Shown: positions 1 to 64,000, counted from the first letter of the stretch. The stretch: 64,000 nucleotides of DNA from Candidatus Latescibacterota bacterium (GCA_965208835.1 OZ242358.1:1216001-1280000), one strand, 5' to 3'. The notes: generated by a model not told the origin, from the letters alone. Made by a program: numbers and translations.

Positions 1-709
1 AAAAACGTACGCGCGCGTGCTGTCCGGTCCGGATCTGGGCGATATAACCCTCGGGGACCCCTACCTCCATTTCAATATCCTCGCCGGCGCTCAATTCCAC
101 CAGGGGCGCGCCAGCCTGGATTACTTCGTTGACCGCGCTGTGTACCACGGTGACGATGCCGGCGATAGGGGCATATATCTCATTGTATCTTAGCTGGCGC
201 GCCTGCAAATCCAGACTCTTTTGCGCCGATTCGTAACTGGAAGTGGCCGAGGCAAATCCGTTTTTGGCCTGCTCGTACTCGGCGAGGGAAACATTGTCGG
301 CCTGGTAGAGTTGACGCACGCGTATTAGCCTGGATTGAGCATTGGCCTTTTGCACGCTGGCGCTTTCAAGCGCAGCCCTTGCCCGCTGATGCGCGAGAAC
401 CGCATCCCGGTTATCGAGCATGGCAATGCGCTGCCCCGCCTTGACCTGGTCGCCCACCTTAACGCCTAGCGATTCGATGAGACCACCGGTTCTGAAGCTG
501 AGCCTGGCTTCTATGCCGGCTTTGGCTGTGCCGGCAAATCGCTGGCTCTGGACGGCGCTGGCGGGTCGGACTTCGGCGTATTTTACCGGGCGAACGGGTT
601 CGGCAACCTGTGGTTCGTCGCCGCAGCCGGTCCACATGCCCGTCGCTAAGAGAAGGGCCCACGCAGCTCTTCCTATTCCGGGACAGAACACCGGTTTTCG
701 CTTTGACAT
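1..709 (-). CDS. Efflux RND transporter periplasmic adaptor (membrane fusion) lipoprotein, 3'-truncated by window edge
   Basis: Not in the ORF track; manual translation from ATG 709 gives MSKRKPVFCPGIGRAAWALLLATGMWTGC-GDEPQVAEPVRPVK...RFAGTAKAGIEARLSFRTGGLIESLGVKVGDQVKAGQRIAMLD, a lipobox plus the MFP lipoyl-like motif; lies directly downstream of the TolC gene. Confidence 0.9.
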   Translation of the reverse strand, partial: MSKRKPVFCPGIGRAAWALLLATGMWTGCGDEPQVAEPVRPVKYAEVRPASAVQSQRFAGTAKAGIEARLSFRTGGLIESLGVKVGDQVKAGQRIAMLDNRDAVLAHQRARAALESASVQKANAQSRLIRVRQLYQADNVSLAEYEQAKNGFASATSSYESAQKSLDLQARQLRYNEIYAPIAGIVTVVHSAVNEVIQAGAPLVELSAGEDIEMEVGVPEGYIAQIRTGQHARVRF

Positions 710-720
710 GAACCCTCGCT

Positions 721-3093
721 TCATTGTGAACGCTTCCTTACGGAGAAGAAGGTCTCCAGGCGCCCGATAAAGGCTTCCCGCTCCTCTGAAGTCATGAACA
801 TGGTGTAGCCTCCAATGCTGTTTTCCAGCTGCAGATAGCTGACCAGGTATTCGTAAACGGCCGCGGCTTCGGCCTGACGGGCCGAAAGGGCGACGCGCTG
901 GGCATCCACAAGTTGGGCGATCTCCAGTTGCCCATTTTGATAGGCGTTCTGAACCAGGTCATAGTTCTTCCCGGCGCTCTCAGCCGCCACGCCGGCAAAG
1001 TGAATATTCGTGCGCCTGGATACCAGGTTCGTCATCCGCACCCGGACGGCCTGCGAGAGCTGCTGGCGCAAACTTTCCTCCTGAAGGCGGAGTTGCTGCT
1101 GCTGTATCTCGGTCTTGTCGATGTCGATCTTACGCTTATTGCCCTGAAAGAGGGGATAGGTGAAGTTAAGGGCCAGGTTCCAGGTGCCTCTGGCAGGATC
1201 GGCGGAGGCCGTCGGCATTCCCTTGCCGCCCCGCCAGAAAGTGTAGTCGGCCTGTCCGCGCAAGGCCACGGAAGGCAGGTAGTACAGCCGGCGATTCATC
1301 TGCTGCTGGCGTTCGGCAGCTTTCATATTGGCCGCCAGCTGTTTGAGCGAAGGCATGTTCTGCAGAGCCTCTTCGACGAGAAAGTCGGTGAGGATTTCCA
1401 CGTCGCCTGCCCGGTCGATCAGCGGACCGATGCGGGCCGGGTCGAAGCGGTCGAAGAGTGCGTCAGAGAGCCGGGCGTCCTCCACCTCGAACTCCTCGCC
1501 GATATCCGTCCGGTTGAGCAATCGGTTGAGTTGTACTCTGGCCAGATAGACGTTGTTGAACGCCTCAATTGACGCTTGGGTGGCCCTGGCCACTTCACTC
1601 TCCCAACGGTATACATCGGCGACGCCGGCATAGCCGACCGAATTTCTGGTTCGGGCAATCTTAAGATTGCGGCGAGAGACCTCGAGGTTTTCATCCTGGA
1701 TGCGCGCCCCGGTCTTGGCCAGAAGGATATCGAAATAGGATGTGGCAAGATTCAGCACCACGTCGAGCGCGACCAGATCGGCGCGATGTCGGACGGCTTC
1801 GGCCAGGTAACGCTGTATTTCGACGTTGGCGAAGGCCGGTTCCGAAAATATCACCTGCTGTACAGTCCCCGTTCCCGTTATAGTCCGCTCCGGCTGTTGA
1901 CCACGAGCCGCTTCGGCGACGTCGGGATCGATCTGCAAGATCGTGGTCGAGGCGTCTACGGTGGGAAGGAGGGGTGATCTGGCTCGGCGGATGTCCTGAT
2001 CGGCCAAATCAACGCTGCGTTTTTCGAGACGCAGGTCGAGGTTGGTCTTCAAACCCTCCGCGATGACTTCCCTCAGGCTTAAACGTCGATCGGCCGCGGG
2101 TTCGTCGACCTGAAGGAAGCGGGCGGAAAACAGCGTTTCAAAGGGGAGGTCGAGACCGATTCGTCGGACCGTTGCCGCATTCAGTACCCATTGATCGTCG
2201 AGATTGCGCCGTACCGGCATCGCCGCAAGATCCTCTCCCAGCACCACTGCCTCGACAATCAGGGCCAGACTGCGGATGATCAGATCCTGGCCGTTCTCGT
2301 TGCCGATGCACGCCATCATCCCCGCATCCACAAAAGACCGGCTCAGGGCAAAGGATGGCAGTTTGCGATCGACAAGGAATGCCGCCAACCGGGAGACTTC
2401 ATCGGGCGTCCTGTCCAGGACCATCGCCAGGTAGACGGAGTCGACTGCGTCGCTCAGCGTCGGCAGGCCCTCTTCTGAACTCCAGAAAACCAATTCCAAC
2501 TCAGCCCCGTAGGCGGTTACCAGATGTCCTAAAAAACTCTCCAGTCCCGGCCTGTCTCTCAGGGATCCGCTGGCGATGACGGCCAGATGTCGAAACGGAT
2601 GGATGCGTCTGAACGCCTCCAGATCTTTTCGGAGCGGATGTGTGCTGAGGACATAGGTGAAATTGCCTATGCCGGAGATGCCGGGCTCCACGAGAGGAAT
2701 CTGTTGCATTTCGGCGTCCAGTATCCCAACGGCAATCGTTGGCTTCTGAAAGTCTCCGTGGGCGGTCAGAATCCCTGCGCTTGCGGGCCCGACCGCGATA
2801 ATCATATCGACCGCCGTGTCATTGACCAACGAAAGATAGTCTGCGAGCTCAGCCGAAAAGTGGATGTGCTCGGAGAGAAAGTAGACTGACTTTTCGGTCC
2901 CCAGTACTTTATGTATTTCCTCCTTCAAGTAAACGAGCTTGTTCCCGGTGCCGATGGCGGGCGCCGAAAAATCAAGTAGCAAGCCTATATGGAGGTCGCG
3001 TTTGTCGATCTGAGCCTGGGCCGGACATGACGGCCACATCAGCACAAGAATGACAATGACCGCTATAGCAATTCGTAGCATCGGGAGACTCAC
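721..3093 (-). CDS. TolC-family outer membrane efflux protein with ~330-aa N-terminal periplasmic-binding-protein-like domain
   Basis: Signal peptide; C-terminal ~450 aa has OEP repeats (LSLREVIAEGLKTNLDL, YYLPSVAL, AYQNGQLEIAQLVDAQ); N-terminal region resembles ABC substrate-binding fold; start may be ATG 3081. Confidence 0.85.
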   Translation of the reverse strand: MSLPMLRIAIAVIVILVLMWPSCPAQAQIDKRDLHIGLLLDFSAPAIGTGNKLVYLKEEIHKVLGTEKSVYFLSEHIHFSAELADYLSLVNDTAVDMIIAVGPASAGILTAHGDFQKPTIAVGILDAEMQQIPLVEPGISGIGNFTYVLSTHPLRKDLEAFRRIHPFRHLAVIASGSLRDRPGLESFLGHLVTAYGAELELVFWSSEEGLPTLSDAVDSVYLAMVLDRTPDEVSRLAAFLVDRKLPSFALSRSFVDAGMMACIGNENGQDLIIRSLALIVEAVVLGEDLAAMPVRRNLDDQWVLNAATVRRIGLDLPFETLFSARFLQVDEPAADRRLSLREVIAEGLKTNLDLRLEKRSVDLADQDIRRARSPLLPTVDASTTILQIDPDVAEAARGQQPERTITGTGTVQQVIFSEPAFANVEIQRYLAEAVRHRADLVALDVVLNLATSYFDILLAKTGARIQDENLEVSRRNLKIARTRNSVGYAGVADVYRWESEVARATQASIEAFNNVYLARVQLNRLLNRTDIGEEFEVEDARLSDALFDRFDPARIGPLIDRAGDVEILTDFLVEEALQNMPSLKQLAANMKAAERQQQMNRRLYYLPSVALRGQADYTFWRGGKGMPTASADPARGTWNLALNFTYPLFQGNKRKIDIDKTEIQQQQLRLQEESLRQQLSQAVRVRMTNLVSRRTNIHFAGVAAESAGKNYDLVQNAYQNGQLEIAQLVDAQRVALSARQAEAAAVYEYLVSYLQLENSIGGYTMFMTSEEREAFIGRLETFFSVRKRSQ

Positions 3094-3571
3094 TCAAACC
3101 GCTGGAAAGAGACAGAATAAACCGCAAATAACCGGTGTTCGGTCGCCGGGTAACGCTTGTGGGCTGCTCAAGATCGCTGCCGGCTACAGGAACGGAAGTT
3201 TTCCGGACGCAGACGGGCGGGGCAATCGCAGAGTCATCGCCCGCCTACTCGACGATATTCATCCAGGTTCGGGCGTCGAAGCCTTAACCGTCAGATCCGC
3301 TGGCGCGACTGTGCATGCTTAGTCTTGGGGGAGCACGATGGGTATACGACGGAGTTTTCGACATGAAACTAAAGATAGCCGGTTCTGTCAATCGAATTTC
3401 CTTTCTTGAAATGCATTTTACCTGCGAGGTGCCCCAGGATGCGCAGCAGATGAAGTTCCGAGGTCCCCGACGGGGGACGTTTCTGTTTGCCGTTAGGACC
3501 GTTAAGGGTTATTTTTATAATGACTTATTCAACGCAACGTCGTTCATTAACGCGATGGGAGAGCGTCTGGG

Positions 3572-4357
3572 GTGACGTTCCACGAAGCGTTACTTCTGGG
3601 AATTGTGCAGGGACTGTCCGAATTCCTGCCGGTGAGCAGTTCCGGGCATCTCGTGCTGGGGCAGGCGCTGCTGGGAATGCAGTCCGGAGACCTGGTTTTC
3701 GAGGTGATTGTCCACTTCGGCACATTGCTCGCAGTGCTCACGGTACTTGGGGACCGGATAAGAGCACTGGCAGCCGGCTGCGTCCGGCGGGACCCCGCGT
3801 CCTGGCGCTTGGTGCTGCTGTTGTCTGTCGGCACCATACCGGCCGGCGCCGTCGGGTTTTTTTTCGAGGACTACCTCGCGCTGGCGTTTCAAAGCCCCGC
3901 CGCGGCGGCCGGTTGCCTCGGGGCAACGGGCGCGGTCCTCTGGAGTACACGTTACGTTACGCGCAGCCGCGAAGAAATCGGGGTCGGCGATGCATTGATC
4001 ATCGGGTTCGCGCAGGCGTTTGCGATACTGCCCGGGATTTCGCGCTCGGGCCTTACCATCTGTGCCGGGCTATGGAGAGGCATCGACGGCCGGGAAGCGG
4101 CGTCTTTTTCCTTCCTGCTTTCGATCCCCGTGATCCTCGGCGCGACCGTGTTGAAGGCGGACGGCCTCATCGCCGATCCGCCCGAATGGAACGTCGCCGG
4201 TCCACTGCTCATCGGTCTGATTGCCGCATTCATTTCGGGCGTGATTGCAATCCGGTGGCTGTTCGCCCTGTTGCAGGGCGGCCGGTTGGACCGGTTTTCG
4301 TACTATTGCTGGGCGATTGGTTTTACGGCGTTGACGGTATTTTGCCTGGGTAACTGA
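3572..4357 (+). CDS. uppP: Undecaprenyl-diphosphate phosphatase
   Basis: GIVQGLSEFLPVSSSGHL and PGISRSG BacA motifs; multi-pass membrane protein. Confidence 0.95.
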   Translation: MTFHEALLLGIVQGLSEFLPVSSSGHLVLGQALLGMQSGDLVFEVIVHFGTLLAVLTVLGDRIRALAAGCVRRDPASWRLVLLLSVGTIPAGAVGFFFEDYLALAFQSPAAAAGCLGATGAVLWSTRYVTRSREEIGVGDALIIGFAQAFAILPGISRSGLTICAGLWRGIDGREAASFSFLLSIPVILGATVLKADGLIADPPEWNVAGPLLIGLIAAFISGVIAIRWLFALLQGGRLDRFSYYCWAIGFTALTVFCLGN

Positions 4358-4368
4358 AGGGACTCTCT

Positions 4369-4764
4369 ATGCGAATGGCGATAGGTCTTGTTGTCCTGAT
4401 CGTATTGGCCGGGTGCGGGAGAAATCCGAAAGGATTGCAGGCCGAAGAACTGTCGAACATGCTGTCGATAACGAACCTGTCCGCGCAACCGGTGTACAAT
4501 CAGGCTGCGCCGCCGCTGATTGTCGCGGTGCGGATCGACGCGGACGTGGTGCACGTTGGGGACGTGCCGATCGAAGAGCCGTTTGTGCTGACGTGGCGGC
4601 TGGTGGACGATCAGAACGATACCGTGGGGCAGACGTCGAGACGACTCGAGGGAAATATGGAGCCGGGCGACGTCAGGCGCGTGGCGTTGACCGTGGAGTT
4701 CGAGGCCCGGGAAAGTGTCGCAGGACTCAGGAACGTGGCGACGTTTGATCCCGTATCCGGTTAG
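4369..4764 (+). CDS. Hypothetical lipoprotein
   Basis: Lipobox LAGC after hydrophobic stretch; RBS GAAGGG; 11 bp after uppP. Confidence 0.75.
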   Translation: MRMAIGLVVLIVLAGCGRNPKGLQAEELSNMLSITNLSAQPVYNQAAPPLIVAVRIDADVVHVGDVPIEEPFVLTWRLVDDQNDTVGQTSRRLEGNMEPGDVRRVALTVEFEARESVAGLRNVATFDPVSG

Positions 4765-5088
4765 CAGTCCGTTGAGAAAGTCGCTCTGCAGGCGAGGCAT
4801 GGTGTCCCGTCCCGGAAAAATGTCACCATTCATCCGCCGATTCATCCCGTCTGGCGGCGTTGCCTTCGCTCGGCGACCACGGACAGGTCTCCTTGCTCAG
4901 GCGCCTTGCCAGCCGGCCGACTCGGCGGTCGAATTTCGGCAATCTATTTCCGGGACAGAACACTTGCCATTGTGGTTGAAGACAAGGCGCGTGAACGAGT
5001 CCCATCCGTCGATTCGGCGAGGGAGCGCAACGCAGTATTTCGTCCGCCAGGGCCGGCCGCAGCCCGGATGGACTTTTTCAACGGGCTG
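4765..5088. mobile_element. MITE family A copy 1 (IS5/IS1182-like ends) carrying nested MITE B
   Basis: TIRs CAGTCCGTTGAGAAAGTC / GACTTTTTCAACGGGCTG flanked by TTAG direct repeats (4761-4764, 5089-5092); homologous to 15461-15620. Confidence 0.85.
4801..4964. mobile_element. MITE family B copy 1 (IS630-like ends), nested in A1
   Basis: TIRs GTGTCCCGTCCCGGAAA / TTTCCGGGACAGAACAC; reverse-complement homolog of 13666-13831; absent from A copy 2. Confidence 0.85.
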
Positions 5089-5104
5089 TTAGGCCAGAAT
5101 TGCC

Positions 5105-5133
5105 TTGATTGCGGGTTCCGGATGTGGTATTTT
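5105..5133 (+). promoter_or_regulatory. Putative sigma70 promoter
   Basis: TTGATT-17 bp-TATTTT upstream of the phosphatase gene. Confidence 0.35.
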
Positions 5134-5206
5134 CCGATCCGTCCTTACACACAATGATTCCGACTCCGGCGACGTTGCCGGGTTTTTTTCGCCTGGAACT
5201 GAACGA

Positions 5207-5923
5207 ATGGAACTCTACATCATCCGGCACGGGCAGTCTGCGAATAATGCGACGGCGGACGTCGGTCAGCGTGTCTGCGACCCGCCGCTCACGGAAATCG
5301 GCGAAGCGCAGGCCGAACGGCTGGCCCGCTACCTGGCCTCGGCCGGAGAAGGGGTTGAGGAAATCCACGTCGCCGGGATGCAGCAGAATTGCGGCGGTTT
5401 TGTCTTCGACCGGATATTTTCGAGCCCGATGCTGCGGGCGATACAGACATCGGCGCCGGTAGGAAAGGCGCTGGGGGTCCGCCCCGAAATCTGGATCGAT
5501 ATTCACGAAGAGGGCGGCATCTGGCTGGATGAGGGGGACGGCAGGGGAGAGGTGGGATATCCCGGTCTCACGGCGAGTGAAATCAACTCGCGGTTCCCGG
5601 AGTTCGATGTACCCGAAGCGGTCACGGACCAGGGCTGGTGGAACCGGCCGCCGGAGATAAAGGAGGAGTGGCAGGCGCGGGCGAGGACGGTGGCATCCGT
5701 AATCCACGATCAATTTGCCGGTACCGAGGAACGGATAGCGCTGGTTTGCCACGGCGGATTCGCCAACGACCTGCTCCACGCCGTTTTTGCGGGTATGCCG
5801 GACGCCGTTTATTTCCAAAGCCCCAACACGGCCATCAGCCGCCTGGATTTCGATGGCGAGGGCCGGGTGCAGATGCGGTATCTGGCTCGCGTGGCTCATC
5901 TTACGCCGGAACTAACTACGTGA
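5207..5923 (+). CDS. Histidine phosphatase (phosphoglycerate mutase) family protein
   Basis: LYIIRHGQS, SSPMLRAIQT and LVCHGG motifs; ATG 5207. Confidence 0.9.
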   Translation: MELYIIRHGQSANNATADVGQRVCDPPLTEIGEAQAERLARYLASAGEGVEEIHVAGMQQNCGGFVFDRIFSSPMLRAIQTSAPVGKALGVRPEIWIDIHEEGGIWLDEGDGRGEVGYPGLTASEINSRFPEFDVPEAVTDQGWWNRPPEIKEEWQARARTVASVIHDQFAGTEERIALVCHGGFANDLLHAVFAGMPDAVYFQSPNTAISRLDFDGEGRVQMRYLARVAHLTPELTT

Positions 5924-5988
5924 GAGATCGGGCCACGAAACGCAGAACGTAAATCATCCACTATTCATTAACGTCGAGGTGTCTGAAT

Positions 5989-6996
5989 ATGGCAACATCC
6001 GAAGTGATTCTTTCCGGATTTGCGGATGAGGGTCCGGTGAGCAAACGGGCCGAAGAGCAACTGACAATGATGTCCGCGCTCGGCCTATCCTATTACACGA
6101 TCCGGTTCATCGATCTCGGCAACGGCGTGAAGAACGTCATGGAGCTTTCAGACGAAGAAGTACAACGGCTTCAGGACCTGCACGGCGCGTTTCAGGTCGG
6201 CGTGTCGAGCGTGGGATCTCCCCTCGGTAAGGTCAAGCTCGTCGACGAGGACGACGGCACACAGAACCGGTACGTCCCGTTTGAATCCTATCTGAAAAAC
6301 GATGTTCAGCGGGCTATCGACCTGGCTCACGCCTTCGATACCAAACTGCTGCGGGGGTTCAGCTATTACCATCCACACGGGCAGGATCCATGGCCGTACC
6401 TGGACCAGGCCGCGGATCAACTCGGACAGATTGTCGAGAAATGCGCTTCTGCAGGCGTGGTTTACGGTATGGAGGTGGAGGCCGACCTGGTTGGCGGGGA
6501 CGGGGACACGTTGATCGCATTGTATGAAAAAGTCAACAGTCCCAATGTCTGCATCATTCCGGACGTGGGAAACATGGAATCCAGCGGTCACAGTCCGGAC
6601 AGCGCATACGAGCACTACGTCAAGATGAAGCCCGGCGTGGGGTGGATACACATCAAGGGTTTCAACAATCCGTCGAACCAGGGTATGCTGGATGCGGCCG
6701 GGGAGCGGGGATTGACCCGGTTCATCCCGGTGGACCGGGGCGATTCGGGCCACGAGCAGGTGCTGCGGGATTTCCGGACGCTGGTGCCTGAGATTCACGA
6801 GCGCCTGTCTCCGCTGGGTGTGCCGGGCGTATTCGTGGACCTGGAGCCGCACGTGAAGGGCGGCGGCCAGTTCGGCGGCGTCAGCGGCGTGGACGGGTTC
6901 GGCGTGGCATTTCGAAGTCTCTGCCGCCTTCTGGATTACCTGGAATTCGACTATCGTCTGACGGGCTACGAAGATATCTCAAATCCCGCGTCGTAA
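5989..6996 (+). CDS. Sugar phosphate isomerase/epimerase (AP-endonuclease-2 TIM barrel)
   Basis: SGFADE, VGSPLGKV, D-x-G-N, HIK and LEPH metal-binding motifs; RBS GAGG. Confidence 0.8.
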   Translation: MATSEVILSGFADEGPVSKRAEEQLTMMSALGLSYYTIRFIDLGNGVKNVMELSDEEVQRLQDLHGAFQVGVSSVGSPLGKVKLVDEDDGTQNRYVPFESYLKNDVQRAIDLAHAFDTKLLRGFSYYHPHGQDPWPYLDQAADQLGQIVEKCASAGVVYGMEVEADLVGGDGDTLIALYEKVNSPNVCIIPDVGNMESSGHSPDSAYEHYVKMKPGVGWIHIKGFNNPSNQGMLDAAGERGLTRFIPVDRGDSGHEQVLRDFRTLVPEIHERLSPLGVPGVFVDLEPHVKGGGQFGGVSGVDGFGVAFRSLCRLLDYLEFDYRLTGYEDISNPAS

Positions 6997-7071
6997 GTCG
7001 TCGCGGGCCGACAACGCCAGGGGTGCGTGTCTCGCGTCCCTGGCCTTTTTGCTTTTCAGACCGAGGTCTCA

Positions 7072-9357
7072 GTGGCAGCATCCTCCCTTCCGCCGGAATC
7101 CAACAGGGTCACCTTTGCCAGGAGTCTGGGTTGCTTCGACGCATCGATGATCGGCATCGGCGCGATGATCGGCGCGGGGATCTTCGTTCTGACCGGGATT
7201 GCCGCCGGCGAGGCGGGGCCGGCTTCAATTCTGGCATTTGCGCTGAACGGCCTCGTGACGCTGATGACGGCGTTCTGCTACGCCGAGCTCGCCTCTGCGA
7301 TTCCCGAGGCCGGCGGCGGATATTCGTTCGTCAAGAAGGCGTTTCCCGGTCCGGTGGGGTTTCTGTCCGGATGGATGCTCTGGTTCGCCTACACGGTGGC
7401 GTGCAGCCTCTATGCGCTGGGCTTTGCAGGCTACTTCTGGGAGTTTTTCCACAAGTACCTGCCGGACGTCAGCTATACGATCCAGGCGACGACGGGGGTT
7501 CAGCCGTCTGTTGCGCTCGTAACGGTGATCGTAAGCTGCGTCTTTGTCTGGCTGAACGTGCGCGGCACGGAGGTCACGGGCAAGGCGGAGAACGTGATCA
7601 CCATGTCCAAGATTCTCGTGCTTCTGGTTTTCGTCTGGTTCGGACTGGCACATATCTTCGCGACGCCCGAACAGGCGGCGAAGAGCTTCTCCCCGTTCTT
7701 CCCAAAAGGACTGGGGGGCGTGCTGGTGGCCATGGGACTGACGTTTATCGCTTTTGAAGGGTACGATCTCATCGCGACGGTCGCAGAAGAAATCAAGCAG
7801 CCCGAGATCAATATTCCCAAGGCCACGTTCATTTCTCTTGGCGTGACCGTGGTCGTCTATCTGCTGATCGTCTTTGTGTCGTTGGCCGCGGTCCAACCGG
7901 AAGGCAGCACGTCGTGGGAATTTCTGGGCCGGTACCAGGAAACGGCGATTGTGAAGGCGGCAGACAGCTTCATGCCGGCGTTCGGCGTGGCAACCATCGT
8001 TTTCGGCGGGTTGCTCTCCACCATGTCCGCGCTGAACGCGACCGTGCTGGCCTCCAGCCGCGTGGCCTTTTCCATGGGCAGGGACCGGTGGCTGCCGGTG
8101 GGCATGGCCGCGATTCATTCCGACAGGCGGACCCCGCACATCGCTATTCTGGTCACCGGCGCGATTCTGACGGGCATCGCGCTGCTCTTGCCCATCCACG
8201 TGGTCGGGTCGGCGGCGAGCCTGATGTTCCTGCTCACGTTTACCCTGGTAAATCTGTCGCTGCTCGTCCTGCGGCGCCGGATGCCGGAAATCGAGCGCAG
8301 GTACAAAGTGCCACTCTTCCCGTGGCTGCCGCTGATTGGCGCGGCTTCGAATATGCTATTGGCGGTTTACCAGTTTCGTTTCGATCCAATGGCCTGGTAC
8401 GTCGCGCTGGGATGGATTGCGGTGGGATTCTTCGCGTATACCATCCATTTCCGGAAGGAATCGGGCGAGGCCGAGCCCCACGTGCTGGACGCGCTGCCCC
8501 TCGAGACCGCCCGCGCACCCTACAGGGTCCTGGTACCCGTGGCCAATCCCGGTACGATCGAATCGCTGCTGGATATCTCCATACCCATCGCAAAAGCGAG
8601 GAGCGGCGACCTGATCGTCAATACCACCGTGGAGGTGCCAATCCAGCTACCCATCCAGGAAGGGATGAAGTACATCAACCACCGGATGCCGCTGCTGCGA
8701 ACCGCGCAGGCCTATGCGCAGAAGCAGAATTTCCGCATGGTTTCGGACATCCGCGTGGCGCACCGCGTGGACGAAGGCATTCTGTCGGCGGTATCCGACG
8801 AACACGCGGACCTGCTGGTGATCGGATGGAAGGGATTTACGACCACGCGAGAGCGGATTTTTGGCGAAGTACTCGACAGGGTGGTGAACCGGGCAACCGC
8901 GGACGTGGCGGTTGTCAAGTTGCAGGACCAGGCCCGGTTCAATCGCATTCTGCTGCCAACGGCCGGCGGACCCCATACGCGGTTCGCCGTTGAGCTGCTG
9001 GAGCCGATCGTCGCGGCCTACGGCTCGCGCGTAACAGCCTGCTCCGTGATACCCGAAGATGCGGACGCGGAGCGGGAGAGCGAGGCCATGGGATGGATCG
9101 ACCAGACGCTGAAAAACGCAAACCTGGGCGACGTGGAATGCCGCGCGATCCGATCTCGGTCCGTACCCGCGGGAATCGTCAGGGCGGGAGCGGAATTCGA
9201 TCTGATCGTGATGGGCTCGGCCGATACAGGCCTCTTCCAGCAACTCCTGTTCGGTGAGGTGCCCGACCGGGTTGGGCGATTCGCCAAAACTTCAGTGATG
9301 CTGGTCAAACAGCGCGAGGGCCGTGGCAAGGCGTGGCTGCGGCGATTGATGAGTTGA
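7072..9357 (+). CDS. APC-family amino acid permease with two C-terminal universal stress protein domains
   Basis: GAMIGAGIFVLTG, YAELASAIPEAGGGY, ~12 TM segments; C-terminal RVLVPVANP and RILLPTAGGPH...LFGEVPDRV USP motifs; GTG 7072 after GAGGT (track start 7027). Confidence 0.9.
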   Translation: MAASSLPPESNRVTFARSLGCFDASMIGIGAMIGAGIFVLTGIAAGEAGPASILAFALNGLVTLMTAFCYAELASAIPEAGGGYSFVKKAFPGPVGFLSGWMLWFAYTVACSLYALGFAGYFWEFFHKYLPDVSYTIQATTGVQPSVALVTVIVSCVFVWLNVRGTEVTGKAENVITMSKILVLLVFVWFGLAHIFATPEQAAKSFSPFFPKGLGGVLVAMGLTFIAFEGYDLIATVAEEIKQPEINIPKATFISLGVTVVVYLLIVFVSLAAVQPEGSTSWEFLGRYQETAIVKAADSFMPAFGVATIVFGGLLSTMSALNATVLASSRVAFSMGRDRWLPVGMAAIHSDRRTPHIAILVTGAILTGIALLLPIHVVGSAASLMFLLTFTLVNLSLLVLRRRMPEIERRYKVPLFPWLPLIGAASNMLLAVYQFRFDPMAWYVALGWIAVGFFAYTIHFRKESGEAEPHVLDALPLETARAPYRVLVPVANPGTIESLLDISIPIAKARSGDLIVNTTVEVPIQLPIQEGMKYINHRMPLLRTAQAYAQKQNFRMVSDIRVAHRVDEGILSAVSDEHADLLVIGWKGFTTTRERIFGEVLDRVVNRATADVAVVKLQDQARFNRILLPTAGGPHTRFAVELLEPIVAAYGSRVTACSVIPEDADAERESEAMGWIDQTLKNANLGDVECRAIRSRSVPAGIVRAGAEFDLIVMGSADTGLFQQLLFGEVPDRVGRFAKTSVMLVKQREGRGKAWLRRLMS

Positions 9358-9383
9358 AACCGGTTCGATCACGAGGAGGCATT

Positions 9384-10658
9384 ATGTTGAACGGTGGCGC
9401 AATCACCCTTGACATCACGCCGCCGCTGGGAACGCTGATTCCGGGCCTGTTTCACGAACGCAGGGCGGAGGGGATCCACGATCCGCTGAACGTGCGCAGT
9501 TTTGTCCTGGAGCGTGACGGTACGGGCATCGCGATCTCCGTCTGCGATCTCGTCGGCGTGTCGCGGACATACCTGGACGCGGCAAAGGCGCGAATTGCCG
9601 GGACCACCGGTCTGGCTCCGGAACGGGTGATGATCTGCTGTACCCACACCCACTCCGGCGCCCAGACGGGAGATGACGCATATACGGCATTCCTGGTGGA
9701 ACGGATTGCCGATTCCGTGCGCATCGCCTGGGACGGACGCGACGCGGTGGGTGCAGGCTGGGGGCGCGCGGAAGAGGGCCGGCCGGTGTTCAACCGGCGG
9801 TTTCATATGGCAGACGGCACGGTGCGGACCAACCCCGGTACCGGCAATCCCGACGTGGTGCGGGCCGCGGGCCCCGTTGACCCGGACGTGGGTGTGCTCT
9901 GTATTCAGAAAACGGATGGCGCAACCGTGGGACTGTTGTGCAACTACGCGTTGCACTACGTGGGCGGGGGTGACCACGAGCGGGAGATCTCGGCAGACTA
10001 TTTCGGATATTTTTCGAGTCTCATTCAGCGCATGCGAGGCCAACGGTTTACGGCGGCGCTTTCGAACGGCGCTTCGGGCGACATCAACAACCACGACGTG
10101 ATCGGAGGCAGCCGAAGCGCGAACGACCGGCACCAGCATTCGGAACGCGTCGCCGCGCTGGTGGCTGCCCAGGCCTTCTGGGCATGGAACGGGATGGATT
10201 TCGCCCGTGACCTGCCTCTCGGCGCTGAAATGGTGGAAGTGGCGCTTCAGCGCAAGGCCGGCCCTTCTCCGGCCGATATCACCCGGGCCAGGGAAATCGA
10301 CCAAGAGGGTCGAGGGACCATGGCGGAGCGGGCGTTCGCCCGGCGGATTCTGCGCCGCATGGCGGAAGTGCCGGAAGCGTCGCGAACGTGGGTGCAGGCG
10401 CTTCGAATCGGAAACCTGGCCCTCGTGGGCGTGCCGGGAGAACTGCTGGTAAGACTCGGGCTGGAAATCAAGCGTCGGTCTCCGTTCGGTCAGACGATGG
10501 TCCTGGAACTGGCAAACGACAGTGTGGGTTATCTGCCGGACGAACAGGCCTATAGAGAAGGCGGTTACGAACCCGAAGCGGCCCTCTTCACGCCGGGATC
10601 GGGCGAACAGATCGTGGAAGCAGCCGTTAACCTGCTGGACAGGTTGCATGCATCGTAG
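9384..10658 (+). CDS. Neutral/alkaline ceramidase-like hydrolase
   Basis: DITPP, HDPL, CTHTHSG, NYALH, GASGDIN, GVPGE, LANDSVGYLP motifs; RBS GAGGAGG. Confidence 0.75.
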   Translation: MLNGGAITLDITPPLGTLIPGLFHERRAEGIHDPLNVRSFVLERDGTGIAISVCDLVGVSRTYLDAAKARIAGTTGLAPERVMICCTHTHSGAQTGDDAYTAFLVERIADSVRIAWDGRDAVGAGWGRAEEGRPVFNRRFHMADGTVRTNPGTGNPDVVRAAGPVDPDVGVLCIQKTDGATVGLLCNYALHYVGGGDHEREISADYFGYFSSLIQRMRGQRFTAALSNGASGDINNHDVIGGSRSANDRHQHSERVAALVAAQAFWAWNGMDFARDLPLGAEMVEVALQRKAGPSPADITRAREIDQEGRGTMAERAFARRILRRMAEVPEASRTWVQALRIGNLALVGVPGELLVRLGLEIKRRSPFGQTMVLELANDSVGYLPDEQAYREGGYEPEAALFTPGSGEQIVEAAVNLLDRLHAS

Positions 10659-10707
10659 ATCCCGGCCCAATTGGGTTTTTCAAAAAAACAGCTTCCAAGG
10701 AGGAAAA

Positions 10708-11751
10708 ATGGCGGACAAAGTTCGAATTGGCATCATCGGCGCCGGCGGCATTTTCCGGAGCCGTCATTTCCCCGGGCTGGCGAAGATCGGGGATGCGGAG
10801 GTGGTTGCCATCTGCAACCGGAGCGAGGCAAGCGCGGGCGCAATCGCGCGCGAATTCGGCCTGTCGCCGAGACTGATGTCGGATCCGTACGCGTTGATCG
10901 GGAGCGAGGACGTGGACGCGGTGATGATCGGTACGTGGCCGTACCGCCACTGCGAATACGTGCTGGCGTCCCTTGATGCGGGAAAGCACGTCTTCGTGCA
11001 GGCGAGGATGGCGATGAACCTTCGCGAGGCAAAGGCCATGTACGCCAGGGCGCAGGAGACGGGCCTCGTCACGCAGATCTGCCCGTCGCCGATGGCGATG
11101 AAGGGCGACTGGTTCATCCAGCGGCTGATCCGGGAGGGATACCTGGGAGACATCTACCATGTCTATACCCGGTCGTTCAGCGGCGACAGCTGTGACCCCG
11201 ACAATCCGCTTCACTGGCGGCAGATTGACCGGTATTCGGGTTTGAACGCGCTGAACATGGGCATCCTGGTGGAAATCGTGCAACGCTGGGCAGGCCAGAT
11301 GAAGACGATTTCGGCGCACGCGGAGACGTTCATCAGGACGCGGCCGCTGGATAACGGTCAGGGTAAGGGACCGGTGGAACGCCCCGATTCGGTACACATC
11401 ATGGGTCAGATGGAGAACGGCGCGCAGGCCGCATTTTTGTTTTCCTCCGTGGCGAGGTTCGGCATGGATCCGCAGGTGGAACTCTACGGCAGCGAGGGGA
11501 CCCTGGTCTACAAGCTGGACAGCGATACCATTCTGGGCGGGCGAGTCGGAGACGTCGGATTGTCCGAAATCTCCATTCCGGACGGCGAGGCGCGCGAGTG
11601 GACCGTGGAACAGGATTTCGTGAGCGCGATTCAGGGCGGGCCTCCGGGAGATACCACCTTCAAAGCCGGCCTTAAGTACATGGCGTTTACGGAGGCAGTC
11701 TTCCGATCCGTGGAACGCGGTAGCGTTGTGCGTCTGCCCCTGGTGGATTGA
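10708..11751 (+). CDS. Gfo/Idh/MocA family oxidoreductase
   Basis: VRIGIIGAGG Rossmann motif, DVDAV, AGKHV (EKP replaced by QAR); RBS AGGAGG. Confidence 0.9.
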   Translation: MADKVRIGIIGAGGIFRSRHFPGLAKIGDAEVVAICNRSEASAGAIAREFGLSPRLMSDPYALIGSEDVDAVMIGTWPYRHCEYVLASLDAGKHVFVQARMAMNLREAKAMYARAQETGLVTQICPSPMAMKGDWFIQRLIREGYLGDIYHVYTRSFSGDSCDPDNPLHWRQIDRYSGLNALNMGILVEIVQRWAGQMKTISAHAETFIRTRPLDNGQGKGPVERPDSVHIMGQMENGAQAAFLFSSVARFGMDPQVELYGSEGTLVYKLDSDTILGGRVGDVGLSEISIPDGEAREWTVEQDFVSAIQGGPPGDTTFKAGLKYMAFTEAVFRSVERGSVVRLPLVD

Positions 11752-11777
11752 ACGTATCAGCCGAAAGGACCGTTGTC

Positions 11778-12794
11778 GTGTCAGCTGAATATCGAGTCGC
11801 CGTGGTCGGTACAGGATACATCGGCCTGGAGCACATCAAGGCGATCGCGGCCCATCCGCGTGCGAGGTTGCGCGCGATCTGCGGATCGGCGCGCAGCGCC
11901 GGTCGATTGGAGGAGTTGAAGGCCGAATACGGCGCCGATCGCGTGACGGCGGATTACGGGGGGGTTGTCGTGGACGAGGCGGTTGACGTGGTGTACCTCT
12001 GCACGCCCAACCGGCTGCACGCCGACGAGGCCGTTGCCGCGCTGGAGGCCGGCAAGCACGTGTTCTGCGAGAAGCCGATGGCGACCACGTTGCAGGACTG
12101 CCGCCGCATGGTTGCCGCGGTAGAAGGATCGGGCCGTCAGTTGATGGTGGGCCACGGCGCGCGTTTCAGGCAATTGCACCGGGCCGTGAAGGACCTGTTC
12201 GATTCGGGCAAGCTCGGCGAGGCCTGTTTCTGCGAATCGGATTACGTCCATTCGCTGGGGCCGTTTCTCGCGGGCACGGGTCACCAATGGTGGCGGCACC
12301 GGGAGGAGGGTCAGTTCGCGGTGATCGGCGGGGCGTGCCATCCGCTGGACCTGATGCGCTGGATCGTGGGGGAGATGGAGGAGGTTTCGGCCTACGGCGT
12401 TACGAAGGTCCTGCACGACGTGGACTGGCACGATACGGTGATCGCTTCGCTGAAGTTCAGGAACGGCGCGGTGGGAAAGTGCCTGGTGTCCGTTGGCGCA
12501 CCGCGGCCCTATTCGATGACGTTCAATCTCTATGGCACCGAGGGCACGGTAGAAGAGAACCGGCTCTATCTGAGAGAGTTCGGAGAAATTGAGGAGTTTG
12601 CGGAGATCCCGTTTCCGGTGCTGGGCGAGGTACACGCCTGTGCCGAGGAACTGTCGCATTTCCTGCACTGCCTGGACACGGGCGAATCGCCGATGATCGA
12701 CGTAAAGGACGGCGCGCGGACGATGGCGGCGTGTTTCGCGGTCGCTGAGTCGATCGAAACCGGCACGCCTGTCAGTGTGGTAACGGAATTCTGA
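11778..12794 (+). CDS. Gfo/Idh/MocA family oxidoreductase
   Basis: VAVVGTGYIG, CTPNRLH, AGKHVFCEKPMA, HPLD motifs. Confidence 0.92.
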   Translation: MSAEYRVAVVGTGYIGLEHIKAIAAHPRARLRAICGSARSAGRLEELKAEYGADRVTADYGGVVVDEAVDVVYLCTPNRLHADEAVAALEAGKHVFCEKPMATTLQDCRRMVAAVEGSGRQLMVGHGARFRQLHRAVKDLFDSGKLGEACFCESDYVHSLGPFLAGTGHQWWRHREEGQFAVIGGACHPLDLMRWIVGEMEEVSAYGVTKVLHDVDWHDTVIASLKFRNGAVGKCLVSVGAPRPYSMTFNLYGTEGTVEENRLYLREFGEIEEFAEIPFPVLGEVHACAEELSHFLHCLDTGESPMIDVKDGARTMAACFAVAESIETGTPVSVVTEF

Positions 12795-12828
12795 AGGGGT
12801 TTCAGTGTGTCATTGAAGGGTTTCAAGG

Positions 12829-13686
12829 ATGGGTGACGTACGGCTCGTGGCGTTCGATCTGGATGGTACGCTGCTCGACGACCGGGGCCGGATGTCAAAC
12901 GAGTCTGTGGAGGCGCTTCGGCGACTGGCGCTCTCCGGCATCGCGATGGCATCGATCAGCGGCCGAAACGTGGGGAAGAGTCTGGCGCCGTTTTCGCCCG
13001 ATCTGAGACCGGCGCTGCACGTGGGAAGTTATAATGGCGCGATGGTGCTGGGAACGGGCGCGGATGACGAACGGCCGTTGTTGCACGAACAACGATTGCC
13101 GGAGGATGGCTTTCCCGGTGTGCTGGACTTCATCGGCGACAGCCGGTTGAATTTCATCTATTGCCGGTGCGAGGCCGACGCTCCCGGTCTCAACGAGGCC
13201 TATCTTACGGACGATGAGACCCGGTGGATCCGATATCTCGTGCGGATGACCGGCGTGAGAATCGTGGTGAAGCCGGATCTGTTGGCCGGGGCGCGGGATT
13301 TCGTGCCGCCGCCGAAGATGATTGTGCTGCCCGGTCCTGAGCGACGGGAAGCGGTGTTCCAGGACATGCGTGCGGCGTTCGGGGGGCAATTCTATCTCGC
13401 CCGCACGGGTGACGACCGGATCGAGATCATGCATCCCGAGGTGAACAAGGCGGTCGCGTTGCGTGAAATCTGCGATGCGTGCGGCGTCGCTCCTTCACAG
13501 TCGCTTGCGATTGGAGACGGGGACAACGATCTGCCGATGCTGAAGGCGGCGGGCATCGGCGTGCTGATGGGAAACGCGGACCGTCTGACCAGGGATTCAG
13601 CCGCCGAGGGGGGCGTGCGGATGTGCGGGTCGCTGGAGCATGAAGGGTTCTCGAAGACCGTGGCGAGTGTTCTGTCCTGGAAATAG
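12829..13686 (+). CDS. Cof-type HAD-IIB hydrolase
   Basis: FDLDGTLL, SGR, NKA and GDGDNDLPML motifs; last codons and stop lie inside MITE B2. Confidence 0.9.
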   Translation: MGDVRLVAFDLDGTLLDDRGRMSNESVEALRRLALSGIAMASISGRNVGKSLAPFSPDLRPALHVGSYNGAMVLGTGADDERPLLHEQRLPEDGFPGVLDFIGDSRLNFIYCRCEADAPGLNEAYLTDDETRWIRYLVRMTGVRIVVKPDLLAGARDFVPPPKMIVLPGPERREAVFQDMRAAFGGQFYLARTGDDRIEIMHPEVNKAVALREICDACGVAPSQSLAIGDGDNDLPMLKAAGIGVLMGNADRLTRDSAAEGGVRMCGSLEHEGFSKTVASVLSWK

Positions 13687-13831
13687 GTTGCCGAAATTCG
13701 GTGGCTGAGTCGCACGGCTGGCAAGGCGCCTGAGCGAGGTGACCTGGGCAAGGTCAGCGAGCGAAGGCAACGAAGCAAGACGGGATGAATCAGCCGAAGA
13801 ATGGTGACATATTTCCGGGACGGGACACCAT
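13666..13831. mobile_element. MITE family B copy 2
   Basis: TIRs GTGTTCTGTCCTGGAAA / TTTCCGGGACGGGACAC; homologous to 4801-4964. Confidence 0.85.
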
Positions 13832-13854
13832 GTACGTGTCGGACGGCTAGCGTT

Positions 13855-14622
13855 TCATTCCGATCGGTTCTCGGAATCACCGTCGATACGCGCCCGAAGG
13901 TCCACGCTGCTGGACAGAATGTGCTCCTCCATGGCCCGCTGCGCGGCTTCGGCGTCGCGTTTCCGGATGGCTCGCACGATTTTTACGTGTTCTTCCACCG
14001 ACATCCGGGCCCGCACCTCCGCCGTATGGGTTGCGGATTCCTCCAGGCTGGCCCCGATCCACTCCTGAAGGTAGTTACGTATCATTACAAGGAGGTTGCG
14101 GAGGATCGAATTCTGGGTTGCCCGGGCAATGGCCAGATGGAACTGCACGTCGAACTCAAGGAATTCGCCGGGCCGGTTCAGAGATGCCTCGATTCCACGG
14201 ATCGTTCGGTCGAATTCCCGGAGGTCGGCTTCCGTGGCGCGCCCGGCGGCAAGGAATGCATTACGTGATTCCAGCATAAGCCGCGTTTCCACGAGGTCCG
14301 TGACTTCCTTCGGATCCAGCAGCAGGCCCCAGCTCAGGGATTTCTCCAGGTATCGGCCAGTATTGTCGCTGACGAACGTACCCTCACCCACCCGGGGTTC
14401 CAGGATGCCCATCACGGAGAGTGTGCGGAGGGCTTCCCTGAGGGAGGTCCTGCCGACCCCGAACTGTTTGCACAGGCTTCGTTCCGGCGGCAGCCGATCG
14501 CCCGGTTTCAGCACGTCCCGGGAGATCAGGTCGATGATCTGGCCGACGATTTCGTCGCTCAGCGACGTGCGCCTGACGGGCGTCATCTGCTCGAGTGCCG
14601 GGGCCTTCGGTTTTCGAGTCAC
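13855..14622 (-). CDS. FadR/GntR family transcriptional regulator
   Basis: LKPGDRLPPERSLCKQFGVGRTSLREAL HTH; FCD domain (FDVQFHLAIARATQN, EEH, MEEHI). Confidence 0.95.
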   Translation of the reverse strand: MTRKPKAPALEQMTPVRRTSLSDEIVGQIIDLISRDVLKPGDRLPPERSLCKQFGVGRTSLREALRTLSVMGILEPRVGEGTFVSDNTGRYLEKSLSWGLLLDPKEVTDLVETRLMLESRNAFLAAGRATEADLREFDRTIRGIEASLNRPGEFLEFDVQFHLAIARATQNSILRNLLVMIRNYLQEWIGASLEESATHTAEVRARMSVEEHVKIVRAIRKRDAEAAQRAMEEHILSSSVDLRARIDGDSENRSE

Positions 14623-14723
14623 GATATCTCAAACCTTTCTTCTTGATGCGCGAATCGCCCGTTCGTCACGCCCGTAAGATTTCGCTTTACAATGACTTCT
14701 TTTTAGGTTACCCTTAAATGCAG

Positions 14724-14738
14724 AATTGGTCTGACCAT
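14724..14738. promoter_or_regulatory. FadR-subfamily operator palindrome AATTGGTCTGACCAT
   Basis: TGGTC-T-GACCA at 14727-14737 matches the LldR/PdhR-type TGGT-N3-ACCA consensus and lies between the GntR gene and the divergent operon. Confidence 0.75.
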
Positions 14739-14806
14739 CATCATAACAGTAAAAGAATAGACGGGGTTCCCCGCTGTCAAGGGAAAACTTGCCGGAGGAT
14801 GGCACA

Positions 14807-15436
14807 ATGGGCCAAACCGTCGATATCGGAACGCGCATCGAACTGGTGCCCATGGATCCGCATTTTCATGAAATCACGATCGGCCTCTACCGGCAGGAGT
14901 ACGACGGGGCTCCCGTGTATTGCGTACATACGTACAGCGGAAGAGCAGGAGCCGACCAACGGATCGCATTCGTCTCCAACGCGATGGTGGTTCTGGGCGG
15001 AATGGCGCAGACACCCGACGGGCTGCTTCGATTTCCGTGCGGAGAAGCCCACGAACTGGCCTGCCGGCGGGTCTTCCTCGAGGCGTGCAAGCTGGATTCC
15101 GGCGGCGAGCTGAAAGCCCGTCCACTGACGATTGTCGACAGGAAGTCCGGATTGAACATCACGGTGTCCCGTGCGGGCAGCGGCGAGTACCGCGTCGAAG
15201 CCGCAGGGGAGGGAAAGGACGGCGCGCGGAGAATCGCGGCAATCGCGGGCGGGTTGGCCAAGCTCGGAGAAATGCAGTCTCGAAGCCCGGATACGGTCGC
15301 ATTTTCGTGCGGACACTACCACGACGCTGTTGTGGGACTGCTTCTGGTTCGGGCCCCGAACGTCCGGGCAGCGGTTCGCGAACAGGAGACGTCGGGTGCC
15401 CGCGGTGTCCTGGCTGCGCCCAGCCAGCAGCGGTAG
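14807..15436 (+). CDS. Hypothetical protein, first gene of the methyl-transfer operon
   Basis: RBS GGAGG, GC3-rich codons; FPCGEAH and FSCGHYHD duplicated Cys/His motifs; no family recognised. Confidence 0.75.
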   Translation: MGQTVDIGTRIELVPMDPHFHEITIGLYRQEYDGAPVYCVHTYSGRAGADQRIAFVSNAMVVLGGMAQTPDGLLRFPCGEAHELACRRVFLEACKLDSGGELKARPLTIVDRKSGLNITVSRAGSGEYRVEAAGEGKDGARRIAAIAGGLAKLGEMQSRSPDTVAFSCGHYHDAVVGLLLVRAPNVRAAVREQETSGARGVLAAPSQQR

Positions 15437-15460
15437 TGCCGGCGCGTAAACGATCTATAA

Positions 15461-15620
15461 CAGCCCGTTGAAAAAGCCCATCCGGGCTACGGCCGGCCCT
15501 TGCGGTCGAAATACTGCGTTGCGCGCTCTCGCCGAATCGCAGGATGGGACTCGGTTGCGCGCCTTGTCTTCGGCCACAATGGCTCGGCCTCGCCTGCAGA
15601 GCGACTTTGTCAACGGACTG
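15461..15620. mobile_element. MITE family A copy 2 (no nested insert)
   Basis: TIRs CAGCCCGTTGAAAAAG / CTTTGTCAACGGACTG; reverse-complement homolog of A1 minus the B insert. Confidence 0.85.
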
Positions 15621-15640
15621 TCAAACAGGAGAGTGAGAAT

Positions 15641-16687
15641 ATGGCGACTCAACCGGTGGGTCCGATGACCGGCCGCGAGCGCGTTCTGGCGGCGCTGAAC
15701 CGGGAGCCGGTGGACCGTACGCCCGTGTGCAATCCGACGTCGGTGGCGACGGTGGAGTTGATGGATCTGGTGGACGCGCCCTTTCCGCAGGCGAACCGCG
15801 ACCCGGAACTGATGGCCCGCCTTGCCGCAACGGGGCATACGGAGCTGGGGTTCGATTCGGTCATGCCGGTGTTCACGATTATACAGGAGTCGTCCGCATT
15901 GGGCTGCAAGATCCAGTGGGAGCAGAAAGACAACTGGCCCACCGTAAGGATGCGCGAGCCCATCTGGGAAGACGTGGACGACATTCAGATTCCACCTGAC
16001 CTGCTCACGCACCAGGATACGAAGTGCGTGCTGGATGCGATCCGGATTCTGAAGAAGGAATACGGAGATGACGTGGCCGTTATCGGCAAGACAATGGGCC
16101 CATGGTCGCTGGGATATCACTGCTTCGGCGTGGAGCCCTTTCTGCTCATGTCTCTGGACGACCCGGACAAGACCAAGGAATGTCTTGACAGAATGAAAGA
16201 CGTGACCGTGGACTTTGGAGTGGCGCAGATCGAGGCGGGCGCGGATGCGCTCACGGTGCCCGATCACGCGACGGGCGACCTGGTGAGCGGGGAATACTAC
16301 AAGCGGTATCTGCGCGACCTGCATATCGAGTTCGTGGAGCGGATCCCGATTCCGCTGATTCTGCACATCTGCGGGCGGACGGTGGACCGGATGGAGTACA
16401 TCGCGCAGACGGGAATGTCCGCATTCCATTACGACTCGAAAAACGAGCCGGGCGAATCCATGGCGGCGGTGAAGGAGCGGATCTCGCTGGTGGGCAACAT
16501 CAATAATCCGGAGACGCTGTTTTCAAAAGGGCCGGAGGCGGTCCGCCAGGAGGTCTTCAGGAACCTGGACGCAGGCGTGCATCTCGTCGGTCCGGAGTGC
16601 GCGATACCGCTGCAGACGTCAATCGAGAACCTGAAGGAGATTCCCGGAGCAGTCCGGGACTGGCACCGGGAGATGCAGGCGGGATAA
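15641..16687 (+). CDS. MtaA/CmuA family corrinoid methyltransferase (URO-D fold)
   Basis: MTGRERVLAAL..EPVDRTPV start, GKTMGPWSL, Zn-binding ILHICG...PECAIP (H-x-C...C), LVGNINN. Confidence 0.88.
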   Translation: MATQPVGPMTGRERVLAALNREPVDRTPVCNPTSVATVELMDLVDAPFPQANRDPELMARLAATGHTELGFDSVMPVFTIIQESSALGCKIQWEQKDNWPTVRMREPIWEDVDDIQIPPDLLTHQDTKCVLDAIRILKKEYGDDVAVIGKTMGPWSLGYHCFGVEPFLLMSLDDPDKTKECLDRMKDVTVDFGVAQIEAGADALTVPDHATGDLVSGEYYKRYLRDLHIEFVERIPIPLILHICGRTVDRMEYIAQTGMSAFHYDSKNEPGESMAAVKERISLVGNINNPETLFSKGPEAVRQEVFRNLDAGVHLVGPECAIPLQTSIENLKEIPGAVRDWHREMQAG

Positions 16688-16702
16688 GGGGGCAGGTGAG
16701 AA

Positions 16703-17473
16703 ATGGCGGAAATCACCGACATCGTAAACGAATTCATCCGCGACGAAATCGAGGAGTTCCTCGAGCGGGAAGACGAACGGGAGCGGGCGATCGCCACGTT
16801 CGCCGAGGTTACTCCCGATATGCAGGCGATTGCCGCGGCCCTGATCGACGGCGACCATCACGAAGTGGACGCGTTGACCAAAGCCGCTCTGGATGCCGGC
16901 ACCGGTGCGCTGGAGGTGATGGACGACGGATTGATCGCGGGAATGGGCATTGTGGGGATCAAATTCCGCGAGAACTTCATCTTCGTTCCGGAAGTGCTGG
17001 CCTGCGCACGTGCGATGAAGGCCGGTATGGCCTATATCGAACCCATTCTGTCCGCGTCGGGCATCGAGCCGATCGGAACGGTAATCATGGGAACTGTAAA
17101 AGGCGACCTGCACGACATCGGAAAGAACCTCTGCATCATGATGCTTCGCGGCGCGGGGTTTGTCGTTCACGATCTGGGGGTGGACACGTCGGAGGACGAA
17201 TTCATGGATGCCGTGGAGGAACACGGCGCACCGCTGCTGGGGATGTCGGCGCTGCTGACGACCACAATGCCCAATATGGGCAAGACGATCGAGGCCTTCA
17301 TCGACGCGGATCTGCGTGAAGACGTGAAGATCATGGTGGGGGGCGCGCCCGTTACGCAGGAATTCGCCGACGATATGGGCGCGGACGGGTACGGCAAAGA
17401 CGCGATGGCGTGCGTGACCCTGGCCAAAGACCTGCTCGACGAGATGAAGGCAGAGACCAACCTGAATGTGTGA
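16703..17473 (+). CDS. Corrinoid (cobalamin-binding) protein
   Basis: Cap domain GLIAGMGIVGIKF..NFIFVPEVL and B12 motif GTVKGDLHDIGKN...MSALLTTT...VGGAPVT. Confidence 0.95.
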   Translation: MAEITDIVNEFIRDEIEEFLEREDERERAIATFAEVTPDMQAIAAALIDGDHHEVDALTKAALDAGTGALEVMDDGLIAGMGIVGIKFRENFIFVPEVLACARAMKAGMAYIEPILSASGIEPIGTVIMGTVKGDLHDIGKNLCIMMLRGAGFVVHDLGVDTSEDEFMDAVEEHGAPLLGMSALLTTTMPNMGKTIEAFIDADLREDVKIMVGGAPVTQEFADDMGADGYGKDAMACVTLAKDLLDEMKAETNLNV

Positions 17474-17476
17474 GCC

Positions 17477-17674
17477 TAACCTCGATTCGTACGGTTTCGT
17501 GGACGTTAAATCGAATTCATGCAAATTGATAGCGGCGATTAAACTGCGGATTACCAGGATACACCAGGGCACTGGACGTGAACGGAAACAATGTCCCTCC
17601 GGACGACCTTTTCGCCCCGTTTCGGTAGGCTTCGTCGCGTTACCGCGTTGCCGTTTTTTTCGAATTGAGGCTTA
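17477..17674. mobile_element. MITE family C copy 1
   Basis: TIRs TAACCTCGATTCG / CGAATTGAGGCTTA; ~198 bp; homologous to 22411-22606 and 56248-56564. Confidence 0.85.
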
Positions 17675-17676
17675 CC

Positions 17677-17952
17677 GTGCAGAAGATTGACAAAGAGGAA
17701 TATCAGAAGCGTCTGGACAGGATCACGGAACTGTTCGCCGGAATGATCGCCCATGCCGATGAACTTTCAACCGTCCGGTGCCCCTACAAGAACCGTTTCG
17801 ACGAGTGTACCGCCAGGTTCGGCTGCAGAAATCAGCGGAGGCCGCGTCCGGGCGGAACGCTGCTGATGTGCGGTGGAGACGACAAGCTGGACTACCGCGG
17901 CGCGTGGGAAACGGAGACAGAACTTGGCGCATTCGTCGGGAGCGACGAATAG
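17677..17952 (+). CDS. Small Cys-rich hypothetical protein
   Basis: GTG start; RCPYKNRFDECTARFGCRN...MCGGDD (4 Cys); 5 bp before the ASKHA gene. Confidence 0.7.
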   Translation: MQKIDKEEYQKRLDRITELFAGMIAHADELSTVRCPYKNRFDECTARFGCRNQRRPRPGGTLLMCGGDDKLDYRGAWETETELGAFVGSDE

Positions 17953-17957
17953 TACGC

Positions 17958-19580
17958 ATGGGTACCATATCTCACGACGGAAAGCGGAGGGCCCTGACAG
18001 CCGGAAAGACGGTTTTCGACTATGCGGATGAGCTGGCGGTCCAGGTGCCCACTTCCTGCGGACGCACCGGACACTGTCACGAGTGCGTGGTTGAAATCGG
18101 GTGCGGGATGGAAGCATTGCGGCCACGGAACGACGTGGAGTCGTTCCTGCGGGAGAATTACCGTCTGGCTTGTCTGGCGGTGGTTGAAAACGACGAAGCC
18201 GATATCGAGTTCTCGCCGTTGAGGCGCAAGCCCAAGATTCTCTCACATTCCCTGGAAAGACCGCTGGATCCGGACCCCCTGGTCACGCGCCTGGGGGACG
18301 TTGTTTATTATGACGGCGTCGCCGTCGACAGGTATCGCGGTCACCTTTACGGAATCGCGGTCGATCTGGGCACGACGACGGTGGTCATGGACCTGGTGGA
18401 TCTGGCCACGGGCGAGAGCGTCCACGTGAGTTCGTTCGAGAACCCGCAGCGTTTCGGCGGCAGCGACGTGATGAATCGCATTTCCTACGACGGGGAGTTT
18501 CACGGCGAACTTCAGAAGGCGGCCGTAAACGCGATCAATCACGAAATCCTGGAACTGGGAAGACGATTCGGGTTTGTCCGCCAGGAGATCTACGAGATCG
18601 TCGTGGCGGGAAACTCCACGATGCGGGACATCTTCTTCAAGCTGGACGTTCAGAGCATCGGCCAGAGACCGTACAAATCCCGCGTGGAGCACGCCTGTCT
18701 GGAGGGCGAACGGGAGACGACTTCCCTGCTGGAGGGTTCCAGGCGGCTGGGGCTGCGCGTCAATCCCAGGGCGAGGGTCTACGGGATGCCGCTGATCGCC
18801 AGCCATGTGGGGGCCGATACCGCGGCGGACCTCGTGGCGACGGACCTGACGTCTCAGGATGGCGTGGTGATGCTGGTGGACGTGGGGACCAATACCGAGG
18901 TGGTGGTGCGAAGCCCCGACCGGCTGCTCACCGCCTCCTGCCCGGCGGGGCCCGCGTTCGAGGGCGGGCTGGTCCGGTACGGGATGCCCGGACATGAAGG
19001 CGCTATCGAGTCGATCCGTCTCGAAAACGGCGGGTTCCAATACCGGACCATCGGAAACGTCGAGCCGGAGGGAATGTGCGGGTCCGGGTTGATCGATCTG
19101 CTGGCGGAACTCCGGCGGCACGATCTCATGGCGCCCAAAGGGATGTTTGCCGACCGGTCCTTTGAAATCCCGGTTGTCCCGGATTACGGGATCACGCTGT
19201 CCCGCGAAGACGCCAGCAACCTTGCCCAGGCCAAGGCCGCGAATTTCTGCGGACAGTTCATCCTGATGCGACACCTCGGGGTTGGGCCTGAAGATATCGA
19301 CACGCTATACCTTGCCGGAGGTTTCGCGAATTACGTGAACGTCCGGAACGCGGTCGAGATCGGATTTCTGGCGCCGGTCGAAGAAGAACGCGTGGTTAAG
19401 ACGGGAAATGCGGCGGTCCAGGGGGCGCGGGAGGTCCTGCTGTCGCGCGGGAAACGGGCGTCCGTCGAGGCGCTGGTGAAAGAGATCGAACACGTCGAAC
19501 TCGAAACGACTCCGGACTTCTTCGAGGTGTTCGTGGAAGGCTGCCAGTTCAAGCCGATGCCCTTTTCAAAAGCCGGGTAG
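17958..19580 (+). CDS. ASKHA/RACE ATP-dependent reductive activator of corrinoid proteins (RamA/RACo-like) with N-terminal 2Fe-2S domain
   Basis: SCGRTGHCHEC...RLAC ferredoxin; AVDLGTTT, NPQRFGGSDVMNRI, VDVGTNTE, AGPAFEG, GMCGSG, YLAGGF, GNAA motifs. Confidence 0.93.
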   Translation: MGTISHDGKRRALTAGKTVFDYADELAVQVPTSCGRTGHCHECVVEIGCGMEALRPRNDVESFLRENYRLACLAVVENDEADIEFSPLRRKPKILSHSLERPLDPDPLVTRLGDVVYYDGVAVDRYRGHLYGIAVDLGTTTVVMDLVDLATGESVHVSSFENPQRFGGSDVMNRISYDGEFHGELQKAAVNAINHEILELGRRFGFVRQEIYEIVVAGNSTMRDIFFKLDVQSIGQRPYKSRVEHACLEGERETTSLLEGSRRLGLRVNPRARVYGMPLIASHVGADTAADLVATDLTSQDGVVMLVDVGTNTEVVVRSPDRLLTASCPAGPAFEGGLVRYGMPGHEGAIESIRLENGGFQYRTIGNVEPEGMCGSGLIDLLAELRRHDLMAPKGMFADRSFEIPVVPDYGITLSREDASNLAQAKAANFCGQFILMRHLGVGPEDIDTLYLAGGFANYVNVRNAVEIGFLAPVEEERVVKTGNAAVQGAREVLLSRGKRASVEALVKEIEHVELETTPDFFEVFVEGCQFKPMPFSKAG

Positions 19581-19703
19581 ACGCAAGACGTAAGACGGGA
19601 GAAGAAATCCTCGCCGGGTATGTTATACCTTCTTGCCTCCGGCATGAGAGGAAGCCTTTCAAGGCAGGTCATCTCTACCCTCTTCCGTCTCCCGTCTTAC
19701 CGC
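19573..19703. mobile_element. Repeat family D copy 1
   Basis: ~130 bp; reverse-complement homolog of 56382-56511 and 27941-28070; ends CGGGTAGACG / CGTCTTACCGC. Confidence 0.8.
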
Positions 19704-19754
19704 TTCTAAGGGGCCGTGTGGCAAGGTCCCCCGCAAAAACACGAGTGAGTTCGC

Positions 19755-21356
19755 ATGGCGGCAACTTTAGGAAAGTCAGATCCAGCCGGCGTCGATGGGC
19801 AGAGACAGTCCCTGCGCCATTTGCTCGAGGAAACGGACGCGTTCGTCGTCTGCGTGGAACTGGTCAATTCCCGGGGCGTGATCACCGAACGCCGCGGGCG
19901 ACGCGTCCTCGACCTCGCGCGGGCGCTGGCCGACCACCCCGGCGTACACGCACTGAGCATCACGGACAATCCCGGCGGGAACGCCACAAACAGCCCGGAC
20001 GCGATGGGAATGGACCTGCTGGGCCGGGGCAAGGAAGTCATCATTCACCTGTCGTGCAAGGACTGGAACCGGAATGCGCTGCTCAGCCGGGGCTGGGAGC
20101 TGGCAAGCGAAGGATTCGAAAACGTGCTTGCGCTCTCCGGCGACTACCCCGCAACCGGATATCACGGGCAGGCGGGCGCCGTGTTCGATACGGATTCGGT
20201 CGGCCTCCTGAAGATGCTCTCAGAGATGAATTCAGGCATGCGGCTCGAAGGCGTCAGAGGCGATCAGGTCCTGAAGCCTACACGTTTCTTCCTCGGCGCG
20301 GTGGTAAACAACCACAAGCGATACGAACGCGAGGTGATGCCGCAGTACTTCAAGCTGGAAAAAAAGATCCGGAACGGCGCGGAGTTCATCATCAACCAGA
20401 TCGGGTACGACACCCGCAAGCAGCACGAACTGTTGAAGTACATGGCCCGTTGCGGCCTCCGCACACCGGCGATTGCAAACGTGTACGTGCTGAGCCCCGC
20501 CTCGGCCAGGTTCTTCCACGGAGGAAATATCCCCGGCGTGATCGTAACCGACGAGTTGCTTGAACTCACGGCGAAGCACGCCCGCTCCCGCGACAAGGGC
20601 AAGGCTTTCTTTCTGGAGTTCGCCGCGAAGCAGTGCGCAATAGCCCGGGGGTTGGGGTACCGCGGGGTGTACCTTGGGGGGCACCTGAAGTTCGAGGACT
20701 ATGCGCGGATCCTGGACATCTGCGGCGGCTACGGAGACGCGGACTGGAAAGACTTCGCTTCCGAGATTTGCTTCCAGCAGCCGGAAGAGTTCTTCTTTTT
20801 TGAACCAGACAGGGAAACGGGGCTGAGTTCGGACGAGGTCAACCGCGCGTATCGTCATTCGAAGCAACCCGAGGTGTTGCGGGCGGCCAGAAGCCGCGTA
20901 TCCACGGCCTACAAGATCAACCGCTTCGTGCACGAACAGGTCTTCGAGAAGGATCGTCCGGCCTTTCGCATCGGCAGAAGGTTCTTCGAGGCCGTCGACC
21001 GCGCCGGAAGCAGGGTGCGCAGGGCTTTGCACGGCGCCGAGCAGGCGGTGAAGATTCCGTGCTTCGATTGCCGGGACTGCGGCGATTGTTCGCTTCCGGA
21101 TATCGCGTTCCTCTGTCCCGAGTCGCAGTGCGTCAAGAATCAGCGAAACGGCCCCTGCGGCGGGACCCGCCGGGGACTGTGCGAAGTGGGGGACAAGGAA
21201 TGTATCTGGTCGCTGGCCTACGAACGCCTCAAGGCGTACGGCGAGGAAGAGACGATGCTGGACGGGCCGGTGGTCTTCAGAAACGGCGCCCTCAAAGGCA
21301 CCAGCGCCTGGGCGAACGCGTTTCTGGACCGGGACCACCACGCGCGCAAGGAGTGA
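19755..21356 (+). CDS. metF: Methylenetetrahydrofolate reductase with fused C-terminal MetV-like Cys-rich domain
   Basis: SITDNPGG, IHLSCKDWNR, LALSGD, KKIRNGAEFIINQIGYD; C-terminal CRDCGDC...CPESQC.K..RNGPCGG...CEV...CIW. Confidence 0.85.
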   Translation: MAATLGKSDPAGVDGQRQSLRHLLEETDAFVVCVELVNSRGVITERRGRRVLDLARALADHPGVHALSITDNPGGNATNSPDAMGMDLLGRGKEVIIHLSCKDWNRNALLSRGWELASEGFENVLALSGDYPATGYHGQAGAVFDTDSVGLLKMLSEMNSGMRLEGVRGDQVLKPTRFFLGAVVNNHKRYEREVMPQYFKLEKKIRNGAEFIINQIGYDTRKQHELLKYMARCGLRTPAIANVYVLSPASARFFHGGNIPGVIVTDELLELTAKHARSRDKGKAFFLEFAAKQCAIARGLGYRGVYLGGHLKFEDYARILDICGGYGDADWKDFASEICFQQPEEFFFFEPDRETGLSSDEVNRAYRHSKQPEVLRAARSRVSTAYKINRFVHEQVFEKDRPAFRIGRRFFEAVDRAGSRVRRALHGAEQAVKIPCFDCRDCGDCSLPDIAFLCPESQCVKNQRNGPCGGTRRGLCEVGDKECIWSLAYERLKAYGEEETMLDGPVVFRNGALKGTSAWANAFLDRDHHARKE

Positions 21357-21366
21357 GGGGAATACA

Positions 21367-22413
21367 ATGAAACTGGATGGACGGGACGGCGAGTTTATCG
21401 TCATCGGTGAAAACATCCACACGACACGGATTGTCCTGAGAAAGGGACGACTCGTCGTGAAGAACCCCGATGGGTTGGAGGCGGTCCGCTATTACGACAC
21501 CCGCAAGAAGCGGCGCTTCCTGACGATTCCCGACGATTTCAAGCGGACGCAGGACTATGAAGAAGGGCGCGTCAAGTACGTCAAGATCGCGGTGCAGGCG
21601 GCGATGTCCGGCCTCGCGCCACAGGCGGAAGACGGGCAGGCGTACCTGCACCGGATGATTCAGCGCCAGGTGGAAGCGGGAGCGGACTACCTGGATCTGA
21701 ACGTGGACGAGGTCTCACTGCGACTGGACGAACAGAAGAAGGCCATGCGATGGCTGGTGGGCGCCGTTCAGGAGGTAAGCCCCGTTCCGATATCCGTTGA
21801 CTCCTCCAATGTGGAGACCATTGGAGAAGGACTCGGGGCCTGCAACGGCGGGACTGGACGGCCGCTGCTGAACTCGGCCTCGCTGGAACGCCTGGAGGCG
21901 CTGGACCTGGCCTTGAGGTTCAACGCCAGGGTTGTCGTGACGGCCGCCGGCGAGAGCGGAATGCCCCAGGACGCGGAGGAGCGGGTCGAGAACGCGTCGC
22001 GGATGGTGGACGCGGCGCTGTCGAGAGGGATCGCGATCGAGGATATTTTCGTGGATGCCCTGGTCTTTCCGATATCGGTGGACGGCGGTTTCGGCAACCA
22101 TTGCTTCGAGGCCATTCGCAGGCTTCGAGCGGGATTCGGCCCAGGGATTCACGTCACGGGCGGATTCAGCAACGTTTCGTTCGGGCTGCCGTGCCGGCGC
22201 CTGATCAACGACGTGTTCACGATTCTGGCCGTCGAGGCCGGAGCCGACAGCGGGATCGTCGACCCGGTCACCAGCAGCCCGCAGCGTATATTCACCCTGG
22301 ACCGGGATACGGAACCGTACCGGCTCGCGGAAGACATGCTTCTGGGCAGGGATCGCATGTGCAAGGCCTTTCTGCGTGCGTATCGGAAGGGTGCGCTGGA
22401 CGCTTACCGTTAA
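21367..22413 (+). CDS. Pterin-binding methyltetrahydrofolate:corrinoid methyltransferase (AcsE / MetH pterin domain)
   Basis: IVIGENIH, GADYLDLNVD, PISVDSS, LLNS, IFVDALVFP, GGFSNVSFGLP motifs. Confidence 0.9.
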   Translation: MKLDGRDGEFIVIGENIHTTRIVLRKGRLVVKNPDGLEAVRYYDTRKKRRFLTIPDDFKRTQDYEEGRVKYVKIAVQAAMSGLAPQAEDGQAYLHRMIQRQVEAGADYLDLNVDEVSLRLDEQKKAMRWLVGAVQEVSPVPISVDSSNVETIGEGLGACNGGTGRPLLNSASLERLEALDLALRFNARVVVTAAGESGMPQDAEERVENASRMVDAALSRGIAIEDIFVDALVFPISVDGGFGNHCFEAIRRLRAGFGPGIHVTGGFSNVSFGLPCRRLINDVFTILAVEAGADSGIVDPVTSSPQRIFTLDRDTEPYRLAEDMLLGRDRMCKAFLRAYRKGALDAYR

Positions 22414-22606
22414 CCTTGATTCGTAAGTTTTCGCGGACGTTAATTCGAATAAGTGCAAGTTAATAAAGGCGATTAGAAGGCTGATTACCGGGATAAACCA
22501 GGTCACTGGACGTGAACGGAAGAAATGCCCTTCCGGACGACGTTTGCTCCCCGTTTCGGAGGGCTTTATCACGACGCCCGGTCGCTGTTTTTTCGAATTG
22601 GGGTTA
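22411..22606. mobile_element. MITE family C copy 2
   Basis: TIRs TAACCTTGATTCG / CGAATTGGGGTTA; its first TAA is the stop codon of the upstream gene. Confidence 0.85.
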
Positions 22607-22633
22607 ATTCATTGAGGAGGAATCGGGGAGGAG

Positions 22634-23713
22634 ATGAAGACATTTCTCGATCGGATGGAAGACGCCCGGCCTATGGTTTACGACGGGGGATTCGGTTCGG
22701 AGTTGTTCAAGGGGCGCATCGAACTGACGAACAGCGCGCTCGCGAATGAACTGCATCCCGCTGCAGTGGTCGATATCCATGCCGCCTATATTGAAGCGGG
22801 GACCGACGTCATCGGCACGAACACATTCGTGGCTTCGCCACTGCACCTGGAAATGGCTGGGAAAGCCGCGAACGACGCCGGAAAGATTGCCAGGCTGGCT
22901 GTGGAACACGCGAAAACGGCGGTCGAAGTGAGCGAAAGGGAGGTCTATATCGCGGGGTCCGTCGGACCGTCTCCCGGGGCTATCGAGTCGGACGCGGGCG
23001 ATACCGACTTCGGCATCGCGGACGTGAAGGTAAGGGATGCGCACGAGCAGGTCATCCACGCGCTCGCGCAGGCCGGGGTGGACCTGATCTGCATCGAGAC
23101 CATGTTTTCCGCAAAGGAGGCCGCCATTGCGGCTGACGTGGCCCGGAAGACCGGATTGCCCGTCGCGATCAACCTCACGTGCAAGTACACGAAGGACCGG
23201 AAAACCGGCGAGGTGATCTACCGGACGGACTGGGGGCATTCGCCGGGCGATCTTCTGGATTTCCTCGGTTCCGGCGAGTTTTCGGACGGTGACAATCTGC
23301 TGGAGCACGTAGGGATCGTCGGGATGAATTGCGGAGCGGAGACCCGGCGGGTGGAACATACGGGGATGGCTTACGCGATCAACGGAATCCGGCAGTTCAG
23401 AGACGCAATGGTGTCGCGGGGCGTCGAGGGGATCGGGCTGATGGCCTATCCCAACGCGGGGCTTCCGCAGCTGGAGCGAAAGACTGGACGGACGACGTAT
23501 TCTCAGACCGCCGCGGACATGGTGCAGTCCGTGCCCGAGTTGATTGACAGCGGCGCCGCCATCATCGGAGGCTGTTGCGGGACCGGACCGTCGCACATTC
23601 GGGCGTTCCACGGCGTGATGAACGGGGGTCAGGGAAAGACAGGGAGCGGCGGCAGGGGTCCCGGCATACACATCCGGCAAGACGATGGGAACGGCCGCGG
23701 GAAGAAGGGGTGA
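22634..23713 (+). CDS. Homocysteine S-methyltransferase domain protein (split MetH Hcy module)
   Basis: YDGGFGS, HAAYIEAG.D.IGTNTF, AGSVGP, CIETM, GMNCG, YPNAGLP, IIGGCCGTGPSHI (all three Zn cysteines). Confidence 0.93.
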   Translation: MKTFLDRMEDARPMVYDGGFGSELFKGRIELTNSALANELHPAAVVDIHAAYIEAGTDVIGTNTFVASPLHLEMAGKAANDAGKIARLAVEHAKTAVEVSEREVYIAGSVGPSPGAIESDAGDTDFGIADVKVRDAHEQVIHALAQAGVDLICIETMFSAKEAAIAADVARKTGLPVAINLTCKYTKDRKTGEVIYRTDWGHSPGDLLDFLGSGEFSDGDNLLEHVGIVGMNCGAETRRVEHTGMAYAINGIRQFRDAMVSRGVEGIGLMAYPNAGLPQLERKTGRTTYSQTAADMVQSVPELIDSGAAIIGGCCGTGPSHIRAFHGVMNGGQGKTGSGGRGPGIHIRQDDGNGRGKKG

Positions 23714-23716
23714 ACG

Positions 23717-23989
23717 GTGGCCGAATACCAGGTGTTGTACTGGAAGGACATTCCCGCGCAGGTGCGGGTCTTCGACGGAAAGCGTCGCGTCGCCCGGCAG
23801 ATGCCCCCGGAATTCCAGGAGGCGATAGACCGGCGGGCGATGGCGGAGGGCCTGGCCGGAACGGACGCGTACCTGGCGCACTGGCACTGGAGCGAGCGGC
23901 GGGATCGTCCGGGCGACCCGCAGGCGGTCCTGCTGGCCGTTTCAGAAGAGCTTGAACGGACTTACGACGATCAGGGCGGTGAGGTATAA
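23717..23989 (+). CDS. 'Virulence factor' (Virulence_fact-like) small protein
   Basis: YQVLYWKDIPAQV...FQEAIDRRAM..G..GTDAYLAHW signature; this family is usually found next to metF/split metH genes. Confidence 0.75.
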   Translation: MAEYQVLYWKDIPAQVRVFDGKRRVARQMPPEFQEAIDRRAMAEGLAGTDAYLAHWHWSERRDRPGDPQAVLLAVSEELERTYDDQGGEV

Positions 23990-24013
23990 AGGAACAACCC
24001 CAGGGTTGGCATT

Positions 24014-24049
24014 AAAAGAAGGGAGCCGGATTTTCCGGCTCCCTTTTTT
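24014..24049. terminator. Bidirectional rho-independent terminator
   Basis: AAAAGAAGGGAGCCGGA-TTT-TCCGGCTCCCTTTTTT between convergent operons. Confidence 0.9.
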
Positions 24050-24074
24050 GTCTTCGACAGTGCGCGACAACGCC

Positions 24075-25658
24075 CTACAACACCCCTGCCCCCTGAACAG
24101 GAGACGCGACGGTGAGTCTTTCCTGGATCCCGCGCGGCCGGTAGTACCGCGCCCGCATGGCTTCGATGATTCCCTTGACGCCTCCTGACTCCACGAGGAC
24201 CATCATGCTGCCTCCCAGGCCGGCGCCGGAAATCTGCGCGCCCACCGCTCCCGCATCAATTGCAAGGTCGACCATCTCGTCGATTTCGGGGATGCTGCAG
24301 TTGTAGTCGCCCGGCTGGAGGTGCAGGTCATTCGTCGGGTCGAATCGGGGCGCGTCCAGGTCGATGCGGTCGCCGTCGTGGGAGACGTTCATCAGTTGCC
24401 CGTACAGGTCCACGCGGTTCCTGTTGAGTACGTCCTTGAGATTTCTGCTTCGCGCGGATTCGGCGATGCCGTAGGCGATGACCATGCGAATCTCGTAGCC
24501 GCCGGCCGGTTCATCGTGGGTGGCGAACTGCTGTTTGAGAAATGCTTCCTGGTCCGGTAGCTGGCGCAGGAGCTCACGCCGGTCGATCCGTTCCGGCAGG
24601 GATTGTATCAGCGCGTAGATCTCTGGTTGGTCGAGACATTCGATAACGTCGCCGAGGTGGAACTTTTTCTCGATATCCAGATCCTTCCTGGACGCCACTA
24701 CGCACCGGATCGCATCGGAGTGGTGCGTTTCGAGATAGCTTCGGAGATAGACCTCTCCGATTTCATACGTCGCCGTCTTTTCGTTGAATTTCTGCCCCGC
24801 GCCGCCGGTTTTGTTCGCCTGTATGCCGGAGTCGAAGATGATGATCTGGTATCCGTCAGGGAACGGAAGATAGGCGTCGATCATCAATTCCGGGAGCGTC
24901 TTCATGTGGGTGATTCTTCCGAGTTGCCCGCACTTGATCGCAGCGTGGTCGCCGAATCCACCGCGCGTTCCCACGTACCACTCCGCGGTGCCCGCGTACC
25001 TCACGAACTGCCCGTCGTCCAGGTCGATATCGTTGATGCAAGTCATGATTTCGGTGGTCGCGACGATGACCGCGGACGAAGAGCTCAGTCCGCCCATGTC
25101 GGGAAGGCTGCTGCCCATCACCCCGTCAAAGCCCCTGAGTTGACTTTCGGGATAGCGGGTATGGAGGTAGGCCGGCGGCGCCTGAAGCTTGGTCACCCAG
25201 TCTTCGTTCACGCCCGCCGACTTGCGTTCGTCGGTCTTTTGCTGCGTCCATTCCAGCCACTCGGCGTCAGAACGGATTGGCGCGTCCGGACAAATATCGC
25301 ACATGTGGAAGCTGCGGGTTCCGTAGACGGGATCCAGATTGCGCACTTCCACGCGGTCGTCGTCTCTGCGGGAGAAACAGATGAGAATCTCTTTGTCGAG
25401 GGAGATGGGGTTGATGAAGGCGCCGCGGTGGTCGGCGTGCATGCCCACCGTGTTCAGCCTGCCCGGCGCCCTGACGAAACTGACGTCCCTCTCGCCGAAG
25501 GCCTCGCTGAATCGCATGGCGGTTTCCAGGAGCGCGTCGAGACGCTCTTCAATCAGGCTTTCATTGCTGCCGTAGATGGACTCCAGCCGCGAGATCAGTT
25601 CACGGCTGCGACTCCGAATCGCCTGGATCCAATGATGCGTGTTCTTCTGGCCAATCAT
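24075..25658 (-). CDS. GHMP-family sugar kinase (galactokinase/GalNAc kinase-like)
   Basis: RAPGRLN..G.HADH.G, PDMGGLSSSSA, AEWYVGTRGGFGDH, MNVSH, GAQISGAGLGG. Confidence 0.85.
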   Translation of the reverse strand: MIGQKNTHHWIQAIRSRSRELISRLESIYGSNESLIEERLDALLETAMRFSEAFGERDVSFVRAPGRLNTVGMHADHRGAFINPISLDKEILICFSRRDDDRVEVRNLDPVYGTRSFHMCDICPDAPIRSDAEWLEWTQQKTDERKSAGVNEDWVTKLQAPPAYLHTRYPESQLRGFDGVMGSSLPDMGGLSSSSAVIVATTEIMTCINDIDLDDGQFVRYAGTAEWYVGTRGGFGDHAAIKCGQLGRITHMKTLPELMIDAYLPFPDGYQIIIFDSGIQANKTGGAGQKFNEKTATYEIGEVYLRSYLETHHSDAIRCVVASRKDLDIEKKFHLGDVIECLDQPEIYALIQSLPERIDRRELLRQLPDQEAFLKQQFATHDEPAGGYEIRMVIAYGIAESARSRNLKDVLNRNRVDLYGQLMNVSHDGDRIDLDAPRFDPTNDLHLQPGDYNCSIPEIDEMVDLAIDAGAVGAQISGAGLGGSMMVLVESGGVKGIIEAMRARYYRPRGIQERLTVASPVQGAGVL

Positions 25659-25838
25659 CCAGTCGTCCTCTCAAGGGGGGAGCAATTGGCTCGTCAAACG
25701 GGTATTGGCGTTCGCTTCCACCCATCGGGCTGCGGCTGAGCACATCGAAATCCCGCCAAAGGAACTCAAAAAGAAAAAGACAACGCCTCCGTTGAAATCG
25801 AGAAGCGTTGTCGTTTCTTGCCCGGCAGAGACAGCATA

Positions 25839-26810
25839 CTAGAGCTTGTCCGGATCGAAGATGCCTTTCTGCGTGTCCACGACCCGCTCGGATCTGGTTT
25901 TGAACATCGTGCCAGCCGGATAGTAGCCGGCCTTGACGTAGGCGAGGCCGTAGGAGATGCACATTGGCCCCAGCAATGTTCCGGGATCCGTTAGGGAGTC
26001 ACAGGCCAGCTGCGTCCTGTCGCCGAGAACGACGCCCATTTTGGATCCCCCCAGGTCGTACCATTTGTCATTAATCTCGACCTTCAGGTTGACGCGCTTG
26101 TCGCGTTCACGGACGCCCTGGATAATACCCAGATTCGCGGCCGTGGCCTGGTTGCCGAAGTGGGTGGCGTACCCGCAGAGGCTGTCGCCAAGATACGAGG
26201 GATGGGGGAAGTTGGCCTCGTCGAGCATGAGGACGTTCTTGAGTTCTCCCCGGATGGCATTGTCACCGTGTTTCTTGTGGCCGCCCAGAACGATATTGCC
26301 CCGGAGATAGGCGCCCTGCCGGATGTCGTTATTCGGGCCGATAATTGTGGGACCCTTGACGCCCGCTGTCGGCTCGATTACGGCGCCGGAGCCGACGTAG
26401 ATGTCCCCGCCGTCGAGGTAAATCACGGCGCCGACCACCCTTGCGCCATTCGCGACGTATAGCGTATGGCCCTCGCCGTCGAGGGAACCGTGTACGAAGA
26501 GCGGTTCGCACACGCCCCCGGGCTCGACCAGCACCGTGTAGCTCCCGACGCCCGTCAGGCCGGTGCGTTCTTCCACGCCCTCAGCCGAACCGATTTTTTC
26601 GGCCAGCCAGTCCCTGGCGTATTTTTCGATGCCGTCTTTGCCGATGAGATCCACGACCGACCTTGCGCCGTCGACCAGGGCGCGATGCTCGAACGGGTAT
26701 CTTTCGAGGTCGAAGAAGTTGGAAGGTCTCAACTCGGCCGGGACCTCTTCCGCCGCCAGTTCGGTAACGATGACCGGATTGTCCTTCGTGCCGGTTCCGT
26801 TAATGGCCAT
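25839..26810 (-). CDS. Left-handed beta-helix (GlmU C-terminal-like) acyltransferase
   Basis: Hexapeptide repeats, KGPTIIG, IRQGAYLRG, GELKN, HPSYLGDS..G...FGNQATAAN, KMGVVLGD, PGTLLG. Confidence 0.75.
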   Translation of the reverse strand: MAINGTGTKDNPVIVTELAAEEVPAELRPSNFFDLERYPFEHRALVDGARSVVDLIGKDGIEKYARDWLAEKIGSAEGVEERTGLTGVGSYTVLVEPGGVCEPLFVHGSLDGEGHTLYVANGARVVGAVIYLDGGDIYVGSGAVIEPTAGVKGPTIIGPNNDIRQGAYLRGNIVLGGHKKHGDNAIRGELKNVLMLDEANFPHPSYLGDSLCGYATHFGNQATAANLGIIQGVRERDKRVNLKVEINDKWYDLGGSKMGVVLGDRTQLACDSLTDPGTLLGPMCISYGLAYVKAGYYPAGTMFKTRSERVVDTQKGIFDPDKL

Positions 26811-26813
26811 TGC

Positions 26814-27761
26814 CTATTCCTTTCTGCATTCCGCGATTTTCTCGAGGGTTTGATCGTGCAGGTCCTGTGTCCGGCTCACCAGAACGTCGAAGACGGTCTC
26901 GTAATCTTCCGTGGGCTTCGCCACTTCGTTTCCGTTGAAATCGGAGACGATCAGGCCGGCCTGTTCGGCAATTGCAATACCTGAGAAGACGTCGACGTAG
27001 GGCTGCTGTCTGGCAAAATAGACGTCGATCTGCCCCGCCGCGGCCTCTGCAAAAGCGTACGGGCCGCCATTGGGATGGAGCATCTTGAACGCATCGATGA
27101 CGGGTCTGTATTCATCGATGAGCGGCATGAGGAACTTGGCCGGTTTGAGGAGGTATGATTCCACACACGCGTCACCCACGTCGGAGGCGGGTTCTCCGTG
27201 CCGTTCCTTTCGATAGCTCTCGTTCAGTCGCTCCACGCCGGTCAACGCGTTGCCGTCCAGCCTGGCCATGAACGCGCCGTTGCCGTTGGCGAAGGCAAGG
27301 TCTCTGTTGAAGACGTCGCCGGTGATGGACGTCAGGTGATTGAAGTTGGCATCGAAGAGCGCCAGGGAACTGTACTGCATGAACGGCAGCCCTCTCTTGT
27401 ACAGCCAGCTGCCGTCGAAGGGATCCGAAACGCCATAAATCTTGCTGCCTTCCTTGCCGCCGGTGAGATCCACCATACCGGCTTCCTCGGAAAGCAGCAC
27501 GACCGGATGCGTGCTCTCTTTGAGTCTCCCGATATAGGCCCCTTCCGCGGCTTCGTCTACACCGAAAATCTCGGCGTCCCAATCCTTGTAGTCGCCCTCC
27601 CGGGTCCGGATGACCACGGAACCGCTGGCATCGCCCTGCAGATCGTGAAGAATATCCAGGGTCTCCGCCACGATGGCCAGGCCCAGCGCCGTGAGGTCGT
27701 CTACATTATCGGATCTACTGAAGTTGCTGATTCTATTTTCGAAAACCTGATCGTCACCCAT
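26814..27761 (-). CDS. Inositol monophosphatase / FBPase family phosphatase
   Basis: LLSEE, SDPFDGS, AAGQIDVY, DVFSGIAIAEQAG..VSDFNG motifs. Confidence 0.8.
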   Translation of the reverse strand: MGDDQVFENRISNFSRSDNVDDLTALGLAIVAETLDILHDLQGDASGSVVIRTREGDYKDWDAEIFGVDEAAEGAYIGRLKESTHPVVLLSEEAGMVDLTGGKEGSKIYGVSDPFDGSWLYKRGLPFMQYSSLALFDANFNHLTSITGDVFNRDLAFANGNGAFMARLDGNALTGVERLNESYRKERHGEPASDVGDACVESYLLKPAKFLMPLIDEYRPVIDAFKMLHPNGGPYAFAEAAAGQIDVYFARQQPYVDVFSGIAIAEQAGLIVSDFNGNEVAKPTEDYETVFDVLVSRTQDLHDQTLEKIAECRKE

Positions 27762-27848
27762 TCGTGAACCCTTCGGCGTAAAGTGTTTAAATTTAGGTTT
27801 TTACGAGACAAATTGGACTCGTATAAGTACTGGATCGAACAGTCAATG

Positions 27849-27877
27849 AGTATACCATATTCCACCGGGTATGTCAA
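27849..27877 (-). promoter_or_regulatory. Sigma70 promoter for the phosphatase-acyltransferase-kinase operon
   Basis: TTGACA-17 bp-TATACT on the minus strand. Confidence 0.75.
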
Positions 27878-27940
27878 GCCAAAACATATTGCGGAACGGT
27901 TGCGCGGGTGTTATCGTTAGTCGAAAGCAAAACCTTAAGA

Positions 27941-28070
27941 GCGGGAAGACGTGAGAGGGGAGAGGGTAGAGATCGCATGCCGAAAAGGGGTTCTCTTTAT
28001 GTCGCAGGCAAGACGGAGGAACATATCGGCAAGGGCATCTTCTCCCGGCTCACCTCTACCGTCTACCCGC
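27941..28070. mobile_element. Repeat family D copy 2 with trailing heptamer repeats
   Basis: GCGGGAAGACG...CCGTCTACCCGC, followed by CCGTCTCA/CGTCTCG/CATCTCA units to ~28104. Confidence 0.75.
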
Positions 28071-28176
28071 ATTTCTTCTACCGTCTCACGTCTCGCATCT
28101 CACTGCATCGCGTAAAGGACACGGGAATGGGAGACTTTATGGTTGTCGGGAGATTCTAAACGGAAAAGGAGTAACA

Positions 28177-29340
28177 ATGGTTCTTCGCGGGAAGATTGTA
28201 GGCACGGAAACACCCGTGTCGGTATCTATTGAAGACGGACTGATCGCGGGCATCGAAGACGAGGGACCCGCGGAATTCGGAGGCGACGACGTGTGGATTT
28301 CGCCCGGGATATTCGACGTCCAGGTCAATGGCGCCGGCGGGATCAACTACAGTTCCGGAGACCTGACGGTGGAGCGCGTGCTCCAGGCCAGCGAGTGGCC
28401 GTACCGGGCGGGAACCGCGCTGTTCTGTCCCACGGTCACGACCTCTCCGGCGGAGCAGGCGATTGCGGGATTGCGGACGCTGGCCCGGGCGTGCGAGCAG
28501 TCGGCTGCCGCGAAAGCGTCATTCGTCGGTTTCCACGTGGAAGGGCCGTACATCGCGTCCGAAGACGGGCCGAGGGGGGCGCATCCCCTCGAACATACGC
28601 GGGACCCGGACTGGGACGAGTTCCGCCGCTACCAGGACGCCGCGGGCGGCCGGATCAGAATTCTGACCCTCGCGCCCGAACGGGAGGGATCGCTGGCCTT
28701 TATCGAGAAGGCCGCGGAGGCCGGTGTCATCGTGGCTCTGGGGCATACGGGCGCCAGCCGTGCGCGGATACGTGAAGCCGTGGCGGCCGGAGCGCAGATG
28801 TCCACGCACCTGGGCAACGGGGCGCACGCGGAGATTCCGCGCCACGACAATTATATTTGGGAGCAGCTTGCCGCGGACGAACTCTGGGCGGGAATCATCC
28901 CGGACGGGCACCATCTTCCGCCGCCCGTGCTGAAGAGCTTCTGCAGGGCCAAGCAGAAAGCGCGCCTGTGTCTGGTCAGCGACGTGTCGTCCATCGCGGG
29001 GCTGCCGCCGGGCATCTACGGCCGGAGCTACGGAACCGACGCGGTGGAGATCCACGAGAACGGGAAGATTTCCCTGGCGGGCACGCCGTATCTGGCCGGC
29101 GCATCCCTCTTTTTGGATTACGGGATTCCCAATACGGTGGCGTATACGGATGCCGCGCTGTCCGACGCGGTGGAGATGGCGTCCATCAACCCCGCGCGGC
29201 TGCTGGGCGTAGATGACCGACTGGGACGCGTGGAACCCGGGATGGAGGCCAGCCTCACGTTGTTCCGATGGACGGATGGAGAACGCGCGCTTTTCGTCGA
29301 GGCGACGATTGTCCGGGGTGAGATTGTCCACAAGGCGTGA
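28177..29340 (+). CDS. nagA: N-acetylglucosamine-6-phosphate deacetylase family
   Basis: PGIFDVQVNG, PTVTT, FHVEGPYI, RGAHP, LTLAPE, LGHT, THLGNG, IPDGHH, LVSD, LAGA, ASINPA. Confidence 0.85.
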   Translation: MVLRGKIVGTETPVSVSIEDGLIAGIEDEGPAEFGGDDVWISPGIFDVQVNGAGGINYSSGDLTVERVLQASEWPYRAGTALFCPTVTTSPAEQAIAGLRTLARACEQSAAAKASFVGFHVEGPYIASEDGPRGAHPLEHTRDPDWDEFRRYQDAAGGRIRILTLAPEREGSLAFIEKAAEAGVIVALGHTGASRARIREAVAAGAQMSTHLGNGAHAEIPRHDNYIWEQLAADELWAGIIPDGHHLPPPVLKSFCRAKQKARLCLVSDVSSIAGLPPGIYGRSYGTDAVEIHENGKISLAGTPYLAGASLFLDYGIPNTVAYTDAALSDAVEMASINPARLLGVDDRLGRVEPGMEASLTLFRWTDGERALFVEATIVRGEIVHKA

Positions 29341-29372
29341 CATCTCCAATTGAGGATTCGGGGGTTAGAACA

Positions 29373-31532
29373 ATGGAACGGATCCAGGGTGTCGTGGAGC
29401 GGATCACGTTTCAGAATGAGGAGAGCGGCTACACGGTTGCCAGGTTTCAGCCCGAGGGCCGGGGAGAGCCGGTGACCGTGGTTGGCAATACGCTCTCGCT
29501 GACAGCGGGCGAGTGTGTGGCCGTGAAAGGCGAATGGACAACCCACGCGAAGTTCGGCCGCCAGTTCAAGATCGAGTCTTACGAAAAAGTACATCCTTCC
29601 ACGGTTGAAGGGATGCGAAAGTACCTGGGCTCCGGGCTGATCAAGGGAATCGGACCGGTCATGGCCGGACGGATCGTGGACCATTTCGGCGCGAAAACCC
29701 TGGAGGTGATCGAGAAGGCTTCGAAGCGGCTGATTGAGGTGGAAGGGCTGGGCAGGAAGCGTGCGGGGATGATCGAGGATGCCTGGAAGGAACAGCGCGA
29801 AATTCACAATGTAATGGTGTTCCTGCAGTCGCACGACGTGGGGACGGGTCATGCCGTAAAGATCTGGAAGCAATACGGTCAGGATGCGATTTCACTGATC
29901 CAGGAGAATCCCTACCGGTTGTCGGCCGACGTGTGGGGAATCGGGTTCACAAGCGCCGACCGGATCGCACAGAAAATGGGCGTTGAGACCCACTCCGATC
30001 AACGGATCATGGCGGGAATCAGATACGTGCTGGATACGGCCGCGGAAAAAGAAGGGCACGTGTACCTGCCAAGGGAGGAACTGTCGACGGTCTGCGCCGA
30101 GACGCTGGACGTATCGCCGGATCTGGTCGCCCCGTGCATCGACGGGTTACAGGTAGCCGAGGAAGTCGTCGTGGAGGAGGACCGCATCTACGTTCCGCCG
30201 CTCTACTTTGCCGAAAAGGGCGTTGCGACGCGCGTACATGGGTTTTCCAGCATAGAGCGGATTGAAACAGGCGATATCGGCCGGGAGATCGCGGCCATCG
30301 AGAAAAGGAACGGCGTCCGGTTTGCCGCGCGGCAGAAGGTCGCCCTGGAGAAAGCCCTCGCACACAGCCTGCTGGTGCTTACGGGTGGACCGGGCACGGG
30401 CAAGACCACGACCATCAGGGGATTGATTGCCCTCTTCGAAGCGCGGGGCAAGGTGGTCGCGCTGGCGGCGCCAACGGGACGGGCGGCGAAACGCATGGCC
30501 GAAGCCACGGCGCGGGAAGCAAGTACCATCCACAGGCTGCTGAAGTTCAGTCCGGGAGAGTATAAATTCGAGAAGGACTTCAACAATCAGCTGTCCGTGG
30601 ACGCGGTGATCGTGGACGAGGTCTCGATGATGGACGTGGGATTGATGAACAGCCTGCTGCAGGCGGTGCCGCTGAGCGCGTCACTGGTGCTCGTGGGCGA
30701 CGTGGACCAGTTGCCTTCGGTAGGACCGGGGAACATCCTGAAAGATATCATCGGATCCGGAAAGGCCGAGACGGTCGCGCTCAACGAAATCTTCCGGCAG
30801 GCACGGGAGAGCCGGATCGTGACGAACGCGCACAGCATTCTGGCCGGTGAAATTCCGGAGGTGGACAACAGCCGGAAATCGGATTTCTTCTTTTCGGAGG
30901 TGGACGACCCGGAGGAGGTGGTCGACACCGTCTGCGGACTCTGCCGGAACAGGCTGCCCCGCGCCTACGGAGTTGACGCGATTGACGATATCCAGGTCCT
31001 GGCGCCCATGTACCGGGGCGAGACCGGCGCGATCAATCTGAATCAGGTGCTCCAGGAGCGGCTCAATCCGGGCGGCCGGGAACTCCTTCGCGGCGGCGTA
31101 CGCTTCCGAGAGGGAGACAAGGTGATGCAGGTGCGCAACAACTACGACAAGGACGTGTTCAACGGGGATATCGGGCGCGTGGCGACGATCGATATGACGA
31201 ATCACGCGCTGGCGGTGAGGTATCCCGAGCGGATCGTGGGGTACGACTTCACGGAGCTGGACGAGATCGTGCTGGCCTACGCCACGAGCGTCCACAAGAG
31301 CCAGGGATCGGAGTATCCGGTTGTGGTGCTGCCCCTGACCACCCAGCACTACATGATGCTGCAGAGAAACCTGCTCTACACCGCCGTCACCAGAGCGAAG
31401 AACCTCGTTGTCATCGTCGGCACGCGCAAGGCCCTGGCCATCGCTATCAAGAACAATCGGGTTGCCGACCGGTACACCTCGCTGCCCCAACGCATCCGGG
31501 CGGGGCAGAGCGACGAGGCACACAAATCTTAA
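29373..31532 (+). CDS. recD2: ATP-dependent RecD-like DNA helicase
   Basis: YLGSGLIKGIGP, ENPY, GGPGTGKTT, DEVSM, GDVDQLPSVGPG, IFRQ, GDKVMQ, HKSQGSEY, RNLLYTAVTRAK. Confidence 0.96.
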   Translation: MERIQGVVERITFQNEESGYTVARFQPEGRGEPVTVVGNTLSLTAGECVAVKGEWTTHAKFGRQFKIESYEKVHPSTVEGMRKYLGSGLIKGIGPVMAGRIVDHFGAKTLEVIEKASKRLIEVEGLGRKRAGMIEDAWKEQREIHNVMVFLQSHDVGTGHAVKIWKQYGQDAISLIQENPYRLSADVWGIGFTSADRIAQKMGVETHSDQRIMAGIRYVLDTAAEKEGHVYLPREELSTVCAETLDVSPDLVAPCIDGLQVAEEVVVEEDRIYVPPLYFAEKGVATRVHGFSSIERIETGDIGREIAAIEKRNGVRFAARQKVALEKALAHSLLVLTGGPGTGKTTTIRGLIALFEARGKVVALAAPTGRAAKRMAEATAREASTIHRLLKFSPGEYKFEKDFNNQLSVDAVIVDEVSMMDVGLMNSLLQAVPLSASLVLVGDVDQLPSVGPGNILKDIIGSGKAETVALNEIFRQARESRIVTNAHSILAGEIPEVDNSRKSDFFFSEVDDPEEVVDTVCGLCRNRLPRAYGVDAIDDIQVLAPMYRGETGAINLNQVLQERLNPGGRELLRGGVRFREGDKVMQVRNNYDKDVFNGDIGRVATIDMTNHALAVRYPERIVGYDFTELDEIVLAYATSVHKSQGSEYPVVVLPLTTQHYMMLQRNLLYTAVTRAKNLVVIVGTRKALAIAIKNNRVADRYTSLPQRIRAGQSDEAHKS

Positions 31533-31858
31533 TGAACATTCCGCACGCGCCGCTCTGCGCTTTCGTCACGCAGGGCGAATCGATCAGAGACCCGGTTGAG
31601 GCACACCGAGCACCGGGTTCTTCGAACGCACAAATTGCCTGAAGATGTACGTAACTCGCAATTACCTCGGCTTCTTCAGTCGGCTGAACACTCATTAACA
31701 CGGCAGATGAGGACACCCGCAAGGGACGCCTCGTCAGTCGACGCTCCTTCCCGTTAAACTCCGCAAATTCCCGCCTTCCCGGCGCCATCCCGCACGCCCC
31801 AGTCCAGGTTTTACGACCCTGTCTCGCACTGCCTCGATCTCCAACTACCTGTAACAGA

Positions 31859-34246
31859 CTATTCAGCAGTTCCAAGGCGATAGCCGACGTTGCGTTCGCT
31901 GAAGATATACGTTGGGGCTTTTGCGTCGTCGCCCAGCTTGCGGCGGATGTTTTTAACCGTGGCGTGGACGGGTCGCCTGTCGTCGGAACGACGCCGGGTC
32001 CAGACACGATTCAACAGGTCCTTATGGAGAACGGTCCGGCCGGCATTGACGGAGAGTTCTTCGATTAACAGATACTCGATTCTGGTCAGCACCAACGCCC
32101 GTTCGCCAATGGTCACCCGCCGTCGGGCGTAATCGACCTGCAGCGCTCCCATCACAAATGGTTCTGATGGTACGTCCTTTCGAAGCGGTGTCCGCTTGCG
32201 CAGGGTCGCCCGGATTCTGGCCGTAAGTTCCGACGGCGAGAAGGGTTTGACAATGTAGTCGGTGGCGCCGCTGTCGAAGGCTCGGACAACGGCGTCTTCG
32301 TGCCCGTATGCCGAAAGGATAATTACAGGTATGTCAACTTTTCTTACGATGTCCTGCATCAACTGAATGCCGTCGCTGCCGGGCAGCACAAGGTCCATCA
32401 ACACGAGTTCGGGACTGTGTTGGTCCACAAAGAGCAGCGCTTCGGCAGGGTCACCGGTAACGACCGGTACGAAACCGGCACGCGACAGGGCTTCCCGTAC
32501 CCTGCGCAGCGTCAGCGGATCATCGTCCACCACAAGTACTGTATTGTTATTATCTGCCGATATTCGTGCATCAGCCGTGTCCGCAACTGGCAAGCGGCTG
32601 GACACCCTTCCTACATCCTCTGCGATCGGGATGGTGAAATTAAACCGGGATCCGGTCTCCAACCCGTCACTCTCTGCCCATATCCGGCCTCCGTGGGCCT
32701 CAACAATACCCTTGCAGATGGAAAGACCCCAGCTGGCTCCTGCTTCGTATCCAGGTACGGGGTCGCTGTCGCGCCGGGGGAATCTGCGAAAGAGGTGCGG
32801 CAGGTTTTCCGGAGACACGCCCTTTCCTTTGTCGATCACGCTAATCGCGACGTTGTCGTCTTCCTGAACCGCGGTAACTCGAATCGGAGAGTCCTGCGGT
32901 GAATTTCGTGCGGCGTTCGTCAGCAGATTCACTACAACCTGCACGACACGCCCGGCGTCCGCCATGATGAGGGAAAGGCCGGGGGCCAGTTCAATGTGAA
33001 TATTGTCTCTGTCCCATCCACTCAGAAAGGTGTTCCGGGCCTGATCCAGCAGTTCGGTGACAACCGTCGGAATGGGATTCACAATCAGTGTCCCGGTCTC
33101 GATGCGCGCCACGTCCAGCAGATCGTTTATCAGGACGTTCATCTGGTCTGCCTGCGTGTCTATGATGCGCAGGAACTGAACCATCTCCGCTTGGCGAGCA
33201 GGCACGGTGTCGGTCAGCGCCGTAGTCGTGGAACCCTTGATGGCGGCAAGCGGCGCCCGCAGTTCGTGGCTGACCATGGCCAGGAACTCCGCACGCATCC
33301 GCTCCATATCCTCCAGTTGCGTCGTGTCCTGTACAGTAACGACAAAGGATTCGACGCTGCCGTCATCCGAGCGAATGGGGGTTGCGTTCACGATGGCGGT
33401 CAGGCTCCTGCCGTCCGGGACGCTTACGACGATCTCCTCGGCGCGCACGATCTCGCCCGCGCTCAACGTCTCGATCAGCGGGAGTTTCTGCATTGACACT
33501 TCCCTTCCATCGGCTCGCTGGACGGTCAGGGCTCTAAGAATCTCGTCGCGGGATAGACTTTCGATCGCAAAGAAGTCCCTGATCCTGGCGGCCTCCCGGT
33601 TTATTGATTCAATCTTTCCGGTCGCGGCATCGAAGACCACGACGGCGACGGGAGACGTGTTGATCACGGCTTCCAGATCGGCTTTGGCTTTCTGCTCGTC
33701 GCGGTGCCGGCGTGCATTAGCGATGACCAACGCCGCCTGCGACGCGAACATCACCAGTGTATCTTCGTCTTCCTGAGTGAATGACGCCCCACCCTCCTTC
33801 TCGGCGAGATAGATGACGCCCACGGATTCCCCTCTGTGACGTACCGGCGCCGCCAGAAAGGTCAGGACATCGCCGACCGGTATGGGCGGACGGAATTCGG
33901 GAAGGCCCATCTCCCGGGTGTGGCTGTGAAAATCGCGCAGCCGCAGCGGCTCTCTGATTTTCTGCATCGCCGCGAAGAATCTCAGACCGTCCGGCATATT
34001 CCAGAACTGCCTGCTCTGTTCGGGTGTCATTCCCGACGCGACGCAATCCCGTGCCCGGCCCGTTACGTCAGTGAGCGTCATCACGCCGTATTTTGAGTGC
34101 GTCAGCACCCGCGCGCTGTCCAGGACCCCTTGCAACACCGTTTCGAAATCAAGACTCTCGTTGATGTGGAGGCTCGCCTCGCTCAATAGCGACAGGCGCT
34201 CCCGCAACGTCCTGATCTCTGCGTCAAGTTTTTCTGTGAGATTCAT
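31859..34246 (-). CDS. Cytoplasmic hybrid histidine kinase / response regulator GAF-PAS-HisKA-HATPase-REC-OmpR wHTH
   Basis: SHELRAPL H-box, NLLTNA, DKGKG, GLSIC..IVEAHGG; VLVVDDD, LMDLVLP, KPFS; LTRIEY..., IRRKLGDD, GYRL; ATG 34246 after GAGGAG. Confidence 0.92.
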   Translation of the reverse strand: MNLTEKLDAEIRTLRERLSLLSEASLHINESLDFETVLQGVLDSARVLTHSKYGVMTLTDVTGRARDCVASGMTPEQSRQFWNMPDGLRFFAAMQKIREPLRLRDFHSHTREMGLPEFRPPIPVGDVLTFLAAPVRHRGESVGVIYLAEKEGGASFTQEDEDTLVMFASQAALVIANARRHRDEQKAKADLEAVINTSPVAVVVFDAATGKIESINREAARIRDFFAIESLSRDEILRALTVQRADGREVSMQKLPLIETLSAGEIVRAEEIVVSVPDGRSLTAIVNATPIRSDDGSVESFVVTVQDTTQLEDMERMRAEFLAMVSHELRAPLAAIKGSTTTALTDTVPARQAEMVQFLRIIDTQADQMNVLINDLLDVARIETGTLIVNPIPTVVTELLDQARNTFLSGWDRDNIHIELAPGLSLIMADAGRVVQVVVNLLTNAARNSPQDSPIRVTAVQEDDNVAISVIDKGKGVSPENLPHLFRRFPRRDSDPVPGYEAGASWGLSICKGIVEAHGGRIWAESDGLETGSRFNFTIPIAEDVGRVSSRLPVADTADARISADNNNTVLVVDDDPLTLRRVREALSRAGFVPVVTGDPAEALLFVDQHSPELVLMDLVLPGSDGIQLMQDIVRKVDIPVIILSAYGHEDAVVRAFDSGATDYIVKPFSPSELTARIRATLRKRTPLRKDVPSEPFVMGALQVDYARRRVTIGERALVLTRIEYLLIEELSVNAGRTVLHKDLLNRVWTRRRSDDRRPVHATVKNIRRKLGDDAKAPTYIFSERNVGYRLGTAE

Positions 34247-34369
34247 TATCCTCTCCTCTCTTACAGACAAAAGCTTACCTGCAGACTCCCGATCGATGTC
34301 GAAAAGCGGAGGCACCGTTTCCAACCCTCAGATGTACTGGTATATGCCATTGTCGCGAAATGCCACAGG

Positions 34370-34417
34370 AATCATCAAAAAATCGTTTAAAACGACCCAA
34401 AATCATCTCCAATTCAT
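34370..34417. promoter_or_regulatory. Phased direct repeats, candidate OmpR/PhoB-type binding array
   Basis: AATCAT(34370), AATCGT(34381), AACGAC(34391), AATCAT(34401), ATTCAT(34412) at 10-11 bp spacing in an AT-rich divergent intergenic region. Confidence 0.45.
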
Positions 34418-34713
34418 TTTTATTTTCGTTAATTTATGTTGATAAACGATAAAGTGAAATCTTGAACCAGACAAGTGTGGAATATCCTGACGCAGTATCG
34501 CCCAATTGGCTTGGCTGGTACGGTTGCGCGACCGCCTTTCCAATTCAGAAGCAGTATTGTAGACGGATCAGATTCCCGGCGACACGGCAGAACGACACTG
34601 GATCAATGTCAGAATTCTGCTCAATACCTGTTGCGACGCAAAGATCACCGGATCTCCGTATTCGACGAAACATCCGAGACGGTGATGTCTTTAGCCCAAA
34701 GGAGGATGCTCCC

Positions 34714-35931
34714 GTGTTATCAATAAAGAACGCCTCGTTAATCGCCGTTCTATGTCTGTTGATTACTTCAGGAATCGCGACGGCCGGTCCGAACGCGGAC
34801 GCGGTTCTGTCGCTCGACCTGATCGCCGATGGCGGTGCGGGCAATCAGAGGGACGACGGCGCGACGACCGGTGTTGTTTCGGGACAGGGCACAACCGTTG
34901 CAGCCGAAGTCTTCGCCAGAGGTGTGAGGACTTCGCTTAGGGGTATAATCATCAAGTTCAACTTTGATGCTTCGCTAATTGCCTTTATCGGAGCAGAAAA
35001 CAGTGCGTTTGCACTTTCGGTTCCGGAAGCGTCCGTCGGCGTGAACCTCGCCGCCACGTCGCCGGTGACATTACCGCCTTCCGGATTCCTGGCGCGTGCC
35101 GAGTTTGAAACGGTCGCTGACGTAACGGGCCGAGAGTTCTCCATTGGCATAGAAACGGTTACGCTTGCAGAAAACGTGACGTCGCAGGACGAACTCAAGA
35201 CAACAGCTACGATTATGTTCAATTCCACGCCGTCTCCGGACTTCGACGGTGACGGCACGGTAGGATTCTCAGACTTTGTGCTTTTCGCACGCAATTTCGG
35301 AACACAGGTCGGAGACGCAACATATGATGCGCGATTCGACCTGGATGTCGACGGCTCAGTTGGTTTTTCAGACTTTGTTGTATTCGCCCGCCAATTTGGA
35401 CAGTTCGTGGTTCGCGACAACCAACAGCCCGTGACCGTTGGCGCCATTGCCGCGCAGACCCTGACGGCGGGTGGTGATGACGCGACCGTGGATCTGTCGG
35501 ACAGCTTCAGTGATCCCGACGATGACCCATTGAAGTATTCGGCGAGTTCCAGTGATACCTCGGTGGCGGCGGTGTTGGTTACAGACAACATGCTGACGAT
35601 TGCGCCGAAGGAGGCCGGGAGCGCAACGGTGACCGTCACGGCGACCGACCCCGGTGGCTCGAGTGTCGAGCAGACGATTGATGTGACCGTGAGGGAATCC
35701 GGAGGCGGTGGCGCGAGCCAGAGGTGTACGGCGGGGCTGATGTTGAGACCGGGGGACAGTTGCCAGGGGTCCGGTTACAGCTTTCGCAACGAGGCGGGCG
35801 TTCTCATCGGACAGGGCAGCGTAGGTGGCATCTCGATAGACAATGCCCGATTCGGGGGCGGCAGCGTGCGATTAAACCAGCTGCACCTGACCAAAAGCGG
35901 CAATGTCTGGACGATTGTCAGCCTGCCATGA
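34714..35931 (+). CDS. Secreted protein: cohesin-like domain + dockerin/EF-hand-like pair + cadherin-like Ig domain + Cys C-terminal module
   Basis: GTG 34714 after AAGGAGG; signal peptide; PDFDGDGTVGFSDF...FDLDVDGSVGFSDF; NQQPVTVGAI..FSDPDDDPLKY..VTATDPGG; ends NVWTIVSLP. Confidence 0.8.
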   Translation: MLSIKNASLIAVLCLLITSGIATAGPNADAVLSLDLIADGGAGNQRDDGATTGVVSGQGTTVAAEVFARGVRTSLRGIIIKFNFDASLIAFIGAENSAFALSVPEASVGVNLAATSPVTLPPSGFLARAEFETVADVTGREFSIGIETVTLAENVTSQDELKTTATIMFNSTPSPDFDGDGTVGFSDFVLFARNFGTQVGDATYDARFDLDVDGSVGFSDFVVFARQFGQFVVRDNQQPVTVGAIAAQTLTAGGDDATVDLSDSFSDPDDDPLKYSASSSDTSVAAVLVTDNMLTIAPKEAGSATVTVTATDPGGSSVEQTIDVTVRESGGGGASQRCTAGLMLRPGDSCQGSGYSFRNEAGVLIGQGSVGGISIDNARFGGGSVRLNQLHLTKSGNVWTIVSLP

Positions 35932-36177
35932 ATCGAATCTACTGACGTTACCGCTATGGTCATCGCGGGTGCAGAGCATGTAAAACAAAAGGCGCCGTCC
36001 CTGGCTTCCGTTGAGCTAGCGATCCCACGATGAGGCAATCACCGGACATATGCGTTTCTGCAAGTATGCCGATGCGTATGGCACATCGGGCCGAAGCAGG
36101 ATGATGGTAACTGACATCGCCATTGCTATGAGGTAATCAGGCAGATAGACCTATTGGCGAGGCGTTAGGGGGACAAA

Positions 36178-44052: not shown

Positions 44053-46335
44053 ATGGAAATCCCGGTTGTAAATTTCAAGGGTCGAACAGCAATTGTCCTG
44101 GTATTGGCTATATACGGTTTCGACCTGACAAACAACTCGAATTTGGCTCACGCCGCGCCTGCACAGCCTGAAACACCAACGCTCTTCGTTGATTACGATG
44201 ACCGTGTGCTGGACAGCTACATCGGCGCCAGCGCTGAACTGACCGCTACCACGAATTCCGTTTCCGGCGCCGCGCGGTACGAGTGGGATATTCTGGACAA
44301 AACCGTTATGACCACGAGACCGTCGGTAACCAGGGGGGTTTCAGTATTCGGTTCTTCAACCACAGCATCGGTAAAGGTTCGGGCCGTCGATAGTGAGGGG
44401 AGCGCTGGTCCGTGGAGCAATACATCGTCACGCAGCATCTATTCGTCCGCGCCCCGGCCGAAGACGCCAGCCGTGAGTTTCAACAAAGAAGGCAATACAA
44501 TTGCAATTTCAGGTTATAAGTACACGAATGCCACGGAATACAGCATCAAGATCACCAATCCTCGCGGAGGCTCAACGAGAGAGACGGTAACGGAAACGGA
44601 GTACGCCTATGCCGTTTCATTGTCCGATCCCTCAGGTACCTGGAGGGTCTCCGTACAAGCCAGGACGGCCACACACCGCACCGCTTTCTCACGAAGCGCG
44701 ATTCTGGCCGTAAATGTGCCGGAACGGCCGGTGGAACTTGCGGCAGAAGCCGGCAACGGGCAGGTGACGCTCACCTGGAAAGACCCGAATGACGAGAGAA
44801 TTACCAAATACCAGGTGACAGTGGACTTTGGAGAGTGGAGAGACATTGAGGACAGCCACGCGTCGACAACCTCCCACACGGTTGAGCAGCTTACCAACGG
44901 TACGGAGTATCGTTTTCAGATCCGTGCGGTGAGTGACGGCGGCGCGAGCGAAGCGTCGGACACCGTATCGGCAACCCCGGTAGCCCTGCCCAAGCCTACC
45001 GGACTGGAAGCAGCATCCGACGACGGGCAGGTGACGCTCACGTGGGATGGCCCGGGAAATGCGAACATTGTGCACTATCAGTTGCGGGTGGACCGTGGGG
45101 AGTGGTCGAGGATGGAGGGCAGTCATGCAGGCACGACCAGCCACACGGTGAGGAATCTAAGGAACGGCACGGAATATCGTTTTCAGATCCGAGCAGTCAG
45201 CGTGGATGGTGTGGGAGAGGCGTCGGATCCGGTCACGGCGTTTCCCGGTTCCGCTCCTGAGTTAAGGGCATCCACGGAATCGCCCTTGACCGAAGCGACC
45301 CTCGCGGGAAGCGTGGTCAAGCTCATACTGAACGGGCGAACGTTTGAGCGATGGAACAGCGTCAGAAACAACGTCACAGTATCCGGCATCGACGGTGTGT
45401 CGTTCAGATCTACAACGGACGTGGAGCGCGTGAGCGATACGGAGGTGGCGGTAAAGCTGAGCTTCAGCGGCAATATCGATTCCGATACCACGCTGGTGTT
45501 CACCGCAGGCGCGGGTGCGATATCGGGCTACAACGGTCCGGCTCTCACAGCGCGGATATCGGTTGCCGCGGTAACAGAGACCTTAGTCGCGTCAACCGCG
45601 CAACCGTTGACGGAGGCAACACTGAACGGAAGCGTGGTGACGTTGACGCTGGGCAGCGGCACGTTTGAGCGATGGAATGACGTCAGAAATAACCTGAGGG
45701 TCTCGGGTATCGACGGTGTGAGTTTCAGGTCTTCGACGGACGTGGAGCGCGTGAGCGATACGGAGGTGACAGTCAAGCTGAGCTTCAGCGGCAATATCGA
45801 TTCCGATACCACGCTGGTCTTCACCGTAGGCGCGGGTGCGATATCGGGCTACAACGGTTCCGCCCTGACGGCAGAGATCTCGGTCACAGCCGACCACGAA
45901 GCGACCCCCGACTTCGACGGAGACGGGACGGTTGGCTTTCGGGACTTTTTGCTGTTTGCCAGTGTTTTCGGCACAAGCCGGGGCGATACCGAATACAGCG
46001 CGCGGTTCGATCTGGATGGAGACGATGCCGTCGGTTTCAGCGATTTTCTGATCTTCGCCGGGAGTTTCGGCAAAGACGTCACCTCATCCGGCGGTGACAA
46101 TGGGGGAGATGGCGGCAGCGGCCAGGCGTGCAACGTAGGGATGACTCTTGGTCCGGGAGAGGGATGCCAGGGCTCCGGATACAGTTTCCGGAACGACGCG
46201 GGCGTTCTTATCGGACAGGGTAACGTGGGTGGAATTTCGATAGAAAACGCCCGGTTCAGCGGCGGCAGTGTACGATTGAACCAGCTGCACCTGACCAGGA
46301 GCGGCAATGTCTGGACAATCGTGAGCCTGCCGTGA
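44053..46335 (+). CDS. Secreted fibronectin type III protein with two tandem Ig-like repeats, dockerin-like pair and C-terminal '...NVWTIVSLP' module
   Basis: FN3 motifs (GQVTLTW...LTNGTEYRFQIRAV) x2; two ~100-aa PLTEATL.GSVV..VERVSDTEV repeats; PDFDGDGTVGFRDF pair. Confidence 0.85.
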   Translation: MEIPVVNFKGRTAIVLVLAIYGFDLTNNSNLAHAAPAQPETPTLFVDYDDRVLDSYIGASAELTATTNSVSGAARYEWDILDKTVMTTRPSVTRGVSVFGSSTTASVKVRAVDSEGSAGPWSNTSSRSIYSSAPRPKTPAVSFNKEGNTIAISGYKYTNATEYSIKITNPRGGSTRETVTETEYAYAVSLSDPSGTWRVSVQARTATHRTAFSRSAILAVNVPERPVELAAEAGNGQVTLTWKDPNDERITKYQVTVDFGEWRDIEDSHASTTSHTVEQLTNGTEYRFQIRAVSDGGASEASDTVSATPVALPKPTGLEAASDDGQVTLTWDGPGNANIVHYQLRVDRGEWSRMEGSHAGTTSHTVRNLRNGTEYRFQIRAVSVDGVGEASDPVTAFPGSAPELRASTESPLTEATLAGSVVKLILNGRTFERWNSVRNNVTVSGIDGVSFRSTTDVERVSDTEVAVKLSFSGNIDSDTTLVFTAGAGAISGYNGPALTARISVAAVTETLVASTAQPLTEATLNGSVVTLTLGSGTFERWNDVRNNLRVSGIDGVSFRSSTDVERVSDTEVTVKLSFSGNIDSDTTLVFTVGAGAISGYNGSALTAEISVTADHEATPDFDGDGTVGFRDFLLFASVFGTSRGDTEYSARFDLDGDDAVGFSDFLIFAGSFGKDVTSSGGDNGGDGGSGQACNVGMTLGPGEGCQGSGYSFRNDAGVLIGQGNVGGISIENARFSGGSVRLNQLHLTRSGNVWTIVSLP

Positions 46336-46487
46336 CCATGGGGATCACGTCGTTTCCGGCACGACCGGAAGAATAATGCGGATTGTCGCTCGTGAAGTCC
46401 AGTGGACTGCCAGTGCCATTTGTCGCGGCGACGCAATAGAGATGGGATCTGCCGCATTACCATGGGCTTCCTTCCGATCCGTACCGT

Positions 46488-48236
46488 TCACAGATCAACC
46501 CTAACCTCCCCCTTGAACGCGGCGACCGATTCCCACCGCTGGACCACGCCGTTTCCATCGTTTTCGAACACGGCAAGTACCAGGTCCACGTTCGCTTTTC
46601 CATCCAGGCTGACGCACACCGACGTGCCGTCGGGCGTTGACGCGGTTGCAATCCACGACTCGTCCCGGGCGCGGGTATATTCGGCGGCTTCGTCGTGGCC
46701 CACCCCCCGGATAGCGAATCGTTCCGTCCGCTGCGCCACCAGCGACAACCACCGGTCGATCTCCTCCAGAGTCAGCACGCCGAACTTCTGCTCGTGGGTC
46801 GTGATCTCCGAGAAGAACCCGCTGTCCAGCGCCAGGCGGACCGAGCCGCCCGCCCGTTCCGCGGCCTTGTCCATATCATTGGTCGGATTGTCTCCTGCCC
46901 AGGTCGTACAGCCCGTCAGCACGTCGGGCTCCACGAGGTGGCGCGGGAGCATGGCGCCGATGTTGTACATCTCCGGGTCTTCGGGGACATAGTCATAGAA
47001 CAGGCTGTTGAGACCGTACGGCCACCAGTTGGGGAACAGCCGCTCCCACTTCACCTGTCCCAGGTGGTAGGTCGAATAGACGAAGGTCCGCCCCCTGGCC
47101 TTCAGGTAGGGAAGGACGCGCACGCCCACCTCGCCCCAGTGAAATGCGGCGCGGCGCGGCGGCTTCAGGCCCCTTTCATCGTACCAGTGGTCCACCCGCT
47201 GGAAGATTTCCTTCAGTTCAGCGTCGCTGTACTCGCCGATGCCGAAATCGAACGGGATCAGCCGGTAATAGTCGAAGGCATGCGCGTCCCAGTCCACCTG
47301 ACCGGCCTTGTATCGGCCGCGCATGAACGGCACCACTTCGTCCGGAACGAGGTTCAGGAAGCAGGAGATCATCGGCCGGTAACCGTGCCGGTTCATCACC
47401 TCCGTATAGCGGAAATCGTGGCGGCCCCTGCCGTCGTCCACCCGGATGGTCACGAAGGGTGGCATCATCTGCGCGACGAATGGCTTGCGCGCCGCCCAGA
47501 CGATGGCGCGCCAGAAGAACGCGTCCAGCCCCATCGCGTGGCCAAGAAACTCCTGGTGCCAGATGCGGGGCGAACAGGCAAATTGCACCGCCCGGCCGCT
47601 GCCGCATGCCCCGGCCAGCACGGCTGGAAACTGGTCCGGCTCGTAGGCCGTCCCCGGCACATTGTGGCGTGAGAAGATGAGCTGATCCTTGCCCATCGCA
47701 GCCTGCGCCAGCTCTACGACGTGCCGCCCCACGCGCTTGATTTGCGCAATGGTCACGGGTCGCTTCAGCCGGACCATGCTGCCCGCCTGCTGCGTCCAGT
47801 TGATGAAGTGGTCTTCGCCCCCGATACGCAGCAGGTCCGAAGCCATCGGGATCCGGTCAACCTCCAGCCCGAACAGCCGAAGCAGCGGCGGTTTGTACAG
47901 CCGCAGTTCGCCGTCGAAATTGACCAGGCCCATACCAGTTTCTTCCACGCCCGCGGTGAGCAGTTCCGTTTCCTCGTACGATAGGGATTCGCCCAGGCGC
48001 GCCTGTGCGATAACCGTCGCCGCCGAGCCTTCGAGCAGTCCGGTAGTCAGGGGCCCTGTGGCCAGGTCGTGAATTCTGAAAGGAAACCCGAAATGCTGTA
48101 AGGCAACCAGTACTGTCTGATCCACGATGCTCGTATCCGTGTAGCTTCCCCTGCTGTCCACGAGTACCAGCAGGGCCCGGTTCCCCGCGCTCTCACGCCG
48201 GGGGCGCTGCACCATTTCTCGTGGTGAGAATCGCAT
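46488..48236 (-). CDS. Hypothetical protein, possible polysaccharide-deacetylase-like domain
   Basis: 582-aa ORF with host-like codon use; FVTIRVDD and WDAH motifs resemble NodB/CE4 folds. Confidence 0.65.
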   Translation of the reverse strand: MRFSPREMVQRPRRESAGNRALLVLVDSRGSYTDTSIVDQTVLVALQHFGFPFRIHDLATGPLTTGLLEGSAATVIAQARLGESLSYEETELLTAGVEETGMGLVNFDGELRLYKPPLLRLFGLEVDRIPMASDLLRIGGEDHFINWTQQAGSMVRLKRPVTIAQIKRVGRHVVELAQAAMGKDQLIFSRHNVPGTAYEPDQFPAVLAGACGSGRAVQFACSPRIWHQEFLGHAMGLDAFFWRAIVWAARKPFVAQMMPPFVTIRVDDGRGRHDFRYTEVMNRHGYRPMISCFLNLVPDEVVPFMRGRYKAGQVDWDAHAFDYYRLIPFDFGIGEYSDAELKEIFQRVDHWYDERGLKPPRRAAFHWGEVGVRVLPYLKARGRTFVYSTYHLGQVKWERLFPNWWPYGLNSLFYDYVPEDPEMYNIGAMLPRHLVEPDVLTGCTTWAGDNPTNDMDKAAERAGGSVRLALDSGFFSEITTHEQKFGVLTLEEIDRWLSLVAQRTERFAIRGVGHDEAAEYTRARDESWIATASTPDGTSVCVSLDGKANVDLVLAVFENDGNGVVQRWESVAAFKGEVRVDL

Positions 48237-48380
48237 TGGATGTCCCCTGTTTGAAATATGCCATTCGGTTTGCCCTGATCGGCCGACCGGCCATTCCGGG
48301 CTTTGCGAAGAAGCCGTGGACGTGCCGCCACTCAGGTTTCGCCAAATGGAAGTCGCGCGGCGATGATCCTATGCTGCAGT

Positions 48381-48480
48381 AGATCCTTCGTCGGCCCTGG
48401 GGCCTCCTCTGGATGACAGTGGGAGGCAACATGCTTGACTATCGGCCGGCATGTCATTCAGAGCGGAGCGAAGAATCTCC
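48381..48480. repeat. REP-like half-sites (AGATCCTTCG...GGATGACA and TGTCATTC.GAGCG.AGCGAAGAATCT)
   Basis: Match a widespread intergenic palindromic repeat type recognised from memory; single occurrence in the window. Confidence 0.45.
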
Positions 48481-48593
48481 CGTCTTCGCGACTGTATGTG
48501 TAGCATATGGTCTTCGTAGACGAACCTGTGCGCGGAGACAGCGACCGCATCGAAGCGGGCAGACAGGAATGTACGCCCCACTAGACGCCAGCG

Positions 48594-49229
48594 TCAATCT
48601 GATTCCAAAGTCAGAACCCGGTTGATATCCGTCTCCGCGATTCGGCCGGGGCGGAGGATTCGTGGATGCCGGACGGAGACGTCGACGAGGGTGGAGGGAC
48701 GCGGATCAGGCGCCGTGCCGCCGTCCAGGATCAGGTCGACGCGGTCGCCAAGGACATTGGCGGCATCCTGCGCGCTTCGGGCGGGGGGCCTGCCCGACAG
48801 GTTGGCGCTGGTGCTGGTTATGGGGCCGCCGACATGGCGCACCAATGCGTTGGCGATCGTCGCGTCGGACATGCGGAGGGCTATTGTGGGGGTGGATCCG
48901 AGCAGGTGCTCAGGAAGGCCGGGCGAGGCGGCGAATACGAGCGTGAGGGGTCCGGGCCAGAATGCTTCCATAAGGGTTTCCGCGGCAAAAGGGACCTCTG
49001 CAGCAAGCGCTTCCAGGTCCTGCCTTCTCTGGATGAGCAGAATAAGCCCCTTTTCCGCCTCACGGCCCTTCAGCGCGAAGATACGGTTGAAGGCGGAAGG
49101 GTTGAAGGGATCGGCACCCAGACCGTATACGGTCTCTGTGGGGTAGACAATGACGCCTCCCGATTGTATCCGGTCAGCCGCCTGAGCGATTCCGGACTCA
49201 TCGGCCGCAATGAAGGATGCCGGTTTCAC
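48594..49229 (-). CDS. tsaC: L-threonylcarbamoyladenylate synthase (YrdC/Sua5)
   Basis: YPTETVYGLG, KGR, FWPGPLT, ITSTSANLSG, PSTLVD, ILRPG. Confidence 0.93.
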   Translation of the reverse strand: MKPASFIAADESGIAQAADRIQSGGVIVYPTETVYGLGADPFNPSAFNRIFALKGREAEKGLILLIQRRQDLEALAAEVPFAAETLMEAFWPGPLTLVFAASPGLPEHLLGSTPTIALRMSDATIANALVRHVGGPITSTSANLSGRPPARSAQDAANVLGDRVDLILDGGTAPDPRPSTLVDVSVRHPRILRPGRIAETDINRVLTLESD

Positions 49230-52200
49230 CGCCCGCCGCCGCTTCCCGGCCAGAATCGGACCGACGGCGGTCTCTTTTCGTACGCCGCGACAAAGGCAAG
49301 GAAATCCCCGAATCCAACCGTTCCGTTGCCGTCGAGGTCAAAGCGCATATCTGCGGAACCAAAGGCCTGTGCGAAGAGGATGAAGTCGGCAAAGTCGACG
49401 GCGCCGTCACTATTGAAGTCGGCTGCGCCGTCGGATGGGACTTCGGGAGGAGGCGGATCCGTCTCAGGCTCTTGCTGGTATTCGGCGGGATATTCGACGG
49501 TGAGTTCCAGGATACGATGATTGTTCGTATCGGCAATGTAGACCCTGCCGTCCGGACCGATTGCGACGCCTGATGGACCATTGAGCGAAGTCTCGGTTGC
49601 GGCGCCCCCGGGTTGATCGAATCCGGCGACACCCGTGCCCGCCACCGTCTGGATAATGCCCAGGTTCAGGTTGATAACACGCACCCGATGGTTTCCGGTA
49701 TCCGCAATATACAGATTCCCTTTGTTATCAACTGCAACATCGTCCGGGCTGCTCAGCACGGTTCTGGCGGCGGGTCCCCCGTCACGTGCATAACCCGACT
49801 CACCGGTTCCCGCGACGGTGGAAATCGTCCCGTCGGTATCCACCATGCGGATGCGATGGTTACCGGTGTCGGCGATGTACACTCGGCCATGTTCGTCTGC
49901 AGCCACGCCCCGGGGTCCGTTCAGCGCTGCCAGAGTGGCCGGGCCTCCGTCGCCTGAGAATCCCTCTTCAAAGCTTCCCGCAACGGTGGTGATTATGCCG
50001 GTGCTATCCAGCTTTCTGACTCGATGATTGAAGCGCTCGGCGATCCAGACGTTGCCCATCGAATCCGCGGCTACCCCCATGGGACCGGAGAGGTTCGCGT
50101 TGACGCCTGGGCGTCCGTCGCCGCCATAGCCGGGGATGTCCTTGCCGGCAAAGGAGAGGATATTACCGGTTTGGACATTGATCCGGCGCACGATATGTGC
50201 GCTTTGTTCGGCGATGATGAGATCTCCATCGGGCGTCAGTGCGAGGCCGCGGGGACCACCGAGGCTGGCGTCAGCGGCAGGCCCGCCGGTGCCGGTCGCA
50301 AATCCGATACCATTTCCGGCGATCGTTTGAATGGCGCCATCACTTCCAACCCTTCGGACCCTGTGGTTTCCCGTATCGGATATGTAAAACGTGCCCGACG
50401 CATCGACAGCGACGTTTCTCGGTGTGTTCAAGAATGCATCGGTCGCGGGGCCCCCGTCGCCCCCAAAACTCCCCTGTTCCCCGACCGTGCCGGCAACGGT
50501 GCGGAGATCCGTGTTGCGGGCACCGATTGGCGGCAGCAGGTTGATAGTGATCCTTTCGGGAGGAAGTCCTTCCAATCGCGCAAATGCGACGACGTCACCT
50601 GGCGTTGTCCCTGCCTGAAAGCGGATCGTCGCCAGTCCGTCCCGTACGGCAACCGAGTTGCCGCCGACGAAAACACCGTCACCGGACTCGACGCCGAATA
50701 TCAGGAGCCGGTTGTTGATTAGCAGGGCTTCGCCCCGGGCGTCCAGGAACCGAGCGATAATTTCGATCTGGGCCTCCCCGTTGGCCGCCAGCGCGCCTGC
50801 CGCCGCTTCCAGCGCAATCCGATCGGGTGGGGGCGGCGTGGCTTCGGTCAGGTCCAGCACCGTGTTCGCAGCGATGTTGTACATTCGCTGAGCGATGCCC
50901 GAAGGCCATCGAACCGTGAGTGTGTCGACTCTTTCGGCGTCGCCAAGGCCGAATGCCGCGGTAAGGGCGTCTTGCGACAGATAGGATGCGCCGCCCGTGA
51001 TTTCACGAATCGCCCGGCGTCCTTCGAAGGCAATTTCGAATCGGGTGCCGATGGCGTCGGAACTGCTTTTCGTGCCGCGCGGGCGAATGGCCAGCCAGTT
51101 ACCGTTGGACTCCTGATTCTGGAAAAGATAGTCACCGCTGTCTTGCACGGCCACGAAGATGTCCAGTCCGCCGTCGCCGTTGAAGTCCGCCAGCGCTACA
51201 CCCCGGCTGTTGGCACCGCCGGCGACGCGGAAAGAATCGGCAACGTCTATAAACGTCTCGCCGTCGTTACGGAAGAGGTTGTTCTTCTGTCCTGCGTTGG
51301 ACACGTAGAGATCCAGGTCGCTGTCGTTGTCGAAATCGCCCCAGACGGCGCCCCTGCTGCGTGCCGTGTCCGGGCCCGTCACATTGAAGCTCGCGCTGGA
51401 TTCCAGGAACTGACCGCTGGAATTGACATAAAGACGGTTGCCTTCTTCGTAGTATGACACGTAGAGATCCAGGTCTCCGTCGTTATCGAAGTCTCCCCAA
51501 CTTGCACCGAAACTGGGGCCGCCCAACCCCGCTTCCTCCACGCCGGCCTCGGACGTGACATCCACAAAACTGCCCCCATCGTTTCGGAATAGCCTGTTGG
51601 GCCCGCTGTTGGCGAGAAAGAGGTCCGGATCGCCGTCGCTGTCATAGTCCGCCCAGGCGGGCTGTAGACTGCTGTTGGCGTCGGCGAGACCGGTCTCCGC
51701 GGCGGCTTCCACAAAGCCGGCGCCTTCATTGCGATAGAAACGGTTCTCGCCGAAGTTGACCACGTAAAGGTCGGGGTCGCCGTCCCGGTCTACGTCCGCC
51801 CACGCAGCCCCGTATCCGTCTCCGCCGTCGTCCACCCCGGCTTCAGCAGCGACATCGGTGAAGTGGTTGCCGTCGTTTCGGTACAGCCGGTTCGGCTGTC
51901 CGTAGTTGGTGACGTAGAGGTCCAAGTCACCGTCGCCGTCATAGTCTGCCCAGGCAGCTGCGCTCCCGTCGCCGTCGTCCGCGCCGGCCACGCCGGCAGG
52001 AGCGGAAAGCTCGATAAACCGGCTACCCTCGTTCCGGTAGAGCAGATTGGACTGCAGGCTGCGTACCAAATAGAGATCGGGGTCGCCGTCGCTGTCGTAA
52101 TCCGCCCACGCGGCGCCGAACCCCGTACCCAGGTCCGCCATGCCCAGATCCTCCGCCGCATCGACGAATCCGCCGGGTTTGGAGGGCCGGCCCACGCCCT

Positions 52201-53950
52201 GGACGCGGATGGCTTTCTCAGGATCATCGGGATCGTTGCTGAAGAGCGTGAGTACCGCACGCTGGATCCCCTCCTGCGCAGGACGGAAGACAACGTCCAC
52301 GGTCCGTCTCTGACTCGACGGAATGCGCAGGGTGTCGCCGAGACCAATGGAGAACTGCTCGGTGTCCGACAGCTCGGAACGGTAAACGGTGAGTACGCCG
52401 GCGCCCAGATTCGCCACGCGTAACACGAATACCCGATCGTGACCGATGAACGTCCGATCGAATTCGATGCTTTCGGGAAACACGCCAATGTCGGGCGCCG
52501 CGCCGGTCCCCGAGAGTGTGACGGTGAGGGTTGGATGCCAGGGGTCATTGGCACTGATCGTAAGCCGTCCTGCAACGACGCCCTCTGATCGGGGGCTGAA
52601 CCTGACTCGGATTTCAGACTGTTCGTACGGATCGATTTCGACCGGGAAATCGTCGAGCAGTATGAACGCGGCCTGGTCGGTCGTGGCGTCGTCCAGCGTG
52701 AGCGTTCTCGCGCCGAGATTCTCAATGGTAATCGTACGGGTTTCCTGATCGCCGACGACGACCGGCTGAAACTCGATACTGGTGGTCGTCGTACGGAGGA
52801 CGGGCGAGCGGAAGGCAGGGTCGATCAGTTTTCGGATGAGACTGTTGCCCGTATCGGCGATGATGAGATCGCCGTCCGGGGCAAGCCCCACGCGAGTGGG
52901 TTCGCGGAGTTCGGCGAGCGGAGCGGCCCCCCCCTCACCGGCGTTTCCGGCGATGCCCGTCCCTGCGAGGGTGACGATGACTCCTGAATTGGGGTCCACG
53001 GCACGAACACGGTTGTTGCCGGTATCTGATATATACAGGGTTCCGTCGTCGCCGACGGCCACGCCGCCTGGCAGATTGAGCCGGGCGCCGGTGGCCGGGC
53101 CGCCGTCGCCCGAGAATCCGCCGCCACCGCCGAAAACGGGACCGCGGCCGGCCACGGTGGTGATGATGCCCGTCTCCGCGTCTACGAGGCGGATGCGATA
53201 ATTGTTGAAGTCCGCGATAAAGACGTTGCCTTCCCCGTCCACGGCGACGTCTTCAACGGTCATGCCTGCCGCAGCCGCGGGTCCGTCATCGCCGCCGAAA
53301 GAGAATTCTCCACTACCCGCAAGCGTGTTGATGACGCCGGTGGCGGCGTCGATTCTGCGCACGCGATTGTTTCCCTGTCCCTGTCCATCCAGCCCGTCGG
53401 CGATATAAAGCCCACCACGGGGGCCCACTGCCAGGGCGACGATTTCACCGAGTACCGCAGAGAGCGCCGGGCCTCCATCACCGTCGAAACCGAACTCTCC
53501 ATTGCCGGCGATGGTGGTGATTATCCCCGTGGCGGCGTCGATGCGCCGGATGCGCCGGTTGCCCGTATCGCCGACATATACGTTGCCGGCCTCGTCGACT
53601 GCAACGCCCTGGGGCCTGTCCAGACGGGCTTCGCTGGCGGGTCCGCCGTCGCCCGCGAAACCGGATTCTCCGGTTCCGGCTGCGGTCGTGACCAGTCCAG
53701 TGACCGCATCCACCCTGCGGATGCGATGGGTTCCCGTATCGGCGATATAGACGTGGCCGTCGGCGTCTGTGGCGGCGCCCAGGGGGAGACTGAGTGCGAG
53801 ATCGGTTGCGGGGATATTCTCACCTTCCCGGTCCCCGCCGCCCGCAATGGTGACAAGGGTACCCCGGCGTTGGGCGAAAGATGCTTCAGCCAGCGCGAGC
53901 AGTACACCAAGGATGAACAGCGTTCTGTGGTTATTTCGAATGAGGTGCAT
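49226..53950 (-). CDS. Giant secreted protein: NHL propeller, 2x ASH/choice-of-anchor-D Ig, FG-GAP/VCBS repeats, ASPIC/UnbV, invasin-like Ig, second NHL propeller, C-terminal dockerin-like pair
   Basis: YIADTGNHRIR / GDGGPA repeats; AAWADYD.DGD.DLY repeats; GGASYLSQD..FGLG..VRWPSG; ADFNSDGAVDFADF...FDLDGNGTVGFGDF. Confidence 0.9.
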   Translation of the reverse strand: MHLIRNNHRTLFILGVLLALAEASFAQRRGTLVTIAGGGDREGENIPATDLALSLPLGAATDADGHVYIADTGTHRIRRVDAVTGLVTTAAGTGESGFAGDGGPASEARLDRPQGVAVDEAGNVYVGDTGNRRIRRIDAATGIITTIAGNGEFGFDGDGGPALSAVLGEIVALAVGPRGGLYIADGLDGQGQGNNRVRRIDAATGVINTLAGSGEFSFGGDDGPAAAAGMTVEDVAVDGEGNVFIADFNNYRIRLVDAETGIITTVAGRGPVFGGGGGFSGDGGPATGARLNLPGGVAVGDDGTLYISDTGNNRVRAVDPNSGVIVTLAGTGIAGNAGEGGAAPLAELREPTRVGLAPDGDLIIADTGNSLIRKLIDPAFRSPVLRTTTTSIEFQPVVVGDQETRTITIENLGARTLTLDDATTDQAAFILLDDFPVEIDPYEQSEIRVRFSPRSEGVVAGRLTISANDPWHPTLTVTLSGTGAAPDIGVFPESIEFDRTFIGHDRVFVLRVANLGAGVLTVYRSELSDTEQFSIGLGDTLRIPSSQRRTVDVVFRPAQEGIQRAVLTLFSNDPDDPEKAIRVQGVGRPSKPGGFVDAAEDLGMADLGTGFGAAWADYDSDGDPDLYLVRSLQSNLLYRNEGSRFIELSAPAGVAGADDGDGSAAAWADYDGDGDLDLYVTNYGQPNRLYRNDGNHFTDVAAEAGVDDGGDGYGAAWADVDRDGDPDLYVVNFGENRFYRNEGAGFVEAAAETGLADANSSLQPAWADYDSDGDPDLFLANSGPNRLFRNDGGSFVDVTSEAGVEEAGLGGPSFGASWGDFDNDGDLDLYVSYYEEGNRLYVNSSGQFLESSASFNVTGPDTARSRGAVWGDFDNDSDLDLYVSNAGQKNNLFRNDGETFIDVADSFRVAGGANSRGVALADFNGDGGLDIFVAVQDSGDYLFQNQESNGNWLAIRPRGTKSSSDAIGTRFEIAFEGRRAIREITGGASYLSQDALTAAFGLGDAERVDTLTVRWPSGIAQRMYNIAANTVLDLTEATPPPPDRIALEAAAGALAANGEAQIEIIARFLDARGEALLINNRLLIFGVESGDGVFVGGNSVAVRDGLATIRFQAGTTPGDVVAFARLEGLPPERITINLLPPIGARNTDLRTVAGTVGEQGSFGGDGGPATDAFLNTPRNVAVDASGTFYISDTGNHRVRRVGSDGAIQTIAGNGIGFATGTGGPAADASLGGPRGLALTPDGDLIIAEQSAHIVRRINVQTGNILSFAGKDIPGYGGDGRPGVNANLSGPMGVAADSMGNVWIAERFNHRVRKLDSTGIITTVAGSFEEGFSGDGGPATLAALNGPRGVAADEHGRVYIADTGNHRIRMVDTDGTISTVAGTGESGYARDGGPAARTVLSSPDDVAVDNKGNLYIADTGNHRVRVINLNLGIIQTVAGTGVAGFDQPGGAATETSLNGPSGVAIGPDGRVYIADTNNHRILELTVEYPAEYQQEPETDPPPPEVPSDGAADFNSDGAVDFADFILFAQAFGSADMRFDLDGNGTVGFGDFLAFVAAYEKRPPSVRFWPGSGGGR

Positions 53951-54002
53951 AGATTGGTATCGGGCGACGCCGTGTTGTGTTTCGCACGACTGGCCGCCGG
54001 GT

Positions 54003-55004
54003 TCAACGCCCTTCGAAGAGGTTCCGGCCCTTTACGAGGGCTTCGATCTTTCGGTCGGCAACGTTGCGTTGCAGCATCCAGAAGCCGCAATCGGGATGGA
54101 CGCATGCGATTCGATCCGCCCCGAGGTGGCGGGCTGCGGCTTCGATGTCGGATGCGATTTCGTCAGGTGTCTCAACGATGTTTGATTTGATGTCGATTAC
54201 ACCGACTCCAATCCTTACGGAACCGGGAAGATCCTTCAGGCATGCAGCCTGTTCGATGCCCCAGCGTTTGAATTCGAGGACCAGATGGTCCGCCCTCAAC
54301 GCTGCGAGATACGGAACCAGTTCCTGCCAGGTGCCGTGCTGAACGGTCTGGCCGCCGTAGTTCCCAAAGCAGACGTGTACGGCTTTTTCTCCTGTGACCT
54401 CGTCGAGTACGGCGTTCAACGCACGGGCGGCCCAGGCGGCTTCTTCGGGGTGTCCGGGGATATTGGCTTCGTCGATCTGTATCACGTCCGCGTCGATGTC
54501 GGCAACCTGCCTGGCGAAGAGTTCCCCCAGCGCCGTGGCCGCGGCCTCGGGATTTCCATAGTGGCGATCCAAAAGGACTTTGCTGAGCATGTGCGGACCG
54601 GTGAGGGTGAATTTGAGCTTCGACCGGGTCAGAGGCCGGACCATCCGGTAGTCTCCGGGCAGATTGAGCGTGCCTTCGTCAAGCTCTCGCTCGATCAGGC
54701 CCGCGGGATCCGCGCGATAGGTGAGGCCCGCATCCGCGCGAAACGCATTCAGGTCCTCACGTCCGAATCGGGTCGTTATACCGCCCAGTCTTCGCGAGAA
54801 ATAGTCAATCATGCCGTTGGTTTCAGGATGATTGACGTCGAACCGGTAGAGTTCGCCGTCCGTGACAACGTCTATTCCCGCGTCTTCCTGGGTCTTGAAC
54901 ACGACCCGTATGGCGTCGATCAGTGTCTGTCGGGAGGGAGAATCTCGCAGCCAGTCCGGTACGGGATAGCTGCCGACGAGGGTGGTGAGGATACGGTGGG
55001 GCAT
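54003..55004 (-). CDS. Cobalamin-independent methionine synthase II family ('core' MetE C-terminal-only)
   Basis: TTLVGSYPVP, QEDAGIDVVTDGE, KFTLTGP, IQIDE, Zn ligands HVC...E...PDCG; 333 aa, no N-terminal folate barrel. Confidence 0.88.
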   Translation of the reverse strand: MPHRILTTLVGSYPVPDWLRDSPSRQTLIDAIRVVFKTQEDAGIDVVTDGELYRFDVNHPETNGMIDYFSRRLGGITTRFGREDLNAFRADAGLTYRADPAGLIERELDEGTLNLPGDYRMVRPLTRSKLKFTLTGPHMLSKVLLDRHYGNPEAAATALGELFARQVADIDADVIQIDEANIPGHPEEAAWAARALNAVLDEVTGEKAVHVCFGNYGGQTVQHGTWQELVPYLAALRADHLVLEFKRWGIEQAACLKDLPGSVRIGVGVIDIKSNIVETPDEIASDIEAAARHLGADRIACVHPDCGFWMLQRNVADRKIEALVKGRNLFEGR

Positions 55005-55047
55005 GGGCGAGTTTTTCGCGGGAAATCCCGGCTTGCTGCTGGTGGGT

Positions 55048-56247
55048 TCACTGTTCGCGTTGTTTCCGCGGTCTCAACTCCTGTCGAATCATATCCAGCC
55101 GGGTACGGTTTGCCGGGTCGGGACTTCGCAGGGCTTCCATCACGAATGCGACCAGGATGCTCAGGAGCAAGCTCAGGCCGGCGGCAGTGCCAACCATCAG
55201 CGTGCGCCGCGGACGGCTTCGGAAGTCGGGTGGCACTGCCGGGTCCAAAACCACGACCAGGGAGGTTTCCTTTTTTTCTTCAAAGCTGCTTTTTTCGTAT
55301 TCCTGAAGTACGAACTGGTAGATCAGATTTCGAATCTCCATCTCGCGCATCAATCGCAGCGCCTGAAGTCCCAGGTCCGGGATCTTATCCATCGGGAGCA
55401 TGATGCCGGGCATTTCGGAAACTCTGCGGCCGCCGGTGTCGGGATCGGATCCCGTAAGGATGCCCTCCAGCGCCTCTCTTGCGCCCTCGATTTCGATATC
55501 CAGTTGCCTGACCCTGCTGTTGTCCGGATTCATCTGAAGGGCGGCGATTTCGCGGCGGATCAACATCTCGCCAAGCGTTGAGGTGATAAGGGAGGAGTAG
55601 GCGTCTATTTGCGCTTTGGTCTGGCTCTCGATGTCGATGGCCGAATGTTCCTTCTGAAACGCGTTGTAGGCGTGTTCGGCTTCCATCATACTGCGTTCGG
55701 CCTGCGCCAGGCGCTTTTCCAGATAGCTACGGAGGTCGCGCGCCTGTTGTTCACGCCGGTGCCTCAGCGCAGAATCGAGTTCTTCAACGAATGCATTGGT
55801 AATCTCCGCGGCCGCTTCCGGTGTCTCCGCCTCGTAGGATACGGTCAGGAATTGTTCGCGCGAGAGTTCCACTTCCAGCCGGTCGTCGACCATCTGGTGG
55901 AGTTCCTCGCGGGTTTCGGCGTCGTATGCTTCCTGAAGATTGAAACGGCGGATGATGGCTTCGGCTACGCGCTGGCTTTTGAGGATGGGCACGAATTCCG
56001 TAGCCGAAACGACGTTTTCCCCGATGCCCAGCATCCCCACCGGCAGTTTTTCGAGAATGGCGGAGATCCCCAGCGTTCCCTGGCTCTCGCTGGGCGGAAA
56101 GAGAACGGCGCTTGCGCGGTAGACCGGGGTGATGATCAGACTGAGGCCCGCCGTAACTACGGTTACTGTGATACAGGAGACGAGTATCAATCGTCGCCTG
56201 CGGACGAGGACGGCCAGATGATCGAGGAAGTTCTTTTCGGGTTCCAT
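55048..56247 (-). CDS. Wzz/GumC-family polysaccharide chain-length determinant
   Basis: N- and C-terminal TM segments, coiled coil, VVLDPAVPP..SRPRR motif. Confidence 0.85.
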   Translation of the reverse strand: MEPEKNFLDHLAVLVRRRRLILVSCITVTVVTAGLSLIITPVYRASAVLFPPSESQGTLGISAILEKLPVGMLGIGENVVSATEFVPILKSQRVAEAIIRRFNLQEAYDAETREELHQMVDDRLEVELSREQFLTVSYEAETPEAAAEITNAFVEELDSALRHRREQQARDLRSYLEKRLAQAERSMMEAEHAYNAFQKEHSAIDIESQTKAQIDAYSSLITSTLGEMLIRREIAALQMNPDNSRVRQLDIEIEGAREALEGILTGSDPDTGGRRVSEMPGIMLPMDKIPDLGLQALRLMREMEIRNLIYQFVLQEYEKSSFEEKKETSLVVVLDPAVPPDFRSRPRRTLMVGTAAGLSLLLSILVAFVMEALRSPDPANRTRLDMIRQELRPRKQREQ

Positions 56248-56564
56248 TATCCTTGATTCGTGTATTTTCGTGGAGGTTTAATCGATAATATGCAAATTGA
56301 CAAAGGCGATTGAACTGCGGATTGCCAGGATACACCAGGTCGCTGGAAGTGAACAGGACCTCTCCACCCGGCCCGTCAGAAGCGGGTAGACGGGAGACGG
56401 AAGAGGGTAGAGATTACCTGCCTTGTGAGGATTCTTATCGTGCCGAAGGCAAGCAGGAAGAACATACCGGGCCTGGCTTCTTCTCCCGTCTCACCTCTAC
56501 CGTCTACCCGCATTCAAGCTATTTGTTGCCGATTTAACCGTAGTCAATTTTTGAATTGGGGTTA
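56248..56564. mobile_element. MITE family C copy 3 carrying nested D copy 3
   Basis: TATCCTTGATTCG...TGAATTGGGGTTA ends; fills the entire gap between the SLBB gene stop and the Wzz ATG. Confidence 0.8.
56382..56511. mobile_element. Repeat family D copy 3
   Basis: Perfect 12-bp TIR GCGGGTAGACGG / CCGTCTACCCGC. Confidence 0.85.
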
Positions 56565-58241
56565 ACGGCTGATGCTCCGTACCGCAATGACCAGAGCGGC
56601 CACCTGTGAAAGTACCACCAGCGTCTCGCGGAAGAGTCGCCAGCCGTGCACGGGTTTCCTGCCCATGACGAAAATCGTGTCTCCGGGATTGACGTGCTGG
56701 ACCCTGGTGGCTTTCGTCCAGTTACCGGTGCTGCCCTGTATCACGTATATTTCGCCTCTTTCGGCCTGTTCGTTCAACCCGCCCGCCCTGCTGATGTAGT
56801 CCTGAACGCCGAGATCCGGTTCGTAGGGAACGGCGCCTGGGGTGATGACGTATCCGTTGACCGCAACCGATGGTACGAGCTTAGGGATCCTCACAATATC
56901 CCCTTCTCTGAGCAGGATGTTCTGCGAATCGTCCCTTTTCTCGAAGAGAGCGGCAAAGTCGACCGGCAGGCGTCCCGACATCTGCTGCTTCTGCATAGCA
57001 ATATAGGTCCGCTGGGCGTCGGTCAGGCTGATGGGGCCAACACTCTGGAGCTGCTTCGGTCCGGTCACCCCTTTAGGAAACTCGACTCGGCGGACCACGA
57101 TGGATTGGGCGAGAGAGGCTTTGGACGTGAATCCGCCGGCTTTCTTGATCAGTTTCTTGAGCGTCATCCCGTCACTTATGAAATAGGTTCCGGGGAAGTA
57201 GACCTCGCCCTCGATGGTGACCCGCCTCTCCTTTACGGCCACGTGGAGCTTGTCTCCCGCGCGTAGAGGCAGGTTCGCATCGGCGTCGCCGGCCAATGCC
57301 TGAGAAAGCCGGATGGCGTTTCGCTCTTCGCGTCCTTCCGCAAAAAAGGTACGGAGCAGTTCAGCGCTGGCGGTCGATGCATCGCCGTGCAATCCCCCGG
57401 CCAGTGCGATCAGATCGGAAACACGGTCGCCGGAGACGAATTCGTAGCTGCCGGGCTTATAGACCGCGCCCGATATGCGCGCGGAGTCGGTAAGCGCGGG
57501 CACAAAGATCTGGTCACCATCGAGCAGGAAGGGGTTGTGGGCGATATCGCCCGAAAGCCGCCACAGGGCGAGGTCCGCGCTTCGTTCCGTATCCATCGGC
57601 TTGCCGAGTTCGGAGAGCCGCTGAATCCGGATATTCCGGTTTGAAGCCCTGCCGTCTGGAGGTTTGAGCAGCCCGCCAGCCTGGCTGATGAGTTCGGAAA
57701 CCTGCTCGGTTCCCTCCACCATGTAGGTGCCGGGATGGGCGACCTGCCCCACGACGTTGACGGGGAAACTGCGCAGCCGTGTGAGAGAGATCTGAATGTC
57801 GAGCCGGTTCAGGCGGTCGCTGACCACTTCCTGAATCCTGCTTCGGCTCTCTCCGAGGTTGAGACCGGCCAGCTGGATGGCGCCGACGTACGGAATGACC
57901 AGCTTGCCTTCCGCATTGACAAGAACCGGGTAGGTCACCGGCTCTTCACCGGCTTCGATATGGATGCTGAAGGTATCGCCGGGACCGACAATGTATCGTT
58001 CGGATCGGATAATGGCGTCGTATGCAATTTTTCCGATCCACTTCACGTCCAGGCCCTGCATCTCGTCCGGTTGAAGCGTTGCGCCGACCGGTTTGCGATC
58101 TGACCTCCTGCGGCCGAGTTCCCTCTTGGGACCGGATTGCGCGAACAGCATCACGGGTTCAGAAACGAGCCCGCAGGTAAGCACGATCGCAATCAGCCGC
58201 ACGGCGAGAGACGGCTTGCGATAGGAGAAAACCCCTGTCAT
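56562..58241 (-). CDS. SLBB-domain polysaccharide export protein (Wza/KpsD-like)
   Basis: YIVGPGD, IPYVG.I.LAGL, repeated V.G.V..PG.Y...LI..AGG SLBB units. Confidence 0.88.
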   Translation of the reverse strand: MTGVFSYRKPSLAVRLIAIVLTCGLVSEPVMLFAQSGPKRELGRRRSDRKPVGATLQPDEMQGLDVKWIGKIAYDAIIRSERYIVGPGDTFSIHIEAGEEPVTYPVLVNAEGKLVIPYVGAIQLAGLNLGESRSRIQEVVSDRLNRLDIQISLTRLRSFPVNVVGQVAHPGTYMVEGTEQVSELISQAGGLLKPPDGRASNRNIRIQRLSELGKPMDTERSADLALWRLSGDIAHNPFLLDGDQIFVPALTDSARISGAVYKPGSYEFVSGDRVSDLIALAGGLHGDASTASAELLRTFFAEGREERNAIRLSQALAGDADANLPLRAGDKLHVAVKERRVTIEGEVYFPGTYFISDGMTLKKLIKKAGGFTSKASLAQSIVVRRVEFPKGVTGPKQLQSVGPISLTDAQRTYIAMQKQQMSGRLPVDFAALFEKRDDSQNILLREGDIVRIPKLVPSVAVNGYVITPGAVPYEPDLGVQDYISRAGGLNEQAERGEIYVIQGSTGNWTKATRVQHVNPGDTIFVMGRKPVHGWRLFRETLVVLSQVAALVIAVRSISR

Positions 58242-59140
58242 TCTGTGGTTACCCCGTCCCGATCGACACGCAGGACGTCGGTGTCGACCTGTATGTCCTG
58301 TCGCTCCCAGGCATTTTTCATGGCGCTTGCTATACTCGCAGCGTCATCGGTTGCAAAGGCCAGCAACGACGGTCCGGCGCCGCTCAGGCATGCGCCCATG
58401 GCACCTGCTTCTTCCGCTGCCTCGAGTACGTGGCCGATTCCCGGCACGAGCGATGCCCGGTAGGGCTGGTGGAGGCGGTCCCTCATCGCGGATCTCAGAG
58501 CGGGCAGGTCTCCGCTCATCAGCGCTGCCGTAACCAGGCATGCGCGTCCCACGTTGAACACCGCGTCCCGGTGCGGCACCTGTTCCGGAAGGACCGCTCG
58601 TGCGGCTTCCGTTTTAAGTTCAAAGCGGGGAACCGCGACGACCGCGCGAAGTTCCCGCGGCGGCAGGGCACGGATTGTTTCGACCCGACCGTTTTCGCAG
58701 GAGCAAATGACGAGGCCGCCCAGAAGACAGGGCGCGACGTTATCGGGATGACCCTCCAGTTCCGCGGCGAGATCGAGCAGGGCGCGTTCCGACATGAACT
58801 CGCCCAAAAGCAGGTTGGCCGCGTAGACCCCGGCCGCGATGGCGGTGGAACTGCTGCCCAGCCCGCGGGAGAGCGGCACGCCATTGTGCATCTCCACATC
58901 CAGCCCGGGCAGGGTTCGGCCCGCGCGCCGCGCGGCCGCGTCGGCCGATCGGAAGAACAGGTTGGATTCGTCCAACGGGAGTTTCCCGACGCCTTTCCCG
59001 GTAATGCACATCCGCCTGCGCCGGTCATTGGATACGGTTCGAATGACGACCCGGTTGTAGATGGTCAGAGCAAGGCCGAGCGCGTCGAATCCGGGACCCA
59101 GGTTGGACGTGGAGCCGGGCGCTCTCAGGCGGATTTCCAT
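58238..59140 (-). CDS. thrB: Homoserine kinase
   Basis: APGSTSNLGPGFDALGLAL, VPLSRGLGSSS, EGHPDN, DRLHQPYR, LSGAGPS. Confidence 0.97.
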   Translation of the reverse strand: MEIRLRAPGSTSNLGPGFDALGLALTIYNRVVIRTVSNDRRRRMCITGKGVGKLPLDESNLFFRSADAAARRAGRTLPGLDVEMHNGVPLSRGLGSSSTAIAAGVYAANLLLGEFMSERALLDLAAELEGHPDNVAPCLLGGLVICSCENGRVETIRALPPRELRAVVAVPRFELKTEAARAVLPEQVPHRDAVFNVGRACLVTAALMSGDLPALRSAMRDRLHQPYRASLVPGIGHVLEAAEEAGAMGACLSGAGPSLLAFATDDAASIASAMKNAWERQDIQVDTDVLRVDRDGVTTE

Positions 59141-60243
59141 TCCGTCCCCCTGAGAAGCTCCGCACAGACCAGATCCGCCAGCAGGAGTCCGCGGCGGGTG
59201 AGCCGGACACGCCCGTCGCCGCGTTCCAAAAGGTGATCGGGAATGAAGGTGTTCCGTCCGCCTTCTGGGCCTAACAGCCTCTCGGGTATGCCGCTGGTGC
59301 GGCGGAGACCGAGCATTACCTGTTCCATGCGCCTTTCGCGTGAGGAGATTGCCTCTTCCTCTTCAACGGCGGTACCCGAAGATTCCACACTCCTTATATA
59401 CGCCATGAGCGGGCGGATGTTCCAGGTCCGGCGGTCATTGACGAAGGAATGGGCGGAAAGCCCTATGCCAAGATACGCGCGCCTTTCCCAGCAGGCGATA
59501 TTGTGACGGCAGGCAAAACCGGGCTGTGCGAAGTTTGAGACCTCGTACTGGACGTAGCCGGCCTCGCTCAGCTTTTCCTGTGCGTTTTCGTACATTTCCG
59601 CCTGAGCTTCTTCGGGAGGAAGCGGCAAGCGGCCTTTCTTCAATCTGCGGCCGAATGCGGTGACCGGCTCGATGGTCAGCCCGTAAACGGAGACGTGTTC
59701 GGGAGAAAGGTCTATGGCCCGGTCCAAAGTTTCGCGCCACACGGATACCGTTTGTCGAGGCGCGGAGAACATCAGGTCGATATTGAGGTTGCTGAAGCCG
59801 GCCCGGCGCGCGGCGCCGACCGCCGCCTCGGCTTCGGCGGGCGAGTGCCGCCTGCCCAGCGCCCTGAGCGTGGAACTGTCCAGCGCCTGTACGCCCAGGC
59901 TGAGGCGGTTGATGCCCATAGCAGCCATCTCTGCAAACCGCGATCGGTCCTCGGGATTGGCTTCGGCGGAGATCTCTGCATCGTGCGCGAACGTGGAAAG
60001 CGTCCGTGCCGTATCCAGAATCCGGTTCAGCGAGTCCGGCGGAATCTCGGAAGGCGTGCCGCCGCCCAAATAGACCGTCTGGAGTACAGTGGTGGCGCCC
60101 ATCTGCGGGAGCCGGGTCCGGAACTCTCGGATGACTGCCGCCATGTACCGGTCCGCCAGGTGCGTCTTGCCGACGTCGAAAGCGAAGTCGCAGTAGGGAC
60201 ACCTGGATTTACAGAACGGAATGTGAACGTAGAGACTGGACAT
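59125..60243 (-). CDS. hemW: Radical SAM heme chaperone
   Basis: LYVHIPFCKSRCPYCDF, YLGGGTPS, EANP, NRLSLGVQ, YEVSNFA, HNxxxW-like CRHNIACW. Confidence 0.9.
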   Translation of the reverse strand: MSSLYVHIPFCKSRCPYCDFAFDVGKTHLADRYMAAVIREFRTRLPQMGATTVLQTVYLGGGTPSEIPPDSLNRILDTARTLSTFAHDAEISAEANPEDRSRFAEMAAMGINRLSLGVQALDSSTLRALGRRHSPAEAEAAVGAARRAGFSNLNIDLMFSAPRQTVSVWRETLDRAIDLSPEHVSVYGLTIEPVTAFGRRLKKGRLPLPPEEAQAEMYENAQEKLSEAGYVQYEVSNFAQPGFACRHNIACWERRAYLGIGLSAHSFVNDRRTWNIRPLMAYIRSVESSGTAVEEEEAISSRERRMEQVMLGLRRTSGIPERLLGPEGGRNTFIPDHLLERGDGRVRLTRRGLLLADLVCAELLRGTEWKSA

Positions 60244-60351
60244 AAGGCAACCGGAAGCTGCACGAGCAGCCATCAGCTCTCAGCCGTCAGCCAAAACCCG
60301 GTTTACGATACGGTCAAGCGACGCAAATCAACGATATCCGCGCAACTTCGA

Positions 60352-60377
60352 AGGGCAACCACAAGGGTAGCCCCTAC
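60352..60377 (-). repeat. GTAG-family REP element
   Basis: Minus strand GTAGGGGCTACCCTTGTGGTTGCCCT: GTAG head plus imperfect palindrome. Confidence 0.65.
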
Positions 60378-60424
60378 AAATGCAACTGAGGCGCGGGGTG
60401 GTATCAATAAGACAGTGTCCAGAT

Positions 60425-60534
60425 CCAGCGCCTTCAACCTGAGCCGCCCCCTGAGCCTGTCGAAGGGTCGGCGAAAGTCGTAATGGAATGCCAAACAGAT
60501 TACGAAACTCGGGCATTTCGACAAGCTCAATGAC
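60425..60534. repeat. Repeat family E copy 1 (CTGAGCCTGTCGAAGG...TTCGACAAGCTCA)
   Basis: ~110 bp with inverted core; direct homolog at 63307-63416. Confidence 0.8.
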
Positions 60535-60669
60535 CACGATTCGATAGGCCGCTTTGGACTGTTCAACACGAAGCGTGCAAACGACGCAGCGAGAATTGAT
60601 GAATCGGCCGAAAAATGGTGACCTGTAACCGGCACCGAACACAAGAACGGATGGAACCGTGAGACGTTG

Positions 60670-61431
60670 TCATTTAACAATCCGTCCGATACGGCTCCAC
60701 CGTGCGCGGCTGAAGCCATGAATCAGGTTATAGACGGCAATTTTGGGAATCGAAAGGATGTTCTCGAACGCCGGAGCCCCGGAGTCCGGCGCCCACGACC
60801 AGTAGATGATGTTCGCCTGCGCCCGGACACGCCTTTTATCCAGAAAGCCCCAACTGCGGCTGTCTTCACTGTTGTCACGGTTGTCTCCCATGACGAAATA
60901 GTGGCCTTCGGGAACCCTCGAGAGTTGCATGTTGTCGCGAGCCCCGCCGGGTGTCGAAACCGGCAGGATGACCGGGTCCACGTATTTGGAAAGCGGTGGA
61001 TCCACGGTGCGTTTTCCATCGACGTAGAGGATCTTGTCCCGGATTTCGACTTCCTGTCCGGGCCCCGCCACCACGCGCTTTATAAAGTCCCTTTCCGGAT
61101 TCTTAGGATACTCGAAAATGACGATATCCCCGGGTTCGGGATTCCTGAAACCCGGGAGCCGCACGCCTGTGAAGGGAATCCTGGCGCCGTAGACGATCTT
61201 GTTTGCCAGCAGAAAGTCGCCTATCAGCAGCGTGTTTTCCATGGAACCCGTGGGAATGCTGAAGGCCTGGACGACAAAGGTTCGCAGAAAAAGCGCCAGG
61301 GCGACGGCCACCAGAATGGCTTCGAGATATTCTCTGGCCACGGACTTCTTCCCCTTTCGGGTCCTTCCCTTCCGCGCCTTCCTGACAGGGGCCTTTTTCC
61401 GGGTTCTCGTGCGTCGTGCAGGTTTGACCAT
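60670..61431 (-). CDS. lepB: Signal peptidase I
   Basis: FSIPTGSMENTL, GDIVIF, FIKRVV, YFVMGDNRDNSEDSRSWG. Confidence 0.97.
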   Translation of the reverse strand: MVKPARRTRTRKKAPVRKARKGRTRKGKKSVAREYLEAILVAVALALFLRTFVVQAFSIPTGSMENTLLIGDFLLANKIVYGARIPFTGVRLPGFRNPEPGDIVIFEYPKNPERDFIKRVVAGPGQEVEIRDKILYVDGKRTVDPPLSKYVDPVILPVSTPGGARDNMQLSRVPEGHYFVMGDNRDNSEDSRSWGFLDKRRVRAQANIIYWSWAPDSGAPAFENILSIPKIAVYNLIHGFSRARWSRIGRIVK

Positions 61432-61468
61432 TTGTCTGGTCTTTCGGCTCGGTGGCCGTGGGTTTCTT

Positions 61469-63268
61469 CTACATTTCCATACGCAGGACGGCGAGGAATG
61501 CCTCCTGTGGAATCTCGATGTTTCCCACCTGCTTCATCCTTCGTTTCCCTTCCCGCTGTCTTTCCAGCAGCTTGCGCTTTCTGGTCACGTCTCCACCGTA
61601 ACACTTCGCCGTGACGTTTTTCCGGAAGGGGCGCACGGATGTTCTCGAGATGATCTTTCTGCCGATGGCGGCCTGGATGACAACCTCGAACATCTGTCGC
61701 GGAATGAGTTCCTTGAGTTTGGAACAGATTGCCCGTCCCCACTCGTATGCTTTGTCGCGATGCACAACGGCGGACAGAGCGTCGACGGGGTCTTCATTGA
61801 TGAGCAGGTCGAGCTTCACCAGGTCGGCGGCCCGGTGTTCCTTGTATTCGTAGTCGAAAGAGGCGTACCCTCGACTGACGGATTTCAGGCGGTCGTAAAA
61901 GTCGAGTACGATTTCGGAAAGGGGGAGTTCGTAACGCAGCAGGGCGCGTGTCGGATCCACGAACTCGGTGGTAATATAGATTCCCCTGCGGTCCTGGGCA
62001 ACCTGCATGGCCGCGCCGATGTATTCAGCCGGAACCAGAATCTGTGCGTTGAGTAAGGGTTCCGCTATTTCTTCGATCTGAACGGCCGGCGGCATTTCGG
62101 CGGGATTGTGCACGACTTCGACGTCCCCGTTGGTGAGCAGCACTTCATACTCCACGTTGGGAACCGTTGTGATGATGTCCATGTCGAATTCCCGGGCGAG
62201 GCGCTCCTGTACGATCTCCATGTGAAGCAGGCCCAGGAAGCCGCAGCGGAAGCCGAACCCCAGTGCCGTAGACGTCTCAGGCTCGAAACGGAGCGACGCA
62301 TCGTTCAGGCGCAATTTCTCCAGGGCGGTTCGGAGTTCGGTATAGTCTTCCGCGTCGACCGGATAGACGCCGGAAAAGACCATGGGCTTGACTTCCTGGT
62401 ACCCTGGCAAGGGTTCCCCGGCGGGGTGGCTGCACCCGGTAACGGTGTCTCCCATGTGGAGTTCTTCCAGATCCTTCACGCCCGCGATGAGATAGCCGAC
62501 TTCTCCGGCATGCAGCGCACCGGTCTTGACGCGCTTGAGTTGAAGCACACCAATTTCCTCGGCTTCGAACTCTCGCCCCGTTGAGAAAAACCGAATGGGC
62601 ATGCCGGTCTGCAGACTGCCCTGGAATACGCGGACCGAGGCGACAGCCCCGCGGTACCGGTCGAAGATCGAGTCGAATATCAGGGCCTGGAGTTCCGCAT
62701 CCGGATCGCCCTTCGGCGGTGGAATCAGGTCGATGATCGCCTGCAGCACGCCCTCGACGCCAACGCCCTCTTTGGCGCTTATCTTGTGGATTTCGGACTC
62801 TTCGACACCCAGGAGGTCGTGGATCTGCAGGACCACCCGGTCCACGTCAACGTTGGGCAGATCGATCTTGTTGATAACCGGGATGATCTCGAGGTCCTGA
62901 TCCAGCGCGAGCAGCACGTTGCTGATCGTCTGCGCCTCCACGCCCTGCGCGGCGTCTACCAGGAGGAGCGCGCCTTCGCAGGCAGCCAGGCTTCGGGAAA
63001 CCTCGTAAGAAAAATCGACGTGTCCAGGTGTGTCGATGAGGTTGAGGGTGTATCTCCGACCGTCGGGACGCACGTACTCCATCCGGACGGCGTGCGACTT
63101 GATGGTAATGCCGCGTTCTCTTTCCAGGTCCATATCGTCCAGAACCTGGTCCACCATCTCATTCTGAGAAAGGGTCGAGGTCGTTTCCAGGAGGCGGTCA
63201 GCCAGGGTCGACTTGCCGTGGTCGATGTGGGCGATGATGCAGAAGTTTCTGATATTCCGGGTATTCAT
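61469..63268 (-). CDS. lepA: Translation elongation factor 4
   Basis: [54 protein letters not shown]; true start ATG 63268. Confidence 0.98.
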
Positions 63269-63306
63269 ACACGGGAAACGCTGTAACTGACGTCCCATCC
63301 CTGGAG

Positions 63307-63416
63307 CCGGCGCCTGCGACCTGAGCCGCTCCCTGAGCTTGTCGAAGGGTCGGCGAAGGGTGTTGAAGAGGGCCTCACAGGTTACGAAACGCGGGCATTT
63401 CGACAAGCTCAATGAA
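63307..63416. repeat. Repeat family E copy 2, in the lepA 5' leader
   Basis: CTGAGCTTGTCGAAGG...TTCGACAAGCTCA; homologous to 60425-60534. Confidence 0.8.
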
Positions 63417-63552
63417 CGCGTTTCTGCGAGGTCTGCCCAATGCAGCGAGGCGGGACGAAACGGCGGAAGTGGGCGGTATATTTCTGTGTCGGGACATTAT
63501 TTACAACTTCAAAAAATTCAACCGTCTACACACGCATTGTATAGAAGGCTAG

Positions 63553-63581
63553 AATATACTCTGTTAGGGGATTGAAGTCAA
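63553..63581 (-). promoter_or_regulatory. Sigma70 promoter for the lepA operon
   Basis: TTGACT-17 bp-TATATT on the minus strand. Confidence 0.65.
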
Positions 63582-63710
63582 CCGCTGAAGGGGAAATGCC
63601 AAGGTTCCTACAGCCCGGACGACAGGTTTTCGACGATGGGACGGAAGATCGGACGGGGCCTGGGAGGATCGAGGGACGTTATCAGGCACCGGCTCTTGGG
63701 CGCAAAGGGG

Positions 63711-63740
63711 TTGACACTGCTGGAAACCCGGCGGTATATT
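63711..63740 (+). promoter_or_regulatory. Sigma70 promoter
   Basis: TTGACA-18 bp-TATATT upstream of ATG 63790. Confidence 0.6.
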
Positions 63741-63789
63741 TCGGAATGTTGAGAAAAACTGCAACGGACAACGAGAGGAAGCAGCATCT

Positions 63790-64000
63790 ATGCAAAAGCT
63801 TCGGATTGCGGTGATCGGCGTGGGGGTGGATCCGGGTTCCCGGGCGCGCCAGTATCTCGGTACAATCGTCCGGTTGTCGGATCATTACGAACTGGTCGGA
63901 ATCTGCGACCGTGACGAACGCGCACTGGCCGAAGCGTCAGCCGGCACTTCAACGGCCTGTTTTCGGGACATCGGGTCTCTCTTCGCTTCGGCCAGACCCG
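63790..64000 (+). CDS. Gfo/Idh/MocA oxidoreductase, partial (runs off window)
   Basis: Manual translation MQKLRIAVIGVG...YELVGICDRD...SLFASARP; RBS GAGG. Confidence 0.75.
   Translation, partial: MQKLRIAVIGVGVDPGSRARQYLGTIVRLSDHYELVGICDRDERALAEASAGTSTACFRDIGSLFASARP

Follow-up and report, generated by a model that had tools for sequence, protein, structure and literature searches.

The window, by which we mean the whole 64-kb stretch of DNA that was analyzed, carries a nine-gene operon that we interpret, with a probability of roughly 45%, as a demethylase-type corrinoid methyl-transfer system, repressed by a GntR-family protein, that would take methyl groups from an S- or Se-methyl or halide donor and feed them to tetrahydrofolate (H4folate) and, here, to homocysteine. 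In this reading, we infer the direction of methyl flow, the class of substrate, the effector, and the service of a single corrinoid protein to all three methyltransferases. The host bacterium likely lives with sponges.

Organization and conservation of the operon

Nine intact open reading frames (ORFs) are found in the same orientation on the plus strand between positions 14807 and 23989 (14807-15436, 15641-16687, 16703-17473, 17665-17952, 17958-19580, 19755-21356, 21367-22413, 22634-23713, and 23717-23989). This agrees with the sequence-only reading, which had proposed nine codirectional genes between a FadR-type operator and a terminator. That reading let the cluster start at 13855; the nine-gene set stands, but this position is the end of the divergent, minus-strand gene of a GntR/FCD regulator, outside the nine. 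The strong terminator that it placed at the end of the cluster is present as a hairpin, but 30 nt past 23989. Pfam matches well over cut-off were obtained for seven of the nine ORFs, and the two without a match (14807-15436 and 17665-17952) are both kept across phyla. Domain scans of the cluster revealed neither a transporter nor a gene for downstream catabolism that would hint at the substrate.

Several gaps between the genes are occupied by dispersed repeats: a family B copy (15458..15620, inverted copies of 4765-5091) between the first two genes, a gap of often just 10 to 47 nt in related loci; family A copies between the corrinoid-protein and Cys4 genes (17477..17659, with no significant fold, z 0.71) and between the pterin and homocysteine methyltransferase genes (22411..22593); and a family C copy between the RACo and MetF genes (19574..19729).

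The operon was compared with 80 related loci, taken as 21-kb loci and labeled L001 and onward. Their invariant core is the pair formed by the gene for a 209-residue protein, unk209, and that for an MtaA-like enzyme (79 of 80 loci). The genes for unk209, the MtaA-like enzyme, the corrinoid protein, the Cys4 protein, and the RACo activase are contiguous in 31 loci, under four phylum labels, and a second block is composed of the MetF, pterin, and PF13769 genes. In 48 loci, which represent one Poribacteria clade, the pair occurs with no corrinoid protein, activase, or GntR gene within 10 kb. Identity to the window is 81 to 97% for the MtaA-like enzyme, 73 to 98% for the corrinoid protein, 61 to 95% for the pterin methyltransferase, and 56 to 94% for the homocysteine methyltransferase.

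A predicted zinc methyltransferase of the MtaA/CmuA family

The second gene (15641..16687, plus strand) codes for a predicted zinc methyltransferase of the MtaA/CmuA family with a URO-D fold (PF01208, 1.2e-67). The protein passes the subfamily models TIGR01463 (255 versus 235.4 bits) and PRK06252 (266.7 versus 244), as well as PF01208 (228.9 versus 23.9). It scores below the cut-offs of the equivalog models for methanogen MtaA (NF040654, 245.7 versus 400) and MtbA (NF041608, 204.4 versus 600). The best PDB match is 4ay7 (E of 1.4e-53, ca. 31% identity as counted on the HMMER midline), with whose motifs HICG and PECA align in a His-x-Cys...Cys arrangement. H242, C244, and C320 do not vary among 39 sequences, which have a mean column identity of 88%. 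The predicted zinc ligands are thus retained, as expected of the Zn enzyme named in the sequence-only reading. In the UroD superfamily, a His-Cys-Cys site is described for S/Se methyltransferases, and the Cys is replaced in O-demethylases (available text of PMC10418091). Because the zinc site is His-Cys-Cys, we propose that the methyl group comes from sulfur or selenium, or from a halide.

Clearance of the joint MtaA/CmuA model TIGR01463 also suits the dehalogenation of methyl halides (CH3Cl, CH3Br, or CH3I) by a split analogue of the cmu system, in which halomethane would be directed to Co(I) by the MtaA-like enzyme with unk209, with onward transfer of the methyl group to H4folate and MetF. 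The parts parallel CmuA, with its methyltransferase and corrinoid domains, CmuB, a folate methyltransferase, and MetF (as outlined in PMC3621897), and a UroD-fold methyltransferase may be halomethane-specific, e.g., CdmB (PMC13222342, in part). Nevertheless, we regard this mechanism as improbable. CdmB is described as zinc-free in the accessible part of the same report, whereas the zinc ligands are invariant here, and the domains that are fused in CmuA are encoded by two genes. Among 72,556 plasmid records searched with tblastn, no match exceeded 27% identity and no cmuA gene was found. Furthermore, GntR/FCD regulators are expected to sense organic acids rather than halomethanes.

unk209, a predicted partner of the methyltransferase

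The sequence-only reading skipped the first gene of the operon (14807..15436, plus strand), whose start was set by 38 orthologues. Its product, unk209, constantly accompanies the MtaA-like enzyme, whose gene follows that of unk209 in the same orientation at 79 of 80 loci, and lies outside known families: no match was found in Pfam or NCBIfam, none among PDB folds at an E of 0.001 or below, and none among PDB sequences (best E, 0.079). The AlphaFold2 (AF2) model of unk209 has a pLDDT of 86 and a pTM of 0.82, and its C-terminal tail, RGVLxAPSQQ, is disordered and conserved.

Prediction of a complex between the two proteins gave a score of 0.82, compared with 0.23 for the best of three controls; in calibration, 58 of 80 solved complexes attained the mark set for this score, as did 2 of 110 mismatched pairs, figures that are approximate here since our own alignments were used. 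Contact agreement in the complex runs was at least 9% and partner pLDDT at least 74, and one run of three scored 0.00. On the methyltransferase side, 26 of 31 interface residues are invariant, including the zinc ligand C320, compared with 195 of 348 overall (hypergeometric p of 6.5e-4). The unk209 side shows no enrichment in conserved residues (12/26 versus 77/209, p of 0.2). PDB fold and sequence comparisons yielded no solved complex resembling this one. On the basis of these models, unk209 appears to bind the MtaA-like zinc methyltransferase.

The predicted interface overlies the zinc-site face of the enzyme, the place where a corrinoid protein is expected to dock, and unk209 could therefore be a competitor rather than a helper. 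It might also be not a subunit but a protein substrate, methylated on Cys94, or a regulator that caps the zinc site against the corrinoid protein. The inclusion of C320 in the interface, the invariance of C94 in 39 sequences, and the 48 of 80 loci in which the pair has no nearby corrinoid protein are in line with such roles. However, C94 is outside the listed interface residues, C78 and C168 are missing in Acidobacteriota/Versatilivoraceae members, and strict one-to-one pairing on the same strand would be more typical of subunits, making us view these roles as very improbable.

Corrinoid protein and activase

A stand-alone corrinoid protein with a B12 cap and a Rossmann domain is encoded by the third gene (16703..17473, plus strand; PF02607, 1e-20; PF02310, 6.6e-27). 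Its translation contains DLHDIG, SAL, and GG, which we take to be the canonical B12-binding motifs. The top PDB match is 1y80 (207 bits), and MttC and 4jgi are also favored over MetH, which scores at most 95 bits.

The activase gene (17958..19580, plus strand) codes for a RACo/RamA-like, ATP-dependent reductive activase of corrinoid proteins with an N-terminal 2Fe-2S domain (PF14574, 3.4e-64; PF17651, 5.4e-41; PF00111, 1e-06). The protein carries Fer2, Raco_middle, and RACo_C_ter domains and has 3zyy as its best PDB match (E of 1.2e-73). It is preceded by a Cys4 mini-protein, C-x8-C-x5-C...C (17665..17952, plus strand, with an alternative start possibly at GTG 17677), which has no match in Pfam or NCBIfam and a poor AF2 model (pLDDT of 58.5). 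Its four Cys residues are invariant in 16 sequences, and in other lineages (L013-L017, L019-L024, and L027) Cys4 and RACo form a single ORF. We consider the Cys4 protein to be an accessory domain of the activase.

Folate and homocysteine modules and the direction of methyl flow

Downstream of the activase gene are those of a divergent methylene-H4folate reductase fused to a MetV-type C-terminal domain (19755..21356, plus strand; PF02219, 1.6e-10; PF12225, 2.5e-24), with no relative among PDB sequences at an E of 0.001 or below, and of a pterin-binding methyl-H4folate:corrinoid methyltransferase of MT II type (21367..22413, plus strand; PF00809, 1.6e-23). The latter is under the cut-off of PRK07535 (203.9 bits, cut-off of 259). 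Its top PDB match, 4o0q (133 bits), is presumably the MT II of a Desulfitobacterium O-demethylase; AcsE-type proteins score 90 to 100 bits and MetH at most 75. By sequence, the corrinoid protein and the folate methyltransferase are closer to demethylase components than to MetH.

The next gene (22634..23713, plus strand; PF02574, 1.2e-52) codes for a homocysteine S-methyltransferase domain protein with NCG and GGCCG motifs, presumably its zinc ligands, and MetH N-terminal domains as the best PDB matches (E of 4e-18). Of all the parts, it varies most in its occurrence: it was found in 15 of 80 loci and is missing from the 21-kb locus of L029, L030, L035, L051, and L070, which otherwise bear the cluster. 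The last gene codes for a small PF13769 ("Virulence_fact") protein (23717..23989, plus strand; 4.3e-21; 23 of 80 loci). Where the homocysteine gene is missing, it immediately follows the pterin gene, and it travels with the MetF/pterin module.

Every module named in the sequence-only reading, including the B12, pterin, and homocysteine modules and a RamA-like activator, was thus recovered with Pfam and NCBIfam. Its description as a split MetH plus an input module misplaced the weight, as the homocysteine part occurs in only 15 of 80 loci and is absent from five clusters, and the corrinoid and pterin parts score higher against demethylase relatives.

MetF, the pterin methyltransferase, the corrinoid protein, the homocysteine methyltransferase, and RACo alone make up a full split MetH, supply of methyl-folate included (PMC5764234, partial text), so that a biosynthetic operon is equally compatible. 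The MetF-MetV protein would then make methyl-H4folate, and the pterin methyltransferase would load the corrinoid protein, which would be unloaded by two zinc thiol methyltransferases. One, the homocysteine enzyme, would yield methionine; the other, the MtaA-like enzyme with unk209, would be an output as in methanogens and would methylate another thiol or selenol, which could be a small metabolite or else sulfide, selenide, or methanethiol, for detoxification or thioether formation. The nearest named families are indeed methylcobamide:CoM methyltransferases (PRK06252, 266.7 bits; MtaA_Meth, 245.7 bits), and 4ay7 is the closest solved structure. Every part of a three-part MetH with a RamA-like activase is present (as defined in the consulted text of PMC5764234), a His-Cys-Cys site fits thiolate activation, and a bacterial Mlp2 is reported to put a methyl group on selenide from methylcobalamin in vitro (both from PMC10418091, in part). 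We nonetheless find this arrangement rather unlikely: the homocysteine methyltransferase is absent at the locus of five complete-looking clusters, the corrinoid protein and pterin methyltransferase are of demethylase type, and domain scans of window ORFs found no genes nearby for the biosynthesis of a thiol cofactor. To a lesser degree, control by a FadR-type repressor, with no SAM, Met, or B12 riboswitch, would be atypical of a methionine-synthesis operon.

The demethylase reading is supported by the co-occurrence of all four parts, i.e., a UroD-superfamily methyltransferase, a corrinoid protein, a pterin-binding methyltransferase, and a RACo-type activase, together with a MetF paralogue. The same part list is given for O-demethylase and Cdm systems (available text of PMC13222342), and a MetF2 accompanies MtgBCD (PMC12478193, in part). 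In addition, substrate-side methyltransferase, corrinoid protein, and activase genes are contiguous in 31 of 80 loci. Conservation of the regulator and its operator along with the cluster, and the absence of a riboswitch, also speak for this reading.

Other observations run counter to the demethylase reading. The named nearest relatives, archaeal MtaA and MtbA, send methyl groups from the corrinoid to a thiol, and 48 of 80 loci hold the unk209-MtaA pair with no corrinoid protein, activase, or GntR gene nearby.

Probable regulation by a GntR-family protein

The divergent gene (13855..14622, minus strand) codes for a GntR-family regulator of the FadR subfamily, with an N-terminal GntR winged helix (PF00392, 2.2e-19) and a C-terminal FCD effector domain (PF07729, 1.7e-25). 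It is under the cut-off of every NCBIfam equivalog, the top ones being NanR, LldR, and PdhR. A divergent GntR gene adjoins the first gene in 30 of 80 loci, all 30 of which also carry corrinoid/RACo genes.

A predicted palindromic operator, TGGTCTGACCA, with a GTC-N-GAC core is located at 14727-14737. This is the sole exact match in the 64-kb window; with one mismatch allowed, two matches were found for 2.24 expected, which alone is not beyond chance. Exact TGGTCNGACCA is present in L001-L012. Its distance to the ATG of the first gene is 80 nt in the window and in L001-L009, despite intergenic lengths of 133 to 1,214 nt, and 81, 109, and 225 nt in L010-L012. Variants that share the GTC-N-GAC core occur in Poribacteria (aGGTCAGACCA) and in Acidobacteriota/Versatilivoraceae (GGTTGTCAGACAACC). 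We take a GT-N-AC core to be typical of operators of the FadR (FCD) subfamily. Control by a GntR protein, as initially suggested, fits the finding that gene and operator accompany the cluster across phyla.

The proposed absence of a Met, SAM, or B12 riboswitch held in an Rfam search, in which no riboswitch or other family reached its gathering score in the window. At an E of 1 or below, the region 13600-24300 gave only two partial CsrC matches, both on the terminator hairpin. This hairpin (24019..24045; 12 pairs, 8 of them GC) is a two-way terminator in common with a convergent GHMP-kinase gene. A T-run follows it on the plus strand; the scan had listed it on the minus strand.

A model for methyl transfer

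In the demethylase reading, the GntR/FCD protein would repress the operon at the GTC-N-GAC operator until a small-molecule effector arrives. The complex of the MtaA-like barrel and unk209 would be the substrate-side methyltransferase (MT I), which would take a methyl group from a soft-heteroatom donor, most likely an S- or Se-methyl compound and less so a methyl halide, and load it onto the Co(I) of the stand-alone corrinoid protein. MT II would hand the methyl group to H4folate, for oxidation into the C1 pool by the MetF-MetV-like enzyme. This lineage could also make methionine from the same methyl-corrinoid, through the homocysteine S-methyltransferase of the operon. Oxidized Co(II) would be rescued, with ATP and electrons, by the RACo activase and its Cys4 accessory domain.

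Comparison with known systems

No gene-for-gene match to a characterized pathway was found, as cmu, MtgBCDE, and type-1 mlp clusters all differ from the operon. The cmu pathway has in common the logic of a zinc methyltransferase, a corrinoid, an H4folate methyltransferase, and MetF, and one NCBIfam subfamily model spans MtaA and CmuA. Unlike in cmu, a stop codon (16685-16687) precedes a separate corrinoid ORF that starts at 16703, a split found in 32 of 32 loci with a corrinoid gene, and an activase is present. To our knowledge, the cmu cluster has no RACo-type activase gene.

The methanogen enzymes MtaA, MtbA, MtsA, and MtpA share fold and zinc ligands with the MtaA-like enzyme, and MtsA and MtpA indicate that the family can take methyl groups from thioethers to cobalamin (10.1101/548461, partial text). 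Unlike them, the MtaA-like enzyme belongs to a bacterium and is paired with unk209, and the window gives no indication of coenzyme M metabolism. S- or Se-methyl metabolism has been proposed for type-1 mlp clusters (PMC10418091, Kountz and Balskus preprint), which in the available text comprise at least Mlp2 and Mlp3, typically without an H4folate methyltransferase, in obligate anaerobes. The operon has a single UroD gene plus unk209, and a folate methyltransferase and MetF, and falls outside that type.

The Odm/Vdm/Mtv O-demethylases and the CdmBCA chloromethane system share with the operon a UroD-superfamily MT I, a corrinoid protein, an H4folate-methylating MT II, and an ATP-dependent RACo-type activase (PMC13222342, in part). 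In contrast with theirs, the MT I here is predicted to be of His-Cys-Cys type and scores with the MtaA/CmuA subfamily, not as an O-demethylase. The operon adds unk209, which looks obligatory, the Cys4 add-on, MetF-MetV, the homocysteine methyltransferase, and PF13769 genes. Those systems are known from anaerobes, whereas the hosts of this operon are not known anaerobes.

MtgBCDE and the three-part MetH of Ruegeria pomeroyi and Phaeobacter inhibens are, like the operon, made of a separate corrinoid protein, pterin methyltransferase, and homocysteine methyltransferase, a ferredoxin-RACo activase, and a MetF paralogue (partial texts of PMC12478193 and PMC5764234). As in the definition of a three-part MetH (PMC5764234, available text), PF02574 (22634-23713), PF00809 (21367-22413), and PF02607 plus PF02310 (16703-17473) are on separate proteins, with a ferredoxin and DUF4445/RACo activase (17958-19580). 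DUF1638, described as required in Phaeobacter in the texts consulted, is absent from this cluster, with no Pfam match (PF07796) among the cluster and window ORFs scanned. The input enzyme of MtgBCDE, as far as the excerpts describe it, is MtgB, of the MttB superfamily (PF06253), which acts on glycine betaine; no MtgB match was found in the window ORFs scanned, and the input candidate here is a UroD-fold zinc enzyme with a partner protein. The genes also form one regulated operon here, in other phyla. In MtgBCDE, a single corrinoid protein is shared by a substrate demethylase and methionine synthesis (PMC12478193, in part), and the shared hub inferred in the sequence-only reading has already been demonstrated genetically in Ruegeria (same source). 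That logic having been published for MtgBCDE in 2025, what the operon brings anew is the input module and its partner protein.

Organization of the operon and its control region

Nine intact ORFs on the plus strand lie where the sequence-only reading had placed a split methionine synthase with an MtaA/CmuA-type input module under GntR control (13855..23989), and the content of the region is as described there. Clear Pfam domains were found in seven of the nine. The first ORF (14807-15436) encodes a 209-aa protein without known family (unk209), and the second (15641-16687) encodes a zinc methyltransferase with the URO-D domain (MtaA-like). They are followed by genes for a corrinoid protein with B12-binding_2 and B12-binding domains (16703-17473), a 95-aa four-cysteine protein (Cys4; 17665-17952), a RACo activase with Fer2, Raco_middle and RACo_C_ter domains (17958-19580), a MetF-like protein with MTHFR and DUF5981 domains (19755-21356), a pterin methyltransferase with a Pterin_bind domain (21367-22413), a homocysteine methyltransferase with an S-methyl_trans domain (22634-23713), and a Virulence_fact (PF13769) protein (23717-23989). 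The gene of a GntR+FCD regulator (13855-14622, minus strand) diverges from the nine. A hairpin of 12 pairs with a T-run (24019-24045) lies 3′ of the last gene and is common to a convergent GHMP-kinase gene.

No Rfam family reached its gathering score in the whole window, a search of the window for riboswitches found none, and a permissive Rfam scan of 13600-24300 gave two partial CsrC matches only, both on the terminator hairpin. A sigma-70 promoter scan returned one site, on the wrong strand and not better than in shuffled sequences. The 184-nt spacer upstream of unk209 contains the palindrome TGGTCTGACCA at 14727-14737, its sole exact match in the window. In the window and nine related loci (L001-L009), the exact sequence TGGTCNGACCA is found 80 nt before the unk209 start, with spacers of 133 to 1214 nt; in three others (L010-L012), the exact palindrome is 81-225 nt before that start. 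Variants occur in Poribacteria with the full cluster (aGGTCAGACCA) and in Acidobacteriota/Versatilivoraceae (GGTTGTCAGACAACC). As the palindrome is kept both in position and as phylum variants, the regulator and the putative operator co-evolve with the operon. They offer a handle on the inducer, and thereby on the substrate.

Three dispersed repeat families of 100-330 nt take up most gaps between the genes of the operon, with further copies elsewhere in the window: family A at 17477-17659, 22411-22593 and 56248-56354; family B at 4765-5091, matching 13661-13832 and 15458-15620; and family C at 19574-19729, matching 56356-56510 and 27933-28073. The Latescibacterota loci closest to the window (L001-L003, L005-L007, L009) carry copies as well. 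A T-run closes family A, which showed no significant structure when folded as RNA (z 0.71). All three look like MITE- or REP-like elements.

Three layers of conservation

One genome per species was scanned for the locus, and the best 80 of 543 confirmed loci were compared with the window by tblastn of the window proteins, a match to at least half of the query being counted as presence. These 80 loci come from metagenome-assembled genomes labelled Candidatus Latescibacterota, Candidatus Poribacteria, Gemmatimonadota and Acidobacteriota (including Versatilivoraceae), the Latescibacterota being nearest to the window (97% to L001). These four phyla are typical of sponge microbiomes, a picture which the giant leucine-rich-repeat, fibronectin-III, CARDB and NHL/FG-GAP proteins of the window match.

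The anatomy of the operon and its conservation can be read directly from these loci. In 79 of the best 80, the MtaA-like gene is preceded by unk209 on its own strand; the sequence of the remaining locus (L075) is truncated 338 nt ahead of the gene. The two genes are about 8 kb apart in one locus (L079). A corrinoid protein gene follows the pair in 32/80 loci, and Cys4 with RACo in 31/80, the difference being accounted for by a cut locus (L018). GntR adjoins unk209 divergently in 30/80. The MetF-like gene is present in 29/80, the pterin methyltransferase in 25/80, PF13769 in 23/80 and the homocysteine methyltransferase in 15/80. Five loci (L029, L030, L035, L051 and L070) have the order GntR, unk209, MtaA, corrinoid protein, Cys4, RACo, MetF, pterin methyltransferase, PF13769; the homocysteine methyltransferase was sought throughout the 21-kb locus of each and is absent. 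Several loci have unrelated genes between the RACo and MetF blocks.

The unk209-MtaA pair stands alone in 48/80 loci, which form one well-supported Poribacteria clade in the tree; in these loci, all within L026-L080, no corrinoid, activase or GntR gene was found within 10 kb of the pair (L034:6774-11032 is an example). Genes for a PQQ_2 beta-propeller and a beta-lactamase-like protein each precede the pair in 45-47 of the 48. The N-termini of both proteins are hydrophobic and signal-like, and we left these genes out as substrate clues because their products are probably exported.

The locus survey therefore shows a three-layer organization: an invariant unk209-MtaA pair, a corrinoid/activase block with its regulator, and a folate block. 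The homocysteine methyltransferase is attached to the folate block in some lineages only, that of the window included.

The MtaA-like enzyme

The MtaA-like protein scores above the cut-off of the MtaA/CmuA subfamily model and below those of the MtaA and MtbA equivalogs, a class placement based on NCBIfam scores. Its best PDB match is 4ay7 (E 1.4e-53, ~31% identity counted on the alignment midline), with which its H-x-C and C motifs align. When the plasmid collection was searched by tblastn for CmuA and the named comparators, nothing exceeded 27% identity, and the matches were mostly hemE.

A word-indexed protein search (E<=0.001) retrieved 3734 relatives, and identity was 83-100% throughout the 120 listed. 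Among 39 sequences with four phylum labels, mean column identity was 88%, and H242, C244 and C320 were invariant in 39/39. The tree sorts by phylum label with 4 changes for a minimum of 3. The high identity thus argues for constraint, with no obvious recent transfer, and can be explained without invoking recent horizontal transfer. Kountz and Balskus (PMC10418091) state that in the UroD superfamily His-Cys-Cys enzymes are S- or Se-methyltransferases and that O-demethylases replace the cysteines. Since the MtaA-like protein keeps His-Cys-Cys, its substrate heteroatom would, on that rule, be soft.

A candidate partner subunit

The unk209 protein has no Pfam or NCBIfam match, had no usable neighbour in a protein-language-model atlas, and its relatives in the protein collection are named "hypothetical protein" only. 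When 1.84 billion cluster representatives were searched exhaustively with a profile, 277 family members were found at E<=0.001, nearly all of ~210 aa or fragments. AF2 modelled the protein with confidence (pLDDT 86, pTM 0.82) except for the last 20 residues, and the disordered tail ends in a nearly invariant RGVLxAPSQQ. Foldseek comparison of the model with the PDB returned no match at E<=0.001 (best E 0.05, TM <=0.23). The best PDB sequence-profile match, ribosomal S7 (E 0.079), was taken as chance. Ten more distant or longer family members were searched against Pfam, nine of them without any match. The tenth (P0202, 345 aa) joins the first ~150 residues of unk209 to an N-terminal URO-D fragment; it may be a rare fused form of the pair, a read-through of the two genes or a gene call with a frameshift.

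Complex prediction for MtaA-like and unk209 gave a score of 0.82, the best of three controls reaching 0.23. The mark that we use for this score is reached by 58/80 solved complexes and 2/110 mismatched pairs; as one of the three runs scored 0.00 and our own alignments were used, these counts apply only roughly. The runs share at least 9% of contacts, and the partner pLDDT is at least 74. The prediction supports binding of unk209 to the MtaA-like protein, and is unlikely to reproduce a known structure, as no like complex has been solved. From unk209, the predicted interface draws on residues 42-46, the N-terminal strands and, in the tail, residues 197-203; the MtaA-like protein would contribute residues 38-47, 95-101, 289-298 and 320-332, zinc ligand C320 among them. 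Invariant residues are enriched in the MtaA-side predicted interface (26/31 vs 195/348 overall, p 6.5e-4), with no such enrichment on the unk209 side (12/26 vs 77/209). The unk209 protein represents a small family without Pfam, NCBIfam or PDB relative that is seemingly part of the enzyme.

Corrinoid, activase and folate components

The corrinoid protein carries the canonical B12-binding motifs DLHDIG, SAL and GG. It scores 207 bits with PDB entry 1y80, 142 with MttC, 106 with 4jgi and at most 95 with MetH, and is closer to stand-alone methyltransferase corrinoid proteins than to MetH. The pterin methyltransferase scores 133 bits with 4o0q, an MT II from a Desulfitobacterium O-demethylase, 90-100 bits with AcsE-type proteins and at most 75 bits with MetH.

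The activase matches RACo in the PDB (3zyy). The four cysteines of Cys4 are invariant; its AF2 model (pLDDT 58.5) was too poor for a fold search. Cys4 and RACo form one ORF in L013-L017, L019-L024 and L027 (e.g., L013:11948-13846), carried by Poribacteria and one Gemmatimonadota genome. They are in separate ORFs and different frames in all Latescibacterota-type loci (17665-19580 in the window), a conservation which shows that the split is not a sequencing error. Their occurrence as a single ORF elsewhere indicates that Cys4 serves the activase as an accessory domain, split off in the window.

The MetF-like protein is divergent, with a weak MTHFR match (PF02219, 1.6e-10) and no relative among PDB sequences at E<=0.001. 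Its C-terminal domain is of the MetV type, a fusion typical of anaerobes. The homocysteine methyltransferase retains its NCG and GGCCG motifs. In every related locus that has it (23 among the best 80 of 543), the PF13769 protein accompanies the MetF and pterin methyltransferase genes, and a full-text literature search for this accession found no mention. Its Pfam name, "Virulence factor," probably misleads, as a part in methyl-folate/corrinoid chemistry may be its actual role.

Proposed function

The operon is best explained as a demethylase-type corrinoid system. The MtaA-like protein with unk209 would form the methyltransferase I (MT I), which would deliver methyl groups to the corrinoid protein of the window. 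The pterin methyltransferase would serve as MT II and RACo with the Cys4 domain as activase (AE), and the C1 pool would be reached through the MetF-MetV-like enzyme. In the lineage of the window, the homocysteine methyltransferase would tap the same methyl-corrinoid. We infer the direction of methyl flow through the MtaA-like protein, the substrate, and the sharing of a single corrinoid protein. The nearest named relatives of the MtaA-like protein work in the thiol-methylating direction, as would be expected if the operon were biosynthetic and the MtaA-like complex a second, thiol-methylating output; this is the main rival reading, which we consider less likely.

Within the demethylase-type scheme, we give a probability of roughly 0.3 to the following reading. 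The unk209 protein would be the first of a new class of subunits, obligatory partners of zinc/corrinoid methyltransferases, and would form a two-protein MT I with the unusually conserved MtaA-like barrel. Aerobic or microaerobic Latescibacterota, Poribacteria, Acidobacteriota and Gemmatimonadota would thereby demethylate an organosulfur or organoselenium compound that comes from the host or the diet and is not yet tied to corrinoid chemistry, and feed the methyl groups to both the folate C1 pool and methionine. If true, this would represent a new regulated demethylation pathway with ecological weight in these holobionts.

Elsewhere in the window, 54003-55004 (minus strand) encodes a 333-aa "core" MetE-like protein with the catalytic Meth_synt_2 domain only (best NCBIfam PRK04326 at 157 bits, the cut-off being 406). 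It could be a further outlet of a methyl-corrinoid pool, since core methionine synthases have been proposed to accept methyl groups from corrinoid proteins (PMC7857596).

Large repeat proteins

Runs of large repeat proteins are encoded at 34462-46335 and 49226-53950, with leucine-rich repeats (36178-38679), CARDB (40871-43597) and fibronectin III (44035-46335) domains and a 1574-aa NHL/FG-GAP/ASPIC protein. Near-identical DNA modules recur among several of the genes, both N-terminal (36229-36502 vs 40925-41198) and C-terminal (35701-35931 vs 46105-46335), which suggests a secreted or surface family with common sorting segments.

Comparison with known systems

Literature searches, sponge-symbiont literature included, found no description of the cluster or of unk209. 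At the enzyme level, the MtaA-like protein is a member of the MtaA/CmuA subfamily and, at the system level, the cluster is of the four-component demethylase kind, as judged from sequence. What is new is the partner protein unk209, the Cys4 domain added to the activase, and the operon make-up in these phyla. The cluster is a concrete candidate, open to testing, for the route by which methylated sulfur, selenium or halogen compounds are used by abundant uncultured symbionts, and a candidate reason for their cobalamin need.

Membership in the type-1 mlp, cmu and MtgBCDE systems was rejected, as defining features are missing. Type-1 mlp clusters require two or more Mlps, which the window cluster does not have, and the fused CmuA that defines cmu is absent, as is MtgB. 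The split MetH of Phaeobacter has a DUF1638 partner, unlike the window cluster. Corrinoid methyltransferase systems outside anaerobes have been recognized only recently, with MtgBCDE of marine Alphaproteobacteria in 2025 (PMC12478193). The scheme proposed here would follow the hub logic shown genetically for MtgBCDE, with a different input enzyme. The cluster would carry this logic into other phyla and into the input chemistry of a His-Cys-Cys zinc site.

Follow-up and report, generated by a model that had tools for sequence, protein, structure and literature searches.

Organization of the locus

Within the window, i.e., the whole 64-kb stretch of DNA that was analyzed, five genes spread across 34714-53950 each code for a protein with a duplicated calcium-loop module: genes 1 (34714-35931), 2 (36178-38679), 4 (40871-43597) and 5 (44035-46335) on the plus strand and gene 7 (49226-53950) on the minus strand. 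The first-pass annotation of this DNA had reported such a module in five secreted proteins, and both a regular-expression search and a 68-column alignment recovered all five in place. Hydrophobic N-terminal segments, read by eye, suggest that the module-bearing proteins are indeed secreted.

The product of gene 3 (38899-39726, plus strand) is a conserved hypothetical protein whose N-terminus includes a hydrophobic segment and which has no match in Pfam or NCBIfam; a 77%-identical ORF lies in the related locus L009, downstream of an ORF with the C-terminal domain common to genes 1 and 5 (see below). A small conserved ORF (39998-40357, plus strand), likewise without a family match in Pfam and NCBIfam, displays by eye a lipobox-like ...AYAC motif and has relatives at 62-79% identity in six ORFs of related loci. 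Divergently oriented from this cluster is a gene for a hybrid histidine kinase/response regulator with a DNA-binding output domain (31859-34324, minus strand; Pfam), whose relatives (58-60% identity) in loci L024 and L042 are found near a cohesin-like match on the opposite strand; it is a possible regulator of the region. The window also encodes an OEP-family outer-membrane efflux protein and hence the bacterium is probably of the Gram-negative type. Searches of the window with Pfam and NCBIfam gave no SLH domain, sortase signal, lipobox on gene 1 or T9SS tail.

The cohesin-like domain of gene 1

Translation of gene 1 starts at a GTG at 34714, with AAAGGAGGA upstream, in agreement with the start of its homologue P0003. 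The product shows a signal-peptide-like N-terminus followed by a cohesin-like domain, a long-type dockerin, a Big_9 Ig domain (26.5 bits, Pfam) and a 76-residue C-terminal domain. Cohesins are elongated β-sandwich (jelly-roll) domains of about 140 residues that bind a dockerin module. The beta-rich segment at 34795-35223, for which a cohesin-like pattern had been noted in the first pass, proved to be a genuine domain (34795-35238, plus strand; 217 bits with our own HMM) conserved in 176 database representatives at E<=1e-3. Its AF2 model (pLDDT 95.5, pTM 0.89) has 10 strands over 148 residues, and a Foldseek search of the PDB with this model gave 66 matches at E<=1e-3, with nothing but cohesins among the rows listed for ranks 1-22 (E 1e-5 to 1.5e-4, TMq 0.48-0.61, identity 11-19%), the top ones being cohesins solved in complex with dockerins. 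Thus, the predicted structure of the N-terminal domain is an elongated β-sandwich with the cohesin fold.

At the sequence level, Pfam returned no family for this domain at E<=10, which places it below the gathering score of Cohesin (PF00963), and a PDB sequence search retrieved no match for either the domain or the family profile. As a result, the cohesin call for the gene 1 copy is grounded in its predicted fold. Among the relatives, Pfam Cohesin matched weakly in two of the 32 family members scanned (P0099 at 28.3 bits and P0016 at 23.2 bits, cut-off 24.1), and at E<=1 in 4/31.

The C-terminal domain of gene 1 (35701-35931, plus strand), ending in ...SGNVWTIVSLP, is shared with gene 5 (46105-46335), the two copies being 78% identical in DNA (direct repeat D7); it is also present at the extreme C-terminus in L009, L024 and L052, and yielded no lead in Pfam, NCBIfam or Atlas. 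A remnant of it (38679-38860, plus strand; jackhmmer E=3.3e-21), visible in the repeats D17 (94% identity to 35746-35798) and D6 (81%), adjoins the stop codon of gene 2. Both the shared domain and its remnant are additions to the first-pass annotation.

The dockerin-like modules

In the dockerin topology, a calcium loop (D-x-D/N-x-D/N-G ... D at position 12) occurs twice in tandem, each copy having an exiting helix and no entering helix. A calcium-loop regular expression searched against the six-frame translation of the 64-kb window returned 11 matches, ten of which are the paired loops of the five modules (35239/35338, 36331/36430, 41027/41126, 45910/46009 and, on the minus strand, 49420/49339) and one a lone half module (39917-39955), with no match outside 35239-49420. 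The modules align over 68 columns, of which 16 are invariant, with a mean column identity of 67%, and the loop pattern is present twice in each of the five. Four are of a long type: that of gene 1 (35215-35412), which follows the cohesin-like domain after a linker of about 6 residues, the N-terminal ones of genes 2 (36307-36507) and 4 (41003-41203), and that of gene 5 (45886-46086), the latter three being delineated by the loop expression and our own HMM. The fifth, near the C-terminus of gene 7 (49262-49444, minus strand; own HMM and NCBIfam), is of a short type. Two half-dockerin remnants of the short type, both overlooked in the first pass, lie on the plus strand: one (39905-39982, 23.7 bits with our own HMM) corresponds to the second half and ends at a stop codon, while the other (40464-40526) falls within a direct repeat (40467-40625) that copies 39923-40081 with 77% identity (D13).

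When the PDB was searched with a profile of the five modules, solved dockerins were retrieved first and over their full length, led by 2y3n_B (E=3.6e-10, profile positions 9-66) and followed by the dockerin-bearing chains 4u3s_B (1.3e-9), 4wi0_B (6.3e-9) and 5k39_B (5.4e-7), with calmodulins appearing only from 9.8e-6 and covering about half of the module. With a profile of the short type, calmodulins (6.5e-7) come slightly ahead of a dockerin (1.6e-6), and sequence alone therefore does not separate this type from EF-hand loops. In the model of the gene 1 head, helices 158-167 and 191-200 follow the loops starting at 149 and 182, with none preceding them. Pfam Dockerin_1 (PF00404) scores 17.4, 17.7 and 18.7 bits in genes 1, 2 and 4, below its cut-off of 22.9, and the isolated gene 1 module reaches 22.7; for genes 5 and 7 it is absent from the matches listed at E<=0.01. 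By profile and by the predicted loop-helix arrangement, the five modules are dockerin-like, as had been proposed.

Cargo of the tagged proteins

The domains fused to these modules are those first reported, namely LRR or CARDB with an M8-like protease, fn3, and NHL/FG-GAP, with the qualification that the M8 matches are sub-threshold. In gene 2, the N-terminal dockerin precedes an LRR array and a leishmanolysin-like HExxH domain (HEVGH at 37996), and in gene 4, four CARDB stretches and a comparable domain (HEIAH at 43109). In both, a GxHW motif lies 61 residues downstream of the HExxH, at about the spacing expected for the third metal ligand of M8 peptidases. Peptidase_M8 (PF01457) scores 14.1 and 15.5 bits on the C-terminal parts of genes 2 and 4, respectively, and 20.1 and 20.9 bits in the relatives P0001 and P0002, against a cut-off of 21; a PDB sequence search gave no match for the two HExxH domains. 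Gene 5 combines two fn3 domains, internal repeats, its dockerin and the shared C-terminal domain, whereas gene 7 combines NHL propellers, ASH Ig domains, FG-GAP_3, ASPIC/UnbV and the short-type dockerin.

Across related loci, the cargo comprises LRR, CARDB, WD40, NHL and M8/M60-like peptidases. In the five window genes, searches with Pfam and NCBIfam revealed no family of glycoside hydrolases, lyases or carbohydrate-binding modules. Nor was there any among the up to 25 families listed per protein in a scan of 36 of the 103 dockerin ORFs of related loci, comprising 20 short-type (E<=1e-12) and 16 long-type (E<=1e-15) ORFs. Hence, as far as the cargo was scanned, the lack of any carbohydrate-active family among the matches listed supports the non-cellulosomal character that the first-pass annotation had ascribed to this system.

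Family size and the two dockerin subtypes

The family of the cohesin-like domain extends to 69 loci in 29 assemblies, mostly labelled as Latescibacterota. An ORF census of these loci, which were chosen for holding a cohesin-like gene, together with the window, gave 218 unique ORFs: 84 with both a cohesin-like domain and a dockerin, 126 with only a dockerin and 8 with only a cohesin-like domain. In 65 of the 84 two-module ORFs, no more than 10 residues separate the cohesin-like domain from the dockerin that follows, and both modules are present in 90/103 database representatives of at least 300 aa. The gene 1 head, i.e., putative signal peptide, cohesin-fold domain and long-type dockerin, is the standard N-terminal arrangement of the family. 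Cohesin-like domains number at most two per ORF in the loci and three in the database representatives. Six of the 13 cohesin-like-only representatives of at least 300 aa end in ...LLK, and all three of these six that were scanned contain Por_Secre_tail (Pfam); therefore, anchored sockets plausibly exist in the wider family.

Among 189 non-identical dockerin modules, the five-module set, which had been treated as a single class, resolves into two subtypes with strict positional rules, the gene 7 module differing from the rest, a distinction that the first pass had missed. All 82 cohesin-linked modules are of the long type, which also includes 43 modules without a cohesin-like domain, among them those of genes 2, 4 and 5. 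The short type ends within 25 residues of the stop codon in 64/64 cases, never (0/64) co-occurs with a cohesin-like domain, and shows a mean column identity of 76% across genomes. Every one of 25 short modules matches the NCBIfam family NF041540 (dockerin_GC), whose cut-off of 29 bits is exceeded by the isolated gene 7 module (31.1) but not by the whole gene 7 protein (22.1), while long modules score about 13 bits (e.g., 13.1 for that of gene 2). Judging from score and C-terminal position, the short and not the long subtype belongs to NF041540.

Predicted pairing and its alternatives

We infer the following mechanism from the module folds and homology, family size, architectural rules and cargo types described above. 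The cargo proteins would be secreted, multidomain and equipped either with protein-binding repeats (LRR, CARDB, fn3, NHL, FG-GAP) or with a metalloprotease domain resembling leishmanolysin, and every one would carry a dockerin-like tag with two calcium-binding loops. When calcium is present, the cohesin-like domain would act as a socket for the dockerin modules of other proteins, assembling the cargo into extracellular hetero-oligomers in which two-module proteins serve as adaptors. The highly conserved short C-terminal dockerins might then constitute a generic plug, provided that this subtype fits the socket, and the assemblies may be located at the cell surface, with a possible role in host contact. 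With one cohesin-like domain to five intact dockerins in the window, there is one socket for five plugs, and therefore most partners, if any, would be encoded elsewhere.

The proposed pairing was evaluated by complex prediction for the cohesin-like domain, the gene 2 dockerin and two calcium ions, alongside three controls. The prediction gave an ipSAE of 0.38 (runs 0.45, 0.38, 0.36) versus 0.01 for the best control, with at least 97% of contacts agreeing between runs and a partner pLDDT of at least 84. The calibration of this score differs from our run, in which the alignments were our own and the ligand was a riding one. Of the calibration set, 116 of 157 solved complexes and 2 of 215 mismatched pairs attained the mark, but only 18 of the 157 complexes, along with both mismatches, did so at 0.60 or lower. 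Moreover, cohesin-dockerin is a textbook pair and the prediction may pass by likeness to solved complexes. The score lies in the weak band, which the tool rates as 'weak support'; we read it as weakly suggesting that the cohesin-like domain may bind the dockerin module.

One alternative is that no pairing takes place between the module types: the dockerin-like module would be a calcium-binding tag for folding, stability, export or anchoring, and the cohesin-like domain a β-sandwich spacer or a binder of another ligand. The extreme C-terminal position of the short type, the usual place of sorting signals, fits this notion, as do the NCBIfam title of the family matched by all 25 short modules ('GC-type dockerin domain-anchored protein'), the similarity of the short-type profile to EF-hand loops in the PDB search, and the ratio of dockerin-only to cohesin-like ORFs (126 to 92), which holds even in loci selected for cohesins. 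However, 84 of these 92 cohesin-like ORFs also carry a dockerin and both modules are found in 90/103 of the larger representatives, a frequency of fusion hard to account for if the two had unrelated functions; the best fold matches, being cohesins solved with dockerins, and the weakly positive complex prediction also speak against it. We regard it as unlikely, though well short of negligible.

A different possibility is that the cohesin-like domain and the adjacent long dockerin bind in cis, forming a closed head of two domains that would neither chain nor build a scaffold and whose job might be, for instance, to stabilize the protein or to be recognized by machinery for export or anchoring; dockerin-only proteins would then use partners encoded elsewhere, or none. 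The short linker (<=10 residues in 65/84 ORFs) and the single subtype of all 82 cohesin-linked modules are in line with this, and the model of the gene 1 head (pLDDT 91.3, pTM 0.78) is high for two independent domains and would fit a dockerin packed against the cohesin of its own chain, leaving no free socket. Yet, the mean pLDDT of the five models of this head spans 84.4 to 91.3, the trans prediction did reach the mark, if weakly, and the 43 long-type modules without a cohesin-like domain indicate that the long module also works away from a cis partner. We deem a closed head improbable. A true cellulosome-type machine for polysaccharide breakdown is very improbable: two papers, both citing Farag et al. 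2017, do report one for Latescibacteria (e.g., 'extracellular, cellulosome-affiliated enzymes'; PMC7081726), but the cargo here consists of repeat domains and M8-like or M60 peptidases, with no carbohydrate-active family in the window genes or among the matches listed for the 36/103 ORFs scanned.

We give an even chance to the reading that this region is an island within a large and lineage-specific system of cohesin-dockerin type, non-cellulosomal and probably belonging to a Latescibacterota bacterium. A bolder version posits a two-tier code, with the short C-terminal dockerin as a universal plug and the socket proteins joining each other or an anchor via their long dockerins, the whole forming an adhesion and proteolysis machine; we consider this rather doubtful. 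Such a code would represent cellulosome logic without relation to polysaccharide breakdown and, with binding domains of eukaryote-like type and metalloproteases directed at mucin or matrix, would suit a bacterium that lives with an animal host, on it or inside it, or on particles.

Significance

Cohesin-dockerin pairing is the best-understood bacterial route to large extracellular machines, and to our knowledge its purpose outside cellulosomes is mostly unknown. The family described here is heavily expanded, with at least 84 socket-plus-plug and at least 126 plug-only genes in the 69 loci and the window. Its tags sit on 'eukaryote-like' repeat proteins of types reported in the genomes of sponge-associated Latescibacterota (PMC12993501). 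Should the modules bind each other, a large number of orphan repeat proteins would find their place in defined complexes, and it would become possible to test how these uncultured bacteria display their adhesins and proteases; protein engineering would also gain a compact plug-socket pair that is both new and orthogonal. Should they not, the short C-terminal module probably serves as a signal for sorting or anchoring and would merit definition for its own sake.

Comparison with known systems

Cellulosomes combine dockerin-tagged carbohydrate-active enzymes with a scaffoldin bearing several cohesins and a carbohydrate-binding module. No such enzyme families are listed here and cohesin-like copies do not exceed three per protein; furthermore, the domain is only 11-19% identical to solved cohesins, the matches listed include no carbohydrate-active cargo, and an SLH anchor is lacking from the matches in the window. 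The cohesin-X-dockerin terminus of the Clostridium thermocellum scaffoldin (3kcp_A) nevertheless has its cohesin fold and two-loop dockerin on a single chain, arranged in the order seen here, and this multimodular component is the best Foldseek match of our two-domain model (E=1.2e-6); the rmsd of 24 A implies that the domain arrangement differs. Our proteins also lack the X module, have a linker of about 6 residues and carry the head at the N-terminus rather than the C-terminus.

PMC12993501 describes LRR, NHL, WD40 and FN3 proteins in sponge-associated Latescibacterota genomes, i.e., the cargo types found here, with no occurrence of the words dockerin, cohesin or cellulosome; the repeat proteins are not linked there to a cohesin-dockerin tag. 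As for NF041540, the short C-terminal subtype scores as a member and the long subtype as a weak match only, and the phrase 'GC-type dockerin' did not occur in the papers searched. Cellulosomal dockerins form a hierarchy of type I and type II, and the two classes observed here may, by analogy, hint at a comparable one.

Non-cellulosomal cohesins from Archaeoglobus fulgidus (2xdh) and Clostridium perfringens (2vo8, 2jh2, 2w1n) are found among the fold matches, at ranks 2, 10, 20 and 49. The A. fulgidus protein has a cohesin and a dockerin in one chain, and the cohesin modules of C. perfringens glycoside hydrolases assemble host-directed enzymes. Compared with both, the system described here is set apart by its many paralogues per genome, its fusions to eukaryote-like repeats and metalloproteases, and its two dockerin subtypes.

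The dockerin-bearing genes and their neighborhood

The ORF listing yields seven sizeable genes between positions 34714 and 53950, five of which (genes 1, 2, 4, 5 and 7) code for dockerin-bearing proteins, each with a hydrophobic, signal-peptide-like N-terminal segment as judged by eye. Gene 1 (34714–35931, forward strand) begins with a GTG codon preceded by AAAGGAGGA, a start that agrees with that of its closest short homologue. Gene 2 (36178–38679, forward) combines an LRR array with an HExxH domain, gene 4 (40871–43597, forward) couples the same HExxH domain to four CARDB stretches, gene 5 (44035–46335, forward) contains two fn3 domains, and gene 7 (49226–53950, reverse) displays NHL, ASH-type Ig, FG-GAP_3 and ASPIC/UnbV domains. 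The domain scans thus recover the LRR/CARDB plus HExxH, fn3 and NHL/FG-GAP cargo that the first-pass annotation had named from sequence alone. The protease domains of genes 2 and 4 have sub-threshold scores against Pfam Peptidase_M8 (14.1 and 15.5 bits, respectively, with a cut-off of 21) and show a HEVGH/HEIAH motif with a GxHW motif 61 residues downstream; judging from these features, they are leishmanolysin-like rather than members of that family. A PDB sequence search recovered no relative of the metalloprotease domain. Similarly, NCBIfam internalin models hit the gene 2 LRR array (InlA, E=2.8e-56), though at 191 bits, far under the cut-off of 1600, which is a likeness of repeat type rather than membership.

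Between genes 5 and 7 lies gene 6 (46488–48236, reverse), coding for a 582-residue protein with no obvious signal peptide and no match in Pfam or NCBIfam. The Atlas cluster closest to it (score 0.99) represents a hypothetical protein found most often in Latescibacterota, with Polysacc_deac_1 present in 19–68% of the members of further clusters, and no relative was found among the 69 related loci described below. Divergent from gene 1 is a hybrid histidine kinase/response regulator (31859–34324, reverse) with GAF, PAS, HisKA, HATPase, receiver and Trans_reg_C domains in a single chain. It has 58–60% identical counterparts near the cohesin-like match in two of these loci (L024 and L042); gene 3 and the small ORF starting at 39998 are likewise conserved in cohesin-like loci. 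Elsewhere in the window (15500–22413, forward), we observed a gene run for a corrinoid-dependent methyl-transfer system, with products including a URO-D-like methyltransferase, a B12-binding protein, a RACo-type reductive activator, and MTHFR-like and pterin-binding proteins.

Dockerin-like modules and a cohesin fold

We searched the six reading frames of the whole window (64 kb) with a regular expression that couples a calcium loop to an acidic position 12 after it, and obtained 11 matches: 10 form the loop pairs of five modules, all at the positions reported earlier, and the remaining one, at 39917–39955, is half a module standing alone. An alignment of the five modules has 16 invariant columns out of 68. 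Pfam Dockerin_1 scores genes 1, 2 and 4 at 17.4–18.7 bits, under its cut-off of 22.9 (the gene 1 module in isolation reaches 22.7), and at E<=0.01 it has no match in genes 5 and 7. When all PDB sequences were searched with a profile built from the five modules, dockerin-bearing chains took the top four positions, namely 2y3n_B (3.6e-10, over profile positions 9–66), 4u3s_B (1.3e-9), 4wi0_B (6.3e-9) and 5k39_B (5.4e-7); calmodulins appear from 9.8e-6, mostly spanning about half of the module. Further, the AlphaFold model of 34795–35415 shows a helix after each loop (residues 158–167 and 191–200) and none before the loops. A loop followed by a helix, lacking the entering helix, is the arrangement of dockerins and not of canonical EF-hands. 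The profile ranks and the predicted loop-helix layout together bear out the earlier reading of these modules as dockerin-like.

The N-terminal domain of gene 1 (34795–35238), for which a cohesin-like pattern had been noted, eludes sequence searches: it matches no Pfam family at E<=10, and neither phmmer with the domain itself nor a 12-member profile of its family finds a match among PDB sequences. Its predicted structure, modeled from a 31-row alignment, is all-beta (pLDDT 95.5, pTM 0.89) and recovers 66 PDB matches at E<=1e-3 with Foldseek. Among the matches listed, ranks 1–22 are all cohesin modules (TMq 0.48–0.61, identity 11–19%) from Clostridium acetobutylicum, C. perfringens, Acetivibrio cellulolyticus, Ruminococcus flavefaciens and others, with the first non-cohesin at rank 23. 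The predicted model accordingly has the cohesin fold. Pfam Cohesin also picks up a few family members: it detects 4 of 31 at E<=1 and, among 32 scanned members, scores P0099 at 28.3 bits, above its cut-off of 24.1, and P0016 at 23.2 bits. The best PDB match of the two-domain model (cohesin-like plus dockerin) is 3kcp_A (E=1.2e-6), titled as a multimodular C. thermocellum component, which we take to be the cohesin-X-dockerin end of a scaffoldin; the rmsd of 24 A indicates that the modules match while their arrangement does not.

A large family in Latescibacterota with two dockerin subtypes

A phmmer search with the cohesin-like domain against 1.84 billion representatives retrieved 176 proteins at E<=1e-3, 74 of them at E<=1e-30. 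Among the 150 best of the 176, 101 also contain the dockerin module, as do 90 of the 103 listed representatives with at least 300 residues. We then scanned one genome per species with a five-sequence alignment; the best 80 of 110 confirmed places correspond to 69 loci in 29 assemblies, which are mostly titled Candidatus Latescibacterota or uncultured Latescibacteria, along with three Gemmatimonadota and one uncultured bacterium. Their matches are 57–76% identical to the cohesin-like domain of the window. Taken with the Latescibacterota affinity of the Atlas cluster closest to gene 6, they suggest that the bacterium carrying the window probably belongs to the same lineage. Running our own HMMs of both modules on the stop-to-stop ORFs of these loci and the window, with overlaps removed, we obtained 218 ORFs, of which 84 have both modules, 126 the dockerin alone and 8 the cohesin-like domain alone, counts that reflect clustering rather than genome-wide ratios, as the loci were selected for a cohesin-like gene. 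Two copies of the cohesin-like domain are seen in 11 ORFs. In 65 of the 84 two-module ORFs, at most 10 residues separate the end of the cohesin-like domain from the start of the dockerin, forming a compact head.

An alignment of 189 non-identical full-length modules from the 69 loci and the window reveals that the dockerins are of two subtypes, which are an addition to the first-pass annotation. In all 82 modules encoded together with a cohesin-like domain in one ORF, the two repeats are set apart by a spacer of six residues with the consensus QGDxxY (the long type), whereas the 107 modules in dockerin-only ORFs comprise 43 with the spacer and 64 without it (the short type). After every one of the 64 short modules, the stop codon follows within at most 25 residues, while the 43 long modules of dockerin-only ORFs lie near the N-terminus (22), at the C-terminus (16) or internally (5). 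The short modules are strikingly uniform, as 25 copies from many genomes have a mean column identity of 76%, with the consensus TDFNGDGRTDFxDFFLFADAYGSTDARFDLDGNGTVDFADFFxFVDAFG. Each of the 25 copies tested is recognized by NCBIfam NF041540 (‘GC-type dockerin domain-anchored protein’), against which long modules score about 13 bits. By sequence, the dockerin nature of the short type is the less secure, since its profile matches calmodulin loops in the PDB slightly better (6.5e-7) than a dockerin (1.6e-6). In the window, genes 1, 2, 4 and 5 bear long modules and gene 7 a somewhat divergent short one (31.1 bits against the NF041540 cut-off of 29).

The cargo of the tagged proteins

We scanned for cargo 20 of the 63 short-type ORFs (E<=1e-12) and 16 of the 40 long-type ORFs lacking a cohesin-like domain (E<=1e-15). 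The short-type ORFs display CARDB arrays, WD40 with LRR, LDL-receptor class B propellers with LRR, and cadherin-like with GLUG domains, with a single one of the 20 showing no cargo match. The long-type cargo includes CARDB, WD40, LRR and PKD domains, and in three loci Peptidase_M60 (enhancin-like) domains are combined with WD40 propellers (L037:1219–5925, L009:4864–9570 and L012:4576–8364). Peptidase_S8, PD40 and PPC occur in further scanned representatives. Among the families listed for these 36 ORFs at such strict thresholds, with at most 25 shown per protein, none is a glycoside hydrolase, a lyase or a carbohydrate-binding family. As no carbohydrate-active cargo was listed for these ORFs or recognized in the window genes, we reject a cellulosome reading of the locus. 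In this large Latescibacterota family of cohesin-like and dockerin modules, the tagged proteins are repeat proteins and metalloproteases instead of carbohydrate-active enzymes.

Does the cohesin-like domain bind the dockerins?

We predicted the complex of the cohesin-like domain with the long-type module of gene 2 and two calcium ions. The prediction scored 0.38 (individual runs at 0.45, 0.38 and 0.36), compared to 0.01 for the best of three controls, with at least 97% contact agreement between runs and a partner pLDDT of at least 84. It thereby reaches the mark, which 116 of the 157 solved complexes pass along with 2 of the 215 mismatched pairs, a calibration that is rough for our own alignments and a riding ligand; moreover, the band up to 0.60 holds only 18 of the 157 solved complexes and both passing mismatches. 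As cohesin with dockerin is also a textbook pairing, resemblance to complexes already solved may explain the pass. Hence, the prediction weakly supports binding, modestly raising its odds, and is silent on which subtype would be preferred. The single-chain two-domain model (pTM 0.78) is compatible with an alternative in which the adjacent dockerin may pack on its own cohesin in cis. Of the non-cellulosomal cohesin–dockerin complex originally proposed for this locus, the dockerin-like modules, the cohesin fold and, for the ORFs scanned, the non-carbohydrate-active cargo stand, while binding between the two modules receives weak computational support, and surface location, host interaction and chaining are its hypothetical parts.

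Anchoring and decay of the island

In the window, Pfam and NCBIfam scans recognized neither an SLH domain nor a sortase signal or a T9SS tail by which a complex would be kept at the cell. Genes 1 (35701–35931) and 5 (46105–46335) share a 76-residue C-terminal domain ending in SGNVWTIVSLP, with 78% DNA identity, which recurs at the extreme C-terminus of three ORFs in the related loci (L009:13837–15147, L024:9743–14200 and L052:9686–11977) and has no match in Pfam, NCBIfam or Atlas. As a guess, this domain may serve in sorting or anchoring; a T9SS-type sorting domain was considered, with nothing in its favor for this copy. In the wider family, 13 distant representatives of at least 300 residues, among those listed, have the cohesin-like domain and no dockerin. 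Six of these (P0058, P0088, P0124, P0140, P0142 and P0146), with one or two cohesin-like domains, end in LLK, and all three that were scanned (P0058, P0140 and P0146) have the Pfam T9SS sorting tail. Given these tails, anchored dockerin-less sockets plausibly exist in the wider family, with the LLK-tailed proteins as candidate sockets at the surface of cells of other lineages.

A remnant of the SGNVWTIVSLP-ending domain (38679–38860) adjoins the gene 2 stop and, along a 53-base stretch, shares 94% identity with gene 1. Downstream, a 159-base direct repeat (39923–40081 and 40467–40625, 77% identity) bears two half-dockerin remnants (39905–39982 and 40464–40526), both second halves of short modules. 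Each copy runs from the last half of the dockerin up to its stop and into the start of a small lipoprotein-like ORF, which continues as an intact frame (39998–40357) from the first copy only. The domain remnant and the repeat show that the island has undergone decay and recombination.

Comparison with known systems

Cohesin and dockerin modules outside cellulosomes have precedents, and solved examples from Archaeoglobus fulgidus and C. perfringens are among the fold matches of the gene 1 domain. Dockerin-tagged peptidases, in turn, are described in cellulosome producers in the excerpted text of PMC12484212. Excerpts of two papers citing Farag et al. 2017 (one being PMC7081726) attribute cellulosome-affiliated enzymes or dockerins to Latescibacteria; the text of Youssef et al. 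2015 (PMC4454575) is without the words cellulosome, dockerin, cohesin or scaffoldin. In a paper on sponge-associated Latescibacterota (PMC12993501), LRR, NHL, WD40 and FN3 proteins are reported, but neither dockerin nor cohesin is mentioned. In a limited literature collection, no listed title or abstract opening for Poribacteria, Latescibacter or sponge symbionts presents a cohesin–dockerin system of this sort, and the phrase ‘GC-type dockerin’ has no match in that collection. Against this background, the tight N-terminal cohesin–dockerin head, the two dockerin subtypes with their strict placement, and the link of cohesin–dockerin tags to eukaryote-like proteins all appear to be new.
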